Part shown: positions 1 through 64,000 of the stretch, piece after piece
Layout of the letters: each line of letters opens with the position of its first letter
Position numbering within the stretch: the first letter of the stretch is position 1
Origin: a virus
Reading direction: 5' to 3' (one strand)
Virus record (IMG/VR): IMGVR_UViG_3300028569_002801
Span: 50,716 to 114,715 of that record
DNA: 64,000 nucleotides
Made by a program: the position numbers and the translations under genes
The notes under the pieces: generated by a model
Databases searched by the model: none
What the model was told of the DNA's origin: nothing
The model's input: only the letters and a program-made list of their open reading frames with translations

Positions 1-1076
1 GTACAACCACTTTCACTTGTTACCGTATAACAATAACATTGTGGAGTTGGTGTAGGTGTTGGTGTAGGTGTCGGCGTTACACAAACCGAACAATCTGAAT
101 AAACGTCTAATACTTGTATTAAGTTTCTATTTGAAGATGCGGTTGTTTTACCGATATACGTTACACACTGTATTTGATTTGACGCACTTCCGTATAAAAG
201 TGCTAAGAATGTAGTTCCCGTACTAACAACAGACCCTGAATATGTTATTGGTTCTGTAATATAATAATGTTCACCCGTATCACAGTCCAATAAGTCTTTA
301 ACTGACGAACAAACAAAATCTCCGCTATCAACAACAAATGTTACTGTATCCGCCGATGGTGTTACAGGGCAATATGATGGTGTTGGTGTCGGAGTTGGTG
401 TCGGAGTTGGTGTTGTCCCTGAAGTGGATATCGTTATTGTGGCAGTAAACGCACTACATATATCTGGTGTTGGTGTGGGAGTCGGTGTAGGTGTAGGGGT
501 GGGGGTTGGTGTCAGAGTAGGTGTCGGGGTTGGAATATCACATTCTAACAATACGTCAAAATCTAAATCTGAACACGGATCTGTAGGAATTGGTGTTATT
601 GAACATATTCCTTCGTACATTATGGTACTATCTAAATCGGGACATCCGTATGTTGTTGGGTTCTGCCCAAAAAAATCACAGGTTCCACCTAATGAATTAC
701 TTAAACACCAATTTGTTCCGTTAAAAAATATGTATCTCGGATTAGTTCCTCCTGTCCAATAATAATCCCCGCCATAATTACCTTCTAATGTATATGTGCC
801 GTTATACCCACTATATGAACTAATAGGTATTGATAAGCAATAGTTATTTTGACAATACCCACTACAAAGTGAGTCATTACAGTCAGTAACCAAAGTAGCA
901 ACACCATCGATTGTAACGGTACTATTTACCAATGACCCAATAGTATAACAACCATCAGGTATATTTGTGTCACCCGTAATATTAAAGACTAAACCGAGCG
1001 TTGTCGAATAACTCCACCCACTTACACTAAAGTTTACACTACTATTTAAACAACTTTCTATGTTAACTAATGCCAT
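1..1076 (-). CDS. Cys-rich virion decoration/fibre protein with three (Pro-Thr)n tracts; runs off the left edge (partial)
   Basis: Not in the ORF track. Translated manually from ATG at 1076: MALVNIESCLNSSVNF...CDIPTPTPTLTPTPTPTPTPTPTPTPDICS...TPTPTPTPTPTPQCYCYTVTSESGC, open to the window edge. TATTTATA motif upstream (1095-1102). Confidence 0.85.
   Translation of the reverse strand, partial: MALVNIESCLNSSVNFSVSGWSYSTTLGLVFNITGDTNIPDGCYTIGSLVNSTVTIDGVATLVTDCNDSLCSGYCQNNYCLSIPISSYSGYNGTYTLEGNYGGDYYWTGGTNPRYIFFNGTNWCLSNSLGGTCDFFGQNPTTYGCPDLDSTIMYEGICSITPIPTDPCSDLDFDVLLECDIPTPTPTLTPTPTPTPTPTPTPTPDICSAFTATITISTSGTTPTPTPTPTPTPSYCPVTPSADTVTFVVDSGDFVCSSVKDLLDCDTGEHYYITEPITYSGSVVSTGTTFLALLYGSASNQIQCVTYIGKTTASSNRNLIQVLDVYSDCSVCVTPTPTPTPTPTPQCYCYTVTSESGC
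466..535 (-). repeat. (Pro-Thr)n coding microsatellite-like tract; others at ~42-78 and ~378-415
   Basis: Degenerate 6-nt periodicity (ggtgtn/ggagtt) on + strand encodes PTPTPT on - strand. Synonymous variation suggests selection at protein level. Confidence 0.9.
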
Positions 1077-1139
1077 TGAATTATTACTTTATTATATAAA
1101 TAATCAAAAGTTTATTTTATTGATGGTTTGTTTTTAAAA

Positions 1140-2336
1140 TTATAAACTAAAGTCAATTCTGTTTACCCAATTACCTTCATTATCGTTTACCCAATACACC
1201 CATTTAACAGGGGTTTCTGTCGTTTTTAGTTTAACGTTTAAATATTCCTGATAACTGTACATGTCTTGTCTATGTAATACATTACCTAACTCATTTTCAA
1301 TTCCTATATATATAAATTTAAAATTTTCAGTATAAGGTATGTAAAGTTTGAACTCATATTCAATTTCCTTTAATTCGTACCAATCTGTATTATCGTTCAC
1401 CGGTGGGTTTGTTCCTTTTATGGTTTCGGGATGTAACTTTTTATTTTTAAAGTTTATTCCCGCATAATTTTCATATTGTGTGTGTGTTCTAACGTCACCT
1501 AACCCATAAACCCCTAAAGCTATATTGTTATCCTCTTCTTGTAACATATGTCTTAATCTACGTTTAGAGTCGTTATCCATTTCCCACCATTGTTTTTCAA
1601 CAATACCATTATTTTTATTTTCTTGATTAAAGTCTGTCCAATGTTTTGTTCTACCTTCTCTTGTGTATTCATGCCAAACCACAGTCTTATGTGGGTGAAA
1701 TAAATCGTAACCTAACGTATATGAACGAATAGATAAACTAATTTCATCACCAGCAAAATAGATATTAGGGTCATACTTATATTCTTCACAATGTTTTCCG
1801 ATTGTAAAAAAGAAATGTCCACTAACAAATCTTGCGGGGATTGGTTTATCTAATGTTTGCCAATTTGGTATTGCGTGTGGTCTAAAAAGGATTGTTCCTC
1901 CCGGTGTGAAGTTAGACGCGACCATCATATATGGTTCAACATTTAATAATTGGTTATCTGATGGTCGGTACATTCCGGCATATGATGTGATGATTGGTTT
2001 TTTTGAACCTGTTATATTCATCATTTCAATCAATTCCACATCCCAATCTTGTAAAAATCTATGATGTGAATCTAATTGTATGGTGTATTCTTCACCGTCC
2101 CATAATTTTTGAATTTCAGAACGAGCCCAACAAAGCCCTTTACTTTCACTCCAATGATAATCTAATATTTTAAATCTTTCATCATTTGTGAATTCTTCCA
2201 TCGATTCAGTTTCATCACGTTGCCAACAAATTCCAAATGTTAAATTTTCAGGGTGTTTTGCTTTATTAATACAATCCCTAATGGTTGGTAATAACTCAGG
2301 ATCTCTATAAGATGCGATTTGTACAAATATTTTCAT
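1140..2336 (-). CDS. GT60 / PF11397 'GlcNAc' family glycosyltransferase (Skp1-Hyp or mucin-type polypeptide alpha-GlcNAc transferase-like)
   Basis: IFVQIASYRDPEL, GLCWARS, DSHHRF (DxH metal motif), FAGDEISLSIRSYTLGYDLFHP and VVWHEYTR match the Gnt1/OGNT family pattern. Confidence 0.85.
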   Translation of the reverse strand: MKIFVQIASYRDPELLPTIRDCINKAKHPENLTFGICWQRDETESMEEFTNDERFKILDYHWSESKGLCWARSEIQKLWDGEEYTIQLDSHHRFLQDWDVELIEMMNITGSKKPIITSYAGMYRPSDNQLLNVEPYMMVASNFTPGGTILFRPHAIPNWQTLDKPIPARFVSGHFFFTIGKHCEEYKYDPNIYFAGDEISLSIRSYTLGYDLFHPHKTVVWHEYTREGRTKHWTDFNQENKNNGIVEKQWWEMDNDSKRRLRHMLQEEDNNIALGVYGLGDVRTHTQYENYAGINFKNKKLHPETIKGTNPPVNDNTDWYELKEIEYEFKLYIPYTENFKFIYIGIENELGNVLHRQDMYSYQEYLNVKLKTTETPVKWVYWVNDNEGNWVNRIDFSL

Positions 2337-2376
2337 ACAAATAAATTAGTTTTTTTTTCTTTTTTGTAAATCTTTA

Positions 2377-2952
2377 TTAACTTGAAGTGTACTTAATCTT
2401 CATTCCTAAAACATAAAGATTAGTATCATTTTGAAAAACACTTAAACCAAAAACATTATTTGATGTTATTCCAGACATATAAGGTAAAACATCCAATGAT
2501 GTGAATTTATTGATATTATAACTATATGTCTGTCCTGTCGTTATTGTTGTGGCACTATAAAACGAATTTACGGGTCCGTATTGTACGTTTATATCAGTAG
2601 AAACATTACCACTAAATGTTGGTATTGTTACCACTTCAGCGGATATCATAGAAGATAAATCGTTTGGAATTAATCCATTTATATAAACAGGGTCGGTACC
2701 TGCATTACAGGTACCAGCATAAAAGTTACCAATATAAGTAGGATTTGTTTCTGAACCTTTAAAGAAAATCTCTTTTATTTGATTAGTATTACCACTAAAT
2801 ATAGTACTTAATTGTTGTAACTCAACTTTATATGATGACCCGTAAAGGCTTTGTGACGTATCTGCAGTTGTTACAATATGTATAATTGTAGTCGGAGTAA
2901 TCGCCGATGATTGAGCTAATGTTCTATCTGTTAATAATTGGTATGTTGGCAT
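2377..2952 (-). CDS. putative fibre/decoration protein
   Basis: 191 aa, Thr/Ser rich, beta-rich C-terminus, in the structural cluster, TATTTAT motif upstream. Confidence 0.55.
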   Translation of the reverse strand: MPTYQLLTDRTLAQSSAITPTTIIHIVTTADTSQSLYGSSYKVELQQLSTIFSGNTNQIKEIFFKGSETNPTYIGNFYAGTCNAGTDPVYINGLIPNDLSSMISAEVVTIPTFSGNVSTDINVQYGPVNSFYSATTITTGQTYSYNINKFTSLDVLPYMSGITSNNVFGLSVFQNDTNLYVLGMKIKYTSS

Positions 2953-2973
2953 AGTTTATTTAATAAATATTAT

Positions 2974-3261
2974 TTATTGGAAAATATAACCTACTCCGTC
3001 CATAAAATTAAAATATATATCATTTTGAAACGCCTTTTGGACCTCACAATTAATAACTGTCGAGTACACACATCCATTTGTATCAACAATTCTTAAATAA
3101 AGGTAATTTTCGTTTGGAAAAAAGTCATCAGTATCAAATATAATATTTGGTGGTATAAAGGTACTCCCTGAAACAAAAAAACAAGACGTGTTAGTTGAGT
3201 CACATATAAAAATATCATATGGTGGTTGTCCGCTCGTTACTCCTGTTATTTCTACGTTCAT
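2974..3261 (-). CDS. small virion protein, single SprB-like beta domain
   Basis: ITGVTSGQPPYDIFICD...IVDTNGC resembles an SprB repeat and is paralogous to the N-terminus of 3276..3845. Confidence 0.6.
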   Translation of the reverse strand: MNVEITGVTSGQPPYDIFICDSTNTSCFFVSGSTFIPPNIIFDTDDFFPNENYLYLRIVDTNGCVYSTVINCEVQKAFQNDIYFNFMDGVGYIFQ

Positions 3262-3275
3262 ATATTATAAATACT

Positions 3276-3845
3276 TTAAGGGCAAGAAGGTAAATCGGTT
3301 ACCACACCGGCAGTAACTTCTGCGATTGCATTATATGTTGGTGAACCACCTATTTTAACTAAAAAGTATCCTGTTAATAATGTTGGTGAACACCCAACAT
3401 TATTAGAATATAAAATAGAACCGATTTGAGGTTCACTTTCATCAAGATACGCCAAAAAAGCCGCATTAACGGCACAAGTACCACCTGTAACACAATTAAA
3501 TGCGGTACAGGCACTTAAAAATGAAGTATAAAAGTATCCCGTAATATTAGTTGAACTACCAAAAGGTGTGTAGTATGGATGTACTGTGCTTGGACCACAA
3601 GTTGGTGTCGGAGTTGGTGTAGGGGTTGGGGGTGGGTCATAACAAGAAACTAATTCAAAGTATTCACATCCTGTTGAATCAATAGTTTTAACCATTAATG
3701 TATTCGCACTTGAATAGAAGGAATTAAGTGTATATGTCCCTCCTGTTGTACTTGTTAAATAACAGTTATTTCCATATTCATCACATAGGTAAACACTCAA
3801 TGGTGGTGTTCCCCCTGTTGTTCCTGATATCGTAATAACACTCAT
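3276..3845 (-). CDS. virion decoration protein: SprB-like N-domain, PT linker, Cys-rich C-domain
   Basis: ISGTTGGTPPLSVYLCD...IDSTGC, then DPPPTPTPTPTPTC. Confidence 0.65.
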   Translation of the reverse strand: MSVITISGTTGGTPPLSVYLCDEYGNNCYLTSTTGGTYTLNSFYSSANTLMVKTIDSTGCEYFELVSCYDPPPTPTPTPTPTCGPSTVHPYYTPFGSSTNITGYFYTSFLSACTAFNCVTGGTCAVNAAFLAYLDESEPQIGSILYSNNVGCSPTLLTGYFLVKIGGSPTYNAIAEVTAGVVTDLPSCP

Positions 3846-6319
3846 TATTGATAAACTAATGTAAACCCCTCTTCTGTTATCATAAAATAACTATCTTCAG
3901 TTAATATTATAAATGATTGACTACAATCGTTACATACTACCTCATATTCTATTTTTAATCTTAAATAAAATTTACAATCACCTAAAGGATCAACATCACC
4001 AACACATTTTGAAATAATTTCAAATGTATTTGTTAATAAATCAATAGTAAAACTTTGTATGTTCGGTATACTACCTAAAATACCTTCGATTGTTGATTGC
4101 CAAAGAGTGTCTTGTGGAATATCATTTAGTGTTGTTGCAGTATAAAATGGTACAGTATATATAGTATCTCCCGATTCACAATCCGTATATACCAAGAAAT
4201 CACCATTTTCTGTTGTAATTGTAAATACGTCCTCAGTTAAAATAAAACACGTATCACCAGATCCTGGACAATCAATTTCTATTTGACAACTAAATACCGC
4301 CCCACTAAAACTACATCCGGTATATCCCGAAATAATATCAATATACCCCTCATTTAACATTTCCGATAAACCTCTTTTAGTTCCAACAGTAGTCGTAAAA
4401 GTACTATTACAAATATTAAATAACTGATAAGATGTTGGAGAGATACCGTTACAATCTATTGTAAAATCTTGTATATCGTAACAACCATTACTATCAGTTA
4501 TTTCAACATAATAGTTTCCAGCGGATAAACCACTTACAGTTGATCCCGTTTGTCCGTTACTCCAATTATACGTAAAAGTTGGTTCTCCTTGATATATTAC
4601 TACGGAAGCCGATCCGTCATTTCCATTAACACAATCTATTTTTTGTATGGAAGTTAAAAGTTGTCCTCCTGTTGTTATTGTAAAACCTGTGGATACCGCA
4701 CAACCAACACTATCAGTGACGGTTATCGTATAATTTCCTGGTAGTAAATTATTATATGTTATTCCTGTCGATGTGGTATCTATTAGGGTGTCTCCGTTAC
4801 TTAATACATAATCTAAAACTCCCGTATATCCTGAAAATACCTCAATAACCGCAACACCGTTTGGTTCCCCACATGTTGACCCGGTAGTTGTTGCACTAAC
4901 AATAAATTTTTGAGTAGATGTTATATTTAATGTTGTTGTATAAACACAACTTGTTCCTGAACCTGAAATTGTTAATTCATATGTATCATTTTGTAAGTTA
5001 GTAAAACTATTAGTTTGATTAAGACTTGTATTTTGATAAACGGTGTTACCACTTAAACCTGATAAAGTGTATGTGTAATATCCTCCAAGCCCTGCAATTT
5101 GCACATCTATTTGTCCATTATTCTGATTGCAGTCTGAGTTGGTAACAATTATGTCTACCACATTAAATCCTCCTACGGGACTTAGAAACCCACTTAATGT
5201 TGTTTCACAAAAATTGGCGTCTCTTACAACAACTTGATAAGTTCCAGCAGCAAGGTTTGTTAATGTGAACACGTTTGATAATGTATACCCAACTTGGGCG
5301 GTAGAAGCCGAATAATAGAAAGGAGCGGTACCTCCAGTTAAAAAATACGTCAGACTACCATCAGATGCGAAACAACTTGGTGTTGATGCACTTAATAACC
5401 CTATACCTAATGGATCAGCAGCACCTACAAATTCACTTTTAGTTACCTCACAACCATTAATATCTGTTACCGTACAAGTATATACTCCTTGTGTTAATCC
5501 CGTAATTAATTGTGTGGTTTCTCCATTACTCCACAAATACGTATAAGGTCCGGTTCCCGTAACTCCTGTTACCGCCAATTTACCTTTATCAATAACACAA
5601 TTAGATGTATTCACCTTCCAAAAACCAAAATCTAAAGAAGTACTTGCAGATATTACCGCGTTTTCAGTGTTAGCCGTGGTACCACCTGAATCAAAAACAG
5701 TAGCATAATAAATACCACTAGGTAATCCGTTAAAATCATATGGTAAAGTTCCTGTTGTTTCTACAACGTAAGGAACACCATCTTGATAAAGAAGAATAGT
5801 ATATGGGGCACCTGAAGATGTTGCACTTATAGTTAAAAATCCGGTATCTTGTCCACAAGTAGTTCCTGATGCGGTAACTACATTTGCCTCAAAACATCCC
5901 GTTACATTAACATTAACATATAATTCATTATTTTGTAAATTAAGAGTATCATTTATTCTGAACACATAAGTACCTCCTGTTAGCCCTGTAAATGTTATAG
6001 GAGAACTACTTGTTTGAGCAGTTAAAGTTCCCGGAATAATATTATCAATTGTGTATGGGGCAACACCACCATATGAAGTGAAAGTCACACTACCTGTTGC
6101 TGCGGAGCAAACCCCCGTAACTTGGAATCCGTAACTAAGTGGTCCTGATGTACATGTTTCTGTACAAGTTACCCCTGTAGCAATATAAACCCCTCTTGCC
6201 GAACCAGAATATGATTCATCTATACATATACTTTCACCAAGTGAAACTCCGAATTGGTATAATCCACAACAGTCTACATATTCATAAACACCATCCGTTA
6301 ATCCTGATACACAAGCCAT
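3845..6319 (-). CDS. SprB-repeat-containing fibre/adhesin-like virion protein
   Basis: Multiple SprB-type repeats (GTGPYTYLWSNGETTQLITGLTQGVYTCTVTDINGC; PTFTYNWSNGQTGSTVSGLSAGNYYVEITDSNGC). No signal peptide or T9SS C-terminal domain visible. Confidence 0.8.
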   Translation of the reverse strand: MACVSGLTDGVYEYVDCCGLYQFGVSLGESICIDESYSGSARGVYIATGVTCTETCTSGPLSYGFQVTGVCSAATGSVTFTSYGGVAPYTIDNIIPGTLTAQTSSSPITFTGLTGGTYVFRINDTLNLQNNELYVNVNVTGCFEANVVTASGTTCGQDTGFLTISATSSGAPYTILLYQDGVPYVVETTGTLPYDFNGLPSGIYYATVFDSGGTTANTENAVISASTSLDFGFWKVNTSNCVIDKGKLAVTGVTGTGPYTYLWSNGETTQLITGLTQGVYTCTVTDINGCEVTKSEFVGAADPLGIGLLSASTPSCFASDGSLTYFLTGGTAPFYYSASTAQVGYTLSNVFTLTNLAAGTYQVVVRDANFCETTLSGFLSPVGGFNVVDIIVTNSDCNQNNGQIDVQIAGLGGYYTYTLSGLSGNTVYQNTSLNQTNSFTNLQNDTYELTISGSGTSCVYTTTLNITSTQKFIVSATTTGSTCGEPNGVAVIEVFSGYTGVLDYVLSNGDTLIDTTSTGITYNNLLPGNYTITVTDSVGCAVSTGFTITTGGQLLTSIQKIDCVNGNDGSASVVIYQGEPTFTYNWSNGQTGSTVSGLSAGNYYVEITDSNGCYDIQDFTIDCNGISPTSYQLFNICNSTFTTTVGTKRGLSEMLNEGYIDIISGYTGCSFSGAVFSCQIEIDCPGSGDTCFILTEDVFTITTENGDFLVYTDCESGDTIYTVPFYTATTLNDIPQDTLWQSTIEGILGSIPNIQSFTIDLLTNTFEIISKCVGDVDPLGDCKFYLRLKIEYEVVCNDCSQSFIILTEDSYFMITEEGFTLVYQ

Positions 6320-6345
6320 ATATAATTTTTTTCTTTATTTTTTTA

Positions 6346-9300
6346 TTAAGGACAAACCCCCATGTTTATTGCTGATACAAATCTTGGAGATGTACTTGTT
6401 GGTATTGTAGTTGAGCAAACATTAAATGTTCCTCCACCTAAAAATGAAGTAGTCGTCCCAACCCCACTACAGTTATATGTGGTATAAGCTCCTCCAGTTG
6501 GACTAAACGTTACTGCCCACATATATGTCACGCAAGGTGTAGGGGTTGGTGTAGGTGTTGGAGTTGGAGTTGGCGTCAAAACTGTTTGTTGTGAACAATT
6601 TATTTGTAAATCAACCCCTATGTTAAGATATAAGGTTTTACTTGTAAAATCGTCGTAACATGTTGAATTACTAACTACAAGTGTACTTCCAGCCAAATAA
6701 AAATTTAATCCGTAATTGTATAATTCAACTAAATATGTATTAACCGCATTTACCAAATCAGTGGTTGATGGGTAACCACCAATACCATACCCTGTATAAA
6801 ATTGTTCTTGTACTAAAATTTGTGAATCTAACCTACAGTCAATATACCAATTAGTAACTATACTATTAATATCACAATCACTCTGTGTGAATCCACTATT
6901 AGTTAAAACGTTATTTAACGCATAATTCAATATTGCTGCCGGATCGGTTTTTACATCACATTTTAATGTCTGATCAATACAATCATAACTAAATGGTTCT
7001 CCGTTATACGTACACGGAATACAAGAAACAGGAATAAATGTACAACCTCTTTGTCTTCTCCAAACAAACTTTTGTCTATGGAAAATAGAATTTTCCATTT
7101 TTTGTCCTGTTAACCATAAAGTGGTTCCTGGAACTACTTGTTCTAATAGTCTTTGCCAATGATCACCTAAACCTAAAGTATAGTCTATCATTTTTTGATA
7201 TGTAAACTTATTAGAAGGTATTCCTACAGTTTGATCAGACTCCAAATATCTCCAATAAACTGATTGTAACGTAGGGTAACCTCCCGTTTTACCATCAAAT
7301 ATTGTTTGTCGATTTCTAACATTAATGAAGTTATTATAAAAACTTTGAGCGAACTCAAAGAATGTTTTTTCTTTTGGTTTTGGGTTAATAAATGTCCAAT
7401 CTATATTACCAGGATATGGGTATGGTGCCGTCAATCCTGAATTTGGTATAGGGTATCCGTACTTTACAGACATATCCCATATATCATAAGTAATACCTTG
7501 ACCCATGTTAGTATATAACTCAATATTTTTAGAATTAATTACTAACCTATCATCACTAACAGTATAATCTACCCCATTAAAATTTGACCCGTCTTTTCTA
7601 TTCCCCGTATCATTAACTGCCCAAGATTTTTGATTATCACTTATCTTAGTTAACGTATACCCTTCTGCAATATCAGGAAAATCTCTAAACCTATCCATAT
7701 ATTCTTGTCCATATGTGAATGGTTTTAATGATGATATTAAATATGGGTTGGTTGGGTTAAAGGATGAGTTTACAGAGTCAGCCTCTTGATTTGATCTATG
7801 TTCAGGACTTGTCTCAAACCATCCAGCCCCTTTTTGGAAGAAGTTGTCGTCTGTAATTGCGGGACTTTGGGGGTACCCATCAGAATCAACTCCGTAATCG
7901 TTTAATGTCGTTGTTATTAAATTTATAACCCCACTTGTAGTATATCCTGTGTAAATCACACCCAATAAACTAAATGTATTAGCCGGATCAAAAACAGGTG
8001 TCTCTACATATGTTGTCCCTCCAGAAATTTGACAATACTTTTCGTAAAAATCATTATAATTTATTTTAGTATCAGCCAAATAAATAACTTCATTAAACTC
8101 TAATAATGCTTCAGGGGCACCTATAAATCTCATAACATATTCCAAAGATTGTCTAGTCCCCTTTGTTCTAAACATGTGTGCGGAGTTTAATATTATATTT
8201 CTATAGTATTGATAGTTTAACTCTGTTGGTGTGTCTGAAACTGACTGCCCAGGAAAAACTTGTTTAGCGTTTGGATCAAATACTGAATTTAAAAACCCTT
8301 CATTTGTTATTGGTGAGATGTCTGAATTAATCCCTAATGTTTGAGCTAAATTTGTGAGTAGTTGTGAAGGTATATCATTACCTACTTGGTAATTTACAGA
8401 GTTCATATATGCTAACGCATCAATAAACTTTTTAACTTCATCAAAACTTCTACCGTATATTTGTAATACCTTTTCAATTTTTTGATCATCAGTATCAAAC
8501 TCTTTGAATGATCCTGTAATTAAAAATCTACTTATTAAATTTGTTTTATATTCGTCTAATTTTTCAGCAATACTCTGTATTTGAGATATATATTGTTCAA
8601 ATTTAGTACTATTAATATCTAAGTTCCAATACTTGTCTATCGGCCAAGTTACTTGTTTTGTAAATAAAGTATATTTACCTGCCGAATCGTAATCAGGATA
8701 TGTAAATTTAGCACTGTATTTTGGATACACACTTCTATTTAACATAAAATCTTCAACCTCATCAAAGTTATCTAAAAATACCTTTTCTGTTGTTTCATTA
8801 TTTAATTTTATAACTAAATTAAAAGTTGATGCACTTTGTCCGGGAAACATATCCCCTTTCACTGTTAATGTAAGAGTACCCCCTGTCATATTCTCAACAG
8901 GAATCATATCCGTTACTTTGTATTCTGTACTAACATCTCTAAAATAAACGGCATAACTTTCAAAGTTATTAGTCATATCCCTAAATGGACTAACAGTTAT
9001 CGGTCTAGTTAATATGTTTCTAGCGGCGTTTTCAGAATAATCAATACTAAATGGGTTATAGATTAAACCAGTATTAATATCAAAAGTGGTTTCATCGTTT
9101 TTTCTATCATAAACAATATTAGATGCAGTATTTCCTGTATATAATCCTGACGTTTGTCTTGGATAAACCTCTAAAGCCGCAGGGAAAAAATTTATTACCT
9201 TTATAATTGAGGTTGACATTCTTTTCTGTAGGGAACCATACAACGAAAAACTAGTGATTTCCGATATATCAAAATTTGGGTAAACTTTAAAAGTCTTTTC

Positions 9301-9525
9301 AATAATCCTTTTTACCTCTTCAATATTATCTATTTTAAGGTTTTCTAAAGTATAAGGATTAGAAAATATACCAGTGTCAAATTTTCTATTTGTCTTTTCA
9401 TATATTGCACTAGTAAACTCAAAATTACCTTGCGTCAAACCTCCCCCATCCACAATTTGGAATCCTACAAGGTTATCAGAAAAGGTTTTAACCCCACCAG
9501 GTGGAAAAAATATTTTATTTGCCAT
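6346..9525 (-). CDS. baseplate wedge protein (T4 gp7 / P2 gpI-like) with C-terminal PT linker and Cys-rich module
   Basis: LLTNLAQTLG...AHMFRTKGTRQSLEYVMRFIG is the gpI/gp7-type signature; located downstream of the gp6-like gene. Confidence 0.65.
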   Translation of the reverse strand: MANKIFFPPGGVKTFSDNLVGFQIVDGGGLTQGNFEFTSAIYEKTNRKFDTGIFSNPYTLENLKIDNIEEVKRIIEKTFKVYPNFDISEITSFSLYGSLQKRMSTSIIKVINFFPAALEVYPRQTSGLYTGNTASNIVYDRKNDETTFDINTGLIYNPFSIDYSENAARNILTRPITVSPFRDMTNNFESYAVYFRDVSTEYKVTDMIPVENMTGGTLTLTVKGDMFPGQSASTFNLVIKLNNETTEKVFLDNFDEVEDFMLNRSVYPKYSAKFTYPDYDSAGKYTLFTKQVTWPIDKYWNLDINSTKFEQYISQIQSIAEKLDEYKTNLISRFLITGSFKEFDTDDQKIEKVLQIYGRSFDEVKKFIDALAYMNSVNYQVGNDIPSQLLTNLAQTLGINSDISPITNEGFLNSVFDPNAKQVFPGQSVSDTPTELNYQYYRNIILNSAHMFRTKGTRQSLEYVMRFIGAPEALLEFNEVIYLADTKINYNDFYEKYCQISGGTTYVETPVFDPANTFSLLGVIYTGYTTSGVINLITTTLNDYGVDSDGYPQSPAITDDNFFQKGAGWFETSPEHRSNQEADSVNSSFNPTNPYLISSLKPFTYGQEYMDRFRDFPDIAEGYTLTKISDNQKSWAVNDTGNRKDGSNFNGVDYTVSDDRLVINSKNIELYTNMGQGITYDIWDMSVKYGYPIPNSGLTAPYPYPGNIDWTFINPKPKEKTFFEFAQSFYNNFINVRNRQTIFDGKTGGYPTLQSVYWRYLESDQTVGIPSNKFTYQKMIDYTLGLGDHWQRLLEQVVPGTTLWLTGQKMENSIFHRQKFVWRRQRGCTFIPVSCIPCTYNGEPFSYDCIDQTLKCDVKTDPAAILNYALNNVLTNSGFTQSDCDINSIVTNWYIDCRLDSQILVQEQFYTGYGIGGYPSTTDLVNAVNTYLVELYNYGLNFYLAGSTLVVSNSTCYDDFTSKTLYLNIGVDLQINCSQQTVLTPTPTPTPTPTPTPCVTYMWAVTFSPTGGAYTTYNCSGVGTTTSFLGGGTFNVCSTTIPTSTSPRFVSAINMGVCP

Positions 9526-10433
9526 TAACTAATAATATTTGTAAAGTTTTTACTAAAATCTATATTGTTTCCTCTATCTTGTCTAACCTCATATAGTAAT
9601 TCATTAAAATTATCTCTAACCTCAAACAAGTTATATTGTTTATAGATATTACCGCCACTATCATATAACGTGTAAATACCGTCTTCAATACTTTTAGTTT
9701 GGTTACCATAAAGAGCAATCGCTATAGTATCTAAATCATAATCAGCCATTTGAATATCAATGGTGATTGGATTAAAAAACGTATTCGTAACTATGATGTT
9801 TTGGTTTGGTTGCCCAATAAATGGAGTCGCGTTTGGTTTATTGGTTGGTGACGACGATGGTGATAGCGTACAAAACACTAAATCACTTCCTCCATCAACA
9901 TATCTATATCTTATACTTTTTTGTGAGGAATTAACTTGTTCTGTAACAATAGGTTCACAAAAGAAAGAAGATGTAACGATTCTATAAAAATTAGGTATTT
10001 TTGTCCCGTCCTGATTTAAGTACTCAACTCTATACCCAACAAGTCCTTGGTTTGTAAATTTATTTCTAAATTGTGCAGGTACTTGGTTAATGTCTATTAT
10101 AATACCTTTAACGTTGGGTAATGCAGATAATACTCCACAATCACTGATTGTTGTTCTTATTTCTGCAGGACGTAAATAAACGGTATATATTCCTTTCTTA
10201 TTAAACTCTGAAGCCGGAAGTTTTAAACTATACAATCCACCTAAAATTTCAACATTAGCATTACCACCTGTATCGCCATTATGAAAATACGGTGTCAATA
10301 TACTTCTTGAGTTTAATTTCTTTAAAAGAAAGTTATCTGTAACATCTCTTGAGACGGTGTAATGTAAAATTATATCTACATCATCTGGTGACACGTCAGC
10401 CGGTCTAACTATTCCATAAGTTCCTAATGCCAT
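9525..10433 (-). CDS. hypothetical structural protein
   Basis: 302-aa ORF, TAATG-coupled to the next gene, TATTTATA upstream. Confidence 0.6.
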   Translation of the reverse strand: MALGTYGIVRPADVSPDDVDIILHYTVSRDVTDNFLLKKLNSRSILTPYFHNGDTGGNANVEILGGLYSLKLPASEFNKKGIYTVYLRPAEIRTTISDCGVLSALPNVKGIIIDINQVPAQFRNKFTNQGLVGYRVEYLNQDGTKIPNFYRIVTSSFFCEPIVTEQVNSSQKSIRYRYVDGGSDLVFCTLSPSSSPTNKPNATPFIGQPNQNIIVTNTFFNPITIDIQMADYDLDTIAIALYGNQTKSIEDGIYTLYDSGGNIYKQYNLFEVRDNFNELLYEVRQDRGNNIDFSKNFTNIIS

Positions 10434-10466
10434 TTTTTTATTTTATAAATAGTTTATATTGTTTTT

Positions 10467-11609
10467 TTATGTGGTTTTTATTCGATAATACCCATAACCG
10501 TATCTTACAAGATCACCAATATTATCAACCTCACCTAACCTTTGTAGTGGTTCAAATGCCGAATACTTACCCCTTTCTATATAAACATCCGTTTGTATTT
10601 CAGGTGACATAACAAAATCAAGTAAATACTCATTTTTAGTCATTGCCGATGCGATTATATCATTTGATGTTATACCACTACTATTAACAATATAAAAGGT
10701 TTTACCATTAACTAAATCGTAATAATTAACATTATTAATTGTATAGGCAGTATAATCAGGAGTCATTGAGTCAACTTGACCAAATACTTGATTGTTTTTA
10801 TTAAACACATAACCGACGGTGTATGGTGCTGGACCCCACCTTTTTAAATCTTGTATCCTTGATTTTGTGAATCCAGAAATTGGGAATGGTACTGTCGTGA
10901 AGTTACTTGATATTTGATATGGTATATTATTTTGTGCGTCCCCATCAAAAATGTAGTTATAAGATATTGGCGTATTAGCCCAATTACCTTGTTGTGGTAT
11001 AAATGTTATAGTTCCTTGTGGATTCGTAACTGATGCCAAAACTAAAGGTATTGTTATTGGTTTTTCTATTATGGTTACCCCCCACGGATTTGACCCCGAT
11101 AATGTTATTGTATAATCACCTGAACTTACATATGTATGATTTAAAAATGACGTTGTTAGTGGTTGTGATAAACCATCTCCCCAATCAACACTATATGTTG
11201 TGAAGTCTAAATAACTAACAGTAAAATCTCCAGAAGTGTTATATAATGTAACTTCATACGTATTAAATGGGTTTGCTCCTGAAAATAAAAAGTTGGTTAC
11301 TATATCTTTTTGTAATATTAATCCGTCAAATTCAGAATAAAACCCAATGTCGTTATATGTTTGTGTAAACATGATAGGTATCGTTAATCCTGTTAATACC
11401 GAATCTCCGTTTGTCCCCCCACTTAAAATGTCAGACATTCCAGAGTAAATATATATTTGATCCGTTCTAAAAATTTGATTAGGTACCGCAAGATCTAGAC
11501 ACGGTTGTTCCTCATAACTATACCCCGTATCTGCGGTATAAATAAACCCGTATATGTCTAAAGCTAAGGTTTCGGGTGATATTAAAATACTAAATTTTTC
11601 TGATTCCAT
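10467..11609 (-). CDS. PKD-domain structural protein
   Basis: YSVDWGDG...NHTYVSSGDYTITLSGSN is the PKD signature. Confidence 0.7.
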   Translation of the reverse strand: MESEKFSILISPETLALDIYGFIYTADTGYSYEEQPCLDLAVPNQIFRTDQIYIYSGMSDILSGGTNGDSVLTGLTIPIMFTQTYNDIGFYSEFDGLILQKDIVTNFLFSGANPFNTYEVTLYNTSGDFTVSYLDFTTYSVDWGDGLSQPLTTSFLNHTYVSSGDYTITLSGSNPWGVTIIEKPITIPLVLASVTNPQGTITFIPQQGNWANTPISYNYIFDGDAQNNIPYQISSNFTTVPFPISGFTKSRIQDLKRWGPAPYTVGYVFNKNNQVFGQVDSMTPDYTAYTINNVNYYDLVNGKTFYIVNSSGITSNDIIASAMTKNEYLLDFVMSPEIQTDVYIERGKYSAFEPLQRLGEVDNIGDLVRYGYGYYRIKTT

Positions 11610-12454
11610 TATGGGTTAACGTATTCATACCAGATTATAGCTTCAGAGGCTAAAGGACCAACACCAACTCTTGTTAATGCTGGAGTTTCTTTATATATTT
11701 TATATTCATATGTTGAATAATCTATATCTACTTTATAGTAAAAGTACTGTGATTTATCAAAGTTGTACACCGTAGGTCCAACTAATGACGATTGTGGTGT
11801 GTTCATCATTCTTACAAATTGTCCTTTTTTTGCATTAAAGAATTTAGCACTCATATAAAATGTGGTGTTTGTTAAATATGATGGGTTTTTCAACCAATAA
11901 TAAAAAAACCCCTCTTTATCTGCACCAACATAATCAAGTAAAAATTTTGGTTTTTTAACGTCTACCTGTGTAGGATTTAAAATTGGACCAATGAAACCAG
12001 GTTCTTTTAATCCTTGTTGTGTTGGTAGTACCACTGAAAAAAGTATCTTTTGATTTTCAGGTACTTTAGTGTCGTAAAAATCCAATTTAAAAAAACTACC
12101 TTTAAATGAATTTGCAAAATAATATATCTCACTGTCAGTAAAAGTCGCATACTGATAATCATCTAACCAATTAGTGATTGATGGTGGGTTATTCATAAAG
12201 TCTGTTGTTGTTGCTGGATCAAAAAAGTTAAATTGGTAGTATATCTCTGTTTTATCTTGATTTAAATCCCACGGCGCGTGAGCAAATTTTGTAGTTTCAA
12301 AATCATCAATACCGTTTATCGCCTTTTTAACAACTTCGGATTCATATTCCTCAACACCCATTTCCCTACCTTCGGTATCAAAAGATAATTCAATAGGTAT
12401 AATAACATCTCTATCATTAACATTAAGATTAAATCTATAGTAATTATTATTCAC
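11609..12454 (-). CDS. hypothetical structural protein
   Basis: 281 aa, translationally coupled within the baseplate operon. Confidence 0.55.
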   Translation of the reverse strand: MNNNYYRFNLNVNDRDVIIPIELSFDTEGREMGVEEYESEVVKKAINGIDDFETTKFAHAPWDLNQDKTEIYYQFNFFDPATTTDFMNNPPSITNWLDDYQYATFTDSEIYYFANSFKGSFFKLDFYDTKVPENQKILFSVVLPTQQGLKEPGFIGPILNPTQVDVKKPKFLLDYVGADKEGFFYYWLKNPSYLTNTTFYMSAKFFNAKKGQFVRMMNTPQSSLVGPTVYNFDKSQYFYYKVDIDYSTYEYKIYKETPALTRVGVGPLASEAIIWYEYVNP

Positions 12455-14198
12455 AGTCGTCGTTAATTGGATCGTTTATCAATGATGTTGTCACCATATT
12501 ATTTCTCTTAATAGGTTTTTGTAAAAACAATATGTTTTTAAATGGATAATGGGCACCGTTTATAAATGGGTTATCAATACCAATTCCGTCACCATCTATG
12601 TATCCATATGTATATATATCCCTCCATATGAAAGTCTCTTCGTATTGTGAATACCAAGCATAGTTAGGGATATTATCTACCTCACCTTTTTTACCATATT
12701 CTAAATAGTCACTAAATACCCGTATAGGTACTTCGTAGTGTGGTTCATATGCGTAACCACTCGGTAAATTTAATGGTGAATTATCTAAAAAATTAATAGG
12801 GTTAAATGAATATTTGTGATATAATGATGATATAACATATTCTTTTTGTTCCATATAATTATACTCACAAAAATCACCTTTAATAACGTCACCAACATTT
12901 AATAAGTTGTTATAATAAAAATATTGACCACTACCAACGGGGTATTCGTATGAGGATGATGTTATATTATCTTTATTTATAGATGATCCGTGATCCCACC
13001 AGTTATCTACATTATTTCTTTGGAAGTTAAATCCCCAACCAATATCCAACCCAACAACATTACCGTTTTGGTTTATCGATGGTGGGTTAAACCAACCCAT
13101 GTATCCTCTTTGTATTATACTAACAAATAAATCCATTACGGGTTTACCGTTATTATCTTTTAATTGGTTTATTTCAATATCTTTATCAAAACTATAACTA
13201 AAGGTTTTTGATCCATCTTTAACGGATACCCTTTGTAGTTGGTTTGGTGTAAGTGCTGAATATTCCAATTTTGATTTAACAGGAAATGGATTTGTTTCAA
13301 ACCCCGCCTGTAATAAATTAACGTCTTCAGCGTTTGTTAATATTTTATGTAGTCTAACATAGTATATAGATTTAGTTTCTCCACTATTTTGTATATTACT
13401 TATTCTTTTAAAATTACCATATGTTCCTGTTGTTGTTTGAGCCACAGGGAATTTTAAATCATATATACTAAAGACATTTTCTTCTGTACCGTAAGTCCCA
13501 TCACCAACACCATATACTTCAAATGTGTTTTTACCCCCCAAACCTAATGGGTTTGTTGGTATTGATAACTCAACGTTTTCTCCGGGTTTTAAATTGTGTT
13601 TAGTTCCACAATAAAAATAAACTAAAGATTTACCATTAAATGATGAGGTATCAATAACAAATGGTATCCCATCGGACGCAATAAAATTATTAGTAACGTT
13701 AAATTGTTCACTCGTATACGCCATTGCATGTTGGGTGTCACTACTAAACCCATATGATAAATAAATCGACCAATTATATGTTGTTGAACTTTTTGCAACA
13801 AACGGGATGTGTCCGATAATTCCTTGTTTTCTAATGAACGTAAACTCTTCAAATTGTGGATAACCTTCCCACAACACTGATGGGTTAGGTGGTGTATTAG
13901 CAGTAGCATTTGCAATAGCGTTAGTGTAGTATAACGTATTTCTATATGGTGTGTAAGATGTTTTTCCACTAACCGTATTGTTAAAAACATTTACAATTTT
14001 ACCTGAAACTCTAATTGTTCCACTTTCTTGTCTTTCTTTATTGAATAACTCCTCTTGGTTAACAGTAATCGATCTGTCACCTTCAACCATTGTCCTTCTA
14101 TCACCAATTAATGGTGGTTGTATCCATACATCTTTATCCGTACTTGCTGCGTATCGTTTTGAACCTAAGACAATTAATATTTCGTTTTCATTAGACAT
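12447..14198 (-). CDS. hypothetical structural protein
   Basis: 583 aa, overlaps both neighbours in the baseplate operon. Confidence 0.55.
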   Translation of the reverse strand: MSNENEILIVLGSKRYAASTDKDVWIQPPLIGDRRTMVEGDRSITVNQEELFNKERQESGTIRVSGKIVNVFNNTVSGKTSYTPYRNTLYYTNAIANATANTPPNPSVLWEGYPQFEEFTFIRKQGIIGHIPFVAKSSTTYNWSIYLSYGFSSDTQHAMAYTSEQFNVTNNFIASDGIPFVIDTSSFNGKSLVYFYCGTKHNLKPGENVELSIPTNPLGLGGKNTFEVYGVGDGTYGTEENVFSIYDLKFPVAQTTTGTYGNFKRISNIQNSGETKSIYYVRLHKILTNAEDVNLLQAGFETNPFPVKSKLEYSALTPNQLQRVSVKDGSKTFSYSFDKDIEINQLKDNNGKPVMDLFVSIIQRGYMGWFNPPSINQNGNVVGLDIGWGFNFQRNNVDNWWDHGSSINKDNITSSSYEYPVGSGQYFYYNNLLNVGDVIKGDFCEYNYMEQKEYVISSLYHKYSFNPINFLDNSPLNLPSGYAYEPHYEVPIRVFSDYLEYGKKGEVDNIPNYAWYSQYEETFIWRDIYTYGYIDGDGIGIDNPFINGAHYPFKNILFLQKPIKRNNMVTTSLINDPINDDCE

Positions 14199-17100
14199 CT
14201 TGATTTAAAATGTATTTTGTTATATATCTGTTTATTGAGCTTTTACCTTTACCTAAACCAAAATAAAAATGGTATGGTGAACCAACCAAGAAAGGATTTT
14301 GTTGTCCTGCCGGCATAGTTTCATCTGTCGAACCACCCGGTGTTGAGTTATATATATAACCTCTTCTACCTGTGTTTAAATTATTAAAGTATTGTGAAAA
14401 TGGTGACTGATAAAAACTTAAGTCTTGGTATTTTTGAGAGTAGAATCCTCCACTACCTAATAAGTTTGTCTCCCAATCATTTAAATCGCTACCAAATATT
14501 GTATTTACAGATCCTTGGTTCAATTTCCATTGATAAAATGGTACTTCTTGAGTTTTAGGGTAACCAAAATAATTTGTAAGTGTTGGAGTAAATGTTGTTA
14601 TTCCTGGTGACACGACTATTCTATTTTCAGTGTTTGAGGTAAAGAATACTCCAATCGTTGCGTCTCCTGCGGTGGCAATATATATATCACCAACACCATC
14701 ATATGTGTCTTCATCAAACCCTTCAACGCCATACTCTGAATTAATACTAAATAATTGTACAATGTCTCCGTCCAGTCTATCTTCACTTCTTGAAAACATT
14801 CTATTAATTGATGCATCCCCAAAATTAAATATCTGTTGTAAAAAACTAGTATTAATAAGTCTTGATACAATAAATAACTGTAATAAATCTGACGTATCGT
14901 TATAGGATGTTGATTTAATTGTGTCAACAATATACCCCTCAAAGTCAGGGTTAGTACAAATTTCTTTAGTAAATTCATCTCTTGCACCTAAATCCATAAT
15001 AGTTGTTGGGAAAAATATATTCCTTTCGTTAGCCCCACCAAAATCAACAGGTAGAAGTGTTGGGTTTGAGTATGTCCCTTGTTTTGGTATTTGTCCAACA
15101 AAATTATTTGAGTCGTATGGTGTTGATCTATAGAAAAATGAGTTTGTTGTATTTTCTGTATAAAAAATTGGTCCTTGTCCAGGTCTAATGGTACTATCAT
15201 ACGTACCACAAAACTTATATTTTTTTGGTTGTCCGACAATGTTAAAAATTGTTTGTTTTTTAAATGAGAACATATATAAAGTACCATTAACCCAATTGTT
15301 TTGGAAAACGTGTGCGAAGATTCCTCTACATGCACCAAACATCATTCTAAATCTAAGTTTCCATTCGGTAAAGTTTTCAAAGTCTTTTTTAATGTTTACC
15401 ACATATGGTTTTTGAATAAATTGATAACATCCTGATTTAATCCTTACCGGGTCTTCATTATCATCACAAGGAGTTTCTATACCAAAACTATTTGTTGCCG
15501 CATCAATTGTATAACATTTTAATGGAACCATACCTGCACAATCAAAAGAACTTAAAACACTGCTCGCCGCGTTAGGTACGTCAGGACCAAAGTCTTGTGA
15601 ATTGTTTGATGAGTCTGTTGATCCAACACCAACAATTAAAGTTTCGGCATTTTCTGATAAAATATATGATGTAAAATTATCATTTTGATGTAATGAGAAA
15701 CTATTTAAACCATCGTTTTGATTAACATCAGAAGTTGGTAATCTGTCAGATCTTAAAACTAACTTGGGGTTTGCCCCCGAAGGTATTGTTACTGAAAGAG
15801 CCCCTGACGTTGTTGTATATGCGGGAGAATATATCCTACCATTATAACTTGATAATGGGTTAAAATCGTTATTTGGATTTTGTGTTGTTGCCATATAGGA
15901 TCCACCTTCTGTATTACCTTGTAAAATACCTGTAGTGTTATAGTATTTTATAGTGTTAATACCATTTTCAGAAACCGCAACTGTTGAGTAATACGTTCCT
16001 AATCCATTACCTGAACCAGGATTCCATCCACCACCTAATGATTTATCCAATGAAGAATAATATCTAATAGATGTTGATGTTACGGAACTAAACTGAGTTC
16101 CGCTTAATTGAAAGTTAAACGGTTGATGGTATATACTAGATGTTGCGTATGGTGTTGTATGTGCTTCTGGTGATCTATTGTTATTATACCAAGCACCTGA
16201 ACCTGAGTTTGGTTGTATTGGTACATTTAAATTAAATTGTCCTCTAACATTAACAGTGTTTGAACCTAATGGATACCCAAAAATTTTAGATAAGTCATAA
16301 TTAATATCCTGTTTTTCTGAATAGGTATCAACCCCTCTAACCAATATTAAAACATTCATATCTTTCCAACCATCACCATTAAGTGTTAATGGGTTAATTC
16401 GTTCGGTAAACGTTGATGTATTTCCATTCCTATATCTTATAAGTTGTAATTTATTTAAAACATATTTTCTTATCAATGATGATGTGTCATATTGTGTTGC
16501 CGTATTTGGGTTATTATTAATATTTATTCCACTCGCTAAAATGTCCGCATTATATGCTGTCATACCTGTAATCACTTGGTAATACTCTAACCCTGTTTTA
16601 AACTTATATTCTTTTTCTGATGAGGTTCCAGATACTTGTATATTAATCGTTACTGAATTACCAATTTGGTTTACGTATGTTAATGGTGTATTTGTAACGG
16701 CAGTATATGATGTTCCCGTTATTGTGTTAGAACCGAATTGGTTTGTTACTCCACTGACAATATTAATATCATTAATATTATTAGGGTTAGTAAATGTTAC
16801 TAACGTACCTGACGGATATGTGCCTAATGTAGATTGATCACAAAGTAACACTATAATGTTATCAGTAAATGGTGTTCCATTATTTACCGTTGTAGTAATA
16901 ACATTAGGTGCCGTTGTGTCAAAATATCTACTTCTTATATTTGCCAAATTTAAAGATTGTGAATACGTAATATCCTCTTGACTATAGTATTTTTCATTTG
17001 TCTCTGTAAAATCTTTCGTTATTGGCATCCCAATTTCAGGAGATGTTGGGAACCCCGCAATACCATATCTAATACCATAACTATCTGCTTGATATTTTTG

Positions 17101-19224
17101 GTTTTTCTTAGTGTCACTTCCTGAATATTGATCCGGACTTAACTCACAAAAATACGTTGGTCCAGGGGTTGGTGACGTGTACGCACCTTGTGTGATTTGA
17201 TCGTCATTAGAATCAAAGTTACAAATATTAACGTTTGGTACCCCACCCCAAAAGTCGTTAGAGTTAACATTCGCCAAAAACGAATTATTACCTCTTGTAT
17301 TGACAGTATACTTACCTATCTTTGTTTCAGCGTTTGCGCTACCTCCCAAAGGCGAATCGGTTATCTCTTCCAATTCCAAGTCAGGCGAGTCACAAGAACA
17401 CGCCTCACAGTCAGGATATGACATCATTGGGAGATTAATCCCTTTAAAGTTAAACTTAGTTAACATTGGTGATACTTTAGCTGCGAATAGAATTGCTGCA
17501 GCTATAAAGACAACTGCCGCTAAACTATAAAGAACAATTAACCCAATTGCGGGATAGGCAACAATTGCCGCTGCAATGTATTGGTACGCCAAATACAACA
17601 AATATACAGGGAAAAATATAGCAATAACCCATTTTAATATCGGCCAAACAAGAGCTAATACATGTAAGACAGGTATAAGTGCGTATAATATAGGACTAAA
17701 AATAGTCACAACTAAATTAAATAAGAAAAAGATAAAATCAAAATTTCTTACACCATCGTTAACGGGAAATCTATTTGTTGTTGTTGTACAAGTCCTATCC
17801 GTAATTTCTTTTATTCCTAAATGTCTACTTCTATTATATCCCCATTTCCACCTATCAATAAAATTTGCAATAGTATAAACTTTATTAAAATGAAATTCAT
17901 AAAATCTATCCTCACAATTTATTGCTTCTTGAATCATTTGTAAGCCGATTGTTGTTCCCGTATCTCCATAGTCGTTCCAATCTAAACTAAACCCATATGA
18001 AAATAATTGGGCGTTTAAATCTGTTGGTTGGCTTGTGTTACCTGCCGACCATCCCCACTCTTTAATATTAGGAACTAAATAATCTGCCCTTAGTATGTTA
18101 TTTTCTAACCCATCTTCATTCTGATATTGGATTCTAAATCTATATTTTGCCTTTGTTGGAATACCTACTGTCGGGTCGTTTGAAAGTATTTGTTCCCCAA
18201 ATTCGTTTGTTGTTACGTAATCCAAATTCATAGGTACCTCAGTTAACCATGTCCCTTCGTCATCAATTATTTTACCTCCTTCAGGTAAACTATATTGTTC
18301 CAATATTGGTCTACCATTGGTATCATAATCTATTGTTTGTCTTACTGCTAAAATTGTTCCTGACGATGAAACTAAATCACAAAGATTACCTGAATCTTTT
18401 TTAGGTTTACAATTAGTTTTTAAGAAGTCTTCTTCTGCGGTTGAGAATATTGACCCCATAAATATGGAGTGAGGTTTAACTTCAATACCAATATCTCTTA
18501 AATCAAAATCTACTCTTGTAATACCAACATCACATAACTCCTCTTCTCCCCAAAAAGATGTCACGTCAGCATCTATTTTTATGTTTACTATCTGTGGTAA
18601 TGATGCTAAGTCTGTTGACGACTTGAATTGATCTCCGTTAAATTGTTCAGGACCAGCCATACCCATTCTAATTAAATCGGCAGGGCGTAAAGAGAAACAA
18701 CCAATATTAGATAAGTCTAAATCTAAAACTACAGTTTGTATTCCTAACGGAACACCAATAATCATAAAGTCACCACTTTCGTTTGTTTTAACGGTGAACT
18801 TATAATACTTGTCATAAACCTCAAGTACTTCTTTTCTTGTTAATACGTCTTCTCTATCGGGAAATGTACCTGTTGGTGTATGTCCACCATATTCTTGTCT
18901 ATATGGTAATAGATTATATCTATATCCATCATCATTTTTAATATCTAAAGTTTTATAGGGATATAATGTTGATATTACAACATCATCTTCGTCTTCAGGA
19001 TCTAACGGTACAAACACCGAAACTGTTGCGTTTGGTATTCCGTATCCACCATTAACTATTACTCTTCCAGCAATAACCCCATAGTCGGCACAAAAACGTG
19101 TATACACATCGTCTTGTCTTAATTTTAATGATAATATTTCTAAAAAATCAAAATCTTGATTAACATTAATTCTTATGTTTTTGTCAACACCAGGTTGAGT
19201 TCTTATTCTATAACTTTTAGTCAT
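14191..19224 (-). CDS. large baseplate-associated protein with an N-terminal beta-sandwich and an internal multi-pass hydrophobic segment
   Basis: 1677 aa. GRVIVNGGYGIPNATVSVF...VKTNESGDFMIIGVPLG resembles a carboxypeptidase-regulatory/transthyretin-like fold. Residues ~495-582 are almost entirely hydrophobic. Confidence 0.65.
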   Translation of the reverse strand: MTKSYRIRTQPGVDKNIRINVNQDFDFLEILSLKLRQDDVYTRFCADYGVIAGRVIVNGGYGIPNATVSVFVPLDPEDEDDVVISTLYPYKTLDIKNDDGYRYNLLPYRQEYGGHTPTGTFPDREDVLTRKEVLEVYDKYYKFTVKTNESGDFMIIGVPLGIQTVVLDLDLSNIGCFSLRPADLIRMGMAGPEQFNGDQFKSSTDLASLPQIVNIKIDADVTSFWGEEELCDVGITRVDFDLRDIGIEVKPHSIFMGSIFSTAEEDFLKTNCKPKKDSGNLCDLVSSSGTILAVRQTIDYDTNGRPILEQYSLPEGGKIIDDEGTWLTEVPMNLDYVTTNEFGEQILSNDPTVGIPTKAKYRFRIQYQNEDGLENNILRADYLVPNIKEWGWSAGNTSQPTDLNAQLFSYGFSLDWNDYGDTGTTIGLQMIQEAINCEDRFYEFHFNKVYTIANFIDRWKWGYNRSRHLGIKEITDRTCTTTTNRFPVNDGVRNFDFIFFLFNLVVTIFSPILYALIPVLHVLALVWPILKWVIAIFFPVYLLYLAYQYIAAAIVAYPAIGLIVLYSLAAVVFIAAAILFAAKVSPMLTKFNFKGINLPMMSYPDCEACSCDSPDLELEEITDSPLGGSANAETKIGKYTVNTRGNNSFLANVNSNDFWGGVPNVNICNFDSNDDQITQGAYTSPTPGPTYFCELSPDQYSGSDTKKNQKYQADSYGIRYGIAGFPTSPEIGMPITKDFTETNEKYYSQEDITYSQSLNLANIRSRYFDTTAPNVITTTVNNGTPFTDNIIVLLCDQSTLGTYPSGTLVTFTNPNNINDINIVSGVTNQFGSNTITGTSYTAVTNTPLTYVNQIGNSVTINIQVSGTSSEKEYKFKTGLEYYQVITGMTAYNADILASGININNNPNTATQYDTSSLIRKYVLNKLQLIRYRNGNTSTFTERINPLTLNGDGWKDMNVLILVRGVDTYSEKQDINYDLSKIFGYPLGSNTVNVRGQFNLNVPIQPNSGSGAWYNNNRSPEAHTTPYATSSIYHQPFNFQLSGTQFSSVTSTSIRYYSSLDKSLGGGWNPGSGNGLGTYYSTVAVSENGINTIKYYNTTGILQGNTEGGSYMATTQNPNNDFNPLSSYNGRIYSPAYTTTSGALSVTIPSGANPKLVLRSDRLPTSDVNQNDGLNSFSLHQNDNFTSYILSENAETLIVGVGSTDSSNNSQDFGPDVPNAASSVLSSFDCAGMVPLKCYTIDAATNSFGIETPCDDNEDPVRIKSGCYQFIQKPYVVNIKKDFENFTEWKLRFRMMFGACRGIFAHVFQNNWVNGTLYMFSFKKQTIFNIVGQPKKYKFCGTYDSTIRPGQGPIFYTENTTNSFFYRSTPYDSNNFVGQIPKQGTYSNPTLLPVDFGGANERNIFFPTTIMDLGARDEFTKEICTNPDFEGYIVDTIKSTSYNDTSDLLQLFIVSRLINTSFLQQIFNFGDASINRMFSRSEDRLDGDIVQLFSINSEYGVEGFDEDTYDGVGDIYIATAGDATIGVFFTSNTENRIVVSPGITTFTPTLTNYFGYPKTQEVPFYQWKLNQGSVNTIFGSDLNDWETNLLGSGGFYSQKYQDLSFYQSPFSQYFNNLNTGRRGYIYNSTPGGSTDETMPAGQQNPFLVGSPYHFYFGLGKGKSSINRYITKYILNQDV

Positions 19225-19296
19225 CAGTCTTTTAAAAATAAATAGTTATGTTCTTACTTTTAAAAAGTAAGGGTTATAGAAATAAAATAAAGAATC

Positions 19297-21135
19297 TTAT
19301 GAAAAGTCTACGGTTTTTAGACTCTTAACTCTCACTTTAATGTCCTTGTTATTAAATCTAACTTGGTACACTTGATCGGGTTCTGCAAATATTGTATCGT
19401 CAATTAATGCAATTTCTCTTGTTGTTTTATCAAGATATTTTTGAGAAGTTTCAGATGAAGAGTATTGCCCACCAACTTTATTATAAACCTTTAAGTCTGA
19501 TAGTGTTGATACCCCTGCAACATTTTGTATTAACCTTCTTACATCTGAAACGTTTACATTTTGTCCCAATTCTCTATTTCCTGGCTCCATATAGTTGGAG
19601 ACGGAATTGATAATCTCAGTAATCACTTGTCCTTGGTTTCTATCTGATTCCATCACCACATAAATATCAAATTCAAGATCAATAACTTTAGCAACGTCTA
19701 TAGAGATATAATCATTAATCATTCTATATTTTGATAGGTATGTCGCTAAATTGGATTTTAAATTATTAGATACGACTTGTGTTAATTTACCGTCAGTATC
19801 ATAAGATAATATTTGGATTTTAATTTTATTGTTATTTTCAGTTATTGAAACCTTTGCTGGTGCTCCGTATTTACCAGGCATTGTGTCAATAATAGATTTG
19901 TAGTCATTTACTGTTACCGCCCTTTTTTGTGCGGCAAAATTAAATGTAACCATATTTCTAACTTCTTCGGTTGTTGGTGGATTTGCTCCACCTATTGCTG
20001 CAGTTACATTATTAATTGCTAATGATTGTAATACATTAGTGTTAACGATATCAGAAGGTCCCGTTAATGCAAAATCTATTGTCCCCACTTGATTTATAAC
20101 ACTGACACCTACATTAGTCGCCAATCCACCACCAATTCTATATTGTACAAATATAGTTGTACTTGGTTGTACTGTTAAACCTAATCCTATATTATTTTGA
20201 TAATTTGCTAAATCTAATTTAATACCGTTTCTTGCAAAATCAGCAAGTTGTTGATTTGGTGTCGTTGTTCCTCCACCAAATTGTACTTTCATAAACCCTT
20301 CAGGTGTATACTCAGTAATGAATCTATTTTCTGTTTTAATATACTTACCAACCTTTACCCCGGCTTTGTCCGTTGGTTTTGTTATATCTTCAATAAATAC
20401 AGTATCTTCGGCTAGAGCGTCGACTTCATACCATCTATTCTGAGAACTTAAAAAATCCCCGTATGTTGGTATGTTAGGATAACTTGTCCCGTCTTTTTGT
20501 ATAATTGATGTTACCCCTAAAACGTTTCTTTCAGGTAAAAAAAAATTAAAAAATGGAACAACGTCAGCTGGATTAATAACTCTTTTAAATACTTTTGTAG
20601 TTCCATTAACTACTACCTCTCTTTTTGTAATAACGTAATTTATAATTTTATTATTAGCGTCAAAAGTTGGTCTTTTTGTTCTGTTTACAAATCCTTCATT
20701 ATTATATTGTGTTGAGAAGTCAATGTCGTAAACTGTTTCAAATGTTGTCCCCGCACCATTAAATTGTGATCCAGCACGTAAGATACCTAAATATCTATAA
20801 TCCTCACTATCACCAAGTGGTGGTACAGTAATAGAAACATCAACCACAGCGACTGAAGGACGATAACCCGGTATTTTTAAACCATAAGTTCTTGCTATGT
20901 TATATATAGAAGATCTTTGTTGTGCATATTGTAAAACCGTTTCTTGTATACTTCTGTCTATATGGAAATGTAAGTTATCGGCAACTGCCGCATTTAAATC
21001 CATTAATACTGAAAACACAGAAGCGTCGTTAAAATTTTGTACTAACTCAGGATAATACTGTTTTGTATAATTTATTAAATCCTGTCTTAGACCCTGAAAG
21101 TCCCTATTAGTATAATTAATTTTTTGATTAGCCAT
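19297..21135 (-). CDS. baseplate wedge subunit (T4 gp6 / baseplate J-like)
   Basis: NYTNRDFQGLRQDLI, AQQRSSIYNIARTYG, AIGGANP and QKRAVTVNDY are gp6-family motifs. Confidence 0.85.
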   Translation of the reverse strand: MANQKINYTNRDFQGLRQDLINYTKQYYPELVQNFNDASVFSVLMDLNAAVADNLHFHIDRSIQETVLQYAQQRSSIYNIARTYGLKIPGYRPSVAVVDVSITVPPLGDSEDYRYLGILRAGSQFNGAGTTFETVYDIDFSTQYNNEGFVNRTKRPTFDANNKIINYVITKREVVVNGTTKVFKRVINPADVVPFFNFFLPERNVLGVTSIIQKDGTSYPNIPTYGDFLSSQNRWYEVDALAEDTVFIEDITKPTDKAGVKVGKYIKTENRFITEYTPEGFMKVQFGGGTTTPNQQLADFARNGIKLDLANYQNNIGLGLTVQPSTTIFVQYRIGGGLATNVGVSVINQVGTIDFALTGPSDIVNTNVLQSLAINNVTAAIGGANPPTTEEVRNMVTFNFAAQKRAVTVNDYKSIIDTMPGKYGAPAKVSITENNNKIKIQILSYDTDGKLTQVVSNNLKSNLATYLSKYRMINDYISIDVAKVIDLEFDIYVVMESDRNQGQVITEIINSVSNYMEPGNRELGQNVNVSDVRRLIQNVAGVSTLSDLKVYNKVGGQYSSSETSQKYLDKTTREIALIDDTIFAEPDQVYQVRFNNKDIKVRVKSLKTVDFS

Positions 21136-21137
21136 AT

Positions 21138-21602
21138 TTAAATGTTTATAATTACAAATTCTTTACTTCCAAAAGCCTTATTTTCGTCAGTATAGTCAAT
21201 TTTTAGTTTTGCGGTGTATTCTGCAGTGTTTGCTCCGGGTATTTTATATATACTAGCCTGTCCCAAAAGTTCGTAATCCAATTGTCCAACAACCTCATCA
21301 GTTTCAGTGTAGGGTTCAATCGTTATACTATTAATTAAAAGATTAGGTATGTATTTTGCAACTTGTTCTTCAATGTCTGATTTAATGTTTTCAAATGTTT
21401 CACCATCTAATGGTTCAAATATGAATTCATAAATTCTAGTACCAAAATCAGGTAAATAATACCTACTACCTTTTCTTGTCAAAATTAAATGTAAAAGATT
21501 TGTTCTTATCTCTTCATCTGAAAATTGAGTTAATAGTAAATAATCCCCGACATTACTTTGTCTAAAAGGAAAACTTATTCCATATGTTCTACCATCTGCC
21601 AT
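21138..21602 (-). CDS. baseplate wedge gp25-like (GPW/gp25) protein
   Basis: IRTNLLHLILTRKGSRYYLPDFGTRIYEFIFEP. Start moved to MADGRTYG (21602), just after a TATTTAT motif; the longer track start lies inside a terminator. Confidence 0.9.
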   Translation of the reverse strand: MADGRTYGISFPFRQSNVGDYLLLTQFSDEEIRTNLLHLILTRKGSRYYLPDFGTRIYEFIFEPLDGETFENIKSDIEEQVAKYIPNLLINSITIEPYTETDEVVGQLDYELLGQASIYKIPGANTAEYTAKLKIDYTDENKAFGSKEFVIINI

Positions 21603-21650
21603 ATCTAATAAATATAGTGTTGCTAATTTTCTAATAAATAGATATAAAAT

Positions 21651-21678
21651 AAAAAATCCCAACTTACCGTTGGGATTT
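21651..21678 (-). terminator. intrinsic terminator ending the replication/RNR block
   Basis: Stem aaatcccaac/gttgggattt, loop ttacc, followed on - strand by a U-tract. Confidence 0.8.
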
Positions 21679-21688
21679 ATGTAATTAA

Positions 21689-21904
21689 TTATTGTAATTT
21701 AGTATTACCTTTTTCATAACTGGGTTCAAATGGGCAATGTAAACATTTATTACCACAACACTTGCCTCGTTTTTTGTGATACTCTTCAGTCATTACCATT
21801 CTACCGTTTTTATCGTAATAAAAGTCTGTAGGAAGGAGTTTAGGGTTAATAAACTCCTTCACATATAACTCTTGTATCCAATCTTTAGATGCCCCTACAT
21901 TCAT
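21689..21904 (-). CDS. small Cys-rich protein (DUF5522-like)
   Basis: MTEEYHKKRGKCCGNKCLHCPF pattern. Confidence 0.75.
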   Translation of the reverse strand: MNVGASKDWIQELYVKEFINPKLLPTDFYYDKNGRMVMTEEYHKKRGKCCGNKCLHCPFEPSYEKGNTKLQ

Positions 21905-21914
21905 TTTATTTTAT

Positions 21915-23774
21915 TTATACAATTTCACATGCTCCACCCGCACAAGCCACTTCTCCTCGTAGGTCAGTGTTATCTTGTAACTCAATTACTTTAGTAAGAT
22001 CAATATTAGTTAATGTTTTTACTAAGTTTTCATATTCTTCCTTTGTACAATCGGAAAACGGAGCCTGGGTATAAGAACCACCATTGTAAGGTAAAACTGA
22101 CAAACCGTTGTAGAAATCTCTATTATTCCACATCCATTCACCTACTAAGTCCCACTCATCTTCTTTAATTGAAACCGTTGCAGATACGTTGTGAGAGTTT
22201 TGTCCGTTTCTATGTCCAGGTTTAATCCATTCTTGAGATACTTTTTTAACTCTTTCCAACATTTGGAATACAGACTCGTGTCTTATAATAGCCCCTTCGG
22301 GTGCCTTTTGTGGTATACCAATAACTGCAGTATCGTGAGGACGGAAAAACTCATCTTCAATCAACTCAGGGTGGTTAACCGCCAAGTAAGAATATATCGA
22401 TTCATTTTTACCTACACGGATTCTTCTTAAATAGAAGTCATTATGCCAAGCGTGGATTCCTGATGAAGTACCCAATACCAATGATGAGGTACCTGATGGT
22501 TTAACAGTTGTTGTTCTTGCTGATTTATTAATTCCAATAAGTGTTGCAACTCTTTCGTTTTCTTCTTTAACTGCCTTAGCCGCTTTTTTCATATCATATC
22601 CTAAAACAACTCCTGATCCAATACCTGTCATTCCAACACCAATAAGTGCGTCTTTTTCTGTTGTTCTTTTCCAAATATCTCTTAGATAATGGAAGTCAGT
22701 GTATCCTGCTTGTAGTGTTCCAATGAACGCAGCCGCTCTAACTCTTTTTTCAAAGTCCTCTTGTGACTCGATGTCAGATGCATTTACTTCACATAGGTTA
22801 CAGAATTGGAACGGACGAAGTGCTATTTCACAACAAGGGTTTGTTCCCCAATCTTTATCGTTAGATAGGTAGATTCCAGGTTCTCCTGCCCCTGATAACT
22901 CAATGCGTTTCCAAAGATCCATAAAGAATTCTTTTGTGATTTTGTGACGAAGAAGTACTGCCGAGTTATTAGCTCTACCTCTTTGTGCGTTTTGTTCCCA
23001 CCAACTTCCTGATTTACAAGAAATCATTTCTTCATCATCGGCTGAGAATAAAGAGATAAGTGCTGCCCTTCTAATACCACCTGCAAGTACCGCATCTGCA
23101 ATATGACATACGATATCGTGAGTTTCAATTGGTGTTAATTTTTCACCATCTTTTTTGTTATCCAACACTTTTGTAATGTGGTGAATACAATCTTTTAATG
23201 GTTGAGGACCTGGAGCCTTTCCTCCTGATGTTACAAGCATTGCCCCTTTGTGTCTGATATCTGAAAAATCAAATATTGGTGTTGATGATTTATAACCTAA
23301 GTATGATTCCATCAATACTTTAATTGCGTCTGCCCATCCTTCAATAGAATCACCAATTAGGTATCTTCTTGTTCTATCGGGGTTTGGTTTTTTAACGTCT
23401 GGTAATTTTTCAACGTGGTGTTTTTGAACTGAGTACCCAACACCTGTTCCACCTAAAAGTAAAAACATTGTTTCAGAAAACGAATCAACGTGGTCGATTG
23501 GTATATATGCACAATTATAAACTCTGTTAGGTGATATCTCAATTGGTTTTCCACCGAATTGTAATGATCTCATTGATGGTAATACTTTCTTGTCGTATAC
23601 CATTTTATATACCTCTTCTATCTCATCTTTGATATAAGGGTACTTACGTTGGTGCATCTCTTTGTTACGAGTCACCAACTCTTCCCAAGTCTCTCTCCGG
23701 TTCTTTTCGGGTTGAAACTTAGCGTATTTCATAAAGACAGTAATGTCACTTAATATTTTTTGCGAAATATCCAT
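21915..23774 (-). CDS. nrdJ: class II (adenosylcobalamin-dependent) monomeric ribonucleotide reductase
   Basis: VLPSMRSL, YNCAY, GTNPCCEI (thiyl radical Cys), TTVKPSGT, C-terminal ACAGGACEI redox pair. No NrdB in the window. Confidence 0.9.
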   Translation of the reverse strand: MDISQKILSDITVFMKYAKFQPEKNRRETWEELVTRNKEMHQRKYPYIKDEIEEVYKMVYDKKVLPSMRSLQFGGKPIEISPNRVYNCAYIPIDHVDSFSETMFLLLGGTGVGYSVQKHHVEKLPDVKKPNPDRTRRYLIGDSIEGWADAIKVLMESYLGYKSSTPIFDFSDIRHKGAMLVTSGGKAPGPQPLKDCIHHITKVLDNKKDGEKLTPIETHDIVCHIADAVLAGGIRRAALISLFSADDEEMISCKSGSWWEQNAQRGRANNSAVLLRHKITKEFFMDLWKRIELSGAGEPGIYLSNDKDWGTNPCCEIALRPFQFCNLCEVNASDIESQEDFEKRVRAAAFIGTLQAGYTDFHYLRDIWKRTTEKDALIGVGMTGIGSGVVLGYDMKKAAKAVKEENERVATLIGINKSARTTTVKPSGTSSLVLGTSSGIHAWHNDFYLRRIRVGKNESIYSYLAVNHPELIEDEFFRPHDTAVIGIPQKAPEGAIIRHESVFQMLERVKKVSQEWIKPGHRNGQNSHNVSATVSIKEDEWDLVGEWMWNNRDFYNGLSVLPYNGGSYTQAPFSDCTKEEYENLVKTLTNIDLTKVIELQDNTDLRGEVACAGGACEIV

Positions 23775-23799
23775 TTTTAATTTATTTTAATAATTTATT

Positions 23800-25179
23800 T
23801 TAAGATTCTTGTTCTTTTTGTTTTTTTCTTTCCAATAACTCCTTAATACGGCTACGGTTTCTTTCTTCTTTTTGTTCCTCGTGACCAAGGAATGTTACAC
23901 TTTGTTCTGTGTCAATCTCTAACATACCGTTATCAAATTTACAGTTTTCAAATATAACTCCATCTTTACCAATTCTAGATTTAGTAATTGCGATGGTTGC
24001 TAAATTCATCTCTTTTTGTTGTAGACTCTTAGCCACCGTAATGATTACGTGACCAACTTGTGCCTTTTTAATTGATCCACCCATTTGGTCTGTTGTTACC
24101 ACTTCTGCTGATATTGAGCTTCTATTTCCTTGTGTTGCTGTCCATCCTGCAATATCCAACTCGTGACACATAGCCTCAAACCCTCTCATAACTGAACCTT
24201 CACTTTTCCATTCGTCACCCAAATTTTTGTCTGGTACTACACAATCAATATAATCTAAAATTATCATATCAATTTTTGTCCCTTCAGCAATCATTTTTCT
24301 AACTTGGTTTTTAATCTGATTCATAGTTACAGTATCGGAAGACAACTTTTTCATAATCAACTTATTTTTTCTTGATTCTTGAATCTGTTTAACTTTTTCC
24401 ATTACCTCAACTCTATTTTCAGTTAAATCGTCAGGGTGAATTCCAGTCCAAAGTGTTATGTGTTTTCTTTGAATGATTTTAGGGTTGTCTTCAAAAAATA
24501 TCTGAAGAACGTTATACCCTAAGTTAAATGCGTGGTTTGCAATTTTGGTTGTGAATGTTGATTTACCAACTCCGGTAGGGGCTAAAATAACGCCAATTTC
24601 TCCTTTGGCTAATCCTCCTTTTAATAAATTATCTATACCGGGGACACCAATAGGTATTGGATGTCTGTAATCCTCATTTAATACCTCATCAAGGTTAAAA
24701 AACACATCCGCAGTTCCTTTATCTACTTCACCAACTTGAAGTGCTCCTCTAACCATTTCTTCTAACTTATCGTAACTCTCAAAATCACCTTTATCAATGA
24801 TTGACTGAGTTTTAACCATAACTTTTTGAAGTTCCTGTTGTTTACAGAATTTTAAGGCTTTTTCTTGAACAAATATAGAACCCTCATCAGCTACATTCTT
24901 AACCTGTTCTAACGTATCTAAAATGTTCTTTTGAGCCATAGGTGAGCTGATTTCTGATTTTGTTAATTGTTCAAGGGTATTAAATGTCGGAGTGTGCTCA
25001 TATTTTGTATAATATTCTCTAATCATTTGACAAATAATTCTAAAATATTGGTTATCAAAATAGTGAGGATCAATAACTTCAATTATGGAATTAGCAAAAT
25101 CTTTGTATGTTACTATATTATTTAAAAGTTGTATTTGAAAGGTATTTCCTAAGTATCCGAAGTTCTTTTTGTCTGACAT
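23800..25179 (-). CDS. dnaB: DnaB-like replicative helicase (T4 gp41-like)
   Basis: APTGVGKST Walker A, IILDYID, WTATQGNR, KSRIG. Confidence 0.88.
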   Translation of the reverse strand: MSDKKNFGYLGNTFQIQLLNNIVTYKDFANSIIEVIDPHYFDNQYFRIICQMIREYYTKYEHTPTFNTLEQLTKSEISSPMAQKNILDTLEQVKNVADEGSIFVQEKALKFCKQQELQKVMVKTQSIIDKGDFESYDKLEEMVRGALQVGEVDKGTADVFFNLDEVLNEDYRHPIPIGVPGIDNLLKGGLAKGEIGVILAPTGVGKSTFTTKIANHAFNLGYNVLQIFFEDNPKIIQRKHITLWTGIHPDDLTENRVEVMEKVKQIQESRKNKLIMKKLSSDTVTMNQIKNQVRKMIAEGTKIDMIILDYIDCVVPDKNLGDEWKSEGSVMRGFEAMCHELDIAGWTATQGNRSSISAEVVTTDQMGGSIKKAQVGHVIITVAKSLQQKEMNLATIAITKSRIGKDGVIFENCKFDNGMLEIDTEQSVTFLGHEEQKEERNRSRIKELLERKKQKEQES

Positions 25180-25217
25180 ATTTTATAGATTTTTGTTCTG
25201 TGTTTTAATAAATACTA

Positions 25218-25670
25218 TTAATCTAATGAATAGTTCATCATCTCAAATGATAAATTTTTCTCTGAAAAAATGTCAGTTAGTTCTCTTAAAATGTTTTTTA
25301 TGGATGGGCGTATGTCCAGAGTGTATCTTACCTTTGGTGGGTATACTTTCGCATCAAAGATTCTATGACAAATTGTCTCATTTCCAAGTTTTAAAATAAT
25401 GTTAAATGTTTCAGGACCATCAGTGTTTGACGTTTCAAGGATTGACGCATCCTCTTCAATTTGAAATCTATTTTCTAACATGTATACTACTGTCTTATTT
25501 CTTAACTTCGTTTGTAACTCCATATCCAAATCCTTAATGTATTCAGTTAACTCCGCACTATTTTTAGCTTTAGGGTTAAATCCTTTTACGTTAAAGAATC
25601 TTTGGACTACAAAATTATTGTTAAGTGTCATTAAGAATTCAACTTTAGTAATGTCATTTTGTTCTTTCAT
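25218..25670 (-). CDS. hypothetical protein in replication block
   Basis: 150-aa ORF tightly packed between the exonuclease and helicase genes. Confidence 0.7.
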   Translation of the reverse strand: MKEQNDITKVEFLMTLNNNFVVQRFFNVKGFNPKAKNSAELTEYIKDLDMELQTKLRNKTVVYMLENRFQIEEDASILETSNTDGPETFNIILKLGNETICHRIFDAKVYPPKVRYTLDIRPSIKNILRELTDIFSEKNLSFEMMNYSLD

Positions 25671-25674
25671 AATT

Positions 25675-26682
25675 TTACTTTTTTGTTTTAAATTTTGTTT
25701 TTTCTTTTCTTGTTAGTTTTAAGAATGGTTTTAAAAAATAAACCCATGCTTCATCGTTTTTTGGAAGGTATTTAAAGATGCCGTCCTCCATCATCATTCT
25801 AATTAGATTCTTATACCCTCTTCCGTCAGGATCCAATGACTCAGAGTAATATGATTCAACTAATTCTTTTCCTTCGTCAGATATTAATGGGTTTGATAAA
25901 TCAACAATCTTTTTGTTTATTTCAAAAAACTCATCTCCAAAAATACCTTCTTTAGTTTTCCCCGTTAAAAGATTCTTTAAAACGGTATTGTCTTTTTGTT
26001 CTTTTAGAAGTTCTTCACTCTTTGTTAAAATATCGGTAAAAGAAACTTCTTTTTCAAGTATCTCAGGAAATAATTTAACGAAAGTTTTCTCACCAAAATA
26101 ATAGATACCATCAATGTTATCTGACTTATCGCCAGAAAGTATCTTAAATGTTTTTACATTATAGTGAGGTATCTCAATATCGTGTAATTTGATATTATCT
26201 CCCTTCTTATAATACTTCTTGGTATTAGGTGAATAGATTGTCACATCATCAGAGATAAGTTGTGTAAGGTCTCTATCTCCACTAAAAATGGTTTTATCTT
26301 CTCCTTTAGATATTTGACAATAGTAGGCGATTAAATCGTCTGCTTCTGAGTTTGGAAACTCAAGTTGTCTTACAAACATTTCCTCAAGGTATTCCTTAAC
26401 TCTATGTTTTTGTTTGTTAAATGATTCCTCCTTCATTTCATTTTCAGGAGCCTTTCGGTTAAGTTTGTATTTTGGGTAGATTAACCTTCTTTGTGAAGAA
26501 CTTGTTTCTCCATCCCAAAATACAATTACCTTACTGAAGTTTTCTTCGTCTATAAACCTACGTAATGTATTTATAAAGTGCCAAAGACCCCCAATGTGTT
26601 CTCCCTTGTTAAAGTAATCTTTAACTCCGTGAAATCCAATTTTTAATAGGTTGTTTCCGTCAACCAATAACGTCTTTGTCAT
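25675..26682 (-). CDS. 5'-3' exonuclease / T4 RNase H-like (FEN family)
   Basis: LLVDGNNL, YKLNR, EADDLIA, SGDRDLTQL, GDKSDNIDG. Confidence 0.9.
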   Translation of the reverse strand: MTKTLLVDGNNLLKIGFHGVKDYFNKGEHIGGLWHFINTLRRFIDEENFSKVIVFWDGETSSSQRRLIYPKYKLNRKAPENEMKEESFNKQKHRVKEYLEEMFVRQLEFPNSEADDLIAYYCQISKGEDKTIFSGDRDLTQLISDDVTIYSPNTKKYYKKGDNIKLHDIEIPHYNVKTFKILSGDKSDNIDGIYYFGEKTFVKLFPEILEKEVSFTDILTKSEELLKEQKDNTVLKNLLTGKTKEGIFGDEFFEINKKIVDLSNPLISDEGKELVESYYSESLDPDGRGYKNLIRMMMEDGIFKYLPKNDEAWVYFLKPFLKLTRKEKTKFKTKK

Positions 26683-26706
26683 TTCTGTATTATTACAGGG
26701 TTCTTA

Positions 26707-27711
26707 CTATGATTCTTCTTTTTCTGTTTTCAAATCAAAATCACCATCAACTCCGATAATTTCTTTCCAATACTCAGCGTATTCTTTTTTGTATTGTTCA
26801 ATTGACGCCTTCTCTTCCGTTGCCTCTTTTCCAGGTAAAAATCCATGTGGTGTTATAATTATTTTCCCATCTTCAAACCCAAGTCCGTTGATGTGGTTTT
26901 TCATAACAGATACCTTTGTTCTCGATGCAAATTTAATTGTTCGTTTGTCTTTGGTTGCTGTGATTTTAGTTGTTCCAGCTCCTTTTTGATTTCCAAATAA
27001 GAATACCAATGATGAGTTTAACCAAATTGCTTCACCACCTTTTGCTTTAATTTTTGGTTGTCCAAAAGGATTGTCAGGTAATTCAACCCAAGGCTGATTA
27101 ACAATGATTAGGGTGTTTTCGTATTTAGAATCTGATTTACGTGATCCTGAGATACGTTGGTTAATCCCCATACCGATTTTATCTGCTAAAGTAGATGCGT
27201 TATGTTGTTTACCACCCTTACCTTCAAAAGTCATTTTACAAGGAACAGAACCAACTGAATCCCACATAAAACATAAACTATAATCTAATTCACCCTTTTC
27301 TTGTGCATCTAATAAAGAATTAATATAATCGGTAATTTGTTCTATATAACTAAAGTTATTATTGAATATGTAAAATCCGTCCCAATCTAATTCTCCTGTC
27401 TCTTCATCAACAACTTCTTCACATTCAAAACCCATAAGTTTTGCATGTTCAAAACTCCATTTTTGTTCTGTAATAATAAACACAGGAAGAATACCTTTCC
27501 TTTGTGCGTCTACTGCGGTTTTAACTAAGGCAGTTGTCTTACCAGTATCAGAATGTCCCAAGAACATATTAATATGCCCCATCGCCGGACCTGGTAATCC
27601 AACTGCGTCTAAAAATGGTTCTCCAAGATCAAAAAATCTTTGTGGTTTATATTTTGCAGACGTAGAAAATTTCTTTTTTAATGAACCGAAGTCGGTTTTT
27701 TTAATTGCCAT
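26707..27711 (-). CDS. uvsX: RecA/UvsX-like recombinase
   Basis: GHSDTGKTT P-loop, WDSVGS, IIVNQ, KAKGGEAI, KNHI. Confidence 0.85.
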   Translation of the reverse strand: MAIKKTDFGSLKKKFSTSAKYKPQRFFDLGEPFLDAVGLPGPAMGHINMFLGHSDTGKTTALVKTAVDAQRKGILPVFIITEQKWSFEHAKLMGFECEEVVDEETGELDWDGFYIFNNNFSYIEQITDYINSLLDAQEKGELDYSLCFMWDSVGSVPCKMTFEGKGGKQHNASTLADKIGMGINQRISGSRKSDSKYENTLIIVNQPWVELPDNPFGQPKIKAKGGEAIWLNSSLVFLFGNQKGAGTTKITATKDKRTIKFASRTKVSVMKNHINGLGFEDGKIIITPHGFLPGKEATEEKASIEQYKKEYAEYWKEIIGVDGDFDLKTEKEES

Positions 27712-27736
27712 ATATTTGTTTGTTTTTTTAAAAGTT

Positions 27737-27769
27737 AAAAAAAGGTAGTGACTTTGTAAATCACTACCT
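27737..27769 (-). terminator. intrinsic terminator downstream of SSB
   Basis: Stem aggtagtga/tcactacct with an adjacent A-run (U-tract on - strand). Confidence 0.75.
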
Positions 27770-27786
27770 AACTTTATAGGTTTGTA

Positions 27787-28641
27787 TTAGAATGGTAGAT
27801 CCTCATCTGCAACATCGTTTACTTGTGGATCAACGATTGGTGTTTCTACTTTTGTTTCAGCTCCACCACCAAGAGAAATCTCAGATTCATCACCGTAAAC
27901 ATATTTTTTAAGTTCAGAACTCCACATTGGTGTTTCTCCAACTGCAACTGCCTCTAAATATTCTACAGGTTTTTTAGCGTAAACGTCTTTCCAAGTAAGT
28001 TCGTCTGTCATCCAACCTTCCATAATTTCACCGTCAGTGTGGATAGGTGCTGGATCATCATACATAATCGTTTGAACTACTGTATACTCTTTTCCTTGTG
28101 GTGTTTTTGCTTTGATTAGTTCAATAATCAAATCACGTCCTTTTTCAGAATCAGTTAAGTCACCTTTCGCTTTCCAAATAGGTAGGATTTTATCCAAGAC
28201 ACCTTCTTGTTTGTAATTGTGTTTGAATCTCCAAAACTTAACTCCGTCTTGTTCGTTATCACGATCAACTACTTTTACAATGTAAAATAAACGTGAACGG
28301 TACTGACCCGCCAAGTCTTTATCTTCTTTTTTCCCTGTAGCCATAAGTTCATTATAAACTTCTGTTAGTGGGGAACGCTCGTTGTCATTTTTTTCAGGAT
28401 CGTACAACTTTACCCATTGTCCATTAATTTGCATTTCGTGGTACCAAACTTCTACAAATGGTGATGAACCATCTTTTGTTGGTAGGATACGAACTCTACG
28501 TTGTCCGGATTTTTCATTCTTTTGAAGGATTGCTGAAAAGTATCTTTTCAATCTGTCTTCTTGTGAAATGTTTTGTTTTTGTGAACTCGGTGTTGAGTTC
28601 TTTTCGTACTGTGCTAGTACTGCATCAATTGAATTTGCCAT
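27787..28641 (-). CDS. single-stranded DNA-binding protein (T4 gp32-like)
   Basis: RVRILP...PFVEVWYH, acidic tail ending DEDLPF, adjacent to the recombinase. Confidence 0.8.
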   Translation of the reverse strand: MANSIDAVLAQYEKNSTPSSQKQNISQEDRLKRYFSAILQKNEKSGQRRVRILPTKDGSSPFVEVWYHEMQINGQWVKLYDPEKNDNERSPLTEVYNELMATGKKEDKDLAGQYRSRLFYIVKVVDRDNEQDGVKFWRFKHNYKQEGVLDKILPIWKAKGDLTDSEKGRDLIIELIKAKTPQGKEYTVVQTIMYDDPAPIHTDGEIMEGWMTDELTWKDVYAKKPVEYLEAVAVGETPMWSSELKKYVYGDESEISLGGGAETKVETPIVDPQVNDVADEDLPF

Positions 28642-28680
28642 AGATTTTTGTTTTTAATTTATACTCTTTTATCTATAACA

Positions 28681-28708
28681 ATTATAAGTGATTTTTCTAA
28701 AATGTCAA
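28681..28708 (-). promoter_or_regulatory. host-type early/middle promoter for the SSB-RecA-exo block
   Basis: - strand TTGACA-N16-TATAAT. Also readable as Bacteroidota TTTG-N19-TATAATTG. Confidence 0.7.
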
Positions 28709-28710
28709 AT

Positions 28711-28739
28711 AAAAAAGGGCTCAAATACTTGAACCCTTT
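28711..28739 (-). terminator. intrinsic terminator after 28772..29401
   Basis: Stem aagggctcaa/ttgaaccctt (one G-U pair on - strand) with a U-tract on - strand. Confidence 0.7.
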
Positions 28740-28771
28740 CCACTTCCTAAATCTTTATTTTGGAATTATTT

Positions 28772-29401
28772 TTATTCTTCTTCTTGGTAATTATTAAACG
28801 TTTTTTTAATCTCGTTTGGTGATATATTTTCAACGTCGTCAGATGTTAATATATATTCATTTTTACCTGTCTCTTCCATCTCATCTTTTTTATCATCAAA
28901 GAAATCTGTTAATTTTTGGTTATAAGGATAAGAATCTAAAGATCTTAACATTAACTTTTCTTCAGGGGTTTTTTGTCTGTACTTGTCAAATTTAGTTTCT
29001 AATGAATTTATTTTATCCATAATATCATCCATATGGGATAGTTTTGACTCTAAATCATCTAACTTACTAAAAATACCATCCATAAATTCGTCTTGTTTGG
29101 TTTTAATATCTTGTTGTGCCGTAACCAAATCTGTAATATCAATTTCTTCTGAGGTATCACCATCACCTTTATCGTCACCAACTTCTTCAACATCAGGATC
29201 GTTTTCAACGTCTATTGGTTCAGGAATTGCCCCATCTGCCGGTGGAGCAGGAGCTGCAGGTGGTGCAGGTGCCGCTGGGTCAGCAGGTGGTGCAGGTGCC
29301 GCTGGATCTACTGGCGGTGGTGGAGCATCTTGTTCATTTAAATATGAATTAATATTATTAAATCTTCTTAGTTCCTCCAATATTTTATTATCTATTCCCA
29401 T
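28772..29401 (-). CDS. acidic coiled-coil protein with a Pro/Ala-rich linker (possible scaffold/internal head protein)
   Basis: N-terminal KILEELRRF...YLNEQ, PAAPAPPA repeats, C-terminal heptads. Confidence 0.6.
   Translation of the reverse strand: MGIDNKILEELRRFNNINSYLNEQDAPPPPVDPAAPAPPADPAAPAPPAAPAPPADGAIPEPIDVENDPDVEEVGDDKGDGDTSEEIDITDLVTAQQDIKTKQDEFMDGIFSKLDDLESKLSHMDDIMDKINSLETKFDKYRQKTPEEKLMLRSLDSYPYNQKLTDFFDDKKDEMEETGKNEYILTSDDVENISPNEIKKTFNNYQEEE
29256..29305. repeat. 27-nt-period direct repeat encoding (D)PAAPAPPA
   Basis: gcaggtggtgcaggtgccgctgg at 29256 and 29283. Confidence 0.85.
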
Positions 29402-29411
29402 TTTTTAATTT

Positions 29412-29636
29412 TTATCCGTTTAATAATGTTTTAACTCCTGTAGGTGTTTCAACTTTTAATGTTCTATTTGTTCTCATAGTGTTATCTACTCTTTCTATTA
29501 AACCATCTTTCATTCTAATAGTATAACAATCACCAGTATCTAAATCACAAACTTCTTTATAACCGTTCTCAACTTGTTTTTCGGTTACTCTCGTATCTTT
29601 TCTAAGATAATCGTCTAATAAATTTTTAACATTCAT
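29412..29636 (-). CDS. hypothetical protein
   Basis: 74 aa, TATTTATA upstream at 29653-29660. Confidence 0.65.
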   Translation of the reverse strand: MNVKNLLDDYLRKDTRVTEKQVENGYKEVCDLDTGDCYTIRMKDGLIERVDNTMRTNRTLKVETPTGVKTLLNG

Positions 29637-29664
29637 AATCTTATTTTTTATATATAAATATATT

Positions 29665-32600
29665 CTAGTTTGGATTTAGAACAAAATTTTCATACAGCGT
29701 TGTAAAAATGGTAACATAATTATTATATACACTAATTACCTTTGTATTTGTGTTATTAATTACTTCGTTTTTAATTTGTTCCGCAGTTAAGGGTGGTGGT
29801 CCAAAAGCCACCGGAGTATTCCAAGTTGTATAACATATTTGAGCTAAAGCCTTACCATACTGTTTATATTCATTAGTATCAATATTTAATGTTTTTAATG
29901 ATTCTATTAATGGTATCATTGATTGGTAAAAGGACACCATAAATTTAGTAGATGTTGTTGTATCTAAAAAACTCGCTAAAGCCACCGAGACACCCATAAT
30001 GTCAACACATGTCTGCTCTTTTAAATATGTATCTAAACTACCATTATGTTTTGTTTCTGTTGATATCTCGTATAAATTATTATTTATTGAATTCAATAAC
30101 GCCAAATCAGTCTCATAACTATTAACGGGTCTTGTAAGAGCAATACCTAAAAGTAATGCTCTTAACGCACTATTGGTTGTTTCCGCCTTAATGATTGGTA
30201 ATAATTCTTCATATGTTATTGCGGTTCTTTTTACATCAACAAACGGTAATGACGTGTATTTTGTTTTTTCTTTACACGCATCGGTACCCGTTTTAGTTGT
30301 TTTTATAGTTGGATCGGTATTGATTAATGTTTCTCCTGATGTAGGGGTGTTTGTTTTTTTATTTTTTTCTTTGTACGACTGTAATATTTTTTGATTAACG
30401 TTAATTAATAAGTTATCTACATTAGGTAAACTATATTTAGGTATTCTTGTTCCTTTAAATTTAGTTGTAAATCCGTTTTCAGATATATTATGATCAACTT
30501 CATAAATCCAATAAGGACCATAAAATAATGGTACATGTCTTAATACAAAATACATTGTTGGTTGTATCATTACATTACCCATTGATTCAACTCCACAACT
30601 ATAAGATCTAGATTTATAGATACTATACATAGAAACTGATTGCTGAGCAACTTTATCCCCCGCCACAGAACCACCAATATCAGCAAATACTTTAAAAGAC
30701 TCTGAAGTGTTTTTCATTTCAGACATATCTAAATCTAAATTCTTAAACATGTTTTGATTTTGTATTCCAAAATCAACACTAAACCCAACAACCCTATTTG
30801 TTTTAGAGTAGTCTCTTTTTGGGTCTGAGATTCTCAACGGGTTATCAGTAATTCTTAAATCAAAACTATCATCATCAAATCTAATAAATGAATTTTCTTT
30901 TGGTTTTGGGTATTCAGACGGGTTACCCATGTATAAACATAAAAACTTAGGACTCGACTTAGTGTAATCAACTTCTAAGTATGTACCAAATAACGAGTTA
31001 GGTATTTCAATATCTATTGATTGTCCGTTTTTTATTGCTGTTTGTATACCATAAAAATTTATATATGCCGGCATTGCAAAAAACATAAACTGATTGTCAC
31101 CTAAAATGTTACTTACTACCGTCATTAGATTCATGTCTGGATTATTCTGAGTATCTAATCTTTTCACTATCTTATCAACATCGACAACGTAAACATCACC
31201 AACATCACTATTAGCCCTATCCATAAATAAAAAGTCCTCAAATAATGTGACATATTTTAAATCAGAACCAGCAATCCATTTATCGTTAAACCCTTTTAAT
31301 GTGTTGTAAAGCGATAACTTACCAACATCCCCAGTAACTGAATTTGTTGTATTATCTTTTACGGTTATATTATTTAAATCTTTATTTAAATTTAAAAATG
31401 TTTGATTTAATATTTTTTCTTGTATTGATTTTTGATCAGTTAAAAACTGATTTATTAATGTTGTAAATGTTTGTTTATTTAAATTTGGGTTATCTAACTT
31501 CTTTTGTGCATATAACCTTATAAGTGGATATGTTTTTATTACATTATCACTTGTAAATTCAATGTCGTTATCAATAAAGAAATCCGCAACAGTAGACTTA
31601 GGTGTTCCAAACAACGGAACCACAGGTTGTGGTTGATTTGCAGGTAACTGTTGTTGAGGTGTTAAATTTTGTTGTTGTTGATGTTGTGATAAACAATTTT
31701 GACTAGGTATTTTATATGTTAAACATTTAACCGCAGCGTTTGTATCATTTGGGTATGGGTATTCATCATAATCCAAAGTATATGTCTTAATTAAAAATAA
31801 CGTTTGTGGTTGGTTCGGCGGATTAAATGTTGTTGTATTTGCGATTTTCCTAGCACAAAAATTTGTGGAGTTAGGAGTAAAAGACTCTATCGCCTCAAGA
31901 TAATATACTTCACCCTCCACGTAAGTACTACCAGTAGTAACAACATCAGATGTATTAAGTGGTATTACAACATTAAATATCTCATTAGGTGAACAACAAC
32001 TTTGGAACGTGTAATGTGTTGATGGTGTAATCGCGGATGTTGGTGATGTAGTCGCACTTGGCGTTGTAGTCGCACTTGGCGTTGTAGTCGCACTTGGCGT
32101 TGTTGAAGGAAATGCAGGATTCGGTTGTCCGGGGTAATCTATACCGTATATCGATGAGAACCCTAAATACGTCCTTAGAGTATTCCAAGCATCCTGATTT
32201 TGGGTAACACTTTGTAATAAAGTAACATTTGTACCATCTCCAGGAAGAGTTCCTTTTACGTATGGATTAAATGTATATTTTTCAAATTCAGGAACAAATT
32301 CCTTAAGATTTGAAAATGAGTTAAATAACCTTCTATCAAAGTTACCTGGATTACCTAATTTAAGTACACAATCAAAATTTAAAAATTCTTTTAGAGATGA
32401 GGTAAATGTTGCCATTTGTTTTTGTGCTAATGTTTTACCATCAACGTCCTCATTCACAAAAGTAATTCCAGATTTATTAACTAAAAATAAACTTAGTATC
32501 TGATTGTATAATCTTTTTTGTGCGATGTTTGCAACTTTATTACTGTTAGTATATGATGGATCAATTATCTCTTCTTTTAATATTAAATTTTTAGATAATG

Positions 32601-35600
32601 GTTTGTAATTACAAAAACCAATAAATTGTTCTTCAAATTTATCTAACATCTCAGGAGTAAAAACTGAAAATATTTCTTCAATAGATGAGTACTCCGATTG
32701 TGCGGATTTTAAATCAAATGGTGTTTGTGAGTCAGTATTTAATTTAATAGCCTTTAAATATTGTGTAGGTGTTGGTTTTTTAAGTAGACTATTATCAAAA
32801 TACCCAAAGTGTGGTGCCGACCATAAACTTCTTACTGAACCATTATATAATGAATTATTATTAATTAATTCCTTTGTTAAAATGTTATTAGAATTGACAC
32901 ACTCATAAATTGATTGATCAATCGGTATCCCCCCCATAGAAGGGAATAACATAATATACTGTTGTGTTGTTCCACTTTTTTCTGCGTAGTTATAGTAATT
33001 AGTTTTTTGTAGTGATCTGTCGGGATTTAAAGTGTCAAACCCAAAATTTAAATAATTACTTGATTGGTTATTCTTACCTACCCTAAAATTATTATCATTG
33101 TACGCGTTTTGAAAATCATTTGTTGTGTATCCTGTAAATAAGTCTTTTCCATTAACAAAATTATATACAGAATTTATTACTTTAGGATAAAACCCCGTAC
33201 CAATAAAGTCCTTGCTTTGTACTGATGGTATTGGGAAATTTTCAGTTTTTTGTAATACCATAGTTTGGCTATTACCACTATAATCAGGAATGGTGTACTG
33301 CGTTGTTAATCCTGAAGTTACGGGATCGTACGAACCAACATAATCAAAATTCTTCCAAACAGAATCTAATATGTCTACATTTTCATTAACATATTTTTTA
33401 TATCTATACCATATAGATCCATATTTTAAAACCCAAGCATATGGTACTTGGTGTACCGCTGAGTATTTTTTAAGTGTTGACGCTAAATAATCTAAATCAG
33501 TCGCAACATCATTCTCTATTGATTTTATTTTTTCTTTTGTGGTTATTAGTGGTAATGAATTTAAAAATAGATACCCTAATGTTGTAAATGCGTTATCTGT
33601 GTTTGTTTTGTTTTCATCAACACCCTTCACTAATGCGTTAATAAAATATGGAGTGTTAAGTAAAGAGGTTGTTTGAATTTGAGTTCCAACATTTCCTGAA
33701 TATGAATTACCATAATTAACATAAGATTCAGTAATATAAAAATCTTTGATTTCCCTTCCACTATAAAAATTTTTAAGAGCTAACTGACTATTAATTGGTG
33801 CGTTTGTTGTTGCTAAGTATGGTTGTGCTCCGTTATTTAGTGTTCTAAAATCACTTAATAAACTTAAGTTTGTATATTTTTCAGTCTCATTAATTCTTGC
33901 AATAGTCTTTTTGTCATCTAAATAAATGAACGTCTTTGTTGTGTCGTTGAATTGTTCTACACCTCCTACGGTATTACCGTTAGATGTGTTTCCACTAACC
34001 CAACTTAAATTAGTGAATGGGTACGTATCTAAAAAACTAATTTTAGATGAGTCCGTACTTTCTAAATATTCTTTTAAATTTTTAGATAATTCTAAATCAG
34101 ACGAAATTTTTATAGATCTATTAGATAATGTATCAATACTATATATGTCGTTTGTTGATTTTAATAAATTATCAATATATTCAGTCTTATATTTACTTCT
34201 TATGTATGTTTGCCAACTTTCACCTTGCCCACTATTTGATATCTTCTTAAGATATGTAATAAAATCATTATAATTAAATTTATAATTTTTTAATATCTGA
34301 TTTAATTCTATATTATTACCAATAGAGTTTGATATATTTTTACTTTCTATGTCACCATAAAATTTATCAATTTGTTTTTTAGATATTTCTTCGTTAATAA
34401 ATTTAGTATAATACGAAGATAGGTATGTTCTTTCAAATAATTCATAAAAGAAAGGGATAGCAACTAAGTCTTGGTATGGTGCAGTTTTAAATGGAAACTC
34501 AATCGCGTTAGCCGAAACATAACTACTGTAATCTGCCAAATTATTATATACATTAGCAGATGTAGGTTTAGACGTTTCTGTCGCTCCTTTTAAATATGCT
34601 TCAACGAAACCAATTTCCGGCCATATTCTATAGTCATACGCCTTTGTTTGTTTAATAACTTTAGAGTCACCAGGGTATTGTATTGTATATAGTTCTCTAC
34701 CGTCAGCCTGTTTTTCTTTAATAAAATATAACGGCCAAGGATAAATAACATTATCTTTATCTAACGTTCCACTAGATGATTGTATTGAGTTGAGTCCGTC
34801 AACTGAAAAACTTTTATCGGGTGGTATTACCGCTAATAGTCTTGCGGTTTCATTTCTTACGTCCCAAGCGGCTTGGTGTGTGTCTTCCATTAATCTATAA
34901 AAGGCGTCTGCCCCTGCAAAAATAATGGCAAAAATATTTCTTATTGTTGGTTTAAACCCTAACCCCCCTTGTGCTGGATTTTTTAATGATCTGTCCGCTA
35001 ATATTTGAGAAAGATTCCTTTCAATTATCTCCTCATTTGTTGCCAAAGTTTTTTCAGCGTCATCAATATCATCTAAAAAACTATTGGGTACATATGACCC
35101 ATCAGATACTGTTTTATCACCAAAAACAAAGTAAGTGGTATCATCATCAACCCATTCTTTTTTTTCGTTTAATACTTTTTCTTTAAGTAGTTTGTTTTTA
35201 TCCTCATCTAACTTAAACTTTTCAAAATCATTTTTTCCTTGTTCAGTTGATAAGTCTACAGGTTTATTAAATCTAAAAAAATATGTGTTTTGTAAATCGT
35301 TAGTATTATTAATCCACGCCTCAAAATTTAATTTTTTTAATACGTCATTTTTATTTTTAATTTTTAATGGTATTTCTCTTTTACCTCCTTTACCAAAAGT
35401 TTTATTATTATTTAATTTATCTAAATAATATTTAATTCTTTCTTCAATTTTTGTTTTATAATCTTCTTTTGTTTGATATTCAATGTCTTTTTTAAATGGG
35501 TAATAAATTAATTTTTGATCACCACTAACATAAAAACTACTTTTATCTAAAAACTTATCAATTGAATTTGTGTATACACTTTTTCTTAATGATTGTAGGG

Positions 35601-36624
35601 TTTCTCTATAATCTTGTATGTCGTTTAGTTGTGAAAAATCCCCCTGATTAGCGGCATCTTGTTGTAGTTTAGTTGCGTAATTTTCAACTCTATACTTAAA
35701 CTCATCTATAGATAGTTGTGGAAAATCGTCGGGTATTAATCCCTTTCTTTTATATATTTCATAAACCTCATCTAATTTTTGTCTACCCTTATATGTGTTT
35801 TTTGTTTGTAACGTATTGTTACTGTTATCCCTATATGTGATTTCAGTATTATACATTTTAGGGGCAGTTACCGCATATTGTAAAGGAGTGTCAAATAATA
35901 GTGCAGTAAACTTACCAACAAGTTTTAAACTGATATCATAATTTCCGGTATTTGAATCGAACCTAGCATTAAAGGATAGTAAAGATAAACGATATCTAAT
36001 CGCCTTTCCGTAATAACCCTTTAGTGTTAAATAAAATAATGGGTATGGAAAATTAAAGAATGCAGAATATATAGAACTATCCCCTTGTTCAAAAAGTGTC
36101 CTTCCTTGTATGTCTGTCATTTCAATGTTAACTTCAGGAACCCCCGTCCCTTTAACATTAACCCTAATTGATTTAATACCCAACATTTGGGTATCTTCGT
36201 GTCTTGTAATTGAATTTTTAAATCTTGATTTACCGTCAATGGTTACGACTTGTTCGGTTTTTTGATTTGCCCCCTTACCTAATCTTGATTCAAACCCTGT
36301 TAATTGATCAGACCAACTACTATCAAACGAGGTTTTACCTTTTGGTTTTAAAAAGTTTATTTTTAAATCGTCATCCCCTTGAAATAATGTTGCAACGGTT
36401 GTATTAACAACTGGCGAATCAAATGTCTCACCTATCGCCAATTTTGTTCGTGGGATTATAAATGTTTCTAAGTTAGCGTAATAAACTAAATCTTCATGAT
36501 CCACCAATCTTGGTGCCGCCTGATTATTCTCGTCGTAAATTTGGTTCGGGTTTACTAAGAGTATGTTATCGTACTCCATTTCAACAAATATTTTTTTTGT
36601 TTGTTTTAGTCTTTTATCTGCCAT
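29665..36624 (-). CDS. giant baseplate hub protein (gp27/gpD/VgrG-like termini) with large insertions
   Basis: C-terminal GNVMIQPTMYF...YGPYWIYEVDHNISENGFTTKFKGTR is a gpD/gp27-type hub signature. Follows the LysM gene. Start likely MADKRLK (36624). Confidence 0.65.
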   Translation of the reverse strand: MADKRLKQTKKIFVEMEYDNILLVNPNQIYDENNQAAPRLVDHEDLVYYANLETFIIPRTKLAIGETFDSPVVNTTVATLFQGDDDLKINFLKPKGKTSFDSSWSDQLTGFESRLGKGANQKTEQVVTIDGKSRFKNSITRHEDTQMLGIKSIRVNVKGTGVPEVNIEMTDIQGRTLFEQGDSSIYSAFFNFPYPLFYLTLKGYYGKAIRYRLSLLSFNARFDSNTGNYDISLKLVGKFTALLFDTPLQYAVTAPKMYNTEITYRDNSNNTLQTKNTYKGRQKLDEVYEIYKRKGLIPDDFPQLSIDEFKYRVENYATKLQQDAANQGDFSQLNDIQDYRETLQSLRKSVYTNSIDKFLDKSSFYVSGDQKLIYYPFKKDIEYQTKEDYKTKIEERIKYYLDKLNNNKTFGKGGKREIPLKIKNKNDVLKKLNFEAWINNTNDLQNTYFFRFNKPVDLSTEQGKNDFEKFKLDEDKNKLLKEKVLNEKKEWVDDDTTYFVFGDKTVSDGSYVPNSFLDDIDDAEKTLATNEEIIERNLSQILADRSLKNPAQGGLGFKPTIRNIFAIIFAGADAFYRLMEDTHQAAWDVRNETARLLAVIPPDKSFSVDGLNSIQSSSGTLDKDNVIYPWPLYFIKEKQADGRELYTIQYPGDSKVIKQTKAYDYRIWPEIGFVEAYLKGATETSKPTSANVYNNLADYSSYVSANAIEFPFKTAPYQDLVAIPFFYELFERTYLSSYYTKFINEEISKKQIDKFYGDIESKNISNSIGNNIELNQILKNYKFNYNDFITYLKKISNSGQGESWQTYIRSKYKTEYIDNLLKSTNDIYSIDTLSNRSIKISSDLELSKNLKEYLESTDSSKISFLDTYPFTNLSWVSGNTSNGNTVGGVEQFNDTTKTFIYLDDKKTIARINETEKYTNLSLLSDFRTLNNGAQPYLATTNAPINSQLALKNFYSGREIKDFYITESYVNYGNSYSGNVGTQIQTTSLLNTPYFINALVKGVDENKTNTDNAFTTLGYLFLNSLPLITTKEKIKSIENDVATDLDYLASTLKKYSAVHQVPYAWVLKYGSIWYRYKKYVNENVDILDSVWKNFDYVGSYDPVTSGLTTQYTIPDYSGNSQTMVLQKTENFPIPSVQSKDFIGTGFYPKVINSVYNFVNGKDLFTGYTTNDFQNAYNDNNFRVGKNNQSSNYLNFGFDTLNPDRSLQKTNYYNYAEKSGTTQQYIMLFPSMGGIPIDQSIYECVNSNNILTKELINNNSLYNGSVRSLWSAPHFGYFDNSLLKKPTPTQYLKAIKLNTDSQTPFDLKSAQSEYSSIEEIFSVFTPEMLDKFEEQFIGFCNYKPLSKNLILKEEIIDPSYTNSNKVANIAQKRLYNQILSLFLVNKSGITFVNEDVDGKTLAQKQMATFTSSLKEFLNFDCVLKLGNPGNFDRRLFNSFSNLKEFVPEFEKYTFNPYVKGTLPGDGTNVTLLQSVTQNQDAWNTLRTYLGFSSIYGIDYPGQPNPAFPSTTPSATTTPSATTTPSATTSPTSAITPSTHYTFQSCCSPNEIFNVVIPLNTSDVVTTGSTYVEGEVYYLEAIESFTPNSTNFCARKIANTTTFNPPNQPQTLFLIKTYTLDYDEYPYPNDTNAAVKCLTYKIPSQNCLSQHQQQQNLTPQQQLPANQPQPVVPLFGTPKSTVADFFIDNDIEFTSDNVIKTYPLIRLYAQKKLDNPNLNKQTFTTLINQFLTDQKSIQEKILNQTFLNLNKDLNNITVKDNTTNSVTGDVGKLSLYNTLKGFNDKWIAGSDLKYVTLFEDFLFMDRANSDVGDVYVVDVDKIVKRLDTQNNPDMNLMTVVSNILGDNQFMFFAMPAYINFYGIQTAIKNGQSIDIEIPNSLFGTYLEVDYTKSSPKFLCLYMGNPSEYPKPKENSFIRFDDDSFDLRITDNPLRISDPKRDYSKTNRVVGFSVDFGIQNQNMFKNLDLDMSEMKNTSESFKVFADIGGSVAGDKVAQQSVSMYSIYKSRSYSCGVESMGNVMIQPTMYFVLRHVPLFYGPYWIYEVDHNISENGFTTKFKGTRIPKYSLPNVDNLLINVNQKILQSYKEKNKKTNTPTSGETLINTDPTIKTTKTGTDACKEKTKYTSLPFVDVKRTAITYEELLPIIKAETTNSALRALLLGIALTRPVNSYETDLALLNSINNNLYEISTETKHNGSLDTYLKEQTCVDIMGVSVALASFLDTTTSTKFMVSFYQSMIPLIESLKTLNIDTNEYKQYGKALAQICYTTWNTPVAFGPPPLTAEQIKNEVINNTNTKVISVYNNYVTIFTTLYENFVLNPN
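32047..32100. repeat. perfect 18-nt tandem repeat x3 encoding (TPSATT)n
   Basis: tgtagtcgcacttggcgt three times, in frame within the hub gene. Confidence 0.95.
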
Positions 36625-36931
36625 AATAAAAAATATGTGTATCCAGGGCAGATTTGTAGTCTTGCAGGGCAGCAACTAACGGAAAAGGTACAACTAATAT
36701 TGTTCCATCGGGTATGTTCGTCTCCAATCCTCCATATAATGGGTTTGCCATCATTATTAACCAACCAAAATATGGTGCTCCATATTTTTCGTAACTTATC
36801 TTATCTAACCTACTTTGATTTTTTCTATAAATATATCTTTGATCTGACGATCTTGCAGGTAAACTTAAAAATGGTACTACGGTTTGTTTACCATTAATTA
36901 AAAAATTACCATATCTATCATAATATTGCAT
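36614..36931 (-). CDS. LysM-like baseplate protein (T4 gp53 / P2 gpX-like)
   Basis: SRLDKISYEKYGAPYFGWLIMMANP...IPDGTILVVP. Confidence 0.85.
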   Translation of the reverse strand: MQYYDRYGNFLINGKQTVVPFLSLPARSSDQRYIYRKNQSRLDKISYEKYGAPYFGWLIMMANPLYGGLETNIPDGTILVVPFPLVAALQDYKSALDTHIFYYGR

Positions 36932-36932
36932 A

Positions 36933-39900
36933 TTAATTAAACGTTTTTTTCAAATTAAATTTATTCCACTGTGAGTTTTGATCCGACCACACCTCTTTTA
37001 AATTAGTATCATTAGGTGGATTAATAGGGTTTTGAGTCTCATAGTTTAAAATCCTAGTTTTTTCCTTATTATATGGATTATAGGTGTTGTATTTATTTTT
37101 ATAGAAATTATCATTGAATGACTTAAATCTATTATCAACATTAGTTTTTGATTTATTATAACTATCAACTAATCCCGTATCTTTAGTGTAGAATGTTACA
37201 CCAAAATATGCCTTCCAATTATCTTTCGTTTGAGTATCCTCATTTTTCAATCCATTATCAACAACATCATTACTAAACCCTTCAGCGTCTAAAGCAATAT
37301 CTTTTCCAAATAACATAAAAAATCTATTTTCAGGTGGTGTTGTATATGACGGATCATCTGCAATATATGTATTAAACACAAATGTATCATTAAACGAATC
37401 GGTATCCCCTGATGCGATAATTTTTGTTTCGTATAGTTTGTTATAATATTCATTTAAATCTGAACGTATTTTTAAGAAATCTTGTACAAGTTCTGAATAG
37501 GTGTCAGTCACACCAACACTTGCAGGATCAACACCTGTTCCCCCACTTAAACTATACATAACAACACTACCGTTTTTAGCGATATAACCGTCATTAGCAC
37601 TTGTTACAAAATTTAATTTATCAATTGTACTGATTAATTTTAATTCCTCATTTGCAATTGTCGTATTACAATTTTCTAATAATGCCAAAAGTACGGAACC
37701 CCTATCATCAATTAATTTTTTAATTTGTCTTTTTATTTTTCTTATATCTGAATCTGCAAAATTTTGGTATTGTACTTCAGGTAATAAAGGGCACGTTCCA
37801 TCATCAACATCGTTTTTTGCTTCTTTTACTAGTAATTCAATTTTATTTTGTATTGATTCCGATTTACCGTATATATTTGCAGTGTTTGTTGTGTTACCTG
37901 TTAAATAGTCAAATAACCCATCAGTGAATTTCCTATCTTTTGTCGACATTAAAAGCCCCCCTAATAGATAATTTTCATTAATTTTTTCTAAATTGGTAAT
38001 TGTAGTGTCAGCGTACGATTTTGTTTGATCAGCTAATGTTTTCATAATATCTTGATATGATATTGTCCCGTAAGCCTTTTGAGTATTTAAATCATATGAG
38101 TTTGTTTTTATAGCTCCAATAGTATCTCCAGCATCATTTGTTCTTTGTTTTACAGGATCATCTTTTATACCTAACTGATCTTTTATGTCTGCCAAGATTT
38201 CAGCATCGTATTGTGATGTTGCATCCTCAGTGGAGTCAGCCCTTTCATCATAGATTTCAGTGTTTGCGTAGTAATTAAAAGACAGTGCGTTTTGTAGTTT
38301 AGCTATTGGTGCTGCCAATCCATGTCCACCAATAAAATTAAAACTAACACTAATGTCAGCAATCATTGGCTGTACACCAATACCTTCGGGATTTAAATCA
38401 AATTTTGCATCTTCATATTTAATACTTAATGAGTCGATTGCTATTTTTGTGTGAAAGAAATCCCCAATTCTTAAAACACATATAGGTGGAGCCCCAAATA
38501 CACTGTTTGTTACATCGTTGTAAATTAACTTTGTGTTTTCTCCGTCTTTTGATACTGTAGGTATCGTGTCTCCGGGTCTCATACATTGTTGTAAAAACGT
38601 TAATCTAGCATTTAACCCTTCAGGAGTTATTGAATGGAAAACCGGATGAAAATGTTTAAGTTTACTTTTTAAACCATCATATATCATAGGATCCCTTTGT
38701 TTTACTAATTCAAAATAATTACACTCGGTTAATAATTTTCTTGCAAGTCTTTTGGTTAAGTCTTGTCTTGGTTGGGTTGTTCTTTTTACTATAGGGTCTT
38801 GTTTTTGTCTTGTTGTTGTATAACCTGCAGGATCATTACTTGGGATTCCTGATGTTGTGGTACTACCATTTCCCGGATTTTCTTCAGGTTCAGTAAATAC
38901 TTCCTCATTAGGCGGGTTATCGTTTGTTTGCGTTGATGGTGGTTGCTCAACATCTACCTGTGGTGGTGCCTCATGTTTTACATCAAGTATCCTAACACGT
39001 CTACACGCCATAGCATTTACTGATACCGTACCCTCATTACTATCACTTTTATAATCTCTACTACAATCAATGTATTTGTATTTTGGATCGATGATATTAG
39101 TCGTCTCACCTTCGGGTGTTTGTGTTATTGTTAAATTTTTTCCTATTTCATTTTTTAGTTTTACTCCATCATATTCAAAGTTAGATATAAATTGTAATAC
39201 TGAATCTATTCTTCTTTTTGATAAATCTAAGTTGTATCCAGTGTTAGTTACTGCTGATGCTGATGATTTTAAAGTGAAAGATATTTTACCTCCTTGTTTT
39301 AATGCAATACAAACCTGCGTTAAAAACGCCTTTACTTCTTCAAACTCAGCATCAATATACCCAAAAAATTCATTAATTGAGTCTATTCTTGTCTCAATAT
39401 AGTCTCCTAAATATTTTTCTTGTAATTCTATTGCTCCGTTTATAATTGTATTAACATAATCAACATAAGTTGCATCACCATATTTAATTATTTTTTTTCT
39501 TGCTGCTCCAAAATTTCTTATACCATCACTACCCCCTGTATCATAAAGTGGTTTTAAATTCTTATATGCTATAAGTGTTTGATCGTAAGATTTACCAGCT
39601 TTAGTTGGTTCTGTTGATGATTTCATTCTTGGGAAATCGTTATGGAAAAAAAATAATGGTTCGGTAAACTTTAATACTTCTGGCTCAGGTGGTTCGGTAA
39701 ACACATCTATAGTTGATACTGTAGGTGTTGGCGTTGGGTTAGGTATTGGTGTTGGTGTTGGATTAGGTATTACATCCTCATCAACCAAGTTTTCAACAGT
39801 CTCATTAGGCAACATTTCAGTAACCGTTATTATATCTTCCGGATAGATTATTTCTTCCATTACCTGAAAAACATCATTAGGCGTAAACATTGGGAATTTT

Positions 39901-42900
39901 TTAACTAAATCATATAAATCGTATTTAGTACATCCAGCAAAAAATGAATCTAAAACTTTTGTTATTTCAGATTCAGGTGTTAAATTTTCTAACTCTCTAT
40001 CTAAAATAACATTCATAATAGATGGGTGATCCACAATAATTTTCCAACTTACATTACCTTTTCTTGTTGTATTACTATACGTATATATTGGTTCAGGTCT
40101 TCCTAAGAACGTATTATCCGTCCAATTAGTATTAATTGATTCGTCAAAATTTAAATCGTATGGTGGGAACCACATAATTCTACCTCCATTTGGTCCCTTT
40201 TCACAATCAGGTAAATCTTCATACGTATATCCAGGTCTATTTGATGTTCTCCAAGACAAATTTTCTAATGAGAACATATATTTTTTCACCTTTCCTCCTT
40301 GAATATTTGTCGATTCGGTTCCTTTCCAAGGAGCAATATTTAAATTAAATGTGTTATCCAACACTGAATTTGTAAATTTACGACCCGACGTTGTTATACC
40401 ATCGGTTTTTTGTAACTCATCATGTGAATAGTATGGACGATCTTTAGTGAATACCCTACAATACTCATATCCCTTTGCCGTTGCGGTTCTATCCTCTTTA
40501 GGTAACGATGTTTTTGTTGTGTATCTCACAACTCTTGACCCCTTAGTTAACTCAATATACCCATCATTAAAAACTTTAGACACTTGGTTTATTGCATTAC
40601 CTACGTGTTGGAGTTTGTTTGCTGATCTATTTCCAGCATCTATTAATTTTTGTGTAACATCTAATATTGAATTTTCCGTAAATTCATAATTAGTGGACTT
40701 TGTTGGTTCATATACTGAACTAATGTTTGAAAAATTATATTTACTATTATCTTTAAACGCTTCTCCTCCAGGACCAGCAAAATCTCCAGGTAATATATAA
40801 TTTTTACTCCCTCTACCTGCTTTAGAAATCCAAGTAAATCCTGCTTGTACACCATTTAATCCGTCAAAATATGGACGACTATTTAATCCACTATATATTT
40901 CACTTATTTTTGTCCCCTCATATTCCTCACCAACTTTACCATATGAAAATACCGCACTTCTGTCTGTTGCAATACCTTTAATTTTACTTTCAGGTAATTC
41001 ACCATCGGGTGAAACAATCTCAGTAATTGAAGATTTTCTATTTCCTATATAATATTTTCCTTGTGGTGCTAAAAGGTTATTACCAATTTTATAATCAGGT
41101 CTAAAATTATTTAATCTTAACTGATCATATAATAAATCCCTTGTGGCAACAGATGTGAACTCGACGAATAATTCTGATGCCGATTGGTTTTTAGGTTGTA
41201 ACATTCTAAATACCCCACCAATTGCACCCCCAATTGCCGATAATGGGTTATTGAATATAGCAGAACCTTTCTTATCTGGATAATCAAAATATTCTCCAGG
41301 TATGTAAGAATACGGAGAGTACGTCCCCGCTAATTTTGCCGCAAAGTTTATCGCTTGTCCTAAAAATAAAACAGGGTTAGTGATTGAGTAATTTCTAGAT
41401 ATTATAGGTATTTGTCCTGATAATATACCAAGAGCGTTAAACGGATCTAAGTTTGGTTCTGCAGATATTTGTCCCGTATCAGGGTTAACTTGAGAATTTA
41501 ATAAATTTACCCTACCAAGTGTTTGTTGTAGTAACTCTAACGCTACTCTATGTTTAAATTCTTTTTGTAGTTGTTTTGCTGCAAGATTTGCAAGTGCCGA
41601 ATCTTGTGATAAATTACCATCTGAACCACTTGGATCATTACTTATTAGTATACTTGCAGGACTATATGTAGAAGGTAGAAATATAAACGTATTATCAGAA
41701 TTTGCATATGGTAATCCCGTATTTGGTATTTCTAAATCGTCTATTGTTAATATTGGGTATTTACCGTTACCTGTGACATATTTGTTTATTATATATGCGT
41801 CATTTGCTTCAACATCACCAACATTTTCTAATTCACTATCAATAGTATCAGGAAACCCATACTCACCTTCATTAGTTTTTACTTGGTAATTTTGATTAAT
41901 AATAACAGAATCTTTATCTATAATCTGAGGTCCGTACTGATTTGTTGCAATAAGTATCGGTCTATCAAGTTTACCCTCTTGATATAAATCACTATTTATT
42001 GTGTCTCCGTAGTTATAGTTACCTCTTGGTTGGATTGGTTTTGGTATAAACGCAAACGGTGAAACTTCCGTCTCACTTTGCCCTCCTTCAGGTCTATATA
42101 TGTTTTTAACTATTAAAGTTATTTTAGTCTCCCCCCCAATAGTTTCTAAATCACTACCAAACGTATCCCAAAAATTATAATTACCTTCATTAGAACCTAA
42201 TGTTAAAACATTATTTATATCGTAACGACTATTACCATATTGCGTACTATTCTCAGGTGAATATTTGTTTTTAACTATTAGTACTGTCTCTTGAACATTA
42301 CCTATTTGGTATAGGTAACTGTTAAATGTGTCGTCTATTGTGTATAATCCACTACCTGTCGTTAATATAGATTGGTTATCATTAATATACCAAACGGTAT
42401 TTCCGTAATCTTGTGATGTTGATGGTTTATAAACATTTTTAAGTTTATGAAACACTTCTTGAGTATTCCCTATTTGGTATAGATAACTGTTAAACGTGTC
42501 GTCAATGGTGTATATTCCAGAACCTGTACTTAATATAGTTTGATCATTATTAATTGAGTAAACAGTATTACCATAGTCATCAGGACTTGTCGGTTTATAT
42601 AGGTTTTTTACTTTATGAAAAATTTCTTGATTATTTCCAATTTGGTAAAGGTAACTATTAAGGGTGTCTTGAATGGTATATTCACCATCGCCCATAGTTA
42701 AAATATTTTGATCGTTATTAATGTACCAAACAGTATTACCAAAATCACCTAAACCAAATGGTTTATATACGTTTCTAACTTTGTGTACAACTTCTTGATT
42801 GTCACCTATTGTCTCTAATTTACTACCTATAGTTAGTGGATAACCGTAATTACCTAAATTAGTATTACCAAGTAATGTGGTGTTAATGGTTACGGTGTTA

Positions 42901-43307
42901 CCGTAATTTGTACCTAAACCAATCGGTCCGTATAAATTTTTAACAAACAGTAATGTTTCTTGGTTATCACCTATAGTTTCTAAATTACTCCCCACACTAT
43001 CAGGATATCCGTATTCTCCCTCATTGGATTTGGTTCCTAAATTTAAATTTATTTGTACCACATCACCATAGTAGGTTTTGTTTTCAGGCGTGTATTGGTT
43101 TTTAGTATGAAGAATTTTTTCTTGAACATCACCAACAACTTCAATTTTTGGTGAATCTATGATGGCGTAATCTAAAATTAGAAAATCATTTGTTGCAGGA
43201 ACATCTCCAGTTGAAAACACATTTTCTACTTTATATGGTGGTAAATTTCTTAAAAGTAATTTTTTTCTAAAATTCTCACTTGAATTAAACGATAACGGAC
43301 TTTCCAT
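36933..43307 (-). CDS. giant tail-tube initiator (gp48/gp54/Afp7-like) with N-terminal 56-aa repeats and an inserted OmpA-like domain
   Basis: FPPYDLNFDESINTNWTDNTFLGRPEPIYTY and PPICVLRIGDFF...IDSLSIKY...PMIADISVSF are tube-initiator motifs. SASA...YNLDLSKRRIDSV...GE...RRVRI is OmpA-C-like. Located between tape measure and LysM genes. Confidence 0.7.
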   Translation of the reverse strand: MESPLSFNSSENFRKKLLLRNLPPYKVENVFSTGDVPATNDFLILDYAIIDSPKIEVVGDVQEKILHTKNQYTPENKTYYGDVVQINLNLGTKSNEGEYGYPDSVGSNLETIGDNQETLLFVKNLYGPIGLGTNYGNTVTINTTLLGNTNLGNYGYPLTIGSKLETIGDNQEVVHKVRNVYKPFGLGDFGNTVWYINNDQNILTMGDGEYTIQDTLNSYLYQIGNNQEIFHKVKNLYKPTSPDDYGNTVYSINNDQTILSTGSGIYTIDDTFNSYLYQIGNTQEVFHKLKNVYKPSTSQDYGNTVWYINDNQSILTTGSGLYTIDDTFNSYLYQIGNVQETVLIVKNKYSPENSTQYGNSRYDINNVLTLGSNEGNYNFWDTFGSDLETIGGETKITLIVKNIYRPEGGQSETEVSPFAFIPKPIQPRGNYNYGDTINSDLYQEGKLDRPILIATNQYGPQIIDKDSVIINQNYQVKTNEGEYGFPDTIDSELENVGDVEANDAYIINKYVTGNGKYPILTIDDLEIPNTGLPYANSDNTFIFLPSTYSPASILISNDPSGSDGNLSQDSALANLAAKQLQKEFKHRVALELLQQTLGRVNLLNSQVNPDTGQISAEPNLDPFNALGILSGQIPIISRNYSITNPVLFLGQAINFAAKLAGTYSPYSYIPGEYFDYPDKKGSAIFNNPLSAIGGAIGGVFRMLQPKNQSASELFVEFTSVATRDLLYDQLRLNNFRPDYKIGNNLLAPQGKYYIGNRKSSITEIVSPDGELPESKIKGIATDRSAVFSYGKVGEEYEGTKISEIYSGLNSRPYFDGLNGVQAGFTWISKAGRGSKNYILPGDFAGPGGEAFKDNSKYNFSNISSVYEPTKSTNYEFTENSILDVTQKLIDAGNRSANKLQHVGNAINQVSKVFNDGYIELTKGSRVVRYTTKTSLPKEDRTATAKGYEYCRVFTKDRPYYSHDELQKTDGITTSGRKFTNSVLDNTFNLNIAPWKGTESTNIQGGKVKKYMFSLENLSWRTSNRPGYTYEDLPDCEKGPNGGRIMWFPPYDLNFDESINTNWTDNTFLGRPEPIYTYSNTTRKGNVSWKIIVDHPSIMNVILDRELENLTPESEITKVLDSFFAGCTKYDLYDLVKKFPMFTPNDVFQVMEEIIYPEDIITVTEMLPNETVENLVDEDVIPNPTPTPIPNPTPTPTVSTIDVFTEPPEPEVLKFTEPLFFFHNDFPRMKSSTEPTKAGKSYDQTLIAYKNLKPLYDTGGSDGIRNFGAARKKIIKYGDATYVDYVNTIINGAIELQEKYLGDYIETRIDSINEFFGYIDAEFEEVKAFLTQVCIALKQGGKISFTLKSSASAVTNTGYNLDLSKRRIDSVLQFISNFEYDGVKLKNEIGKNLTITQTPEGETTNIIDPKYKYIDCSRDYKSDSNEGTVSVNAMACRRVRILDVKHEAPPQVDVEQPPSTQTNDNPPNEEVFTEPEENPGNGSTTTSGIPSNDPAGYTTTRQKQDPIVKRTTQPRQDLTKRLARKLLTECNYFELVKQRDPMIYDGLKSKLKHFHPVFHSITPEGLNARLTFLQQCMRPGDTIPTVSKDGENTKLIYNDVTNSVFGAPPICVLRIGDFFHTKIAIDSLSIKYEDAKFDLNPEGIGVQPMIADISVSFNFIGGHGLAAPIAKLQNALSFNYYANTEIYDERADSTEDATSQYDAEILADIKDQLGIKDDPVKQRTNDAGDTIGAIKTNSYDLNTQKAYGTISYQDIMKTLADQTKSYADTTITNLEKINENYLLGGLLMSTKDRKFTDGLFDYLTGNTTNTANIYGKSESIQNKIELLVKEAKNDVDDGTCPLLPEVQYQNFADSDIRKIKRQIKKLIDDRGSVLLALLENCNTTIANEELKLISTIDKLNFVTSANDGYIAKNGSVVMYSLSGGTGVDPASVGVTDTYSELVQDFLKIRSDLNEYYNKLYETKIIASGDTDSFNDTFVFNTYIADDPSYTTPPENRFFMLFGKDIALDAEGFSNDVVDNGLKNEDTQTKDNWKAYFGVTFYTKDTGLVDSYNKSKTNVDNRFKSFNDNFYKNKYNTYNPYNKEKTRILNYETQNPINPPNDTNLKEVWSDQNSQWNKFNLKKTFN
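41790..43103 (-). repeat. about 8 tandem ~56-aa (168-nt) coding repeats
   Basis: Consensus KNxYxP...YGNTVxxINxxxxxxxxxGxYxxxDTxxSxLxxIGxxQE. Copies 3-5 are highly similar at DNA level. Confidence 0.85.
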
Positions 43308-43345
43308 TCACTCTATTTTATTTATAAATAGATAAATTTTTATTT

Positions 43346-45163
43346 TTATGCAATTACACCCTGTTGTTTTTTGTACGATTCTAACTTATATAACACTGTA
43401 TCCATTATTTGTTTTTGTACTTTAGGGTCTTCAAATATTTTTGAAATGTTTCCTCCATCTCCATTTACGCTACCCCCAACATTTATATTTATATCTAATT
43501 TCCCTGATCCACCACCAACTTGATTTAAATAATTTCCTAAATTAGTCCCGACAGCAATTTGATCATCAGGTAATGTTTTATACATTTCACCTCTACCTTT
43601 AATAATTGCTGCACCTGAAGATGGTAAAAAACCATCAGACATAGGCTTACCTTCTTCTATTTCTTTTTTCTTTTTTTCCAGATCCACTCTTCTGTTTTCC
43701 GTTTCCATTGGTGTCTTCGTTCTATCCGCTCCAACAATTTCGTTAATTTTAGATGCCCCTGTTGCTGCCGCTTGGTTAAGACCATCAAGTCCTCGCACAG
43801 TTGTTGGTGCTGCCATATCGGCAGCATCTTTAAATGTGTTACCTAAACCCTCGTTGGTTGTTTTTATATCTTTAAGGAATTTATCTCTATCAGGAATATT
43901 TTTTATAACCGCCTCTTTAATAATATTAACATCTTTTGCTTGATTTTCGGTTATTGTCATTTGAGCGACGGCTAAATCTTTTTCTGATAACGCAGCCTTG
44001 TCTTGATAAACTTTTAATGCTTTTTGTGTGTCCGCATTTTGAAGTTGTGCCGCTTCTATTTTTTTAAATCCCGGTATATCTATTGAGACTTTTCCGTCTT
44101 TACCTATCTCAGCCAATCCCGCAACTAATGATTGTGTATCTTCAGACATTGATCCTAAATCAAATTTATCTTTTAGATAATCCATTTTTGATGCTTCTTT
44201 TCCTGCTTCAAGTAATTCATCAAAATTTTGACCCGTTATTCTAGCTTGTTCTCTTAATCTATATAAATCTTCTGTTGACGCTTCAAACCCACCCGTCGCT
44301 TTATTAAATGTAAATGCCGCCTTTGTTGAGTTTATAAGTTCTTTTTGTAATCCAGCCATGTCACTTTGTGCCATGTGCATTAGTTGAAATGGGTCAGCTA
44401 ACTTTCCAACCGCACCACCTAACATTTGCATACTTGCTGCCGCCTCAATAGCCTTTTCTGGATCCAATAGATTACTAGCGAATCCTTTAGCCCCTATTTT
44501 ATCTACGGTAGTTCTTAACAACATGGCTTGTTTAACCATATTTTTCATACCATCAATACCCGTTTTAAATCCAAAACCACTAACCGCCTTTACGTTTGTT
44601 CCGATTTCTTTAAGATAGGATTTAGCACTTAACCCCGCCTGTCTTGCTTCTACCGATAAATCATGTATTTTTTTTGTTGCTTCCTCCTGTGTACCACCAA
44701 ACCTTGTCATATCGGTTATTAACATAGCGATTTCTTTTGTGGACTCTCCCGTTGCTTTAGACAACTCCACAATATTTTGTAAAACTTGGGTACTTGGATT
44801 TACTATTCTTCCCATACCTTCCGATAATCCCTCAACAGCAGTTGTAACATCTTTAAAAGATGAACCAATATCCATAGTAGCGGTATACGCTAAATACATT
44901 TTTTCTCTGAACTTATCAGTACCCATAGCAACACCACCCATTGATCTCTGTAACGATAACGCCTGATCGTTCATAGAAATAAGTTCTTTATTTGCGTTTT
45001 CTAAAATGGTTTTCCAACTTGTACTTACAACAAAGTTAGTTAAAGCCTTTTTTAAGTCTTCTATTTGTTCAATAGTTCCTTGGGTATTCGCGTATTGACT
45101 AGTACCGCCGTCTCCGGCGGTACTTGCAACATTAGAATCAGAAGATACGGAATATAGAAACAT
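43346..45163 (-). CDS. tape measure protein
   Basis: Helical Ala/Gly/Lys/Met-rich 605 aa, positioned after the tube and chaperone genes and before the tube initiator. Confidence 0.7.
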   Translation of the reverse strand: MFLYSVSSDSNVASTAGDGGTSQYANTQGTIEQIEDLKKALTNFVVSTSWKTILENANKELISMNDQALSLQRSMGGVAMGTDKFREKMYLAYTATMDIGSSFKDVTTAVEGLSEGMGRIVNPSTQVLQNIVELSKATGESTKEIAMLITDMTRFGGTQEEATKKIHDLSVEARQAGLSAKSYLKEIGTNVKAVSGFGFKTGIDGMKNMVKQAMLLRTTVDKIGAKGFASNLLDPEKAIEAAASMQMLGGAVGKLADPFQLMHMAQSDMAGLQKELINSTKAAFTFNKATGGFEASTEDLYRLREQARITGQNFDELLEAGKEASKMDYLKDKFDLGSMSEDTQSLVAGLAEIGKDGKVSIDIPGFKKIEAAQLQNADTQKALKVYQDKAALSEKDLAVAQMTITENQAKDVNIIKEAVIKNIPDRDKFLKDIKTTNEGLGNTFKDAADMAAPTTVRGLDGLNQAAATGASKINEIVGADRTKTPMETENRRVDLEKKKKEIEEGKPMSDGFLPSSGAAIIKGRGEMYKTLPDDQIAVGTNLGNYLNQVGGGSGKLDININVGGSVNGDGGNISKIFEDPKVQKQIMDTVLYKLESYKKQQGVIA

Positions 45164-45200
45164 AATTTTTTATTTTTTATATAAATAGGTGGTTATAATG

Positions 45201-45350
45201 TTATTTATTATAACTTTCAATCAATTTATCTATAAAGTACCTTCTTTCAAATGAAGGCATTTTCATAACGTCACTATAAGAAAAATGACATTTACTTACT
45301 AAATAAAAAATTTCATCTAATAACGATTGTTTATATTGAGAAGAAAGGAC
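45201..45350 (-). CDS. tail chaperone C-terminal extension (gp51/gpT-like), probably reached by frameshift
   Basis: LLDEIFYLVSKCHFSYSDVMKMPSFERRYFIDKL resembles gp51/gpT-type segments. Overlaps the upstream gene in the +1 frame. Confidence 0.6.
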   Translation of the reverse strand, partial: VLSSQYKQSLLDEIFYLVSKCHFSYSDVMKMPSFERRYFIDKLIESYNK

Positions 45351-46089
45351 GAAAAAACTCAACCCCAAAAGCGATGTCAACATCAACTCTTTCTCCAGAC
45401 GGGGCTATAATAGTTCTTTTAAGATTTATCGATGGCTCAGCTTCGTTTAATAATTTTTTTAGATTTTTAGAGTCTGAAATTGGCATTTGATTAACAAATG
45501 TGGCAATCTTCATTCTATCGGGGTCACCGTTTAATTCAACAATATGTTTTTCTAATCTTTTTGTTATAATTGGAGCAATCATGCCTTGTGGGTACGAGTC
45601 TTTTAATTTATCAATTTCATTAGTATCACCTAAAGTTAACAATTTACATTTAACTGAAGATTTAGACGATGGTAAAATAAATTCAAATAATCCATTTTCA
45701 TTAGGTTTATGAATAGTGTCTGTAAAATTTATTTCATCTAATTTTAGTGAGTACTCAAATTTTCTATTAGTTTGTGGATCGATTGATGATACTATATATT
45801 CAGGACCAAAAGATGTGTTTCTTAAAAATAACAAGACTGCCTTTGCGTCTGCATCTAATAATTGATTTACATCAAATCCAGGTTCGTAGATTTTGTTTTT
45901 TAATAGTGTAGTAATTAATCCGTCTATTGGGATATTTTGTGACATTAAAATGTTCTCATCATAGGCAGTTAAATATCCAACCTTTAATGATTCTTTTTTT
46001 GGTTTATAAAATACCCCTTTTGACGGTAACTTAACAACGTCGTGTGGTAAGTTAAAATCTTGTTGTCCATAAATTGCTGATTGATCCAT
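45331..46089 (-). CDS. tail/baseplate assembly chaperone (T4 gp26-like)
   Basis: VKLPSKGVFY...LTAYDENIL...LLFLRNTSFG; located between tube and tape measure genes. Confidence 0.75.
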   Translation of the reverse strand: MDQSAIYGQQDFNLPHDVVKLPSKGVFYKPKKESLKVGYLTAYDENILMSQNIPIDGLITTLLKNKIYEPGFDVNQLLDADAKAVLLFLRNTSFGPEYIVSSIDPQTNRKFEYSLKLDEINFTDTIHKPNENGLFEFILPSSKSSVKCKLLTLGDTNEIDKLKDSYPQGMIAPIITKRLEKHIVELNGDPDRMKIATFVNQMPISDSKNLKKLLNEAEPSINLKRTIIAPSGERVDVDIAFGVEFFRPFFSI

Positions 46090-46134
46090 AATAATTTTTT
46101 ATTAAAAAATAAATGATTAATGGTGTATGTAAAC

Positions 46135-46162
46135 AAAAAAACCCCACTTTGTTAGTGAGGTT
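46135..46162 (-). terminator. intrinsic terminator after tail tube gene
   Basis: Stem aaccccact/agtgaggtt (G-U pair on - strand) with an A-run (U-tract on - strand). Confidence 0.7.
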
Positions 46163-46186
46163 CTTAAAATTATTTTTATAATTGTA

Positions 46187-46675
46187 TTAATATACTAAAA
46201 TACATCTATCAGGTCTCATTGTTGCTTTAACAGTGATTAATCCGTCTTCACTATATCCTAATGAATCAAAATCGACACTAGTTAAGAATACTCCTTGAAG
46301 AATCCACTTTTCAACAGCTACTCCCGTTGGGTCTAACATCTCTAAGTCAACGTCTTTTTTGTATCCCGCAGCATACCCCATACGTCCTGTTACAGACTCT
46401 GCATGTAGACGAACCCACTCCATTAACGCTTGTGACGCTGAAGGTCCAATAGGGTCACGGAAAGTAACATCCATGGACTCCCAATTAAATCGTCCTGCAA
46501 CATATGTAGAAGTGTTTAAGAATGGTATCTCAACATCTTTAATTGTAACTTTAGGTCTTGTAGTTGACTCAACATACCAAGAGTTAATCCCCAAAGAAGA
46601 AGGGAATGTCAATATAAACCTATTTTTTCTTTTAGGTTCGTATTGAAAGGGCATTTTCATTAATAAATCAGCCAT
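46187..46675 (-). CDS. tail tube protein (T4 gp19-like)
   Basis: EPKRKNRF, YVAGRFNWESMDVTFRD, YKKDVDLEMLDPTG...EKWILQG. Confidence 0.9.
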   Translation of the reverse strand: MADLLMKMPFQYEPKRKNRFILTFPSSLGINSWYVESTTRPKVTIKDVEIPFLNTSTYVAGRFNWESMDVTFRDPIGPSASQALMEWVRLHAESVTGRMGYAAGYKKDVDLEMLDPTGVAVEKWILQGVFLTSVDFDSLGYSEDGLITVKATMRPDRCILVY

Positions 46676-46788
46676 GTCTTATTTTTTAATTTGTTTTTAT
46701 TTATTTAATAAATATCTGTTCGTTTATTTTTTTTCTATTTACTTTTTTTTGGTTTAAAATTATCCTTATACTAGACCGGACTTAATTA

Positions 46789-47664
46789 TTAAACTTCTTT
46801 TTTTACTCCTCCTTTAGTTAAATACATTCTTACTGGTTTTTCTTTATATTCTTTTTCTATAAAATCTTTCATTTTATCAATATTTCTAGGATCATCATCT
46901 GAAAATCCAATAAAAGGGATAATTTCGTCATTTATAATGTCATTTTTAAAGAAACTTTTTTTACCTATCTCTTGAGCCATCTGTTTACAATATGAAATAA
47001 ATTTTCTCATTGCAACAATTTTTCCTTCTTCAGGATTAGCCGCAGTACCCTCACCGAAGGTTACAGGTTCAAACTTACATAAATCTAAATACTCAGTAAT
47101 AATAGTCTTATCGTCGAAGTTTATATTATAAGACTCATCTATTGGGTTTTCTGCCCAATTCCTATATTGTTTTAACGATTCAACAACTCTTTTACTATCA
47201 ATACCATTATGATTAGAAAGAATGTAATTTAATGTTGCCTCTTTTAATGTTTCAGGATTATGTCCTCTTGCAGTAATAATTGCAAAAATAGAACCACCAT
47301 TAAGACACTCTACAAAATCATTCCATGAAGGTCCAGGACTTGCTGACATGGTATCAATAATGAATCTCTTATCTCCTTTAACTCCGAAGTTTCTAAATGG
47401 GTCAGGAGCATAATCAATTACAGTTGTTCCCTTATATGAAAATGGTTCTTTTCCTATTTGGTGTCTATGTTCAGCAAAATCTTCAGTGGACATACCAACC
47501 GCCTCGTTATTTTTTGTCATCACAATAATATGTGTTGGCATAAAAACAATATTATCATCCCAATCAAAAGCATAGTATTTACAATCAGGAGTCCCTTCTA
47601 ATGTGACACCCTCATTTAAATTTTTACGTTTTAGGTAATTAAATACATGTCTTTTAACATCCAT
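46789..47664 (-). CDS. HAD-superfamily phosphatase-like protein
   Basis: Motif I AFDWDDNI, motif II IITARGH, motif III K, motif IV GFSDDD. Confidence 0.7.
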   Translation of the reverse strand: MDVKRHVFNYLKRKNLNEGVTLEGTPDCKYYAFDWDDNIVFMPTHIIVMTKNNEAVGMSTEDFAEHRHQIGKEPFSYKGTTVIDYAPDPFRNFGVKGDKRFIIDTMSASPGPSWNDFVECLNGGSIFAIITARGHNPETLKEATLNYILSNHNGIDSKRVVESLKQYRNWAENPIDESYNINFDDKTIITEYLDLCKFEPVTFGEGTAANPEEGKIVAMRKFISYCKQMAQEIGKKSFFKNDIINDEIIPFIGFSDDDPRNIDKMKDFIEKEYKEKPVRMYLTKGGVKKEV

Positions 47665-47801
47665 TACTTTTGAAGTTTTAATAATAATTTTTCTAATTGA
47701 GATTCAGTTAGAATGATGTTTTGTTTTTTTTGAGAAAACGTTTTAGGGCTCACTTGTTTATCACCTAAAGATTCCTTAATTAATTTTTTTTCAATTTTCA
47801 T
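47664..47801 (-). CDS. 45-aa small protein (not in ORF track)
   Basis: MKIEKKLIKESLGDKQVSPKTFSQKKQNIILTESQLEKLLLKLQK*; stop overlaps the next ATG (TAATG). Confidence 0.7.
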   Translation of the reverse strand: MKIEKKLIKESLGDKQVSPKTFSQKKQNIILTESQLEKLLLKLQK

Positions 47802-47826
47802 ATCTTTTTTATTATAATATATATAT

Positions 47827-47852
47827 ATGGGGGAATATTTCTAAACCCCCAT
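47827..47852. terminator. GC-rich hairpin downstream of the sheath gene
   Basis: atggggg...cccccat. The U-tract is on + rather than - strand, so the role is uncertain. Confidence 0.45.
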
Positions 47853-47865
47853 TTTATTTTTTTAT

Positions 47866-50800
47866 TTATACGTCATCAAAAGATGCTCCAGTCGGTGTGA
47901 TAACAAACTCGATGTCTATATATTCTAACGCTCTTGTTGGTTTCAAGTAGATTTTACCTGTTAAAGTATTTGAATCTAAATCTTCAGGTGTGTTTGAAAC
48001 CGCCACACGGAAATCAATTAAACCTCTATCTCTTCTGATACTATCCAATATTGGGTTAACAGAATCTAAAAAGTCTTGTCGTACTTTTTGATCGTTTTGT
48101 TCAAACAATAACCTAATTGCTACAGCTGAAATCAATTTACGTGCTTGTAATAACAATCTTCTAACGTTGATTCTATCAAGTGCAGATTCTTTAATTTGCA
48201 TTGTTTTGTTACCCCAAATTACCGTACCTACATCGGAGAAAGTAGCGATTGGGTTAATTCTACCTTTATAAAGTGTATCTCTATCGTCTTGTGTTAATTT
48301 ACGTCTCGCTCTAATTGCGTTAACTAAACCTCTTGTGTACCCCGCAGATGCGAACCAAGGGAACGCAATGTTATCGGTTAATGCTAAATTCTTAACCACT
48401 TCAGAAGTTGGTGGAATATAGATTTGTGTATTGTTAACTGCATCTCTTGTTAAAATCCAAGGGTAGTATGATGCTGTATAGTTAGAATCAATACCTGTTG
48501 CTTCTAAGTTATCAACTACTTGTTGTGGATAAATAAGTCCCTCTTCAATATCGTTGTATGATGGTAAGTATAAATTAAAATCAGGGGTAGTACAAATATA
48601 AATTGAATCCGCTCTATCCGTTTCAATCATATCAATAGCCTCCTCAACTAAATTTGAGTTGTTCACATAGTCAATTCCTGGTGTAGTAAATATGTTAATA
48701 TTTGTCGCTTCAGGATTTGCAAATGTGTTTTGTCCCCATTTATATGCGTAATAGTCAGTATTAGCCCAATTTTCTTGGTTAGGTCCTGATATTGCTTTGA
48801 ATGCTCCCCACCCTGTTGCGGTTGGGTATGTAATACTTGGTTCAGCACCATATTTAAAACCTGATTGTCCTAATGCATATGTGTCTTCATTTGTTCTATA
48901 TTCTCTATATATGTCCCATCCGTCAAAACCTCCGTAAGCCATTAAAGTAAACTTACGAGTGTTTAATCTATAATAAGGACTAGAAGTATCTGTTGGTTCA
49001 GAATTAAATGATCCGACGCCAACCTCAAACGCTGATTGTCCTGATGTTGCGTAACCATTAGCAATCGTTACTACAGTTGCCCCACTATCCATGTGGAATC
49101 CTTTAGTAATATATCCCCATTCCATACCTGTAGTGTCGGTACCTAAATTAGGAGGTAATTGTTTACCCTTATATTCAAAGAAATCATAATCAATTCCTGA
49201 TATGTTTGATATGCCTAAATATGCCTTTCTTGGGTTTTCACCACTTGATATTACGGGATTGTCTCCACCATTAGAAGAACCAAAAGGAGGGTTATAAACA
49301 ACATCACCAGGTTTGAAATATTTAGTCTTATAAACTAAGTATGGAGGAGTTGCGTTGGCGTACTCTCTACTGATATACCCCTCAAATCCACAAGGAAGAG
49401 CATCTATTGGTGATTCCTCACTCATTTCTAACATTATATATTTAGAATTAACTTTGTATTCTCCGTTTGATGTCCCTATTTTATTAGCCACGTAATTGTT
49501 ATTAGACGGATCCAAAGAACAATTAGTGAAACTTTCAATAACTCTTGGGTTTTGATCAGTATCATAAAAATCTCTTATGAATACATCAAAGGTACTTGAG
49601 TTAAAGGATATGTTACCTATCGACATCTTTACAAGTCTGTTTGCTGCGTTTCCATCGGAAATTAAAACAAATTTAAATAACTTGTAAACTTTATTACCTC
49701 TAAGTTCTGAAACCAAAAACGGAGTTGCTGGTGTTTGATATTGTTCTAAATAGAATCCTATTGAATCGTTATTTAACGATCTTGCTCCTGGTAAATCTAT
49801 CAAATCACAATATAATCCTCTAATCTTTCCTGATCTATAACCTGTAGTTAAAAGACTTGTATATGTTTCTTCAACAAATAAAGGAACCTGAGTTCTATCT
49901 TTACCAAAGTTATTTCTTCCAAATACTTTAGAAATGAAGTTTTTATCTGAGGACAACATTGACGTTTGGAATTCAAACACATCACCGTCGGACGATACTC
50001 CTGAAATTGAGAATGGTAAATAAGGGTTTTTAGTCACCGCAGAATACGAACCTGTACAAATCATTTGTACGTCGGTAACTCCTGTTACTTCATAAGATGG
50101 TCCTGACTGAGTTGAGTTATAATTAGAAATACCTCTTGATCTTAATGTCGCAACGACTAAATCATCGTAATCTAAGAATGGTGTACCTGAATAATTAGTA
50201 TTATAGAAAACACAAGAACCTGAGAAGTTACCACTTGAACCTGTTAAAGTACTTAGTGCAGCCCCAAAACCTTGTCCATAATATGAACTAATATCAGTAA
50301 TTGGGTTTTGTGAATAATTAAATAATGCATAGTACCAAGCATCATTAGTTGTTGCCGATAAATTAGCTAAAGATAAATTTACATTATTTACACCAAAAGA
50401 CTCTGTGTATGCTGTAATTGTACCAGTACCATTTAATGTTGTACCTGTAACTAAATTGAATGTACCTCCACTTACGGTACCCCAAAATAGTGCGGTAGAT
50501 CCTGTGGATGGTGAAGCATTTGCAAATGCATTAACTTGACTTGATATGAATACTCTTAAATCAGAATCAATAGTAGATGTCCCCCCATTAAATTCTGTAT
50601 ATGTATTGTAAAAATTATTATTAACATTGATTGTACTTGGTACAGTCATGTTGTAAGTAATATTAGCACTTGTACCCGTAGTTCCTGTAAATGTTAAAAT
50701 AGTTGAAGAAACTCCCGTTGCCGCAACTGTGGAAGGGTTAACGTTACCTATTGTTGTGATTGACCAAGATGGTCCTGCGTCGTATCCTGATAATCCTAAT

Positions 50801-51087
50801 ACTCTTGTTACAAAAAGTTGATTTGATTGTTGTAGGTATGCCTTAGTAATATATGCTAATTCATATTTAGGTATTTGTGTGTTAACGAATTTTTCAGGAC
50901 TTGTGCCACCAAAATATACTTGAAACTCGTCAAAGTTTGTGATAAATATTGGTTCAAAAGCGGGACCCTGAAGAGTTTCACCAACTACACCTAAAGTTGT
51001 TACACCTACACTTTGTGCAACAAAAGTTAAATCTCTTTCTGAAGTGTAGACTCCAGGTGAAACGAAAACTTTGTTTGATGATGCCAT
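47866..51087 (-). CDS. contractile tail sheath protein (T4 gp18-like) with insertions
   Basis: VSPGVYTSERD, PWFASAGYTRG, RDTLYKGRINPI, WGNKT, LDRINVRRLL, KPTRALEYI. Confidence 0.95.
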   Translation of the reverse strand: MASSNKVFVSPGVYTSERDLTFVAQSVGVTTLGVVGETLQGPAFEPIFITNFDEFQVYFGGTSPEKFVNTQIPKYELAYITKAYLQQSNQLFVTRVLGLSGYDAGPSWSITTIGNVNPSTVAATGVSSTILTFTGTTGTSANITYNMTVPSTINVNNNFYNTYTEFNGGTSTIDSDLRVFISSQVNAFANASPSTGSTALFWGTVSGGTFNLVTGTTLNGTGTITAYTESFGVNNVNLSLANLSATTNDAWYYALFNYSQNPITDISSYYGQGFGAALSTLTGSSGNFSGSCVFYNTNYSGTPFLDYDDLVVATLRSRGISNYNSTQSGPSYEVTGVTDVQMICTGSYSAVTKNPYLPFSISGVSSDGDVFEFQTSMLSSDKNFISKVFGRNNFGKDRTQVPLFVEETYTSLLTTGYRSGKIRGLYCDLIDLPGARSLNNDSIGFYLEQYQTPATPFLVSELRGNKVYKLFKFVLISDGNAANRLVKMSIGNISFNSSTFDVFIRDFYDTDQNPRVIESFTNCSLDPSNNNYVANKIGTSNGEYKVNSKYIMLEMSEESPIDALPCGFEGYISREYANATPPYLVYKTKYFKPGDVVYNPPFGSSNGGDNPVISSGENPRKAYLGISNISGIDYDFFEYKGKQLPPNLGTDTTGMEWGYITKGFHMDSGATVVTIANGYATSGQSAFEVGVGSFNSEPTDTSSPYYRLNTRKFTLMAYGGFDGWDIYREYRTNEDTYALGQSGFKYGAEPSITYPTATGWGAFKAISGPNQENWANTDYYAYKWGQNTFANPEATNINIFTTPGIDYVNNSNLVEEAIDMIETDRADSIYICTTPDFNLYLPSYNDIEEGLIYPQQVVDNLEATGIDSNYTASYYPWILTRDAVNNTQIYIPPTSEVVKNLALTDNIAFPWFASAGYTRGLVNAIRARRKLTQDDRDTLYKGRINPIATFSDVGTVIWGNKTMQIKESALDRINVRRLLLQARKLISAVAIRLLFEQNDQKVRQDFLDSVNPILDSIRRDRGLIDFRVAVSNTPEDLDSNTLTGKIYLKPTRALEYIDIEFVITPTGASFDDV

Positions 51088-51225
51088 TTTTTTCTGTTTT
51101 ATTAAGCGTTTTATTTTTTTATATAAATACCCTGAAAAAAACCAAAAAACTTTACATTTAAATAATATTTATTATATGGTGAGAAAAAATTCTGCCTTTT
51201 TTCTACCCACACTTAAAAGAAAAAT

Positions 51226-51375
51226 ATGAAAAAGATAAAAAACATAAAAATATCAATTGAGGCTCACCAAATCCTAAAAAACTATTGTGATGATAATGAT
51301 TTAAAAATGTATAAGTTTTTAGAATCATTAATTAAAAAGAATTGTGAGAAAAAAAAAGATATATACGGGGAGTGA
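51226..51375 (+). CDS. 49-aa ribbon-helix-helix-like DNA-binding protein (not in ORF track)
   Basis: MKKIKNIKISIEAHQILKNYCDDNDLKMYKFLESLIKKNCEKKKDIYGE*: alternating beta-strand then two helices. Confidence 0.65.
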   Translation: MKKIKNIKISIEAHQILKNYCDDNDLKMYKFLESLIKKNCEKKKDIYGE

Positions 51376-52605
51376 TTAGACTAAGTATGCTGTCGTACTT
51401 ATCTTCGCCGCCTTCGTAATGTCATCTTTGTATGAGATTATTAATAAAGTATCCCCGTCATTAATTTGAATTAAATCTAAATTATCACCAACGTAATTAT
51501 TATTAATATAAACAGAATACGCACTTGCGCAATACGATCCATTATTGTATGTCACCCCTGTTGGGTTAGTAAACGACGGTATTGTCCCTCCTTTAACACA
51601 AATAGTATTTGTGTTTCCCGTAGTTAATGATAATGTTACTGAGTTACCCGAACAGTTAGTGTATGTTAAATTTGTATTCGTTATCGCACTGTATGTTACG
51701 TTATAACAGTTAATTAAATTTTCTTGATTTGTAACTTTCAAATCAACACTATACCTAAACACCTCACTTAATTGTGTCACACCACTTAAAAAATTAATAT
51801 CTAAATCAAAAAAATTAGGTTTAGGCGGTTCAATCGTTACTCTTCTACTTTTAACTTTTGTGTCAACCTCAAACATAGTTACTTGTCTTGTAATTGCTGG
51901 AGAAATTTGAAACTCCTCCTCGTCAATTAAAAGTCCCTTCATTGTGAACTTATAATTTGCAATATAGTATTTTCTTTTTTCTAAATCTTTTGCTGATTCA
52001 TCGGAAACATCATCCAACACAATTGGAATGTAGTGTCCCTTTATTTGTTGGTATGCCTGTTTAGACGTAAATGTTTGCATTACAATTTTATTAAACTCAT
52101 TGAGTTCTCTCATTCTATTACAGAATATTTTTACATTATAAGTAATATCTACAGGTATTGGTTGTGGTATTTTATAAACGTCAGCCCCTTTTCTTTGTCC
52201 GTCCCAAGTAGGTACCGTGTAATAAAAAAATTGTCGTCTATTTGGTATGTTTGCTGCACCTCCTTGAAATGTTCCATATTTTACTTCCGGCATCCTAACC
52301 GTAGCAATAAATGGTAATGAAACGTTATTATCTAAATCTTGAAAATTCCAAGTTTCGGTAAACTGAGACCAATTTTGGTTTGTTATTATTTTATTAATTG
52401 TTGGTACTTTTTTTTCACTTACAACTAATTGTAATCTGTCCTTAACAAAATCTAACATTCCTAAATCTAAATCTGCGTGTAGAACCCCTTTAGGTAAAAA
52501 AGTACCGTCATCGGTTATGTCGTCTAACATTTCTTGTCTTCTTTCCCTACCGACTTTTTCAGGTATTAAAGGTAAATGTTTTTTTATTTTTTTAGGTAAT
52601 GCCAT
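51376..52605 (-). CDS. tail terminator/completion protein (T4 gp15-like) with Cys-rich C-terminal extension
   Basis: PQPIPVDITYNVKIF...MRELNEF motif; located between the neck and sheath genes. Confidence 0.65.
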   Translation of the reverse strand: MALPKKIKKHLPLIPEKVGRERRQEMLDDITDDGTFLPKGVLHADLDLGMLDFVKDRLQLVVSEKKVPTINKIITNQNWSQFTETWNFQDLDNNVSLPFIATVRMPEVKYGTFQGGAANIPNRRQFFYYTVPTWDGQRKGADVYKIPQPIPVDITYNVKIFCNRMRELNEFNKIVMQTFTSKQAYQQIKGHYIPIVLDDVSDESAKDLEKRKYYIANYKFTMKGLLIDEEEFQISPAITRQVTMFEVDTKVKSRRVTIEPPKPNFFDLDINFLSGVTQLSEVFRYSVDLKVTNQENLINCYNVTYSAITNTNLTYTNCSGNSVTLSLTTGNTNTICVKGGTIPSFTNPTGVTYNNGSYCASAYSVYINNNYVGDNLDLIQINDGDTLLIISYKDDITKAAKISTTAYLV

Positions 52606-52607
52606 TA

Positions 52608-53123
52608 TTATAATCCATTAAATTCGTTATTATTTACAGGTGCCCCAATTATTGATCGATAAAATGGTTTATACCCTCCATAGGTATGTTTATTATCCGA
52701 AACAACACGACCATCGTTAACTACGGAATAATATCTGACTTTTGACTCCGTTTCGTAGTAACCAATATAATCACCATAAGCAATTTCTATTTCTAAGTTA
52801 TCTAATTCTTTTTGGTAAACACCTATCTTAATATTACCCGGTTCTGTTTGTGATAGTTTAGAAGAACCATAATCTGCATTTGTAGGAGTCTCAATTTGAA
52901 CATAACCCCTAAACTCAACAGGAGGTAAGTATTGTATTGAATCTTCTAACGCCTCACCATAAACATCGTCGTTATTGGTCCTTTGTCTATCAACTCTATA
53001 AAGAACTAATGTAAAATTCATATCCCCAACAAGCCACTCTTCACCCATTGATATGTCTAAGTCAAAATCTTGTTCAGAAAAAAACTTATTTAATCTAGTA
53101 ATTGGAACTTTATTATCACTCAT
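52608..53123 (-). CDS. head closure/neck protein (T4 gp14-like)
   Basis: LYRVD...DDVYGEA...GDYI pattern and gene context. Confidence 0.55.
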   Translation of the reverse strand: MSDNKVPITRLNKFFSEQDFDLDISMGEEWLVGDMNFTLVLYRVDRQRTNNDDVYGEALEDSIQYLPPVEFRGYVQIETPTNADYGSSKLSQTEPGNIKIGVYQKELDNLEIEIAYGDYIGYYETESKVRYYSVVNDGRVVSDNKHTYGGYKPFYRSIIGAPVNNNEFNGL

Positions 53124-53183
53124 ATATTATAAATACTTTAATTGATTTTTTATAATTATTTTGTTATTTTTATTTATAACGAT

Positions 53184-54950
53184 ATGGAAGACGTAATTTT
53201 AAAAACTCCTGAATCAAGAGCTCAATATTTATTAGATAATTATGTTGGGTCAAATAACTATATACTTAATTTAAAACATAAAAAAGAAAATAGTAAGTCT
53301 TTTACCTTAACAAGGGCTCAGTCCGAATACATTATAAACTTTCACGGAAGAACACCAAAAGTTGCTAAAAAATGGGTTAAACTTGATTCGTATTTTGGTA
53401 AAAAAATGATGGAGGAGAAAATGTATACAAAAGAACCAACAGAGATATATGTTGAAAAACTTTTGGTTGAGAAGGATAAGTCGTACCATATATGGGGTAA
53501 AATATTTAGTGGTGATACAATACATGATTTTTGGATGCCAAAATCTGCAATCATAAAAGACAATGAAGTTAAAAATATTGTTGTCGATTACACGAAATAT
53601 GAACATAGAGTTCCTATGGAACACCAAAAAGACGCTATTCAAAAATTAGTCGGGAATAAAAAGTTTATTTTGGCGGATGATATGGGACTTGGAAAAACAA
53701 CGTCAACAATCATATCTGCATTAGAAACAGGTGCAAAAAAAATATTAATAGTTTGTCCAGCATCTTTAAAAATTAATTGGCAACGTGAAATTGAAAATTA
53801 CTCAGATAGAACCATATATATTGCCGAAGGAAAGAAATTTTCAAATGAACATGATTTTGTTATAATAAATTACGACATATTAAAAAACTTTCACGATCCA
53901 AAAAAACAAGACGAGTCAACAATTTTAAATACAAAGTTTGATTTAGTTATTATGGATGAGGCACATATGATATCAAACCCACAAGCACAAAGAACAAAAA
54001 TAGTTAATGATATTTGTGATAAGGTTGATAGAGTTTGGTTATTGACAGGAACCCCGATGACATCACGACCAATGAATTACTATAATCTTTTAAGTTTAGT
54101 TGAGAGTCCTGTAGCATCTAATTGGATGGCTTACGCTAGAAGGTACTGTAATGGGTTTCAGTTTAGTGTGGGGAAAAGAAAAGTATGGAATGTTACAGGA
54201 GCATCCAATTTAGATGAACTAAGAGAAAGAACACAATCACATATTCTTAGAAGATTAAAGGAAGAAGTTTTAGATTTACCTGATAAAATCATTACTCCCG
54301 TTTATTTAAGATTAAAATCTAAAGACTATGAAGAGCTCATGGGTGAATACTATAATTGGTACGACAATAATTCAGAAGAGTCATCCTCACTTACAATACA
54401 GTTTGGTAAATTAATGAAAGTTAGAAAAGTGATTGCTGAAGAGAAAGTTAAAAATACTATTGAGTTAGCAGAAAATATTATTGAACAAGGAAAAAAAGTT
54501 ATCATATTTACTAATTTTACTGATACGTTACGAACCATTTATGAACATTTTGGAAAACAGGCAGTTTATTTAGACGGGTCTTGTTCAAAACCTCATCGTC
54601 AAAAATCCGTTGACGACTTTCAAGAAAATGACAAAATTAAAGTGTTTGTTGGTAACTTAAAAGCTGCAGGGGTTGGTATTACTTTAACATCGGCGGAAGC
54701 GGTAATAATGAATGACTTATCGTTTGTCCCTGCTGAACATGCACAAGCAGAGGATCGTTCACACAGAATTGGACAAAAAAAATCAACTTCAGTTTACTAT
54801 CCTCTTTTTGAAAACACAATAGAAGGGGCAATTTACGATATCCTTAGTAGAAAGAAAAAAATCATATCAAAGGTTATGGGTGACGATATGTTATTAGACG
54901 ACGCATCTTCAATAGAAGAAATGTTAACTATAATTTCTAATGGTAGGTGA
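53184..54950 (+). CDS. SNF2-family (SMARCAL1/HARP-like) helicase
   Basis: LADDMGLGKT, VCPASLKINW, DEAH, LTGTP, GVGITLT, QAEDRSHRIGQ. Start likely MEDVILK after TATTTATA. Confidence 0.9.
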   Translation: MEDVILKTPESRAQYLLDNYVGSNNYILNLKHKKENSKSFTLTRAQSEYIINFHGRTPKVAKKWVKLDSYFGKKMMEEKMYTKEPTEIYVEKLLVEKDKSYHIWGKIFSGDTIHDFWMPKSAIIKDNEVKNIVVDYTKYEHRVPMEHQKDAIQKLVGNKKFILADDMGLGKTTSTIISALETGAKKILIVCPASLKINWQREIENYSDRTIYIAEGKKFSNEHDFVIINYDILKNFHDPKKQDESTILNTKFDLVIMDEAHMISNPQAQRTKIVNDICDKVDRVWLLTGTPMTSRPMNYYNLLSLVESPVASNWMAYARRYCNGFQFSVGKRKVWNVTGASNLDELRERTQSHILRRLKEEVLDLPDKIITPVYLRLKSKDYEELMGEYYNWYDNNSEESSSLTIQFGKLMKVRKVIAEEKVKNTIELAENIIEQGKKVIIFTNFTDTLRTIYEHFGKQAVYLDGSCSKPHRQKSVDDFQENDKIKVFVGNLKAAGVGITLTSAEAVIMNDLSFVPAEHAQAEDRSHRIGQKKSTSVYYPLFENTIEGAIYDILSRKKKIISKVMGDDMLLDDASSIEEMLTIISNGR

Positions 54951-54962
54951 TATTTATATATC

Positions 54963-56048
54963 ATGGATGTTGAAATTAAATATGACGGGTGTAACCCAAC
55001 TAAAGAAGAAAAAATACTAATTAATCGTTTTATTAATAATCTTAAGAAATCTCATCCTCTTAACGATGACGTAACCATTATTTTTCAAACGGAAAGATCA
55101 GAAAAAATGACAACGGGAGTTAGAACCAATAAACATAAATTAAAAATATTAGTTAAGGATAGACTTAATAGAGATATTTTAAGGACGGTTGCCCATGAGT
55201 GGGTTCACGAATATCAAAGGAACGTTTTAAAAAGAAAAAAACAAAAAGACGTTGGGAGTGAGAATGAGAACGAAGCCAATGCAAAATCCGGAGAAGAGGT
55301 AAAAAAGTTTGAAAAAACAAATAAAAAATTAGAAAAAACTATATATTCTAGATTTAGTGAGGAAATTTCTAAAATAGAAAACATTTTAAATGAAGAGATA
55401 CCAAGTAATCGTAAAATCATTTCAGAAATAAAAAAAATAAGTATAGAACAATTACCCTATGATTACGATTCTTTAGGTTCATTTATAGATGATGAAACTA
55501 TGAAAACCCACTATACTAAACACTATAAGGGGTATGTTGAGAAATTAAATCTTGAGTTAGAGAAAGTATCGGGTAAAGATATGGACATAGAAGAGATAAT
55601 AAAAAAAATATCAAGATTTAATAAAAAAGTTAAAAACAATGGGGGTGGTGCATTCAACCACGCATTATTTTGGAAAATGATGACACCTAAAAAAACAACA
55701 CTTAAAAATCCATTATTGTTTAAAATTGAAAAAACTTTTGAATCTGTAGAATTGTTTAAAGAAAAGTTTGAGGAAATTGCAAAAACCAGATTTGGTTCAG
55801 GTTGGGTGTGGTTAATATTAACTAAAAATAATACATTAAAAATCGTAACTACCCCAAATCAAGATAACCCATTAATGGACACTGAAAAAAATGGGGGTTA
55901 TCCGTTACTTGGTTTAGATATATGGGAGCACTCATATTATTTAAAATATAAAAACGAAAGAGATAAGTATATTCATAACTTTTGGAAAGTGGTGAATTGG
56001 GATTTTGTTTGTGATGTGTATGTATCCCAAACAAAAAAGAAGATATAA
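54963..56048 (+). CDS. sod: Fe/Mn superoxide dismutase fused to an N-terminal HEXXH zincin-like domain
   Basis: C-terminus: HYTKH, NGGGAFNHALFW, FGSGWVWL, TPNQDNP, DIWEHSYY. N-terminus: LRTVAHEWVHEYQ...ENEANA. Confidence 0.88.
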   Translation: MDVEIKYDGCNPTKEEKILINRFINNLKKSHPLNDDVTIIFQTERSEKMTTGVRTNKHKLKILVKDRLNRDILRTVAHEWVHEYQRNVLKRKKQKDVGSENENEANAKSGEEVKKFEKTNKKLEKTIYSRFSEEISKIENILNEEIPSNRKIISEIKKISIEQLPYDYDSLGSFIDDETMKTHYTKHYKGYVEKLNLELEKVSGKDMDIEEIIKKISRFNKKVKNNGGGAFNHALFWKMMTPKKTTLKNPLLFKIEKTFESVELFKEKFEEIAKTRFGSGWVWLILTKNNTLKIVTTPNQDNPLMDTEKNGGYPLLGLDIWEHSYYLKYKNERDKYIHNFWKVVNWDFVCDVYVSQTKKKI

Positions 56049-56093
56049 TAATCGTATTTTTAAATACAAAGATATTTATATAATAAAACATCT

Positions 56094-57215
56094 ATGGCAA
56101 CTACCGTAATTATTACAGAACCAGAAAGAAGTAGGATGTACAAAAGAATTAGAAATCTTTTGGGTGCCCCTTTACGTTCAGTGGAATTAGAGGACGAACA
56201 ACTTGATTCCCTTTTAGAACTTTCAATTGAAGACTACGAACAGGCGGTTCAAGATTGGTTAATAGAGTCCCAATGGGCATCTGTTGCTGGATTAAATGTT
56301 GAGGAACAATCAATAGCAAGAGCTCTTACAACAAAAGATATGAATTGGGAAACCCAATACACCTACGCATACTCAAAGATAGTTGGGCTGCAGGCTGGAG
56401 GAGAATGGGTTTTAAAAAAAGACTACATAGATTTAGTACCAAACCAACAAGTATATGAAATACCTGCTTGTCGAGAAGTTAATGAACTTTTATGGTTTAG
56501 TCGATCAGAATTAGATGCTGCATACTTCGATCCTTTTATGGGTGGTTTTGGTGGTATGGGTGGTGTTGGTTTAGGTGGTGGTGCGGGATTTTCACAAATG
56601 GGAAATTCGGGTAACTATTTTGTAACATCAGCATTTGATATTCTTTTAAGAATGTCTGACATAAATATTAAAAAAAGAATTATAACAGGAGATTTAACCT
56701 ACAGAATAACGGCATTACCTGAAGGTAAAAAGGCGTTACATCTTTATAACGTTCCTGGCGGTAAATTTGATTTTGGTACTATAAAGAATAAAGGATACAA
56801 AGTTTGGTATTGGTATTACGAAACTTGTGATAGAGAGGACTGTTTGGCTAATAATCCTGACGTTATACGATTACCGTCCGACGTTTCGGTTGAAAGATTA
56901 AGATGGGATAAATTAAATTATCCTGCACAAACTTGGGTTAGAAGATGGTTTACCGCATACTGTAAAGAAACATTAGCAAGAGTTCGTGGTAAATTTAGTG
57001 GTAACTTAAAAACCCCTGACTCAGAGCTAACCTTAGAATACCAAAGTTTACAAACTGAAGCCAAAGACGAAAAGACAATGTTACAAGAAGAATTAAAAAC
57101 TAGACTTGAAAGGATGCGTCCTGAAAAACTTATGGAGGCAAAGGCCCTTCAGGCGGAAAATCTTAATAAGTTATTAAAATTTAGAGCATTCACAAGTCCT
57201 TATAACGTAATATAA
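56094..57215 (+). CDS. neck / head-tail adaptor protein (T4 gp13-like)
   Basis: LLGAPLRSVELEDEQLD...WVRRWFTAYCKETLARVRGKF...L pattern. Confidence 0.7.
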   Translation: MATTVIITEPERSRMYKRIRNLLGAPLRSVELEDEQLDSLLELSIEDYEQAVQDWLIESQWASVAGLNVEEQSIARALTTKDMNWETQYTYAYSKIVGLQAGGEWVLKKDYIDLVPNQQVYEIPACREVNELLWFSRSELDAAYFDPFMGGFGGMGGVGLGGGAGFSQMGNSGNYFVTSAFDILLRMSDINIKKRIITGDLTYRITALPEGKKALHLYNVPGGKFDFGTIKNKGYKVWYWYYETCDREDCLANNPDVIRLPSDVSVERLRWDKLNYPAQTWVRRWFTAYCKETLARVRGKFSGNLKTPDSELTLEYQSLQTEAKDEKTMLQEELKTRLERMRPEKLMEAKALQAENLNKLLKFRAFTSPYNVI

Positions 57216-57219
57216 TTTT

Positions 57220-57552
57220 ATGGCAATATTTAGATCACAACCATCAAAAAGAATAATAAACGGAAACGAAATTGTAACATCAGATTCTTCTGTTGTTACA
57301 AATAAAAGTTACAAAACCGATGGTGAGTATGTTATAGTCATAAAAGATGTTGATTTTTGTGAACTAACATTAGACGAAAACACTACAGATCACGTAGTAG
57401 TAAAATCATTAACACATGTTTTAGTTAAAACGGATAAACTAATAGATGGTGAATATAATGAAGTTGAACTCGACAAAGGTTCTTGTGTCGAGTTCAAATA
57501 TATTGGGGGTGATTGGTATATTCTTTCTTCAGATGGTTTAAAAAACTCTTAG
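57220..57552 (+). CDS. hypothetical beta-rich protein (collar/whisker-like?)
   Basis: 110 aa directly after the neck gene; ends ...VEFKYIGGDWYILS. Confidence 0.55.
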   Translation: MAIFRSQPSKRIINGNEIVTSDSSVVTNKSYKTDGEYVIVIKDVDFCELTLDENTTDHVVVKSLTHVLVKTDKLIDGEYNEVELDKGSCVEFKYIGGDWYILSSDGLKNS

Positions 57553-57555
57553 TTA

Positions 57556-60459
57556 CTAAGTCTCGAAAATGTGACTCATTAAGTCCCCATCTACGTCATA
57601 CTCAAAGATATCATCTACATCAACCTTTTCAACTCTTTTGGTTTCAATCATTAATTTATTATTGTGGTTAACCCTATCTATATCTACTAAATCAATAGTA
57701 TCATCTATGTACATATAGTACGGATCAATGCCAACAGATTGCCAAAAACTAATCTCCATATCCGATAAGGTTAAAACCTCATCTAAATTATCTTGATCTT
57801 TTTCTTTCATCGGGAACCCTCTACCCATAATTGTTTGTGTTTTGGTAAATATTGGTTGATCTTTAGGGTACTCAATTAAAATGTCATTTCTAATCTCAGG
57901 ACTATACACTACAAGTAATGGTTCAATTCTTTTATTAAATGCTGCCAAATATCTTGGTACGTTGTATTCACCTAACAAGTCAGGATTGTCTTCAATTTCT
58001 TTTTCATCAATCATATAACAATTCAAAATTACCTCACTTTTTGATAACATCTCAGGTGGTACTGCTCCGTGAATGTTTGTGTAATCTTCTATTTGTTTTT
58101 TTGTCATTTTGGTTGTCTTTCTTTGAACGTCACCGTGTGATTTCTTTTCACCATTATTAACATAATATATAGTATCCCCTAATCCAGGATTTTTTTTGTT
58201 GTTAATTAAAAGTTCCATATGTGCCTGTCTTGACATTAAACTACCTGACTTTGTTGTTTTTTTTACGTGAACCTTATAATCGTCTATTGATTGTTTAACA
58301 CGAGCCTTGTTTGCAATTTTTGCTAAAGGAATTTCTCTATTGTAAATTTTATTAACATATTCGTAATAGAAATCTAAGAATTCACCACCCTTACCGTCAA
58401 GTAACATTCTTAACCCTTTATCTAAAAATTCTGCAACATAAGTTTGGAGTTTTTTAGATTTAATAGAGTTACCTGTAAGTTTTACTTTACCTTTATCTGT
58501 AAGTAATGCGTAGTTTTTACGAGCCACGTTAATTGTTGCCGGCCACACACCGTCAATATCAAGTCCCATTTCATTTCTCATAAACAAGTCATTGTACTCT
58601 GCAACATCCGCTTCCGCCCCCACATATTCTTTACCTTCTTTAACCAAACCATTTAGTCCTTTACCAACATACGTATATGATTCTCTTTCTTTAGGGGTTT
58701 CAAAGTTTACACCATCCGTGTCCATAACTAATGGAACGTAACCTCTTTTCATAAAGTACATAATCATCTGACGAAGATACTGTCTACCCGTACAAGTAAT
58801 CTGCTCACCCATATCAATATCACCCCAAGGGAATACGTGAGGAGCGGATAACGAACCAAAGAATGCGTTGATAAATATTTTAATTGGTAACTGTTTTCTA
58901 TCGTATGAAATTGATGCCTTTAAGTCTATTGATTTATATTCTCCAGCCAAGTTTTTATATTTAATACGAGTATCACGGAAATACTTTAACATACTCTTCA
59001 TTGATCCTGTAACATCACACGCAGGGAAAACATCGTGAACCAACTGAATAGATGGGTATAGTGATGAATAGTCAAGTTTCAATACGTTTCTTGAATAACC
59101 AACCTGAACCAAACGAGAGAGTCCCCCTGTGAATTTTCTTTTTTCTTTCTTTTTAGGTAACGCTAAATTATTTTTATAAGACCAAGCGCACATAATCATT
59201 TTCCAAAGTGTTGCCGTACCCATTGTTGAAAGTCTTTCGTATGTTGTTGGTACAAGTTTAGAAAGTAGGAAGTTTGCTTGATTAAACTGTTCGTCGACAA
59301 TCATAGTTTCATATAAGTCATCATCAAGATAATCCTCAATTATTTTTGAACCATTAGTTTTAAAATATATATCATCTCTTCTTGAACATATCTCATCTAT
59401 TTTTTCATTGGTTCCAACCTTTTTATAGTTACCGTTTTCTTTATTCATCCAATAATCCTCATTGTCAAAATAAATTTTACCGATTTTATCCCCTGCAACG
59501 TAAACACGATTCTCTTTTTCTGACTCAATAAATTTGGTGATGTACTTCAAGGACCAACTCTTAATGTCTGAATTAATTGCTTGTGCTCTACGAACCGCAT
59601 GAGCAATATCAATGATATTGTAACCCCACATTTGTGTTTGAACGTAAGGTTCCATCTCGTTTGCTAATTTTAACATCCCGTCTTTTTGTTTTAAAGAGTA
59701 ATCAGGATTTAAAGTTTTTGCAATTTTTTTAATATTTAATTTTAAAATTTCTGCACGTTTTAAAATAAACGGGAAGTCAAAGAATGATGAGTTGTACCCA
59801 CCAACAAGGGATGGTTTAAGTTGGTCTATAGTTTCAAAAAACTCAATAATCATTCTCCTCTCTTCATCTTCATTTTGTGCTGATAAAGATTTCATAAAAC
59901 CACGATTGTCTTTCATCCCTATTAAGAACATTTTACTTGTTTTAGGATCTAAACCTGTGGTTTCAATATCAAATACAAACCTGTGAATTTCATCGTATTC
60001 GTCAAACCCTTTGAATAGTCTTTTACTTTTTTGGATGAGGTATTGTTCTACCGGTGTCATAATGGTAATTGCGTCTGAGTTATCTCTATTCCACGGATCT
60101 AAACCACCACCTTTAAAAAAGTTTACAAGGTTTGAGTAGGACTTCGTTGTTTTAACTAAAAACGTTAATCCGTTTTTTAACCTTTCGTCTCCCCTGTCTT
60201 CTAATTTTTCTATGATTATGCCGTTTTCAGACATTGCTTTCTTTTGAAACTCCTTATTACCTTTATAGAAGTTTTTATCTTTAAGATCCCCAACCCAAGC
60301 AAATGGAATAAACGTGTCCATTCTCAAAAGTTTACCTTTGATTGGGTCTTGTATTACCTTGAAAATTTTATCTGATCTGTAATCGTATTCTAATGCAACA
60401 ATATATTTTTCGTCGTCTTCGCCATGTAAAAAGTGTTCAATTTCTTCTTGAGGTACCAT
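57556..60459 (-). CDS. family B DNA polymerase
   Basis: Exo FDIETTG, GYNSSFFDFPFI; Pol LDYSSLYPS, KIFINAFFG, MDTDG. Start likely MVPQEEI (60459). Confidence 0.93.
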   Translation of the reverse strand: MVPQEEIEHFLHGEDDEKYIVALEYDYRSDKIFKVIQDPIKGKLLRMDTFIPFAWVGDLKDKNFYKGNKEFQKKAMSENGIIIEKLEDRGDERLKNGLTFLVKTTKSYSNLVNFFKGGGLDPWNRDNSDAITIMTPVEQYLIQKSKRLFKGFDEYDEIHRFVFDIETTGLDPKTSKMFLIGMKDNRGFMKSLSAQNEDEERRMIIEFFETIDQLKPSLVGGYNSSFFDFPFILKRAEILKLNIKKIAKTLNPDYSLKQKDGMLKLANEMEPYVQTQMWGYNIIDIAHAVRRAQAINSDIKSWSLKYITKFIESEKENRVYVAGDKIGKIYFDNEDYWMNKENGNYKKVGTNEKIDEICSRRDDIYFKTNGSKIIEDYLDDDLYETMIVDEQFNQANFLLSKLVPTTYERLSTMGTATLWKMIMCAWSYKNNLALPKKKEKRKFTGGLSRLVQVGYSRNVLKLDYSSLYPSIQLVHDVFPACDVTGSMKSMLKYFRDTRIKYKNLAGEYKSIDLKASISYDRKQLPIKIFINAFFGSLSAPHVFPWGDIDMGEQITCTGRQYLRQMIMYFMKRGYVPLVMDTDGVNFETPKERESYTYVGKGLNGLVKEGKEYVGAEADVAEYNDLFMRNEMGLDIDGVWPATINVARKNYALLTDKGKVKLTGNSIKSKKLQTYVAEFLDKGLRMLLDGKGGEFLDFYYEYVNKIYNREIPLAKIANKARVKQSIDDYKVHVKKTTKSGSLMSRQAHMELLINNKKNPGLGDTIYYVNNGEKKSHGDVQRKTTKMTKKQIEDYTNIHGAVPPEMLSKSEVILNCYMIDEKEIEDNPDLLGEYNVPRYLAAFNKRIEPLLVVYSPEIRNDILIEYPKDQPIFTKTQTIMGRGFPMKEKDQDNLDEVLTLSDMEISFWQSVGIDPYYMYIDDTIDLVDIDRVNHNNKLMIETKRVEKVDVDDIFEYDVDGDLMSHIFET

Positions 60460-60521
60460 ATTTGTATAATTTAAGTTTGGGTTATTATGCTCACAAAACA
60501 TTTGTGATTTCCCTTTGTTAA

Positions 60522-60550
60522 AATATATAAGTTATGGAATCAAATGTCAA
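60522..60550 (-). promoter_or_regulatory. host-type promoter upstream of DNA polymerase
   Basis: - strand TTGACA-N17-TATATT. Confidence 0.6.
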
Positions 60551-60900
60551 ACAATATTTATATAAAGATTTTCTCTTATTGGTGTAACTAAATCACCATT
60601 CTCAAGAGTAATTAAAAATTGACCAATAAACCTACCTTTTTTACTTGTATCTTTGTTTTTCCACTTATAATATATGTAATACTCTACAGGGGAATCAGGA
60701 TTTCTTCTTTCTTTTTCAACCAAATAAGCATTATCCATAAAAACTTTTTGTATACCGTCTTCTTCACTCACCATAGAAAATCTTAATCTGGCATTATCTA
60801 AAATAGAATAAAATTCCTTCCAAGACTCGGTTCTACCGTCTTTTACAATATCCATTTTTAAAATCGGTAATGTACTATCTTGTTGTATAAAAAATTCCAT
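60547..60900 (-). CDS. BppU-N-like Ig-fold virion protein
   Basis: FFIQQDSTLPIL...YYKW...DT...GRFIGQF...LVTP resembles BppU N-terminal domains; TATTTATA upstream. Confidence 0.55.
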   Translation of the reverse strand: MEFFIQQDSTLPILKMDIVKDGRTESWKEFYSILDNARLRFSMVSEEDGIQKVFMDNAYLVEKERRNPDSPVEYYIYYKWKNKDTSKKGRFIGQFLITLENGDLVTPIRENLYINIV

Positions 60901-60933
60901 AGAATGTAATTATTTGTTTTTTATATAAATATG

Positions 60934-61572
60934 TTATTTATTTTTATTTTGAAAGTATTTTTCAATTCTTTTACTTAATCTAACTCTTGGATCATTTTCT
61001 GTTCTATTTAAAATTTCATAAGGTAAAATAAAACCAAAACTCAAAAAAATCCTTCTTGAATTAAACTCGTTTGTCCAATGTTTATATAGTGACGCTTCAA
61101 AACCATAAAGATCGGTTTCTTGTATCTTAATAGACTCCTTATCCAAAAATAGATCGTAATCTTCTGACAATACACTTATGTTACATTTGTAATTAACATA
61201 TCCATCAATTGACGCATCATAATGGGGATTTATTTTTCCACCTTTATTCATATCAACCGACTGTAAGAAAATGTTGTCCTTTGGGAAATTAAACTCTTCT
61301 GATATTCTATCTATAATTTTATAAATAAATTCAGGTAGGTTTTCATTTGAAACGTCAGATATTGATTGAAATTTTGTAATGTAATTTGTTAAAGGTGTTT
61401 TAGAAATATCAAACATATAAGATTTACCATTAAGTGTTTTAGATAATTCTGTAAGGTGATGGTTACTATCATTACCGTTGTGATTAACAGAATCAATCCA
61501 ATTTACTATTTGGTTTACTTCATCTTTTGTGATAAATTTTTTTTTTATCTTATATGTTTCTGTATTTTCCAA
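60934..61572 (-). CDS. 2OG-Fe(II) oxygenase (prolyl-hydroxylase-like)
   Basis: GGKINPHYD (HxD) ... YKHW (distal His) ... RRIFLSF (2OG-binding Arg). Confidence 0.75.
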   Translation of the reverse strand: MENTETYKIKKKFITKDEVNQIVNWIDSVNHNGNDSNHHLTELSKTLNGKSYMFDISKTPLTNYITKFQSISDVSNENLPEFIYKIIDRISEEFNFPKDNIFLQSVDMNKGGKINPHYDASIDGYVNYKCNISVLSEDYDLFLDKESIKIQETDLYGFEASLYKHWTNEFNSRRIFLSFGFILPYEILNRTENDPRVRLSKRIEKYFQNKNK

Positions 61573-61810
61573 TTTTTTTTAAGTTGTGTTTTTCTAAAAA
61601 TTCTTTTGGGTTCATCGCCTCAATTATTGTTAATTCCGCAGAATCCATAAGTTGTTTCGCCCTTTCTTCCGTTACTGCCATAACACATAATTTATGGGTT
61701 GCTGGTAATTCTCCTGTTGGTGATAAATCTATTTTTAAGATATTATCATTTTTCATCTTTTCTCTTGCTTGTGAAACTTTAGATTCTTCACACAATATAC
61801 AGATTCTCAT
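61550..61810 (-). CDS. hypothetical protein
   Basis: 86 aa, overlaps the oxygenase start. Confidence 0.6.
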   Translation of the reverse strand: MRICILCEESKVSQAREKMKNDNILKIDLSPTGELPATHKLCVMAVTEERAKQLMDSAELTIIEAMNPKEFLEKHNLKKIGKYRNI

Positions 61811-61822
61811 AATTTTTATTTA

Positions 61823-62404
61823 TTAATTATATACTCTTATTTCTATTGGGGTTTTCCAATATAATACATCATTATAAGGTGTTGATATATCTCCTGTAAC
61901 AATTCCGCAACTGTTAGGTTCTGACATATACCCTCTGCATAAATATCCATTTTCTAAATCATCTCCCATCAGAATAATACTAAAAGTAGTTTTATTTTCT
62001 GTAAATAATCCATTTGAATAAATACTGTAATTTCCAACTCCATCATAAGTAAACCAAATATTTCCAATAGTGTTCTCTAACACTGTTACTATTGGAGCCG
62101 CTGTGTTGTATCCCAACATACCAACCCCGTCCCAACTATTAGGTTCTTTATTTGATGTGGCAACAAATGAATAATATTCTGGATGAACCGGTCCCCCCAC
62201 ATTACTAAAATCCCAAGTACCTCTATCAAACACATCCAAAAGTTGATATGATACACCCTCACCAACTTTACCACCTGTAATGGTTTTTGGGTCATCTACA
62301 CCAATCTGTGTTAATAAAGCAGTGTACACTTTATATTTAGGTAAAATTGATTCACCATTTATGGTTTGTCCTCTTAAATTATCTACAATGTATTTTGTCG
62401 ACAT
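61823..62404 (-). CDS. putative fibre tip/decoration protein
   Basis: YKVYTALLTQxG...APIVTVLENTIG...TPIEIRVY, a pattern I recall from Bacteroidota phage fibre C-termini. Confidence 0.55.
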   Translation of the reverse strand: MSTKYIVDNLRGQTINGESILPKYKVYTALLTQIGVDDPKTITGGKVGEGVSYQLLDVFDRGTWDFSNVGGPVHPEYYSFVATSNKEPNSWDGVGMLGYNTAAPIVTVLENTIGNIWFTYDGVGNYSIYSNGLFTENKTTFSIILMGDDLENGYLCRGYMSEPNSCGIVTGDISTPYNDVLYWKTPIEIRVYN

Positions 62405-62424
62405 TTTTTTATTTTTTAATTTAT

Positions 62425-63501
62425 TTAATCAATCGGTAATCCAGCCATATAACCAACTGTTATATCACTCCACCCAATACCAAATTCGTATTTCATAACT
62501 TTATCAACAACAACGTATGATTCAAATTGTGTTGTACCGGAACTAACATCACTATTAATAAAAATACCACTTAAAAAATATACATCGTTTGTGGTATTAG
62601 CGGTTACTTGGCTTGGTAAATTTGTAATAATATAATCATAAGCAGAATCCCTAATAGTTTCTGTGGTAAATATCATTTGTTTATTATAAACCTCTTCAGT
62701 AGTTCCTGTGAATCCACTTAAAGTAGATTTAAATGGCCATAAAATATCTGTCAATTTCCAAAAAGAATAATTTTCATTATTAAAAGGTGCATTATTTTGA
62801 TCTGGCACTGAACTTAGTTGATTTACAACTTGATCAATCGCTCCCGCAACCGCTCCACAGGTATTATCTGTTAAACTATTTGCTTTACCTCTTCTTAACA
62901 TTCTACCTGAACGACCATCTTCAGTAACACCAATGTGTGGTGTACTTGTTACAAACAAGGTTCCACCAAGAGTTGTTGCTACGTGACTTGCAAATGCCCC
63001 AAATCCAACACTACCAACAAACGGATAACCTGCCAATCCACCGGACATAAACGGACCTAAAAATGAATTAATACTTGTTGGCCATCCACCGATATTTCCT
63101 GGTAAATATGCCGCATCAACATCATCAGAACAAATACCTTCCGCTAAAACAATGTCAGTTGATGGTATTCCTTCATCTGTAATATATTGTGTTGTGTATG
63201 TCCCCCATACTTCAGATAATACCGCTCCTGAGAATGGTTGATATCCTCCATCAACAGTAACAGTTCTTACCGTTTGAGTATATGCACTCTGACCTGTTAA
63301 TGGTGCTGGTACAATTATTTCATATGTTCTATCATATAAAGGAACCTCTAATTCGTATGTCCCATAAGGATAAACCGAAATATTATTAAATGGTATTACT
63401 TCGGTACCTAAATTAATGGTTCCACCAGTTGTGGGTAAAAAAGTAACGTTTGCCGTTAGTCCTGATAAATTTGTGCTTGTTATTCTAATTCCTTGTATCA
63501 T
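62425..63501 (-). CDS. LCIB/C-type beta-carbonic anhydrase domain fused to an N-terminal virion-type beta domain
   Basis: ICSDD ... FMSGGLAGYPFVG...GAFASH ... PHIG...G..G...R.G ... CGA is the LCIB/C (PF18599-like) Cys/His/Cys Zn-ligand pattern. Confidence 0.78.
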   Translation of the reverse strand: MIQGIRITSTNLSGLTANVTFLPTTGGTINLGTEVIPFNNISVYPYGTYELEVPLYDRTYEIIVPAPLTGQSAYTQTVRTVTVDGGYQPFSGAVLSEVWGTYTTQYITDEGIPSTDIVLAEGICSDDVDAAYLPGNIGGWPTSINSFLGPFMSGGLAGYPFVGSVGFGAFASHVATTLGGTLFVTSTPHIGVTEDGRSGRMLRRGKANSLTDNTCGAVAGAIDQVVNQLSSVPDQNNAPFNNENYSFWKLTDILWPFKSTLSGFTGTTEEVYNKQMIFTTETIRDSAYDYIITNLPSQVTANTTNDVYFLSGIFINSDVSSGTTQFESYVVVDKVMKYEFGIGWSDITVGYMAGLPID

Positions 63502-63529
63502 TTTTTTTGTTTTTTTATTTTTTATTTAT

Positions 63530-64000
63530 TTATAATATTAATCCGAAATTCAAATCATTTTCTGGTATGTCTAACACATTTAATCCACCTAAACAAGGTG
63601 CTTCAGTTAATGTTTCTATTGTTAGAACATCCACTTCATCGTAATACGACAATCTATTATCACCATTTTTATTTTTAAATACATTAACTGTTGTGATATC
63701 ATATAACATACCTGTACTTAAACAAGTACCAAAAACTTCGGCATTAACAATATTCCATTGGAAATAATCCCCAACTGTATTCTCGGTAAAGTTATCAGGT
63801 ATCGTATTATTGTAGAAGTATTCTCCAATAGTATTATCATTAAAATTATTTCCAATTCTATTTCCTTGAGAACTTCCAACACCAAAACCAAATCCATCTT
63901 GTATTTCATTAGAATTGAAATAAGTTCCTATTGTGTTATATGAGAATGAACCATAACAAGTATTAAATGAAAAATCATCTCCAATATTGTTATGTGTTGT
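63530..64000 (-). CDS. 3' end of a beta-helix fibre/tailspike-like protein (partial)
   Basis: Manual translation: ...NNIGDDFSFNTCYGSFSYNTIGTYFNSNEIQDG...NRIGNNFNDNTIGEYFYNNTIPDNFTENTVGDYF...NFGLIL*; 9-aa N-x-IG-x-x-F repeats. Confidence 0.75.
   Translation of the reverse strand, partial: TTHNNIGDDFSFNTCYGSFSYNTIGTYFNSNEIQDGFGFGVGSSQGNRIGNNFNDNTIGEYFYNNTIPDNFTENTVGDYFQWNIVNAEVFGTCLSTGMLYDITTVNVFKNKNGDNRLSYYDEVDVLTIETLTEAPCLGGLNVLDIPENDLNFGLIL

Follow-up and report, generated by a model that had tools for sequence, protein, structure and literature searches.

Genes at the locus

The window analysed here, a stretch of 64,000 nucleotides from a viral contig of 114.7 kb (G000), belongs to the genome of a T4-like jumbo myovirus of roughly 300 kb. 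It carries a tightly packed minus-strand operon headed by a gp25-like gene (21138–21662; PF04965, E = 3.9e-10) and a gp6-like baseplate wedge gene (19297–21135; phrog_219, E = 2e-22). Genes for proteins of 302, 380 (with a PKD domain), 281, 583 and 1677 aa occupy 9525–19224 of the same strand, followed by those for a 1059-aa protein (6346–9525), a fibre- or adhesin-like 824-aa protein with SprB repeats (3845–6319; PF13573, E = 1e-17) and a two-domain protein of 189 aa (3276–3845). A small Cys-containing beta module of 95 aa (2974–3261), which by eye resembles the N-terminal domain of the 189-aa protein, and a Thr/Ser/Asn-rich protein of 191 aa (2377–2952) come next; neither has a Pfam or PHROG match. 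Directly downstream of these, at 1140–2336 and still on the minus strand, lies the gene for a 398-aa glycosyltransferase, and 63 bp beyond it that for a modular, Cys-rich 598-aa protein. The window holds the first 358 codons of the latter (3–1076, minus strand), and the remainder extends beyond the window start, ending at G000:49995. The statement in a preliminary description that structural genes flank the transferase agrees with the baseplate operon and the SprB- and PKD-containing neighbours, and should be read as a statement about gene context.

Three of these proteins contain Pro-Thr (PT) tracts. The 598-aa protein has three within the window, PTPTPT-L-(TP)8 at 465–533, (TP)6 at 378–413 and (TP)6 at 42–77, all on the minus strand, and a short PEPTPTPK outside it; tract positions are conserved among orthologues (alignment A3), and an AlphaFold (AF2) model shows the tracts as disordered linkers joining beta domains. 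The 189-aa protein has a (PT)5 linker (PTPTPTPTPT, 3600–3629), and the 1059-aa protein a (TP)7 linker (6535–6576) followed by a Cys-containing C-terminal module of ~60 aa; their genes lie ~1 and ~4 kb upstream of the transferase. Pfam, PHROG and further fold and family searches found no recognisable fold or family for the PT proteins, the 1059-aa protein giving only a weak baseplate-wedge lead in the ESM Atlas, and it is from gene order that we infer their location in the virion. The tracts are written in mixed synonymous codons, which implies that the repeat is maintained as amino-acid sequence. A plus-strand ORF at 424–762, encoding (GV)n, is simply the PT tracts read in antisense.

Only four ORFs in the whole contig have at least three PT repeats, and three of them lie within 5 kb of the transferase gene; 738 kb of control viral DNA contained no ORF with at least four. 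We conclude that the clustering of PT tracts by the transferase exceeds chance.

The transferase is a GT60 enzyme

The 398-aa protein matches PF11397 (E = 3.5e-66; score 224 bits, where the cut-off is 21) and PHROG 24687 along its full length. The motifs IASYRD, DSH, GDEI and WHEY fall at residues 7–12, 89–91, 196–199 and 221–224, and D89, H91, E198 and H222 do not vary among 68 homologues; in the alignment the DxH and the later His are invariant among GT60 homologues. The protein has neither a signal peptide nor a membrane anchor. A sequence search of the PDB, profile included, returned no match. More than 550 homologues were also found in bacterial assemblies, from many phyla.

The AF2 model (pLDDT 95.7) has a GT-A catalytic domain at residues ~1–300, bearing DSH and His222, and a conserved C-terminal beta-sandwich (~325–397) of no assigned fold. 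Its top 50 Foldseek matches were exclusively polypeptide GalNAc-transferases (ppGalNAc-Ts), as were the top 29 entries in VIA-align (Z 19–23 over ~275 residues, rmsd ~3.3 Å), whereas generic GT-A enzymes scored no higher than Z = 17. We assign the protein to GT60, which is sister to the mucin-type ppGalNAc-Ts, as a metal-dependent GT-A glycosyltransferase that is soluble and cytoplasmic. The preliminary description had reported the same ORF coordinates and family motifs, and the same PT tracts (three in the downstream gene, one each in the genes at 3276–3845 and 6346–9525); its GT60 assignment, for which it had proposed a structure prediction as a check, is strengthened by the fold match.

The mucin-type initiators of animals and Toxoplasma (GT27) are the best structural matches and share the DxH...H metal site, but only 12–16% sequence identity; the phage enzyme lacks their ricin-type lectin domain and Golgi anchor, and is not a GT27 member. 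GT27 enzymes favour Thr adjoining Pro. With the protist GT60 enzymes (Dictyostelium Gnt2/pp-αGlcNAcT2 and cytoplasmic Gnt1, and the Trypanosoma cruzi OGNTs) it has in common PF11397, the DxH metal motif and a GT-A fold closest to GT27, and it resembles Gnt1 in being soluble and unanchored. It differs from them in lacking profile positions ~45–94 and in having the C-terminal beta-sandwich of ~75 aa; it also comes from a tailed phage, and its predicted activity would be exercised in the bacterial cytoplasm. Known protist acceptors are Thr-rich and Pro-rich mucin-like tracts, and the phage acceptor is a putative one. GT60 has been placed beside GT27 with which it shares the DxH motif and the O-glycosylation of Ser/Thr in polypeptides (PMC7185993), and is described as the family that starts mucin-type O-glycans in protists (PMC8724618).

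Association of GT60 with PT tracts across phages

In a 99%-complete relative of 292 kb (G001), all 31 hits to a (PT)x4 pattern lie at 60.8–64.3 kb, every one less than 2 kb from the GT60 gene at 62.75–63.94 kb; PT tracts are similarly clustered around the transferase in two further relatives (G002, G003). PT ORFs occur in the flank of the transferase in 42 of 45 close relatives. Among 72 further, diverse GT60 loci, an ORF with at least four PT repeats was present in the flank of 32 and within 3 kb in 25, and at none of 80 control loci (Fisher p = 4e-13 against the GT60 loci). Conversely, GT60 lies within 10 kb at 67 of 72 loci with a homologue of the 598-aa protein. The test of co-occurrence that the preliminary description had suggested is therefore strongly positive, in several phage lineages and against controls. 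These counts overstate the number of independent events because the loci come from related phages; at 60% transferase identity they collapse to 13 clusters, and in seven a PT ORF lies no more than 3 kb away.

The association has exceptions in both directions, so that the pattern named beforehand as evidence against a functional link (PT without transferase, transferase without PT) is partly seen. About 55% of the diverse GT60 phage loci lack a strict PT tract in the surrounding 10 kb, and at least one GT60 genome, 100% complete at 294 kb, lacks (PT)x4 altogether and offers no more than an imperfect PT/QT tract, 4 kb from GT60. Viral records found through their PT tracts carry GT60 more often than P-[EK] controls (10 of 70 against 1 of 56), but most of them lack it, complete genomes among them, and PT tracts evidently do not need GT60. 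Three close, syntenic relatives have the PT protein but not GT60, and in these a GT29-like transferase fills the GT60 slot.

Such exceptions, and the many bacteria that likewise have PT linkers without GT60, would be expected if the tracts were plain rigid or flexible linkers, never glycosylated, and the transferase an unrelated moron inherited with the operon. The association also owes much to related phages with common synteny. We nevertheless consider this distinctly unlikely. The association persists in loci whose GT60 is only 30–40% identical to the 398-aa protein, with a PT ORF adjacent or at most ~2 kb away (G033, G058, G073, G068 and G056), and the PT partners are not homologous, those beside GT60 forming 38 unrelated BLAST clusters. 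Refilling of the slot by a different transferase family, the confinement of all PT tracts in the 292-kb genome to the flanks of the transferase, and glycoproteins on the virions of the cultured phage XacN1 (PMC5852040) argue in the same direction.

Proposed glycosylation of PT linkers

We think it reasonably likely that GT60 glycosylates Thr of the (PT)n linkers in neighbouring fibre- or adhesin-like virion proteins. Because the pairing recurs in many unrelated phages, those that have it probably sugar-coat their own fibres. The claim that this phage modifies its own PT linkers, made in the preliminary description, is favoured by the association and weakened by the exceptions; the evidence is that of comparative genomics. 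PT linkers and the transferase may also each be nothing more than usual parts of a fibre module.

From these comparisons we infer the acceptor, the donor sugar, the timing, the virion location and the benefit as follows. GT60 would be expressed late, inside the baseplate and fibre operon, and would act in the host cytoplasm while virion parts are being made. It would take host UDP-HexNAc, most likely UDP-GlcNAc, and move HexNAc in alpha linkage onto Thr hydroxyls of the linkers between globular modules in the 598-aa downstream protein and in the 189-aa and 1059-aa proteins. In some lineages the sugar may be extended by transferases adjoining GT60, GT29-like or GT32-like; in G073, GT32-like genes sit between GT60 and a PT protein. 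Linkers glycosylated in this way would be stiff, extended and protease-resistant.

The family also contains the hydroxyproline-directed Gnt1, its founding member and the one on which the Pfam description is based, and the chemistry could accordingly be of the Skp1 type, with the PT prolines hydroxylated before GT60 adds GlcNAc to hydroxyproline. One of the top metagenomic homologues, P0001, has 2461 aa with four GT60 domains and bears the source name of a prolyl-hydroxylase-like fusion. A search for one hydroxylase family, the prolyl 4-hydroxylases of PF13640, found none in the contig or the 99%-complete relative. This speaks for Thr, not hydroxyproline, as the acceptor, though a host enzyme might hydroxylate the prolines, and we regard the Skp1-type route as very improbable.

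Comparison with known systems

O-glycosylated (PT)n linkers between modules are familiar from bacterial and fungal cellulases, including CenA and Cex of Cellulomonas fimi, in which glycosylation guards against proteolysis and extends the linker. Cellulases differ in being secreted proteins on which unrelated mannosyltransferases act outside the cytoplasm, with no dedicated adjacent GT60. Glycosylation of mycobacteriophage virions was reportedly described by Freeman et al. in 2023. According to one summary, mycobacteriophages have phage-encoded transferases by their structural genes that attach O-linked glycans to virion proteins (PMC12619734). The glycans are reportedly carried by capsid and tail-tube subunits, on the C-terminal tails, in siphoviruses of Actinobacteria. 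In the phage described here, a jumbo myovirus with a GT60 enzyme, the putative acceptors are instead PT linkers inside baseplate or fibre proteins. The preliminary description called a mucin-type module unusual for a tailed phage, which is fair, but glycosylated virions are known from mycobacteriophages and Schiff-stained glycoproteins have been reported on XacN1 (PMC5852040).

Full-length homologues of the transferase, 33–37% identical, occur in the cultured Xanthomonas jumbo phage XacN1 (ORF334, 36.5%), in Xoo-sp13 and in the Stenotrophomonas phages CM1 and RAS14. In XacN1 the order is baseplate wedge genes, directly followed by a giant PT protein (3313 aa, with Cys-flanked tracts), then transferases including GT60. 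GT60 is, however, ~9 kb from the PT protein and, as in Xoo-sp13, beside a carbamoyltransferase, near replication genes and a GT9 heptosyltransferase-like gene.

The carbamoyltransferase and the GT9-like gene suggest glycan chemistry, and jumbo-phage transferase clusters have been interpreted as modifiers of surface polysaccharides (PMC7824862). GT60 might then act on a host envelope glycan or lipid, which would mean receptor masking or superinfection exclusion, or on a host protein or non-PT virion sites, its closeness to PT tracts reflecting shared membership of a variable host-recognition module. The many GT60 loci without a PT neighbour and the bacterial homologues noted above fit such targets. 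On the other hand, the characterised GT60 and GT27 enzymes all act on polypeptides (PMC7185993, PMC8724618), and the fold match singles out ppGalNAc-Ts, polysaccharide GT-A enzymes lying ~2 Z units below. The enzyme is unanchored, without a signal peptide and encoded in a late structural operon, and PT tracts show a more than 40-fold enrichment around GT60, across the 38 unrelated clusters. We judge a target other than the PT linkers to be unlikely, if the most serious of the alternatives to PT glycosylation. The XacN1 authors did not tie the stained glycoproteins to GT60 or PT tracts (PMC5852040), and that genome encodes several very long mucin-like PT/ST proteins elsewhere.

A GT60 gene within a baseplate and fibre operon

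The window is the final 64 kb of a 114,715-bp record (GC ∼32%), whose CheckV completeness of 38% implies a genome of ∼300 kb. Since the record also encodes a tail sheath, a T4-type baseplate protein, DnaB, UvsX, a family-B polymerase and RNR, we assign it to a T4-like jumbo myovirus. From position 21662 to the window start, and then through the rest of the contig, genes run head to tail on the minus strand, beginning with a gp25-like gene (21138–21662, PF04965) and a gp6-like wedge gene (19297–21135, phrog_219). These are followed by large proteins without annotation (1677, 583, 281, 380 and 302 aa, the 380-aa protein having a PKD domain) and, upstream of the glycosyltransferase (GT), by a 1059-aa protein, an 824-aa SprB-repeat protein and proteins of 189, 95 and 191 aa. 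Next come the 398-aa GT (1140–2336, PF11397), a 598-aa protein with (Pro-Thr)n repeats (PT tracts), whose gene starts 63 bp past that of the GT and runs off the window, and, beyond it, further SprB-type proteins and a primase. The same-strand operon that holds the GT gene is headed by the two baseplate-type genes.

The SprB repeats are only a hint of a Bacteroidota host. By its size, its habitat and how many transferase genes it has, and by these features alone, the record is like the recently named ‘moraphages’ (PMC12619734); no GenBank phage matched the region by megablast. Elsewhere the window encodes an Fe/Mn superoxide dismutase (54963–56048, plus strand; PF00081 and PF02777), with an N-terminal extension of ∼160 aa that matches no family, and a phage protein with an LCIB/C-type beta-carbonic-anhydrase domain (62425–63501, minus strand; PF18599, E 2e-27).

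The predicted enzyme is related to polypeptide glycosyltransferases

GT60 enzymes are retaining transferases that pass alpha-GlcNAc from UDP-GlcNAc to Thr/Ser or hydroxyproline of polypeptides. The preliminary description placed the 398-aa ORF in this family on the strength of the motifs IASYRD, DSH, GDEI and WHEY, all four of which are present. The assignment is borne out by the match to PF11397 (E 3.5e-66; 224.5 bits, the curated threshold being 21), which falls in two stretches (profile positions 2–44 and 95–350), and by a predicted fold closest to GT27, the family of the polypeptide GalNAc-transferases (ppGalNAc-Ts) that initiate mucin-type glycans in animals; PHROG 24687 is matched end to end. 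In 68 aligned homologues D89, H91, E198 and H222 never vary, and by sequence D89-S-H91 (DxH in place of DxD) together with H222 would form the metal ligands, as in GT27 and GT60.

In the AlphaFold model (pLDDT 95.7, pTM 0.88) the GT-A domain begins at residue 3, with neither a signal peptide nor a membrane anchor, and is followed by a beta-sandwich at ∼325–397. This C-terminal domain, which is kept across phage and bacterial homologues, differs from the ricin-like domain. The top 50 Foldseek matches in the PDB are ppGalNAc-Ts without exception, as are the 29 best entries after realignment (Z 19.2–23.1, rmsd ∼3.3 Å over ∼275 residues); the first other enzyme appears at Z 17.0. The modelled GT-A fold is thus predicted to be closest to GT27. 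PDB searches by sequence, with the single protein and with a 68-sequence profile, found no GT60 or GT27 match, so that a GT60 structure appears to be unavailable and the fold comparison alone gave an answer. Published work agrees with this placement: GT27 is the sister family of GT60, and both have the DxH variant and O-glycosylate Ser/Thr of polypeptides (PMC7185993); protist GT60 enzymes, in which the ricin-like domain of their animal counterparts is missing, start mucin-type glycans with GlcNAc (PMC8724618).

Two other substrates were considered. The T4 alpha-gt and beta-gt enzymes, which glucosylate DNA, have a GT-B fold and are accompanied by genes for hydroxymethyl-pyrimidine synthesis. 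DNA glycosylation of this type is ruled out by the GT-A model and the gene context; no such synthesis genes were found among the window ORFs scanned, in a contig that is 38% complete. In Skp1-type glycosylation of hydroxyproline, a prolyl 4-hydroxylase (P4H1) acts ahead of the GT60 enzyme (Gnt1). PF13640, the one hydroxylase family searched, has no match in our record (38% complete) or in a relative's genome, G001 (99% complete).

The best-scoring metagenomic homologues (P0001–P0012 and others) are giant proteins of 800–2461 aa with 2–5 tandem GT60 domains, one of which, P0001, is named in its source as prolyl-hydroxylase/peroxiredoxin-like. Among the other homologues, P0028 originates from a giant virus (Barrevirus) and P0020 from Polynucleobacter.

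PT tracts in the neighbouring proteins

The three PT tracts described for the downstream gene, and the one in each of the upstream genes at 3276–3845 and 6346–9525, are all present: at 465–533, 378–413 and 42–77 in the 598-aa protein, at 3600–3629 in the 189-aa protein and at 6535–6576 in the 1059-aa protein. Throughout the contig PTPTPT occurs in only one ORF beyond these three, and synonymous codons are mixed within the tracts. An apparent plus-strand ORF encoding (GV)n at 424–762 was rejected as the antisense image of PT tracts. Three PT proteins are therefore encoded within ∼4 kb of the GT, one directly downstream and the others ∼1 and 4 kb upstream; putative acceptor proteins are found together with the putative initiator, as in mucin-type systems.

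In 26 orthologues of the 598-aa protein (47–94% identity) the tracts stay at the same positions and consist purely of P and T; > 20 Cys residues are invariant. An AF2 model (pLDDT 72) has five beta-rich modules with low-confidence PT segments between them. Cys within 8 residues on both sides is found for 16% of tracts against 4.6% expected, and PT proteins contain 3.0% Cys against a background of 1.4%. The 598-aa protein has no Pfam match, a weak PHROG match to an uncharacterised family, only viral hypothetical proteins as matches in the ESM Atlas and no Foldseek match at E ≤ 0.001 with its AF2 model, and its role as a fibre protein accordingly rests on context. In the orthologue alignment, PT tracts are also insertion points for whole extra Cys-rich domains: a ∼70-aa module lies in tract 3 in the lineage of the window, and a ∼100-aa module in tract 1 at another locus (L023, 11266–13359).

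The transferase lies among structural genes, as it does in mycobacteriophage virion glycosylation. There the sugar is attached to C-terminal extensions of capsid or tail-tube subunits, whereas the PT tracts here are internal linkers of fibre- and baseplate-type proteins; no capsid or tube gene with a PT tract was found in the contig (38% complete). On the reading proposed below, the GT60–PT pairing would be a new variety of the already known phage virion glycosylation, and a literature search on GT60 or PF11397 with phage found no earlier description of it. Post-translational glycosylation of phage particles has, to our knowledge, been demonstrated in very few systems.

GT60 genes and PT tracts co-occur in several lineages

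PT ORFs lie within 10 kb of the GT in 42 of 45 loci whose GT is 54–87% identical to that of the window, the usual one being the orthologue of the 598-aa protein. In G001 (291,867 bp, 99% complete) all 31 matches to (CCNACN)x4 fall at 60.8–64.3 kb; since the GT is at 62.75–63.94 kb, they sit in both flanking genes. Tracts are placed around the GT in the same way, one outlier excepted, in two more relatives (G002 and G003), and another (G004) has one tract near the GT and one distant.

A scan of IMG/VR for (PT)x7 gave 71 searchable records, 11 of them with PF11397. One of these (G023, L319:8700–9500) was dropped because its open frame is antisense and encodes (GV)n, leaving 10/70 against 1/56 in a control scan for P-[EK]x7 (Fisher p 0.02), with PT-record denominators that may still hold other antisense matches. 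In the dropped record the gene beside a weak GT60-like gene (24% identity) encodes long (GV)n linkers. The GT60s of the PF11397-positive PT records are 24–40% identical to that of the window. The PT ORF is directly adjacent to GT60 on the same strand in four records (G033, G058, G073 and G068) and ∼1.8 kb away in G056; in G008, G046 and G021 the tracts are 12–73 kb distant.

By profile scan, GT60 is present in at least 591 viral contigs of IMG/VR. Among 72 new GT60 loci (39–77% identity), a (PT)≥4 ORF occurs in the flank of 32 and within 3 kb in 25, nearly always on the strand of the GT, and in none of 80 control loci (738 kb, not matched for fibre modules; p 4e-13). A looser P/T/S-rich criterion gave 43/72 against 9/80. 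Such locus counts are inflated by kinship among loci; when GTs were clustered at 60% identity, a PT ORF lay within 3 kb in 7 of 13 clusters. Once their tracts had been masked, 133 PT ORFs fell into 38 BLAST clusters, and the common element is therefore the tract, not a single conserved partner gene. Four large control phage records without GT60 (83–261 kb) had no (PT)x4. Bacterial assemblies hold > 550 GT60 loci, and PT ORFs were found, often directly adjacent, at 17 of 80, a count made without controls.

The association is universal in neither direction. Tracts without the GT and the GT without tracts, the pattern that the preliminary description set against its own proposal, are seen in part: two GT60 carriers are without (PT)x4, namely G132 and the complete 294-kb G135, in which a PT/QT tract of imperfect form lies 4 kb from the GT, and GT60 is missing from ∼60 of the 70 PT records, mostly fragments. 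Otherwise the predicted co-occurrence holds as an excess over controls. One complete 148-kb viral record (L470, G064:C1:1–18000) lacks GT60 and has long PT tracts. When it is translated with table 11, there is hardly any long ORF at ∼4–15.7 kb, a gap that suggests recoding of a stop codon.

The transferase slot beside the PT protein

Homologues of the 598-aa protein were found at 72 loci, 67 of which have GT60 within 10 kb; these GTs are either 65–87% or 37–46% identical to that of the window. In three syntenic relatives (L404–L406, contigs of ∼30 kb) the PT tracts are kept and GT60 is absent. Its position is taken by a 196-aa gene that matches GT29 sialyltransferases (PF00777, E 6e-18; L404:9329–9919, minus strand; ∼9336–9911 in L405 and L406). 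Elsewhere a GT29-like gene follows GT60 (L337:11801–12238, plus strand, PF00777). The slot by the PT protein outlasts a change of enzyme family, which would be difficult to account for if the transferases did not act on the module.

GT29 is regarded as a family of eukaryotes and eukaryotic viruses, so that its occurrence in phage is itself unusual. The GT29-like genes (146–196 aa) lie in jumbo-phage fibre modules and encode the sialyl-motif-like CILVGNGPS, HIIGFDS and HHYW. None was found in our record or in the relatives G001–G004. GT2-type genes number 3–5 in each of these relatives, far from the fibre module (C1 129–132 kb, 142.6 kb and 242 kb in G001, with similar sites in the others), and none in our 38%-complete record. 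In G073 (L320:8800–11000, plus strand) two GT32-type stretches (Gly_transf_sug, PF04488, E 7e-31) sit between GT60 and a second PT protein, with a 2153-aa PT protein upstream, an arrangement that resembles a cassette of several transferases with PT proteins on either side.

A proposed role in virion glycosylation

We consider it somewhat probable that the GT60 enzyme carries out cytoplasmic O-HexNAc glycosylation of Thr in the PT linkers of baseplate and fibre proteins. Which sugar is donated, which residue accepts it, that the PT proteins are in the virion and what the phage gains are all inferred. The original proposal, in which the phage may glycosylate its own PT linkers to make a mucin-like coat, is supported in part, and the co-occurrence of GT60 with PT tracts, the test that it put forward, now stands behind it.

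More tentatively, and with the balance somewhat against all parts holding jointly, mucin-type protein O-glycosylation could be common among large tailed phages and have been overlooked. HexNAc would be placed by a cytoplasmic GT60 initiator on Thr within the (PT)n linkers of fibre and baseplate proteins, and swappable transferase cassettes (GT29 sialyltransferase-like, GT32-like) would lengthen the glycan or occupy the slot instead. The host-recognition apparatus would in this way acquire a glycan coat that varies from strain to strain. The phage and bacterial enzymes would then bear on the origin of eukaryotic GT27/GT60 mucin glycosylation.

If the role proposed for GT60 is correct, environmental jumbo phages would have a second, mechanistically distinct virion glycosylation system, and a eukaryote-style mucin initiation enzyme would enter bacterial cytoplasmic biology. 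The prokaryotic GT60 genes, which number in the hundreds and are uncharacterised, would gain a first acceptor, and there would be a reason why (PT)n is so strictly conserved in these fibre proteins. In practice, such glycosylation would matter for adsorption, for the stability and protease resistance of phages and for their recognition by the immune system. It may also yield a simple cytoplasmic tool for placing O-HexNAc on designed PT tags.

GT60 and mucin-like proteins in cultured phages

Full-length GT60 homologues (33–37% identity) are encoded by the cultured phages XacN1, Xoo-sp13, CM1 and RAS14. In XacN1 the order is baseplate wedge ORF323/324, ORF325, GT9-like ORF328, carbamoyltransferase ORF333 and GT60 ORF334, and ORF325 (AP018399.1, 203370–213311) encodes 3313 aa with Cys-flanked PT tracts. 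At other places in their genomes, the two Xanthomonas phages also have genes for very long PT/ST proteins of mucin-like type. Mucin-like TPTPT/TxTPT runs of hundreds of residues occur in ORF325, at ∼274–277 kb of XacN1 (L054 and L056) and at three loci of Xoo-sp13 (MN047793.1; L051, L053 and L057). Since GT60 and mucin-like proteins are found together in these four cultured phages, the idea is directly testable. XacN1 virions contain at least two Schiff-stained glycoproteins, the one piece of indirect evidence for glycan on the tracts, reported as bands without protein names, and the authors suggest that phage transferases make the virion glycoproteins, with no tie drawn to PT tracts (PMC5852040).

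Follow-up and report, generated by a model that had tools for sequence, protein, structure and literature searches.

A predicted tail-tube initiator of uncultured T4-like myophages with a tethered OmpA-like domain inside its tube fold

How a contracted phage tail tube stays in the periplasm during DNA passage across the inner membrane is poorly understood, and one gene in a 64,000-nucleotide window of viral DNA raises the question of whether the tube tip could carry its own anchor. A first-pass annotation of this window had proposed that the two halves of a gp48/Afp7-like domain are separated by ~500 aa containing an OmpA-C-like domain, which could hold the tube tip to the host cell wall after contraction. 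The open reading frame concerned (P0001; 2124 aa; 36933..43307, minus strand, as are all features given below) and all of the motifs quoted from it were found where they had been placed, the protein being composed of an N-terminal region, a split tube-initiator domain with an OmpA-like insert, and a C-terminal module. It is tentatively taken to serve an uncultured T4-like myophage of large size as its tail-tube initiator (the counterpart of gp48, Pvc7 and Afp7), with tethered domains that would anchor the tube tip to peptidoglycan, a combined reading that is given somewhat less than an even chance. An OmpA-type domain held on tethers within a tube initiator represents a concrete, testable anchor candidate.

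The N half of the tail-tube fold (aa ~1007-1107; 39987..40289) holds WFPPYD at aa 1046 (40155-40172), FLGRPEPIYTY at aa 1067-1077 (40077-40109) and a long beta-hairpin, with AF2 strands at residues 10-14, 42-45, 48-63 and 72-90 of P0002 and many invariant columns. The C half (aa ~1578-1677; 38277..38576; AF2 strands 582-657) contains PPICVLRIGD at aa 1607 (38460-38489) and PMIADISVSF at aa 1647-1656 (38340-38369), placing ~530 aa between the two tube motifs. The variable insert proper is confined to aa ~1165-1514 and consists of a linker, the OmpA-like domain and a second linker; the helical segments that border it are kept even in relatives with no insert. The segment following the N half (aa ~1108-1164; 39816..39986; AF2 helices 93-162, pLDDT 42-57) carries the conserved motif DSFFAGCxKYD, and that preceding the C half (aa ~1515-1577; 38577..38765; AF2 helices 513-572) has invariant columns and includes the motif FHPxFHSITPEGLNxRLTFLQQC.

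Structure prediction confirmed that the flanks jointly model as one tube-initiator-like domain, as had been claimed. In the model of the protein itself, Pvc7 was matched across model residues 2..659, where the initiator alignments end (~659), at Z 8.1; flank confidence is modest (pLDDT 50-87), and fold matches at Z 8-9 are frequent. The model of an insert-less relative gave Z 9.3 with both Pvc7 and Afp7 and Z 8.2 with T4 gp48 (rmsd 3.9 Å over 134 residues), and its top 50 VIA rows were all tail-tube-type proteins (Z up to 8.8 in the wide search and 9.3 in the second look), indicating a tail-tube (gp19/Hcp-like) fold. Foldseek likewise placed baseplate initiators in the top rows for this relative (probability 0.93-0.98). 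The highest scores belong to initiators (Z 9.3-8.2), ahead of tubes and Hcp (8.0-6), but the two groups are counted as tied because the gap is only ~1 Z unit. A hub protein with two tube-like domains, similar to gp27, is less likely, since the ~140 aligned residues of a single tube domain span both flanks, and both are needed to complete it.

At the level of sequence, homology to T4 gp48 and gp54 was not detected when the family profile A2 was aligned using hhalign (probability 0.13 and 0.39, respectively), and the Pfam tube-cap family matched neither the protein nor its relatives. Local hhalign of the flank profile against single T4 gp48, gp54 and gp27 found nothing and is uninformative, as the gp51 positive control also failed. 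Searches of the whole protein against Pfam, PHROGs and NCBIfam gave nothing useful, and phmmer with the whole protein or the insert gave nothing significant among PDB sequences. About 1400 residues lie outside the tube domain, about 1000 N-terminal and 430 C-terminal to it. The N-terminal ~540 aa showed no confident fold in the AF2 model of a full insert-less relative (pLDDT mostly <60), and aa ~540-1010 had no usable match in the ESM Atlas. The C-terminal module of ~425 aa (36936..38210; alignment A3) is found as a separate 367-aa ORF in insert-less relatives (L084 and L083; E ~1e-20), and its profile matched no PDB sequence.

The OmpA-like domain itself occupies aa 1214-1447 (38967..39668) and carries PLFFFHND at aa 1217 (39636-39659), SSASAV at aa 1348, YNLDLSKRRIDSV at about aa 1358-1370 of the 2124-aa protein and RRVRILD at aa 1436 (38982-39002). 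It is predicted by AF2 at pLDDT 80-95 with the beta-alpha-beta-alpha-beta-alpha-beta arrangement of OmpA-C, and the modelling thereby confirmed the fold originally suggested for it. The best structural match is OmpA-C of A. baumannii (3td3_A; VIA Z 9.9, rmsd 2.4 Å, 120/120 residues aligned), and the top 50 Foldseek rows are all OmpA-like domains of the OmpA/Pal/MotB/TagL/YfiB kind. Every PDB chain matched by the family profile is of the OmpA/Pal/YfiB/MotY type (best E 1.4e-5), Pfam OmpA (PF00691) was matched by 30 of 71 relatives at E<=0.01 (best E 4.9e-8), and several homologues already bear the JGI name 'OmpA-like peptidoglycan-associated protein'. The present sequence by itself reaches E 0.12 with Pfam OmpA, at 13.1 bits against a cut-off of 27.2.

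On both sides, the domain hangs on flexible linkers of 40-70 aa, here ~50 and ~70 residues, which bear out the Pro/Thr/Glu-rich flanks described in the first reading. The N-side linker (aa ~1165-1213; 39669..39815) is Pro/Thr/Glu-rich with pLDDT 32-39, and its length across the family is 29-130 aa (median 42), with 71% polar or Pro residues; the C-side linker (aa ~1448-1514; 38766..38966) is Pro/Thr/Gln/Glu-rich with pLDDT 31-36, and is 40-93 aa long across the family (median 48). Both tethers are thus predicted to be disordered and are variable in length. A Pro-rich hinge is also present in E. coli OmpA.

The ligand pocket is largely kept, with one consistent substitution. Its motif, SSAS-x7-N-x2-L-x3-R (aa 1348-1366; 39210..39266), is the counterpart of GHTD...N..L...R, as seen in an HMM alignment to 9v99_A; its columns were counted in alignment A1 of 71 members. 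Asn1359 (69/71), Leu1362 (70/71) and Arg1366 (71/71) are 97-100% conserved and correspond to Asn494, Leu497 and Arg501 of TagL, mutation of which abolishes cell-wall binding (PMC8253398); DAP contacts by these residues have been described for TagL N494, L497 and R501 and for AbOmpA R286 (PMC8253398, PMC12108004). The Asp of GHTD, which together with the Arg holds DAP (AbOmpA Asp271, TagL Asp486; PMC8253398, PMC12108004), is the one of the four DAP-contact residues that is absent: it is replaced by Ser at aa 1351 here, and in A1 the position is Ser in 58/71, Asn in 10/71 and never Asp. R1366, G1400, C1435 and R1436 are present in all 71 members. AF2 predicts the beta1-alpha1 loop, part of the lining of the binding crevice, to be ~85 aa longer than usual (aa ~1221-1307); crevice-loop diversity may mirror peptidoglycan diversity or partner binding, as proposed in the TagL study (PMC8253398).

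The gene lies in a tail/baseplate module, adjoining the position of tape-measure and hub genes. The order of sheath, tube, gp51-like (PF12322), a 605-aa protein, the split-initiator gene and a gp53/gpX-like gene is conserved in >130 of 160 loci and parallels 51-29-48 of the T4 order 51-27-28-29-48-54. The upstream 605-aa protein (43346..45163; neighbour in 131/160 loci) is helical, has no match in family databases and occupies the place of the tape measure gp29 in the T4 order, by which it may be the tape-measure counterpart, although its identity is not proven. Directly downstream is a small baseplate protein of 105 aa with a LysM-like motif (36614..36931; phrog_7145, E 4.5e-5; neighbour in 137/160 loci), with weak matches to Phage_gp53 and Phage_tail_X. 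As a LysM-like protein is encoded next door, the usual 'glue' module seems to be supplied already, and replacement of a LysM glue by the OmpA-like domain is less likely.

Across the family, homologues of 900-2800 aa number 1692 representatives at E<=1e-3 and, with clustering at 90% identity, 4711 clusters; these >4700 protein clusters all come from uncultured phages, and the environmental lineages with the candidate anchor run into the thousands, every one uncultured. Of 262 homologues sampled, 260 have both flanks (each at E 1e-30 to 1e-85) and 238 (~91%) an OmpA-like core between them, which speaks against a chance arrangement, as do the PDB matches of the family profile. On at least three occasions the module gave way to a short linker alone, and the insert is dispensable by this measure. 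The genomes of isolated phages (50,697 records) gave no match to the region with blastn or tblastn, not even to the conserved C half when E<=1 was allowed. SprB repeats, MAG labels and sheath relatives hint at Gram-negative Bacteroidota as hosts. Annotation is gained for a large family of 'hypothetical proteins', including UniProt A0A6J5L6C4.

Tube initiators with LysM or LysM-like domains are already known; full-text literature searches found no paper on a phage tube initiator with an OmpA-like domain. Pvc7 (6j0n, 9qgl), Afp7 (6rao), AlgoCIS Alg7, Mu gp43, Milano gp25, the A-1(L) initiator and the pyocin R2 glue/ripcord protein combine the first-ring tail-tube fold with a domain of a peptidoglycan-binding fold class, and the best flank matches to such initiators are Z 8.1-9.3. 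In these systems the extra domain is LysM; it is either appended C-terminally or part of a helix-rich domain, is packed rigidly to act as glue, and has a documented structural role (PMC12546770, PMC11915804). Here, in contrast, the domain is of the OmpA/Pal/MotB type, lies within the tube fold on long disordered tethers, and belongs to a protein ~10 times larger, with the LysM-like protein separate and downstream. OmpA-like domains thereby join LysM among the peptidoglycan-binding-type folds linked with tube initiators.

In the proposed mechanism, the tube fold would be interrupted on its presumed outer face, just after the canonical helix, by a loop-out comprising the OmpA/Pal/MotB-type domain between its disordered Pro/Thr-rich tethers. 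Upon sheath contraction, the tube tip would enter the periplasm with the initiator ring, presumably a hexamer seated on the hub, and the tethered domains could there grip the peptidoglycan layer non-covalently, holding the tip during the release of hub and tape-measure proteins and the delivery of DNA. A preprint with in situ work on P2 reports that attachment after contraction appears to run through the complex of tube and tube initiator (10.64898/2026.09.14.750843). That the domain binds peptidoglycan and anchors the tube tip is plausible on the strength of the near-invariant pocket Asn, Leu and Arg and the flexible tethers, but falls short of being the expected outcome: the canonical Asp is never present, the pocket loop is enlarged, the module has been lost repeatedly, and ~1400 residues beyond the tube domain might keep the subunit from leaving the baseplate with the tube. 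The main rival is a structural role, in which the OmpA-like domain would, in the extended state, connect the initiator with wedge or sheath-initiator proteins and never meet peptidoglycan. Pvc7, Afp7, Mu gp43 and pyocin R2 have LysM or LysM-like domains that act in this way. The precedent of those domains, the missing Asp and the remodelled loop speak for this role, as does the size of the protein, which suggests deep baseplate integration. It is nonetheless judged rather unlikely, as disordered, length-variable tethers are ill suited to a rigid connector, losses have left the tube domain and gene order intact, a LysM-like protein is already encoded nearby, and the pocket triad is hardly altered.

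Alternatively, the domain may bind something other than canonical meso-DAP peptidoglycan, such as a modified or amidated stem peptide, another envelope polymer, or a periplasmic or outer-membrane host protein. The family-wide change of Asp to Ser or Asn with the Arg kept, and the confidently predicted elaboration of one of three crevice loops, which may vary with peptidoglycan or partner as noted for TagL, both point in this direction; with three of four DAP contacts unchanged, this alternative is considered improbable. Repeated loss and the sub-threshold Pfam score of the single sequence would suit a captured host domain that has decayed into bulk or spacer and has no specific function, but retention in ~91% of a very large and diverse family, the four invariant residues and the high confidence of the predicted fold make such a passenger very improbable. 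Returning to the anchoring mechanism, its most specific form, in which six tethered OmpA-type domains on the first tube ring clamp the tip to the sacculus after contraction in a very large clade of uncultured jumbo T4-like phages probably infecting Bacteroidota and other Gram-negatives, and in which the pocket may owe its remodelling (Asp to Ser, enlarged loop) to tuning for the wall chemistry of the host, is more speculative and on balance doubtful.

If correct, this would be a phage-borne counterpart of the TagL, PorE and MotB anchors. AbOmpA (3td3), Pal, T6SS TagL (5m38), T9SS PorE (6top) and MotB/PomB share the beta-alpha-beta-alpha-beta-alpha-beta fold with the insert (Z up to 9.9), together with the N..LS..R and (N/C)RRV motifs and the concept of a trans-envelope machine tied to the wall. 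In the insert, the GHTD Asp gives way to Ser or Asn and the beta1-alpha1 loop is ~85 aa longer; the others are bacterial proteins that act from their own periplasm, whereas here the domain is on a virion part that would enter from outside. As in T4, the gene is preceded by one of gp29 size and by a gp51-like gene, although no counterparts of genes 27 and 28 are recognised between the gp51-like and 605-aa genes; T4 gp48, the baseplate tail tube cap (5iv5), has 364 aa, lacks an OmpA-like domain and shows no detected sequence similarity. The tube-initiator fold is seen here to tolerate a large loop-out, and T4 gp48 likewise draws its fold from a longer stretch of chain, as its 165 modelled residues in 5iv5 span 56-353.

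P0001, the tail protein encoded at 36933-43307 on the minus strand (2124 aa), contains each of the motifs quoted in the first-pass annotation at its claimed coordinates. The tube motifs are indeed far apart, at aa 1046-1077 and aa 1607-1656 with ~530 aa between them, and the OmpA-like motifs lie between the two tube halves at aa 1217-1442. That the insert adopts an OmpA-C-like fold, as had been proposed, is borne out by AlphaFold2, Foldseek, VIA-align and family-profile evidence, which agree. The insert's own sequence gives only a sub-threshold match to Pfam OmpA (E 0.12); PF00691 is matched at E<=0.01 by 30 of 71 aligned relatives (best E 4.9e-8), and the profile built from this 71-sequence family alignment (A1) matches 32 PDB sequences at E<=1 (best E 1.4e-5), exclusively OmpA, Pal, YfiB, OprF, PorE or MotY-type chains. 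The AlphaFold2 model based on A1 has pLDDT 80-95 over aa 1214-1447, with predicted disorder on either side in two stretches of pLDDT 31-39. The predicted order of secondary structure is the canonical β1-α1-β2-α2-β3-α3-β4, with ~85 additional residues between β1 and α1 that are confidently predicted too. OmpA-like domains fill the best 50 rows of the Foldseek search against the PDB (prob up to 1.00); 3td3_A, the A. baumannii OmpA-C domain, aligns in VIA-align with Z 9.9 and rmsd 2.4 Å over 120/120 residues, and Pal, OprF, PorE, TagL and MotB give similar values.

The flanks were believed to form one tube-initiator-like domain, and the models support this, as the structure matches cover both halves and the gene order agrees. 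All non-OmpA matches of the P0001 segment model span residues 2..659, i.e. both flanks, and include the tube initiator Pvc7 (Z 8.1, 139 residues) as well as Streptomyces CIS, P1, phiCD508, A-1(L) 'baseplate-initiators', pyocin R2 and diffocin; tail tubes and Hcp come next in the list. Insert-free modelling made use of natural relatives with unedited sequence (P0076, P0114, P0080, P0102 and ORFs in loci L082-L085), in which the halves are linked by just 62-118 residues. The AlphaFold2 model of the 978-aa protein from L084 is poor overall (mean pLDDT 52.8), with both tube halves at pLDDT 72-87. Its best Foldseek rows are A-1(L) baseplate initiators (prob 0.98), Streptomyces CIS, AlgoCIS and Anabaena CIS baseplate proteins and Afp7, and 50/50 of its VIA-wide rows are tail-tube-type proteins (Z up to 8.8). 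In a second-look alignment Pvc7 (6j0n_b) and Afp7 (6rao_G) rank first with Z 9.3, and T4 chain 5iv5_BE follows with Z 8.2; numbered up to residue 353, this chain is too long for gp54 (320 aa) and must be gp48 (364 aa). Tubes and Hcp score 8.0-6, so near the initiators (about 1 Z unit) that the ranking amounts to a tie. No sequence-level relation of the flanks to T4 gp48 or gp54 was detected. As the Z values for the flanks are 'middling' by the alignment tool's own scale, what carries the predicted tube-initiator assignment is that the match list is uniform, that the matches extend over both halves and that the gene order fits.

In the AlphaFold2 model, the N half contributes a short strand, a long hairpin (segment strands 48-63 and 72-90) and then a helix, and the C half contributes five further strands and one helix; the insertion point follows the helix that succeeds the long hairpin. 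Tube proteins have a lumen lined by long strands, with the helix on the outer side, and the insert should therefore project outward from the tube. Even insert-less members keep the helical segments that border the insert, at aa ~1108-1164 and ~1515-1577, and the variable unit consists of linker, OmpA-like domain and linker. Both linkers are enriched in Thr, Pro, Glu and Gln, with median lengths of 42 and 48 aa (ranges 29-130 and 40-93). Some A1 members, e.g. L007 and L011, have in the N-side linker an additional Cys-containing segment of ~60 aa (e.g. CVVLKYQIGVTTDLTYTGCSGDV) that may form another small domain.

With aa 1003-1702 as query, exhaustive HMMER searching returns 1692 representatives under an E<=1e-3 threshold, 1229 of them at E<=1e-30 and all of them large proteins; word-indexed searching yields 4711 clusters (90% identity). 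IMG/VR contains no fewer than 593 stretches that encode a member, the longest contig reaching 256 kb, and zero matches were obtained in the isolated phage genomes searched. JGI gives several clusters the name 'OmpA-like peptidoglycan-associated protein' and lists all the others as 'hypothetical'; one uncharacterised UniProt member, A0A6J5L6C4, is present in BFVD. The family HMM places the OmpA-like core between the two tube halves of 238 of the 262 proteins sampled; a further 19 long-gap members lack an HMM match, most having degenerate versions of the motif when judged by eye, and 4 have just a short linker. In a FastTree phylogeny of 255 members and P0001, the short-linker forms require three changes and their nearest neighbours have the OmpA-like domain. 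From this distribution, the module appears to be ancestral and strongly retained, yet dispensable for the tube domain.

The gene order around P0001 is a 291-aa protein, the tube, a gp51-like protein, a 605-aa protein, the P0001 gene, a 105-aa protein and a 2336-aa protein, and it is kept in 130-137 of 160 related loci. The 605-aa protein (43346-45163, minus strand) is helical and Gly/Ala-rich, has the size of gp29 and occupies the position of T4 gene 29, the tape measure, but matches none of the Pfam, PHROG and NCBIfam models. Directly downstream of P0001, the 105-aa protein (36614-36931, minus strand) has the LysM-like consensus Y.Y..G.SRLDKIS..YY.PYFGWLIL.ANP...IP.G..L.IP, matches phrog_7145 'baseplate wedge subunit' and, weakly, Phage_gp53 and Phage_tail_X, and is probably a baseplate 'glue' protein. 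The C-terminal ~430 aa of P0001 (36936-38210, minus strand) have no PDB sequence match and correspond to a stand-alone gene of ~367 aa in relatives that lack the insert (L084:5015-6118, L083:7715-8818); at least two modules are thus fused in P0001. The N-terminal ~1000 aa (40290-43307, minus strand) comprise a conserved ~540-aa region with no recognisable fold, for which AlphaFold2 is not confident, and a tandem array of ~56-aa repeat units that is P0001's addition to it.

In TagL, diaminopimelate (DAP) is contacted by D486, N494, L497 and R501 (PMC8253398), and in AbOmpA by D271 and R286 (PMC12108004). The counterparts in P0001, with the same spacing, are S1351, N1359, L1362 and R1366. Among the 71 A1 members the Asn is kept in 69, the Leu in 70 and the Arg in all 71, whereas the canonical Asp position holds Ser in 58, Asn in 10 and Asp in none; when the family HMM is aligned to an OmpA-like chain of solved structure, GSAS of the family falls opposite GHTD with no gap. 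By sequence, three of the four DAP contacts are strongly constrained and the acidic partner is systematically absent. The β1-α1 loop, one of three that form the crevice (PMC8253398), is also much enlarged in P0001. Taken together, the insert may plausibly bind a ligand, though not necessarily DAP in the canonical way.

The tethered OmpA-like domain may serve as a peptidoglycan anchor that would hold the tube tip after contraction. The main rival is a structural role in the baseplate, for which the closest precedent is provided by LysM-bearing initiators: in Pvc7, Afp7, AlgoCIS, Mu gp43, Milano, A-1(L) and pyocin R2, a LysM or LysM-like domain is found on the tube initiator or on the adjoining 'glue' protein, and this domain is packed onto wedge proteins and the sheath initiator (PMC12546770, PMC11915804). 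A domain on two long disordered tethers, whose loss leaves the rest undisturbed, fits this packed arrangement poorly; a LysM-like protein is already encoded next door, and the invariant pocket residues have no obvious structural need. For these reasons an anchor is tentatively preferred, at somewhat less than even odds, and in P2 post-contraction attachment has been inferred via the tube and tube-initiator complex (preprint 10.64898/2026.09.14.750843). Points against an anchor are the absence of the Asp, the altered crevice and the size of a 2124-aa subunit that would need to exit the baseplate with the tube. Recognition of an altered ligand would be a natural middle ground between the two readings, with a rather low probability. 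P0001 would widen the set of tube initiators with peptidoglycan-binding-type folds, placing OmpA-like beside LysM; in the full-text literature searched, no phage tube initiator with an OmpA-like domain is described. The fold in P0001 is OmpA-like and sits as an insertion on tethers, in contrast to the LysM domains of the known cases, which are appended and packed.

The source IMG/VR virus record is 114.7 kb, with an estimated completeness of 38% and G+C of ~32%. The window holds T4-type replication genes (gp32-like, DnaB-like, UvsX/RecA-like, PolB and RNR) and a contractile-tail module with a 1073-aa sheath, tube protein, gp51-like hub protein (PF12322, phrog_150) and Baseplate_J protein; the sheath's closest relatives, all at ~30% identity, are from an uncultured 484-kb phage, Microcystis phage Mel-JY01 and Flavobacterium phage immuto. 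SprB repeats (PF13573, E 1e-17), typical of Bacteroidota gliding adhesins, are present in a neighbouring 824-aa protein (3845-6319, minus strand). The P0001 family also occurs in MAGs/SAGs labelled Flavobacteriaceae (248-kb contig), Chryseobacterium, Paludibacteraceae, Gammaproteobacteria, Prochlorococcus and Methanobacterium, these being binning labels by which hosts are not established. The low G+C, SprB repeats, MAG labels and Flavobacterium phage relative of the sheath favour a Gram-negative Bacteroidota host, none of these hints being decisive. A 398-aa protein (1140-2336, minus strand) has a strong match (E 3.5e-66) to PF11397, a family of GlcNAc glycosyltransferases, and sits inside the structural block, close to many Thr/Pro-rich linkers including those of the OmpA-like domain. 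A 361-aa protein (54963-56048, plus strand) contains a complete Fe/Mn superoxide dismutase (PF00081 and PF02777, E 2e-38) preceded by a ~150-aa N-terminal extension.

What the first reader, a model, noticed from the sequence alone, without database searches (positions are those of the whole stretch)
62425..63501. LCIB/C-type beta-carbonic anhydrase fused to a virion-like anchor domain
Seen: residues ~90-340 have the LCIB/C pattern with putative Zn ligands Cys (ICSDD, ~63131), His (PHIG, ~62936) and Cys (CGA, ~62858), plus the GGLAGxPFxG motif. Residues 1-~66 (MIQGIRITSTNLSGLTANVTFLPTTGGTINLG...PYGTYELEV) are a Thr/Gly-rich beta module resembling the structural proteins here, and both neighbours are fibre-like genes. 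Known: LCIB/LCIC belong to the algal CO2-concentrating mechanism, with bacterial homologues including active carbonic anhydrases. Inference: either a rare phage auxiliary carbonic anhydrase, or a virion-displayed enzyme or co-opted fold that alters local pH/CO2 or mediates binding.
Basis: partly seen in the sequence, partly recalled or inferred. Interest (0 to 1): 0.8.

Follow-up and report, generated by a model that had tools for sequence, protein, structure and literature searches.

The report
Phage LCIB-type carbonic anhydrase on handle
An uncultured large lake-water phage encodes an intact algal-type (LCIB/theta) zinc carbonic anhydrase joined to a small N-terminal "handle" that related phages put on many other surface-type proteins, so the enzyme probably rides on the virus particle, though neither that nor its activity has been tested.

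Summary
The ORF at 62425-63501 (-) is real and has two domains. Residues 104-333 match Pfam PF18599 (E 2e-27). A confident model (pLDDT 93.9) superposes on LCIB-family structures 6kfs and PtLCIB4 (TM 0.81-0.82). The zinc ligands Cys124, His189 and Cys215, plus Asp126, Arg203 and Ser125, are invariant in 120 close homologue clusters. A beta-CA-like homodimer is predicted through this domain alone.

Residues 1-66 form a separate Ig-like beta-sandwich. It opens at least 50 other protein clusters with unrelated C-termini, often after a Pro-Thr linker. In a 91%-complete relative, three such paralogues lie between terminase and portal. This 114-kb record holds no second copy.

The gene follows a beta-helix-repeat fibre-like gene and precedes a swappable cassette gene. 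Relatives carry the promoter-like motif found before tail genes here; in this window it is degenerate.

Best reading: a late, dimeric, active carbonic anhydrase docked on the virion (about 0.5). Main rival: a cytoplasmic bicarbonate-supplying enzyme (about 0.3). Phage-type LCIB proteins form a clade apart from bacterial ones. I found no paper describing them. This scan has already noted the same gene family in at least 13 other genomes.

The parts
62425..63501 (-). Whole gene, 358 aa plus stop: N-terminal handle module, linker and LCIB-type carbonic anhydrase domain
   Evidence: ORF list. There are 274 homologous clusters at E <= 0.001; the 120 best listed are 77-95% identical and almost all full length. 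AF2 model pLDDT 93.9, pTM 0.87.
63304..63501 (-). N-terminal handle module, residues 1-66: six-strand Ig-like beta-sandwich
   Evidence: Residues 3-75 match the N-termini of more than 50 other 50%-identity representatives of 83-785 aa at 50-64% identity. Stand-alone model has pLDDT 83. Only generic beta-sandwich fold matches, Z <= 6.3.
63193..63303 (-). Connecting segment, residues 67-103 (helix 71-79 and start of the CA domain). Many paralogues have a Pro-Thr linker here instead.
   Evidence: Secondary structure of the model; N-terminal sequences of module partners.
62503..63192 (-). LCIB/theta-type beta-carbonic anhydrase domain, residues 104-333
   Evidence: PF18599 E 2e-27. Foldseek: 6kfs E 1e-14 TMt 0.82, 5b5y E 1.5e-14 TMt 0.81, classical beta-CAs near 1e-4 to 1e-3. 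110 of 230 columns are invariant among 120 close clusters.
63130..63132 (-). Cys124, first zinc ligand (CSDD). Ser125 follows, as in active PtLCIB4. Asp126 is at 63124-63126.
   Evidence: Alignment to 6kfs and PtLCIB4. C124, S125 and D126 are kept in 120 of 120 close clusters. Among 120 representative rows, C is present in 101 and D in 103, and most of the rest are gaps.
62935..62937 (-). His189, second zinc ligand (PHIG)
   Evidence: 120 of 120 close clusters and 115 of 120 representatives.
62857..62859 (-). Cys215, third zinc ligand (TCGA). The conserved Arg203 (RRG) is at 62893-62895.
   Evidence: C215 in 120/120 and 115/120; R203 in 120/120 and 114/120.
63520..63540 (-). A/T-rich stretch 10-30 nt before the ATG. 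It holds a degenerate copy (TATTATAAATA) of the TATTTAT promoter-like motif and overlaps the stop codon of the upstream gene.
   Evidence: Sequence. Relatives have ATATTTAT[AT]A at this place. TATTTAT lies before 13 of 41 window genes, mostly tail or baseplate genes, where about 1 is expected. The T4-type TATAAATA is not enriched.
63530..64000 (-). C-terminal 156 aa of the upstream gene, cut by the contig end. It is a beta-helix-type 'N-x-I-G-x-x-F' repeat protein of 714-857 aa in relatives.
   Evidence: Full-length relatives in L014 and L006 are 55% identical to each other. No Pfam, PHROG or PDB sequence match.
61823..62404 (-). Downstream 193-aa gene, a swappable cassette. It has a conserved 18-residue N-terminus (MxTKYIVxN..GQTING) and then unrelated sequence.
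   Evidence: lengths of 185-427 aa across relatives. The gene is absent in several. The L014 version hits phrog_4577 'tail protein' at 4e-7.

Best explanation
The gene encodes a two-domain protein of a large T4-like lake phage whose host is probably a Bacteroidota bacterium. The C-terminal 270 residues are an LCIB/theta-type beta-carbonic anhydrase. Two copies pair through this domain, as in other beta-CAs. Each zinc is held by Cys124, His189 and Cys215, with Asp126 and Arg203 positioning the zinc-bound water, and the enzyme interconverts CO2 and bicarbonate. The two N-terminal Ig-like modules stay free of the dimer interface. I infer that they act as handles that dock the enzyme on a virion structure. 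The same handle docks the other proteins that carry this module: BspA-like leucine-rich-repeat proteins, a beta-propeller protein and Pro-Thr-linker proteins. The gene is probably expressed late with the fibre-like genes around it. Shown: domain identity, fold, an intact catalytic residue set, modularity of the handle, and the clade's separation from bacterial homologues. Inferred: activity, dimer, late expression, virion location. What a particle-borne CA does is unknown. My guess is that it speeds CO2/bicarbonate/proton equilibration in the boundary layer at the host surface.
For: Domain and fold:
- PF18599 at 96 bits.
- PDB sequence hits to 6kfs and PtLCIB4, with the ligands aligned.
- AF2 model pLDDT 93.9; Foldseek TMt 0.81-0.82 to LCIB-family structures, with classical beta-CAs next.

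Catalytic residues:
- C124, S125, D126, H189, R203 and C215 are invariant in 120 close clusters, and the five catalytic ones (all but S125) are nearly so in more distant representatives.
- The CA domain is the most conserved part of the protein.

Dimer:
- Predicted homodimer score 0.90 against a best control of 0.00. That mark was reached by 20 of 30 solved homo-pairs and 1 of 23 solved single chains.
- The runs share at least 65% of contacts and partner pLDDT is at least 77.
- The interface uses residues 115-323 only, including 125-131, 148-156, 203-207 and 216-217 beside the zinc site.
- A like dimer is solved (PtLCIB4), so this shows likeness, not binding.

Handle module:
- It is shared by more than 50 other representative proteins with other C-termini, often after PT linkers.
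- One partner carries a DUF5122 beta-propeller.
- In a 91%-complete 272-kb relative, three paralogues of 744-1040 aa lie between the large terminase and the T4-type portal gene; two of them carry DUF285 repeats.
- In a 322-kb relative, one paralogue lies beside a protein that matches a baseplate-wedge/tail-fibre connector PHROG.
- In L006 three paralogues precede the LCIB gene, separated from it by one fibre-like gene.
- A second phage LCIB lineage (P0133) carries a different N-terminal handle, also shared with at least 35 non-LCIB proteins.

Other:
- The N-terminus has no hydrophobic signal-like stretch (sequence).
- The late-type motif sits before the gene in relatives.
- Lake metatranscriptome assemblies from three studies contain relatives of the gene. 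This is weak evidence, because DNA carry-over is not excluded.
Against: - No proteomic or structural evidence places the protein on a particle.
- The handle fold is a generic beta-sandwich with no specific match, and its docking partner is unknown.
- This record has no second handle-bearing gene.
- In the 54%-identity lineage the gene sits directly before the DNA polymerase gene, so the conserved neighbour is a replication gene.
- The motif before the gene in this window is degenerate.
- Many phage-type LCIB proteins have no such handle. This fits a function that does not need a virion.
- By my recollection of Jin et al. 2016, which I could not open, Chlamydomonas LCIB and LCIC have the same ligands but no measurable activity in vitro.
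- No obvious benefit of an extracellular CA to a phage is known.
Confidence: 0.5

Rival explanations
1. Cytoplasmic auxiliary metabolic enzyme. The CA works inside the infected cell and raises bicarbonate supply for carboxylations: carbamoyl-phosphate synthetase and the purine carboxylation step for nucleotides, acetyl-CoA carboxylase, and anaplerosis. Demand would be high during replication of a roughly 300-kb genome. The N-terminal module would then serve oligomerisation or intracellular scaffolding, not virion docking.
For: The catalytic set is intact and strongly conserved. Many phage-type LCIB proteins have no handle module. In one lineage the gene lies directly before the DNA polymerase gene, and this window also encodes ribonucleotide reductase and helicases. 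Chromosomal LCIB-type genes are common in heterotrophic Bacteroidota and Acidobacteriota, where a housekeeping CA role is plausible. It is established for E. coli that CA is needed for growth at air-level CO2 (my own knowledge).
Against: The handle module is otherwise found on long repeat, adhesin-like and Pro-Thr-linker proteins, which fit surface proteins better than cytoplasmic enzymes. A second LCIB lineage has independently acquired another shared N-terminal handle. The gene sits between a fibre-like repeat gene and a swappable cassette gene. Relatives carry the motif seen before tail genes.
Confidence: 0.3
2. Co-opted, non-catalytic fold. The LCIB domain serves as a binding or structural head on a fibre or decoration protein, as Chlamydomonas LCIB/LCIC reportedly lack in-vitro CA activity, and recognises a host-surface ligand.
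For: Its position at the C-terminus of a handle-bearing protein is the place where paralogues carry binding-type domains. Clade-specific insertions relative to bacterial homologues exist, such as the GNIG..P segment between CSDD and LGPF.
Against: All zinc ligands, Asp126, Arg203 and the active-type Ser125 are invariant across 120 close clusters. Zinc ligands, Asp and Arg are near-invariant across the phage clade. The most conserved columns surround the active site, whereas receptor-binding heads usually vary fastest. The downstream cassette gene, not this one, shows the swap pattern typical of host-range determinants.
Confidence: 0.1
3. Host-derived passenger gene in a record that IMG/VR labels 'provirus', with no role in the phage.
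For: The record is classed as a provirus, and bacterial genomes do carry LCIB-type genes.
Against: The gene is syntenic in 58 viral contigs, including records of 272 kb at 91% completeness. It lies among phage genes for sheath, baseplate, PolB and helicases. Phage-type sequences are separated from 57 bacterial ones by a branch with 100% SH-aLRT support.
Confidence: 0.02

Closest known systems
PtLCIB4 / PtLCIB3 of Phaeodactylum tricornutum and the LCIB-family protein of PDB 6kfs (LCIB family, also called theta-CA; structurally a beta-CA subgroup; PDB 5b5y, 6kfs, 9vzj)
   Same: Same Pfam family (PF18599). Same fold (TMt 0.81-0.82). Same Cys-His-Cys zinc ligands and the C-S-D motif with Ser after the first Cys, as in active PtLCIB4. 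Conserved GGL.G.PF.G, PHIG, R.G and CGA motifs. A predicted dimer through the CA domain.
   Different: Only about 20% identical. It is encoded by a phage of a probable heterotroph, not an alga. It has a 66-residue phage-specific N-terminal module and clade-specific insertions. No CO2-concentrating context is evident in the stretches I annotated (not searched specifically). Activity is untested.
Chlamydomonas LCIB/LCIC (PDB 5k5w, 5b5x)
   Same: Same family and fold (Foldseek E 4e-9, TMt about 0.7).
   Different: More distant. From my recollection of Jin et al. 2016 (PNAS 113:14716; cited in PMC10096703, full text not held), the algal proteins have Arg where this protein has Ser125, form an LCIB-LCIC complex at the pyrenoid, and lack in-vitro activity.
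Chromosomal LCIB-type proteins of Bacteroidota, Acidobacteriota, Planctomycetota and Chloroflexota (about 240 aa, e.g. Chryseobacterium, Chitinophaga, Sphingobacterium, Flagellimonas)
   Same: Same domain and the same invariant residues. They occur in the phylum suspected to be the host.
   Different: They are stand-alone, without the handle module. They are 25-30% identical and separated from the phage clade by a long, fully supported branch, so this is not a recent capture from the sampled bacteria.
Modular phage fibre and decoration proteins with a conserved N-terminal anchor and exchangeable distal domains (T4 Hoc-type Ig-like decoration; tail-fibre N-terminal anchors)
   Same: One short N-terminal module precedes many unrelated C-terminal domains. 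Several paralogues occur per genome inside structural gene blocks. The fold is Ig-like.
   Different: No sequence or specific fold match to any known anchor. No trimeric shaft is present, and the distal domain is predicted to dimerise. The distal domain is a metabolic-type enzyme. No virion evidence exists.

Membership tests
LCIB / theta-type carbonic anhydrase (PF18599) | Match to the family profile above the curated cut-off | tested here: met
   96.4 bits against a cut-off of 25, E 2e-27, profile positions 12-217 of 223. The six-frame genome search gave the same result.
LCIB / theta-type carbonic anhydrase (PF18599) | Beta-CA-like fold as in solved LCIB-family structures | tested here: met
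   Model pLDDT 93.9. Foldseek: 6kfs E 1e-14 TMt 0.82, 5b5y TMt 0.81, LCIC/LCIB TMt about 0.7, classical beta-CAs next.
LCIB / theta-type carbonic anhydrase (PF18599) | Zinc ligands Cys-His-Cys, plus the Asp after the first Cys and a conserved Arg | tested here: met
   C124, H189, C215, D126 and R203 align with the family columns and are invariant in 120 close clusters.
LCIB / theta-type carbonic anhydrase (PF18599) | Homodimer with the active site at the interface | tested here: met
   Prediction only: score 0.90 against a best control of 0.00 (mark reached by 20 of 30 solved homo-pairs and 1 of 23 single chains). At least 65% of contacts are shared between runs and pLDDT is at least 77. The interface includes residues next to the ligands. 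The pass may come from likeness to the solved PtLCIB4 dimer.
LCIB / theta-type carbonic anhydrase (PF18599) | Carbonic anhydrase activity and bound zinc | not testable with these tools
   Needs recombinant protein, a CO2-hydration or 18O-exchange assay and metal analysis.
Algal CO2-concentrating mechanism component | Works with Rubisco, the pyrenoid and bicarbonate transporters in a phototroph | not tested
   The gene is in a phage with T4-like tail and head genes. Its neighbours are fibre-like, glycosyltransferase and replication genes. I ran no search for Rubisco or transporters.
Phage virion protein with a modular N-terminal anchor | The same N-terminal module on several proteins with different distal domains | tested here: met
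   More than 50 representative partners. Three to six copies per genome in relatives G001, G004 and G006. Only one copy in this incomplete record.
Phage virion protein with a modular N-terminal anchor | Encoded within structural modules and expressed late | tested here: inconclusive
   Paralogues lie between terminase and portal or next to a baseplate-connector-like gene. The LCIB gene lies between a fibre-like gene and a cassette gene, but also next to PolB. The TATTTAT motif is present in relatives and degenerate here.
Phage virion protein with a modular N-terminal anchor | Physical presence in particles | not testable with these tools
   Needs proteomics or imaging of purified particles.
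Type IX secretion C-terminal sorting domain (considered because of fold hits) | C-terminal position on a protein with an N-terminal signal peptide | tested here: not met
   The module is at the extreme N-terminus and there is no hydrophobic signal-like stretch. The fold resemblance to several T9SS CTDs is weak, Z 5.4-6.2, in the range of common arrangements.

The most novel reading that the evidence does not exclude
Phage particles of an abundant lake-water lineage carry an active carbonic anhydrase dimer on their surface. It is plugged in through a universal Ig-like handle next to adhesin-type proteins, and it changes carbonate chemistry and pH in the boundary layer of the host cell as part of finding or infecting that host. 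This would be the first enzyme of inorganic-carbon metabolism used as a virion component. The repeated fusion of phage LCIB domains to different handles would mark it as a general strategy.
Probability: 0.3. Interest if true: 0.85.

Novelty: new variant of a known kind. Interest (0 to 1): 0.65.

Why it matters
Carbonic anhydrases are textbook cellular enzymes, and the LCIB/theta type is studied almost only in algal CO2-concentrating mechanisms. I found a large clade of this family whose traceable members lie on viral contigs, common in lakes, with an intact active site and repeatedly fused to plug-in handles. My searches found no paper describing it. If the enzyme is on the particle, it would be a new class of virion-borne activity and a new use of carbonate chemistry in infection. 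If it acts inside the cell, it is a new kind of auxiliary metabolic gene that links phage replication to bicarbonate supply. The 66-residue handle is also a candidate general docking system for decorating phage particles.

Tried and rejected
- INPHARED cultured phages have no homologue of the protein. The PolB matches only Salinibacter and Nostoc phages, at about 25% identity.
- PHROGs has no family for the protein or for its immediate neighbours in the window.
- The T4 late promoter word TATAAATA lies just before the gene, but it is not enriched in the window (24 found against 16.9 +/- 4 expected, on mixed strands). I rejected it as evidence.
- The handle module gave no significant fold match in the PDB (Foldseek best E 0.04; VIA best Z 6.3) or in BFVD (best hit an uncharacterised 740-aa phage protein, E 0.05).
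- Several T9SS C-terminal domains rank high among the fold hits. Position and score argue against membership.
- The protein atlas gave nothing usable for the common roughly 700-aa handle partner.
- Pfam gave nothing for most handle partners.
- PDB sequence searches of the upstream and downstream proteins found nothing.
- A broad LCIB alignment was too divergent for a genome scan. The narrower one used a single peptide pattern, so the bacterial distribution is a biased sample.
- 'Relatives' cannot be drawn for a virus record.
- Jin et al. 2016 could not be opened, so statements about PtLCIB4 residue numbers and LCIB inactivity rest on my memory.
- The metatranscriptome data are contigs from runs found with this very gene. 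They show presence in RNA libraries only, not strand, level or transcript ends.
- I could not measure ligand distances in the model.

Full report
**What is there.** The window is the last 64 kb of a 114,715-bp IMG/VR virus record, estimated 38% complete, and it ends at the contig end. It encodes a tail sheath, baseplate wedge, DnaB-like helicase, ribonucleotide reductase, exonuclease and a family-B DNA polymerase. It is therefore part of a large contractile-tailed phage of roughly 300 kb. Its DNA occurs in many lake-water metagenomes. Cultured phages hold no close relative. The flagged ORF, 62425-63501 on the minus strand, is 358 codons long with an ATG start. It lies 28 bp after the stop of the upstream gene and 20 bp before the start of the next gene.

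**The C-terminal domain.**
- Residues 104-333 match Pfam PF18599 (LCIB_C_CA) at 96.4 bits, E 2e-27.
- A sequence search of the PDB finds 6kfs, PtLCIB4 (5b5y) and 9vzj. In those alignments CSDD, GGLAGYPF.G, PHIG, RRG and CGA line up with the family motifs.
- An AlphaFold2 model built from a 65-sequence alignment has mean pLDDT 93.9 and pTM 0.87.
- Foldseek places the model on 6kfs (E 1e-14, TM on target 0.82) and PtLCIB4 (0.81). Chlamydomonas LCIC and LCIB follow (about 0.7), then classical beta-carbonic anhydrases.
- In the 120 closest 90%-identity clusters, C124, S125, D126, H189, R203 and C215 are all invariant.
- Among 120 rows from 50%-identity representatives, C, D, H, R and C are present in 101-115 rows, and most of the remainder are gaps.
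- The CA domain is the best-conserved part of the protein: 110 of 230 columns are invariant, against 12 of 66 in the N-terminal module.
- Ser125 follows the first Cys, as in PtLCIB4. From memory, that is the active form, while inactive Chlamydomonas LCIB has Arg there. I could not open the paper to confirm this.

**Oligomer.** Two copies with zinc are predicted to pair, with a score of 0.90 against a best control of 0.00. That mark was reached by 20 of 30 solved homo-pairs and 1 of 23 solved single chains. The runs share at least 65% of contacts, and pLDDT is at least 77. The interface uses only residues 115-323, including segments that flank the ligands. Because the PtLCIB4 dimer is solved, this shows likeness to a beta-CA dimer rather than proof. 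The N-terminal modules are not named in the interface.

**The N-terminal module.**
- An exhaustive profile-free search of 1.84 billion representatives shows that residues 3-75 match, at 50-64% identity, the extreme N-termini of more than 50 other proteins of 83-785 aa whose remaining sequence is unrelated.
- In many of these the module ends at about residue 65 and is followed by a long Pro-Thr linker.
- Most partners have no Pfam family. One carries DUF5122 beta-propeller repeats.
- Modelled alone, the module is a six-strand Ig-like sandwich with pLDDT 83.
- Fold searches return only generic sandwiches: best Z 6.3, including an usher middle domain, FN3 domains and several type-IX-secretion C-terminal domains. 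The best viral hit is an uncharacterised 740-aa phage protein.
- Relatives do have paralogues. A 272-kb, 91%-complete record has six matches. Three of them (803, 744 and 1040 aa) lie between the large terminase and a T4-type portal gene, and the first two are full of DUF285 (BspA-like) repeats.
- A 322-kb complete record has three matches, one beside a protein that matches a baseplate-wedge/tail-fibre-connector PHROG. That record has no LCIB gene.
- In L006 three paralogues lie upstream of the LCIB gene, with one fibre-like gene in between.
- A different phage LCIB lineage (P0133) starts with another handle whose first 30-40 residues recur, at 83-93% identity, on at least 35 non-LCIB proteins.
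- Fusion of phage LCIB domains to shared N-terminal handles has therefore happened more than once.

**Neighbourhood.**
- The upstream gene is cut by the contig end here and is 714-857 aa in relatives. It is a conserved 'N-x-I-G-x-x-F' repeat protein with no family match.
- The downstream 193-aa gene shares only its first 18 residues with the 185-427-aa genes at the same place in relatives. It is missing in several of them. The L014 version weakly hits a PHROG tail protein. This is the pattern of a swappable host-range cassette.
- In the 54%-identity lineage the LCIB gene is followed directly by the DNA polymerase gene.
- A GT60 GlcNAc-transferase (PF11397) lies within a few kb of the LCIB gene in three diverged lineages, and an HtrL_YibB-family gene accompanies it in two of them.
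- The word TATTTAT lies 12-42 nt before 13 of 41 window genes, where about one is expected. These are mostly tail, tube, baseplate and fibre genes. Many relatives have ATATTTAT[AT]A before the LCIB gene, but this window has a one-base-shorter variant.
- Lake metatranscriptome assemblies from three studies contain 88-99% similar pieces of the gene, some bridging into the upstream gene. This shows only that relatives are present in RNA libraries.

**Origin.** Stand-alone LCIB-type genes of about 240 aa occur in many heterotrophic bacteria, notably Bacteroidota and Acidobacteriota (biased by a single search pattern). In a maximum-likelihood tree, the 12 phage sequences and the 20 nearest representatives sit on one side of a branch with 100% SH-aLRT support, and all 57 bacterial sequences sit on the other. 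No algal sequences were included and the root is unknown, so I name no donor.

**Interpretation.** The domain identity and the intact catalytic set are as firm as computation allows, so I take the protein to be an active dimeric carbonic anhydrase (about 0.7).

Arguments for the handle docking it on the virion:
- The handle's other cargoes are surface-type proteins.
- Paralogue genes sit inside head and tail gene blocks.
- A second handle fusion exists in another LCIB lineage.
- The flanking genes are fibre-like.
- Relatives carry the late-type motif.

Arguments against:
- There is no direct evidence.
- The fold is generic and the docking partner is unknown.
- The gene lies next to PolB in one lineage.
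- Handle-less phage LCIB genes exist.

I put the whole best reading at 0.5, a cytoplasmic bicarbonate-supplying role at 0.3 and a non-catalytic binding role at 0.1. What a particle-borne CA would do is conjecture. It can only speed equilibration, so any effect would be on local pH and CO2 at a respiring host surface.

**Comparison and novelty.** The protein is a member of the LCIB/theta-CA family by profile, fold and residues; activity is untested. It differs from known members in three ways: it is encoded by a phage, it belongs to a separate clade, and it carries a phage-specific handle. Full-text searches found no paper on phage LCIB genes and nothing comparable on phage carbonic anhydrases. 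This scan has already reported the same gene family in at least 13 other genomes, with the same reading. My analysis reaches the same conclusions independently. It adds the terminase-portal location of DUF285 paralogues, the second handle lineage, the tree against bacterial homologues, the motif statistics and the dimer prediction.

Noticed in passing
window 60934-61572 (-): The 212-aa protein two genes downstream of the LCIB gene has an H-x-D ... H ... R-x-S pattern. By language-model features it is close to clusters carrying PF05118 Asp_Arg_Hydrox (27% of members, score 0.96) and PF13640 2OG-FeII_Oxy_3 (59%, score 0.95). Pfam itself gave no hit. It may be a protein hydroxylase. Together with the GT60 GlcNAc-transferases of this phage group, that would fit hydroxylation plus glycosylation of Pro-Thr linkers.
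   Followed up: partly
window-wide; e.g. before 47866-51087, 36933-43307, 43346-45163, 14191-19224 (all -): TATTTAT, usually as (A/C)TATTTATA, lies 12-42 nt before 13 of 41 genes where about 1 is expected. Most are tail sheath, tube-initiator, baseplate and fibre genes. It is a likely late or structural promoter element of this phage group. The T4 word TATAAATA is not enriched.
   Followed up: partly
window 61823-62404 (-); L003-L028 downstream of the LCIB gene: A cassette gene has a conserved 18-residue N-terminus (MxTKYIVxN..GQTING) followed by unrelated bodies of 185-427 aa. It is absent in some relatives. This looks like a swappable receptor-binding protein.
   Followed up: partly
L014 3834-6745; L039 4188-9212; L044 12208-13455: A GT60 GlcNAc-transferase (PF11397) stays within a few kb of the LCIB gene in three lineages that share only 49-95% LCIB identity; an HtrL_YibB-family gene lies beside it in L014 and L039.
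   Followed up: partly
L061 (G001:12000-30000) 1830-13007: Four very large genes lie between the large terminase and the T4-type portal in a 272-kb relative. Three start with the handle module, and three (the 1062-, 803- and 744-aa proteins) carry many DUF285 (BspA-like leucine-rich) repeats. This is an unusual place for adhesin-like genes and suggests head or neck fibres.
   Followed up: partly
L047 11204-11611; L048 712-1104; L049 9977-10369; G001 21669-21878: Short ORFs or fragments consist of the handle module alone (70-136 aa, one with an internal stop). They lie next to full-length handle genes, including directly before the LCIB gene in L048 and L049. They may be remnants of cassette exchange.
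   Followed up: no
model of residues 1-71 (window 63289-63501): Among the weak fold matches of the handle (Z 5.2-6.2) are about seven type-IX-secretion C-terminal sorting domains (RemA, NucA, FspA, RemZ, PorZ, mirolase, RgpB) and Bacteroides DUF3244 proteins. All come from the phylum suspected to be the host. The scores are in the range of common arrangements, and the module is N-terminal, so this is only a curiosity.
   Followed up: partly
P0133 and relatives: A second phage LCIB lineage starts with a MANLTLRSTKGSALTNTELDGNF-type N-terminus. That N-terminus recurs on at least 35 non-LCIB proteins of 209-623 aa, and one source names one of them a trimeric autotransporter adhesin.
   Followed up: partly
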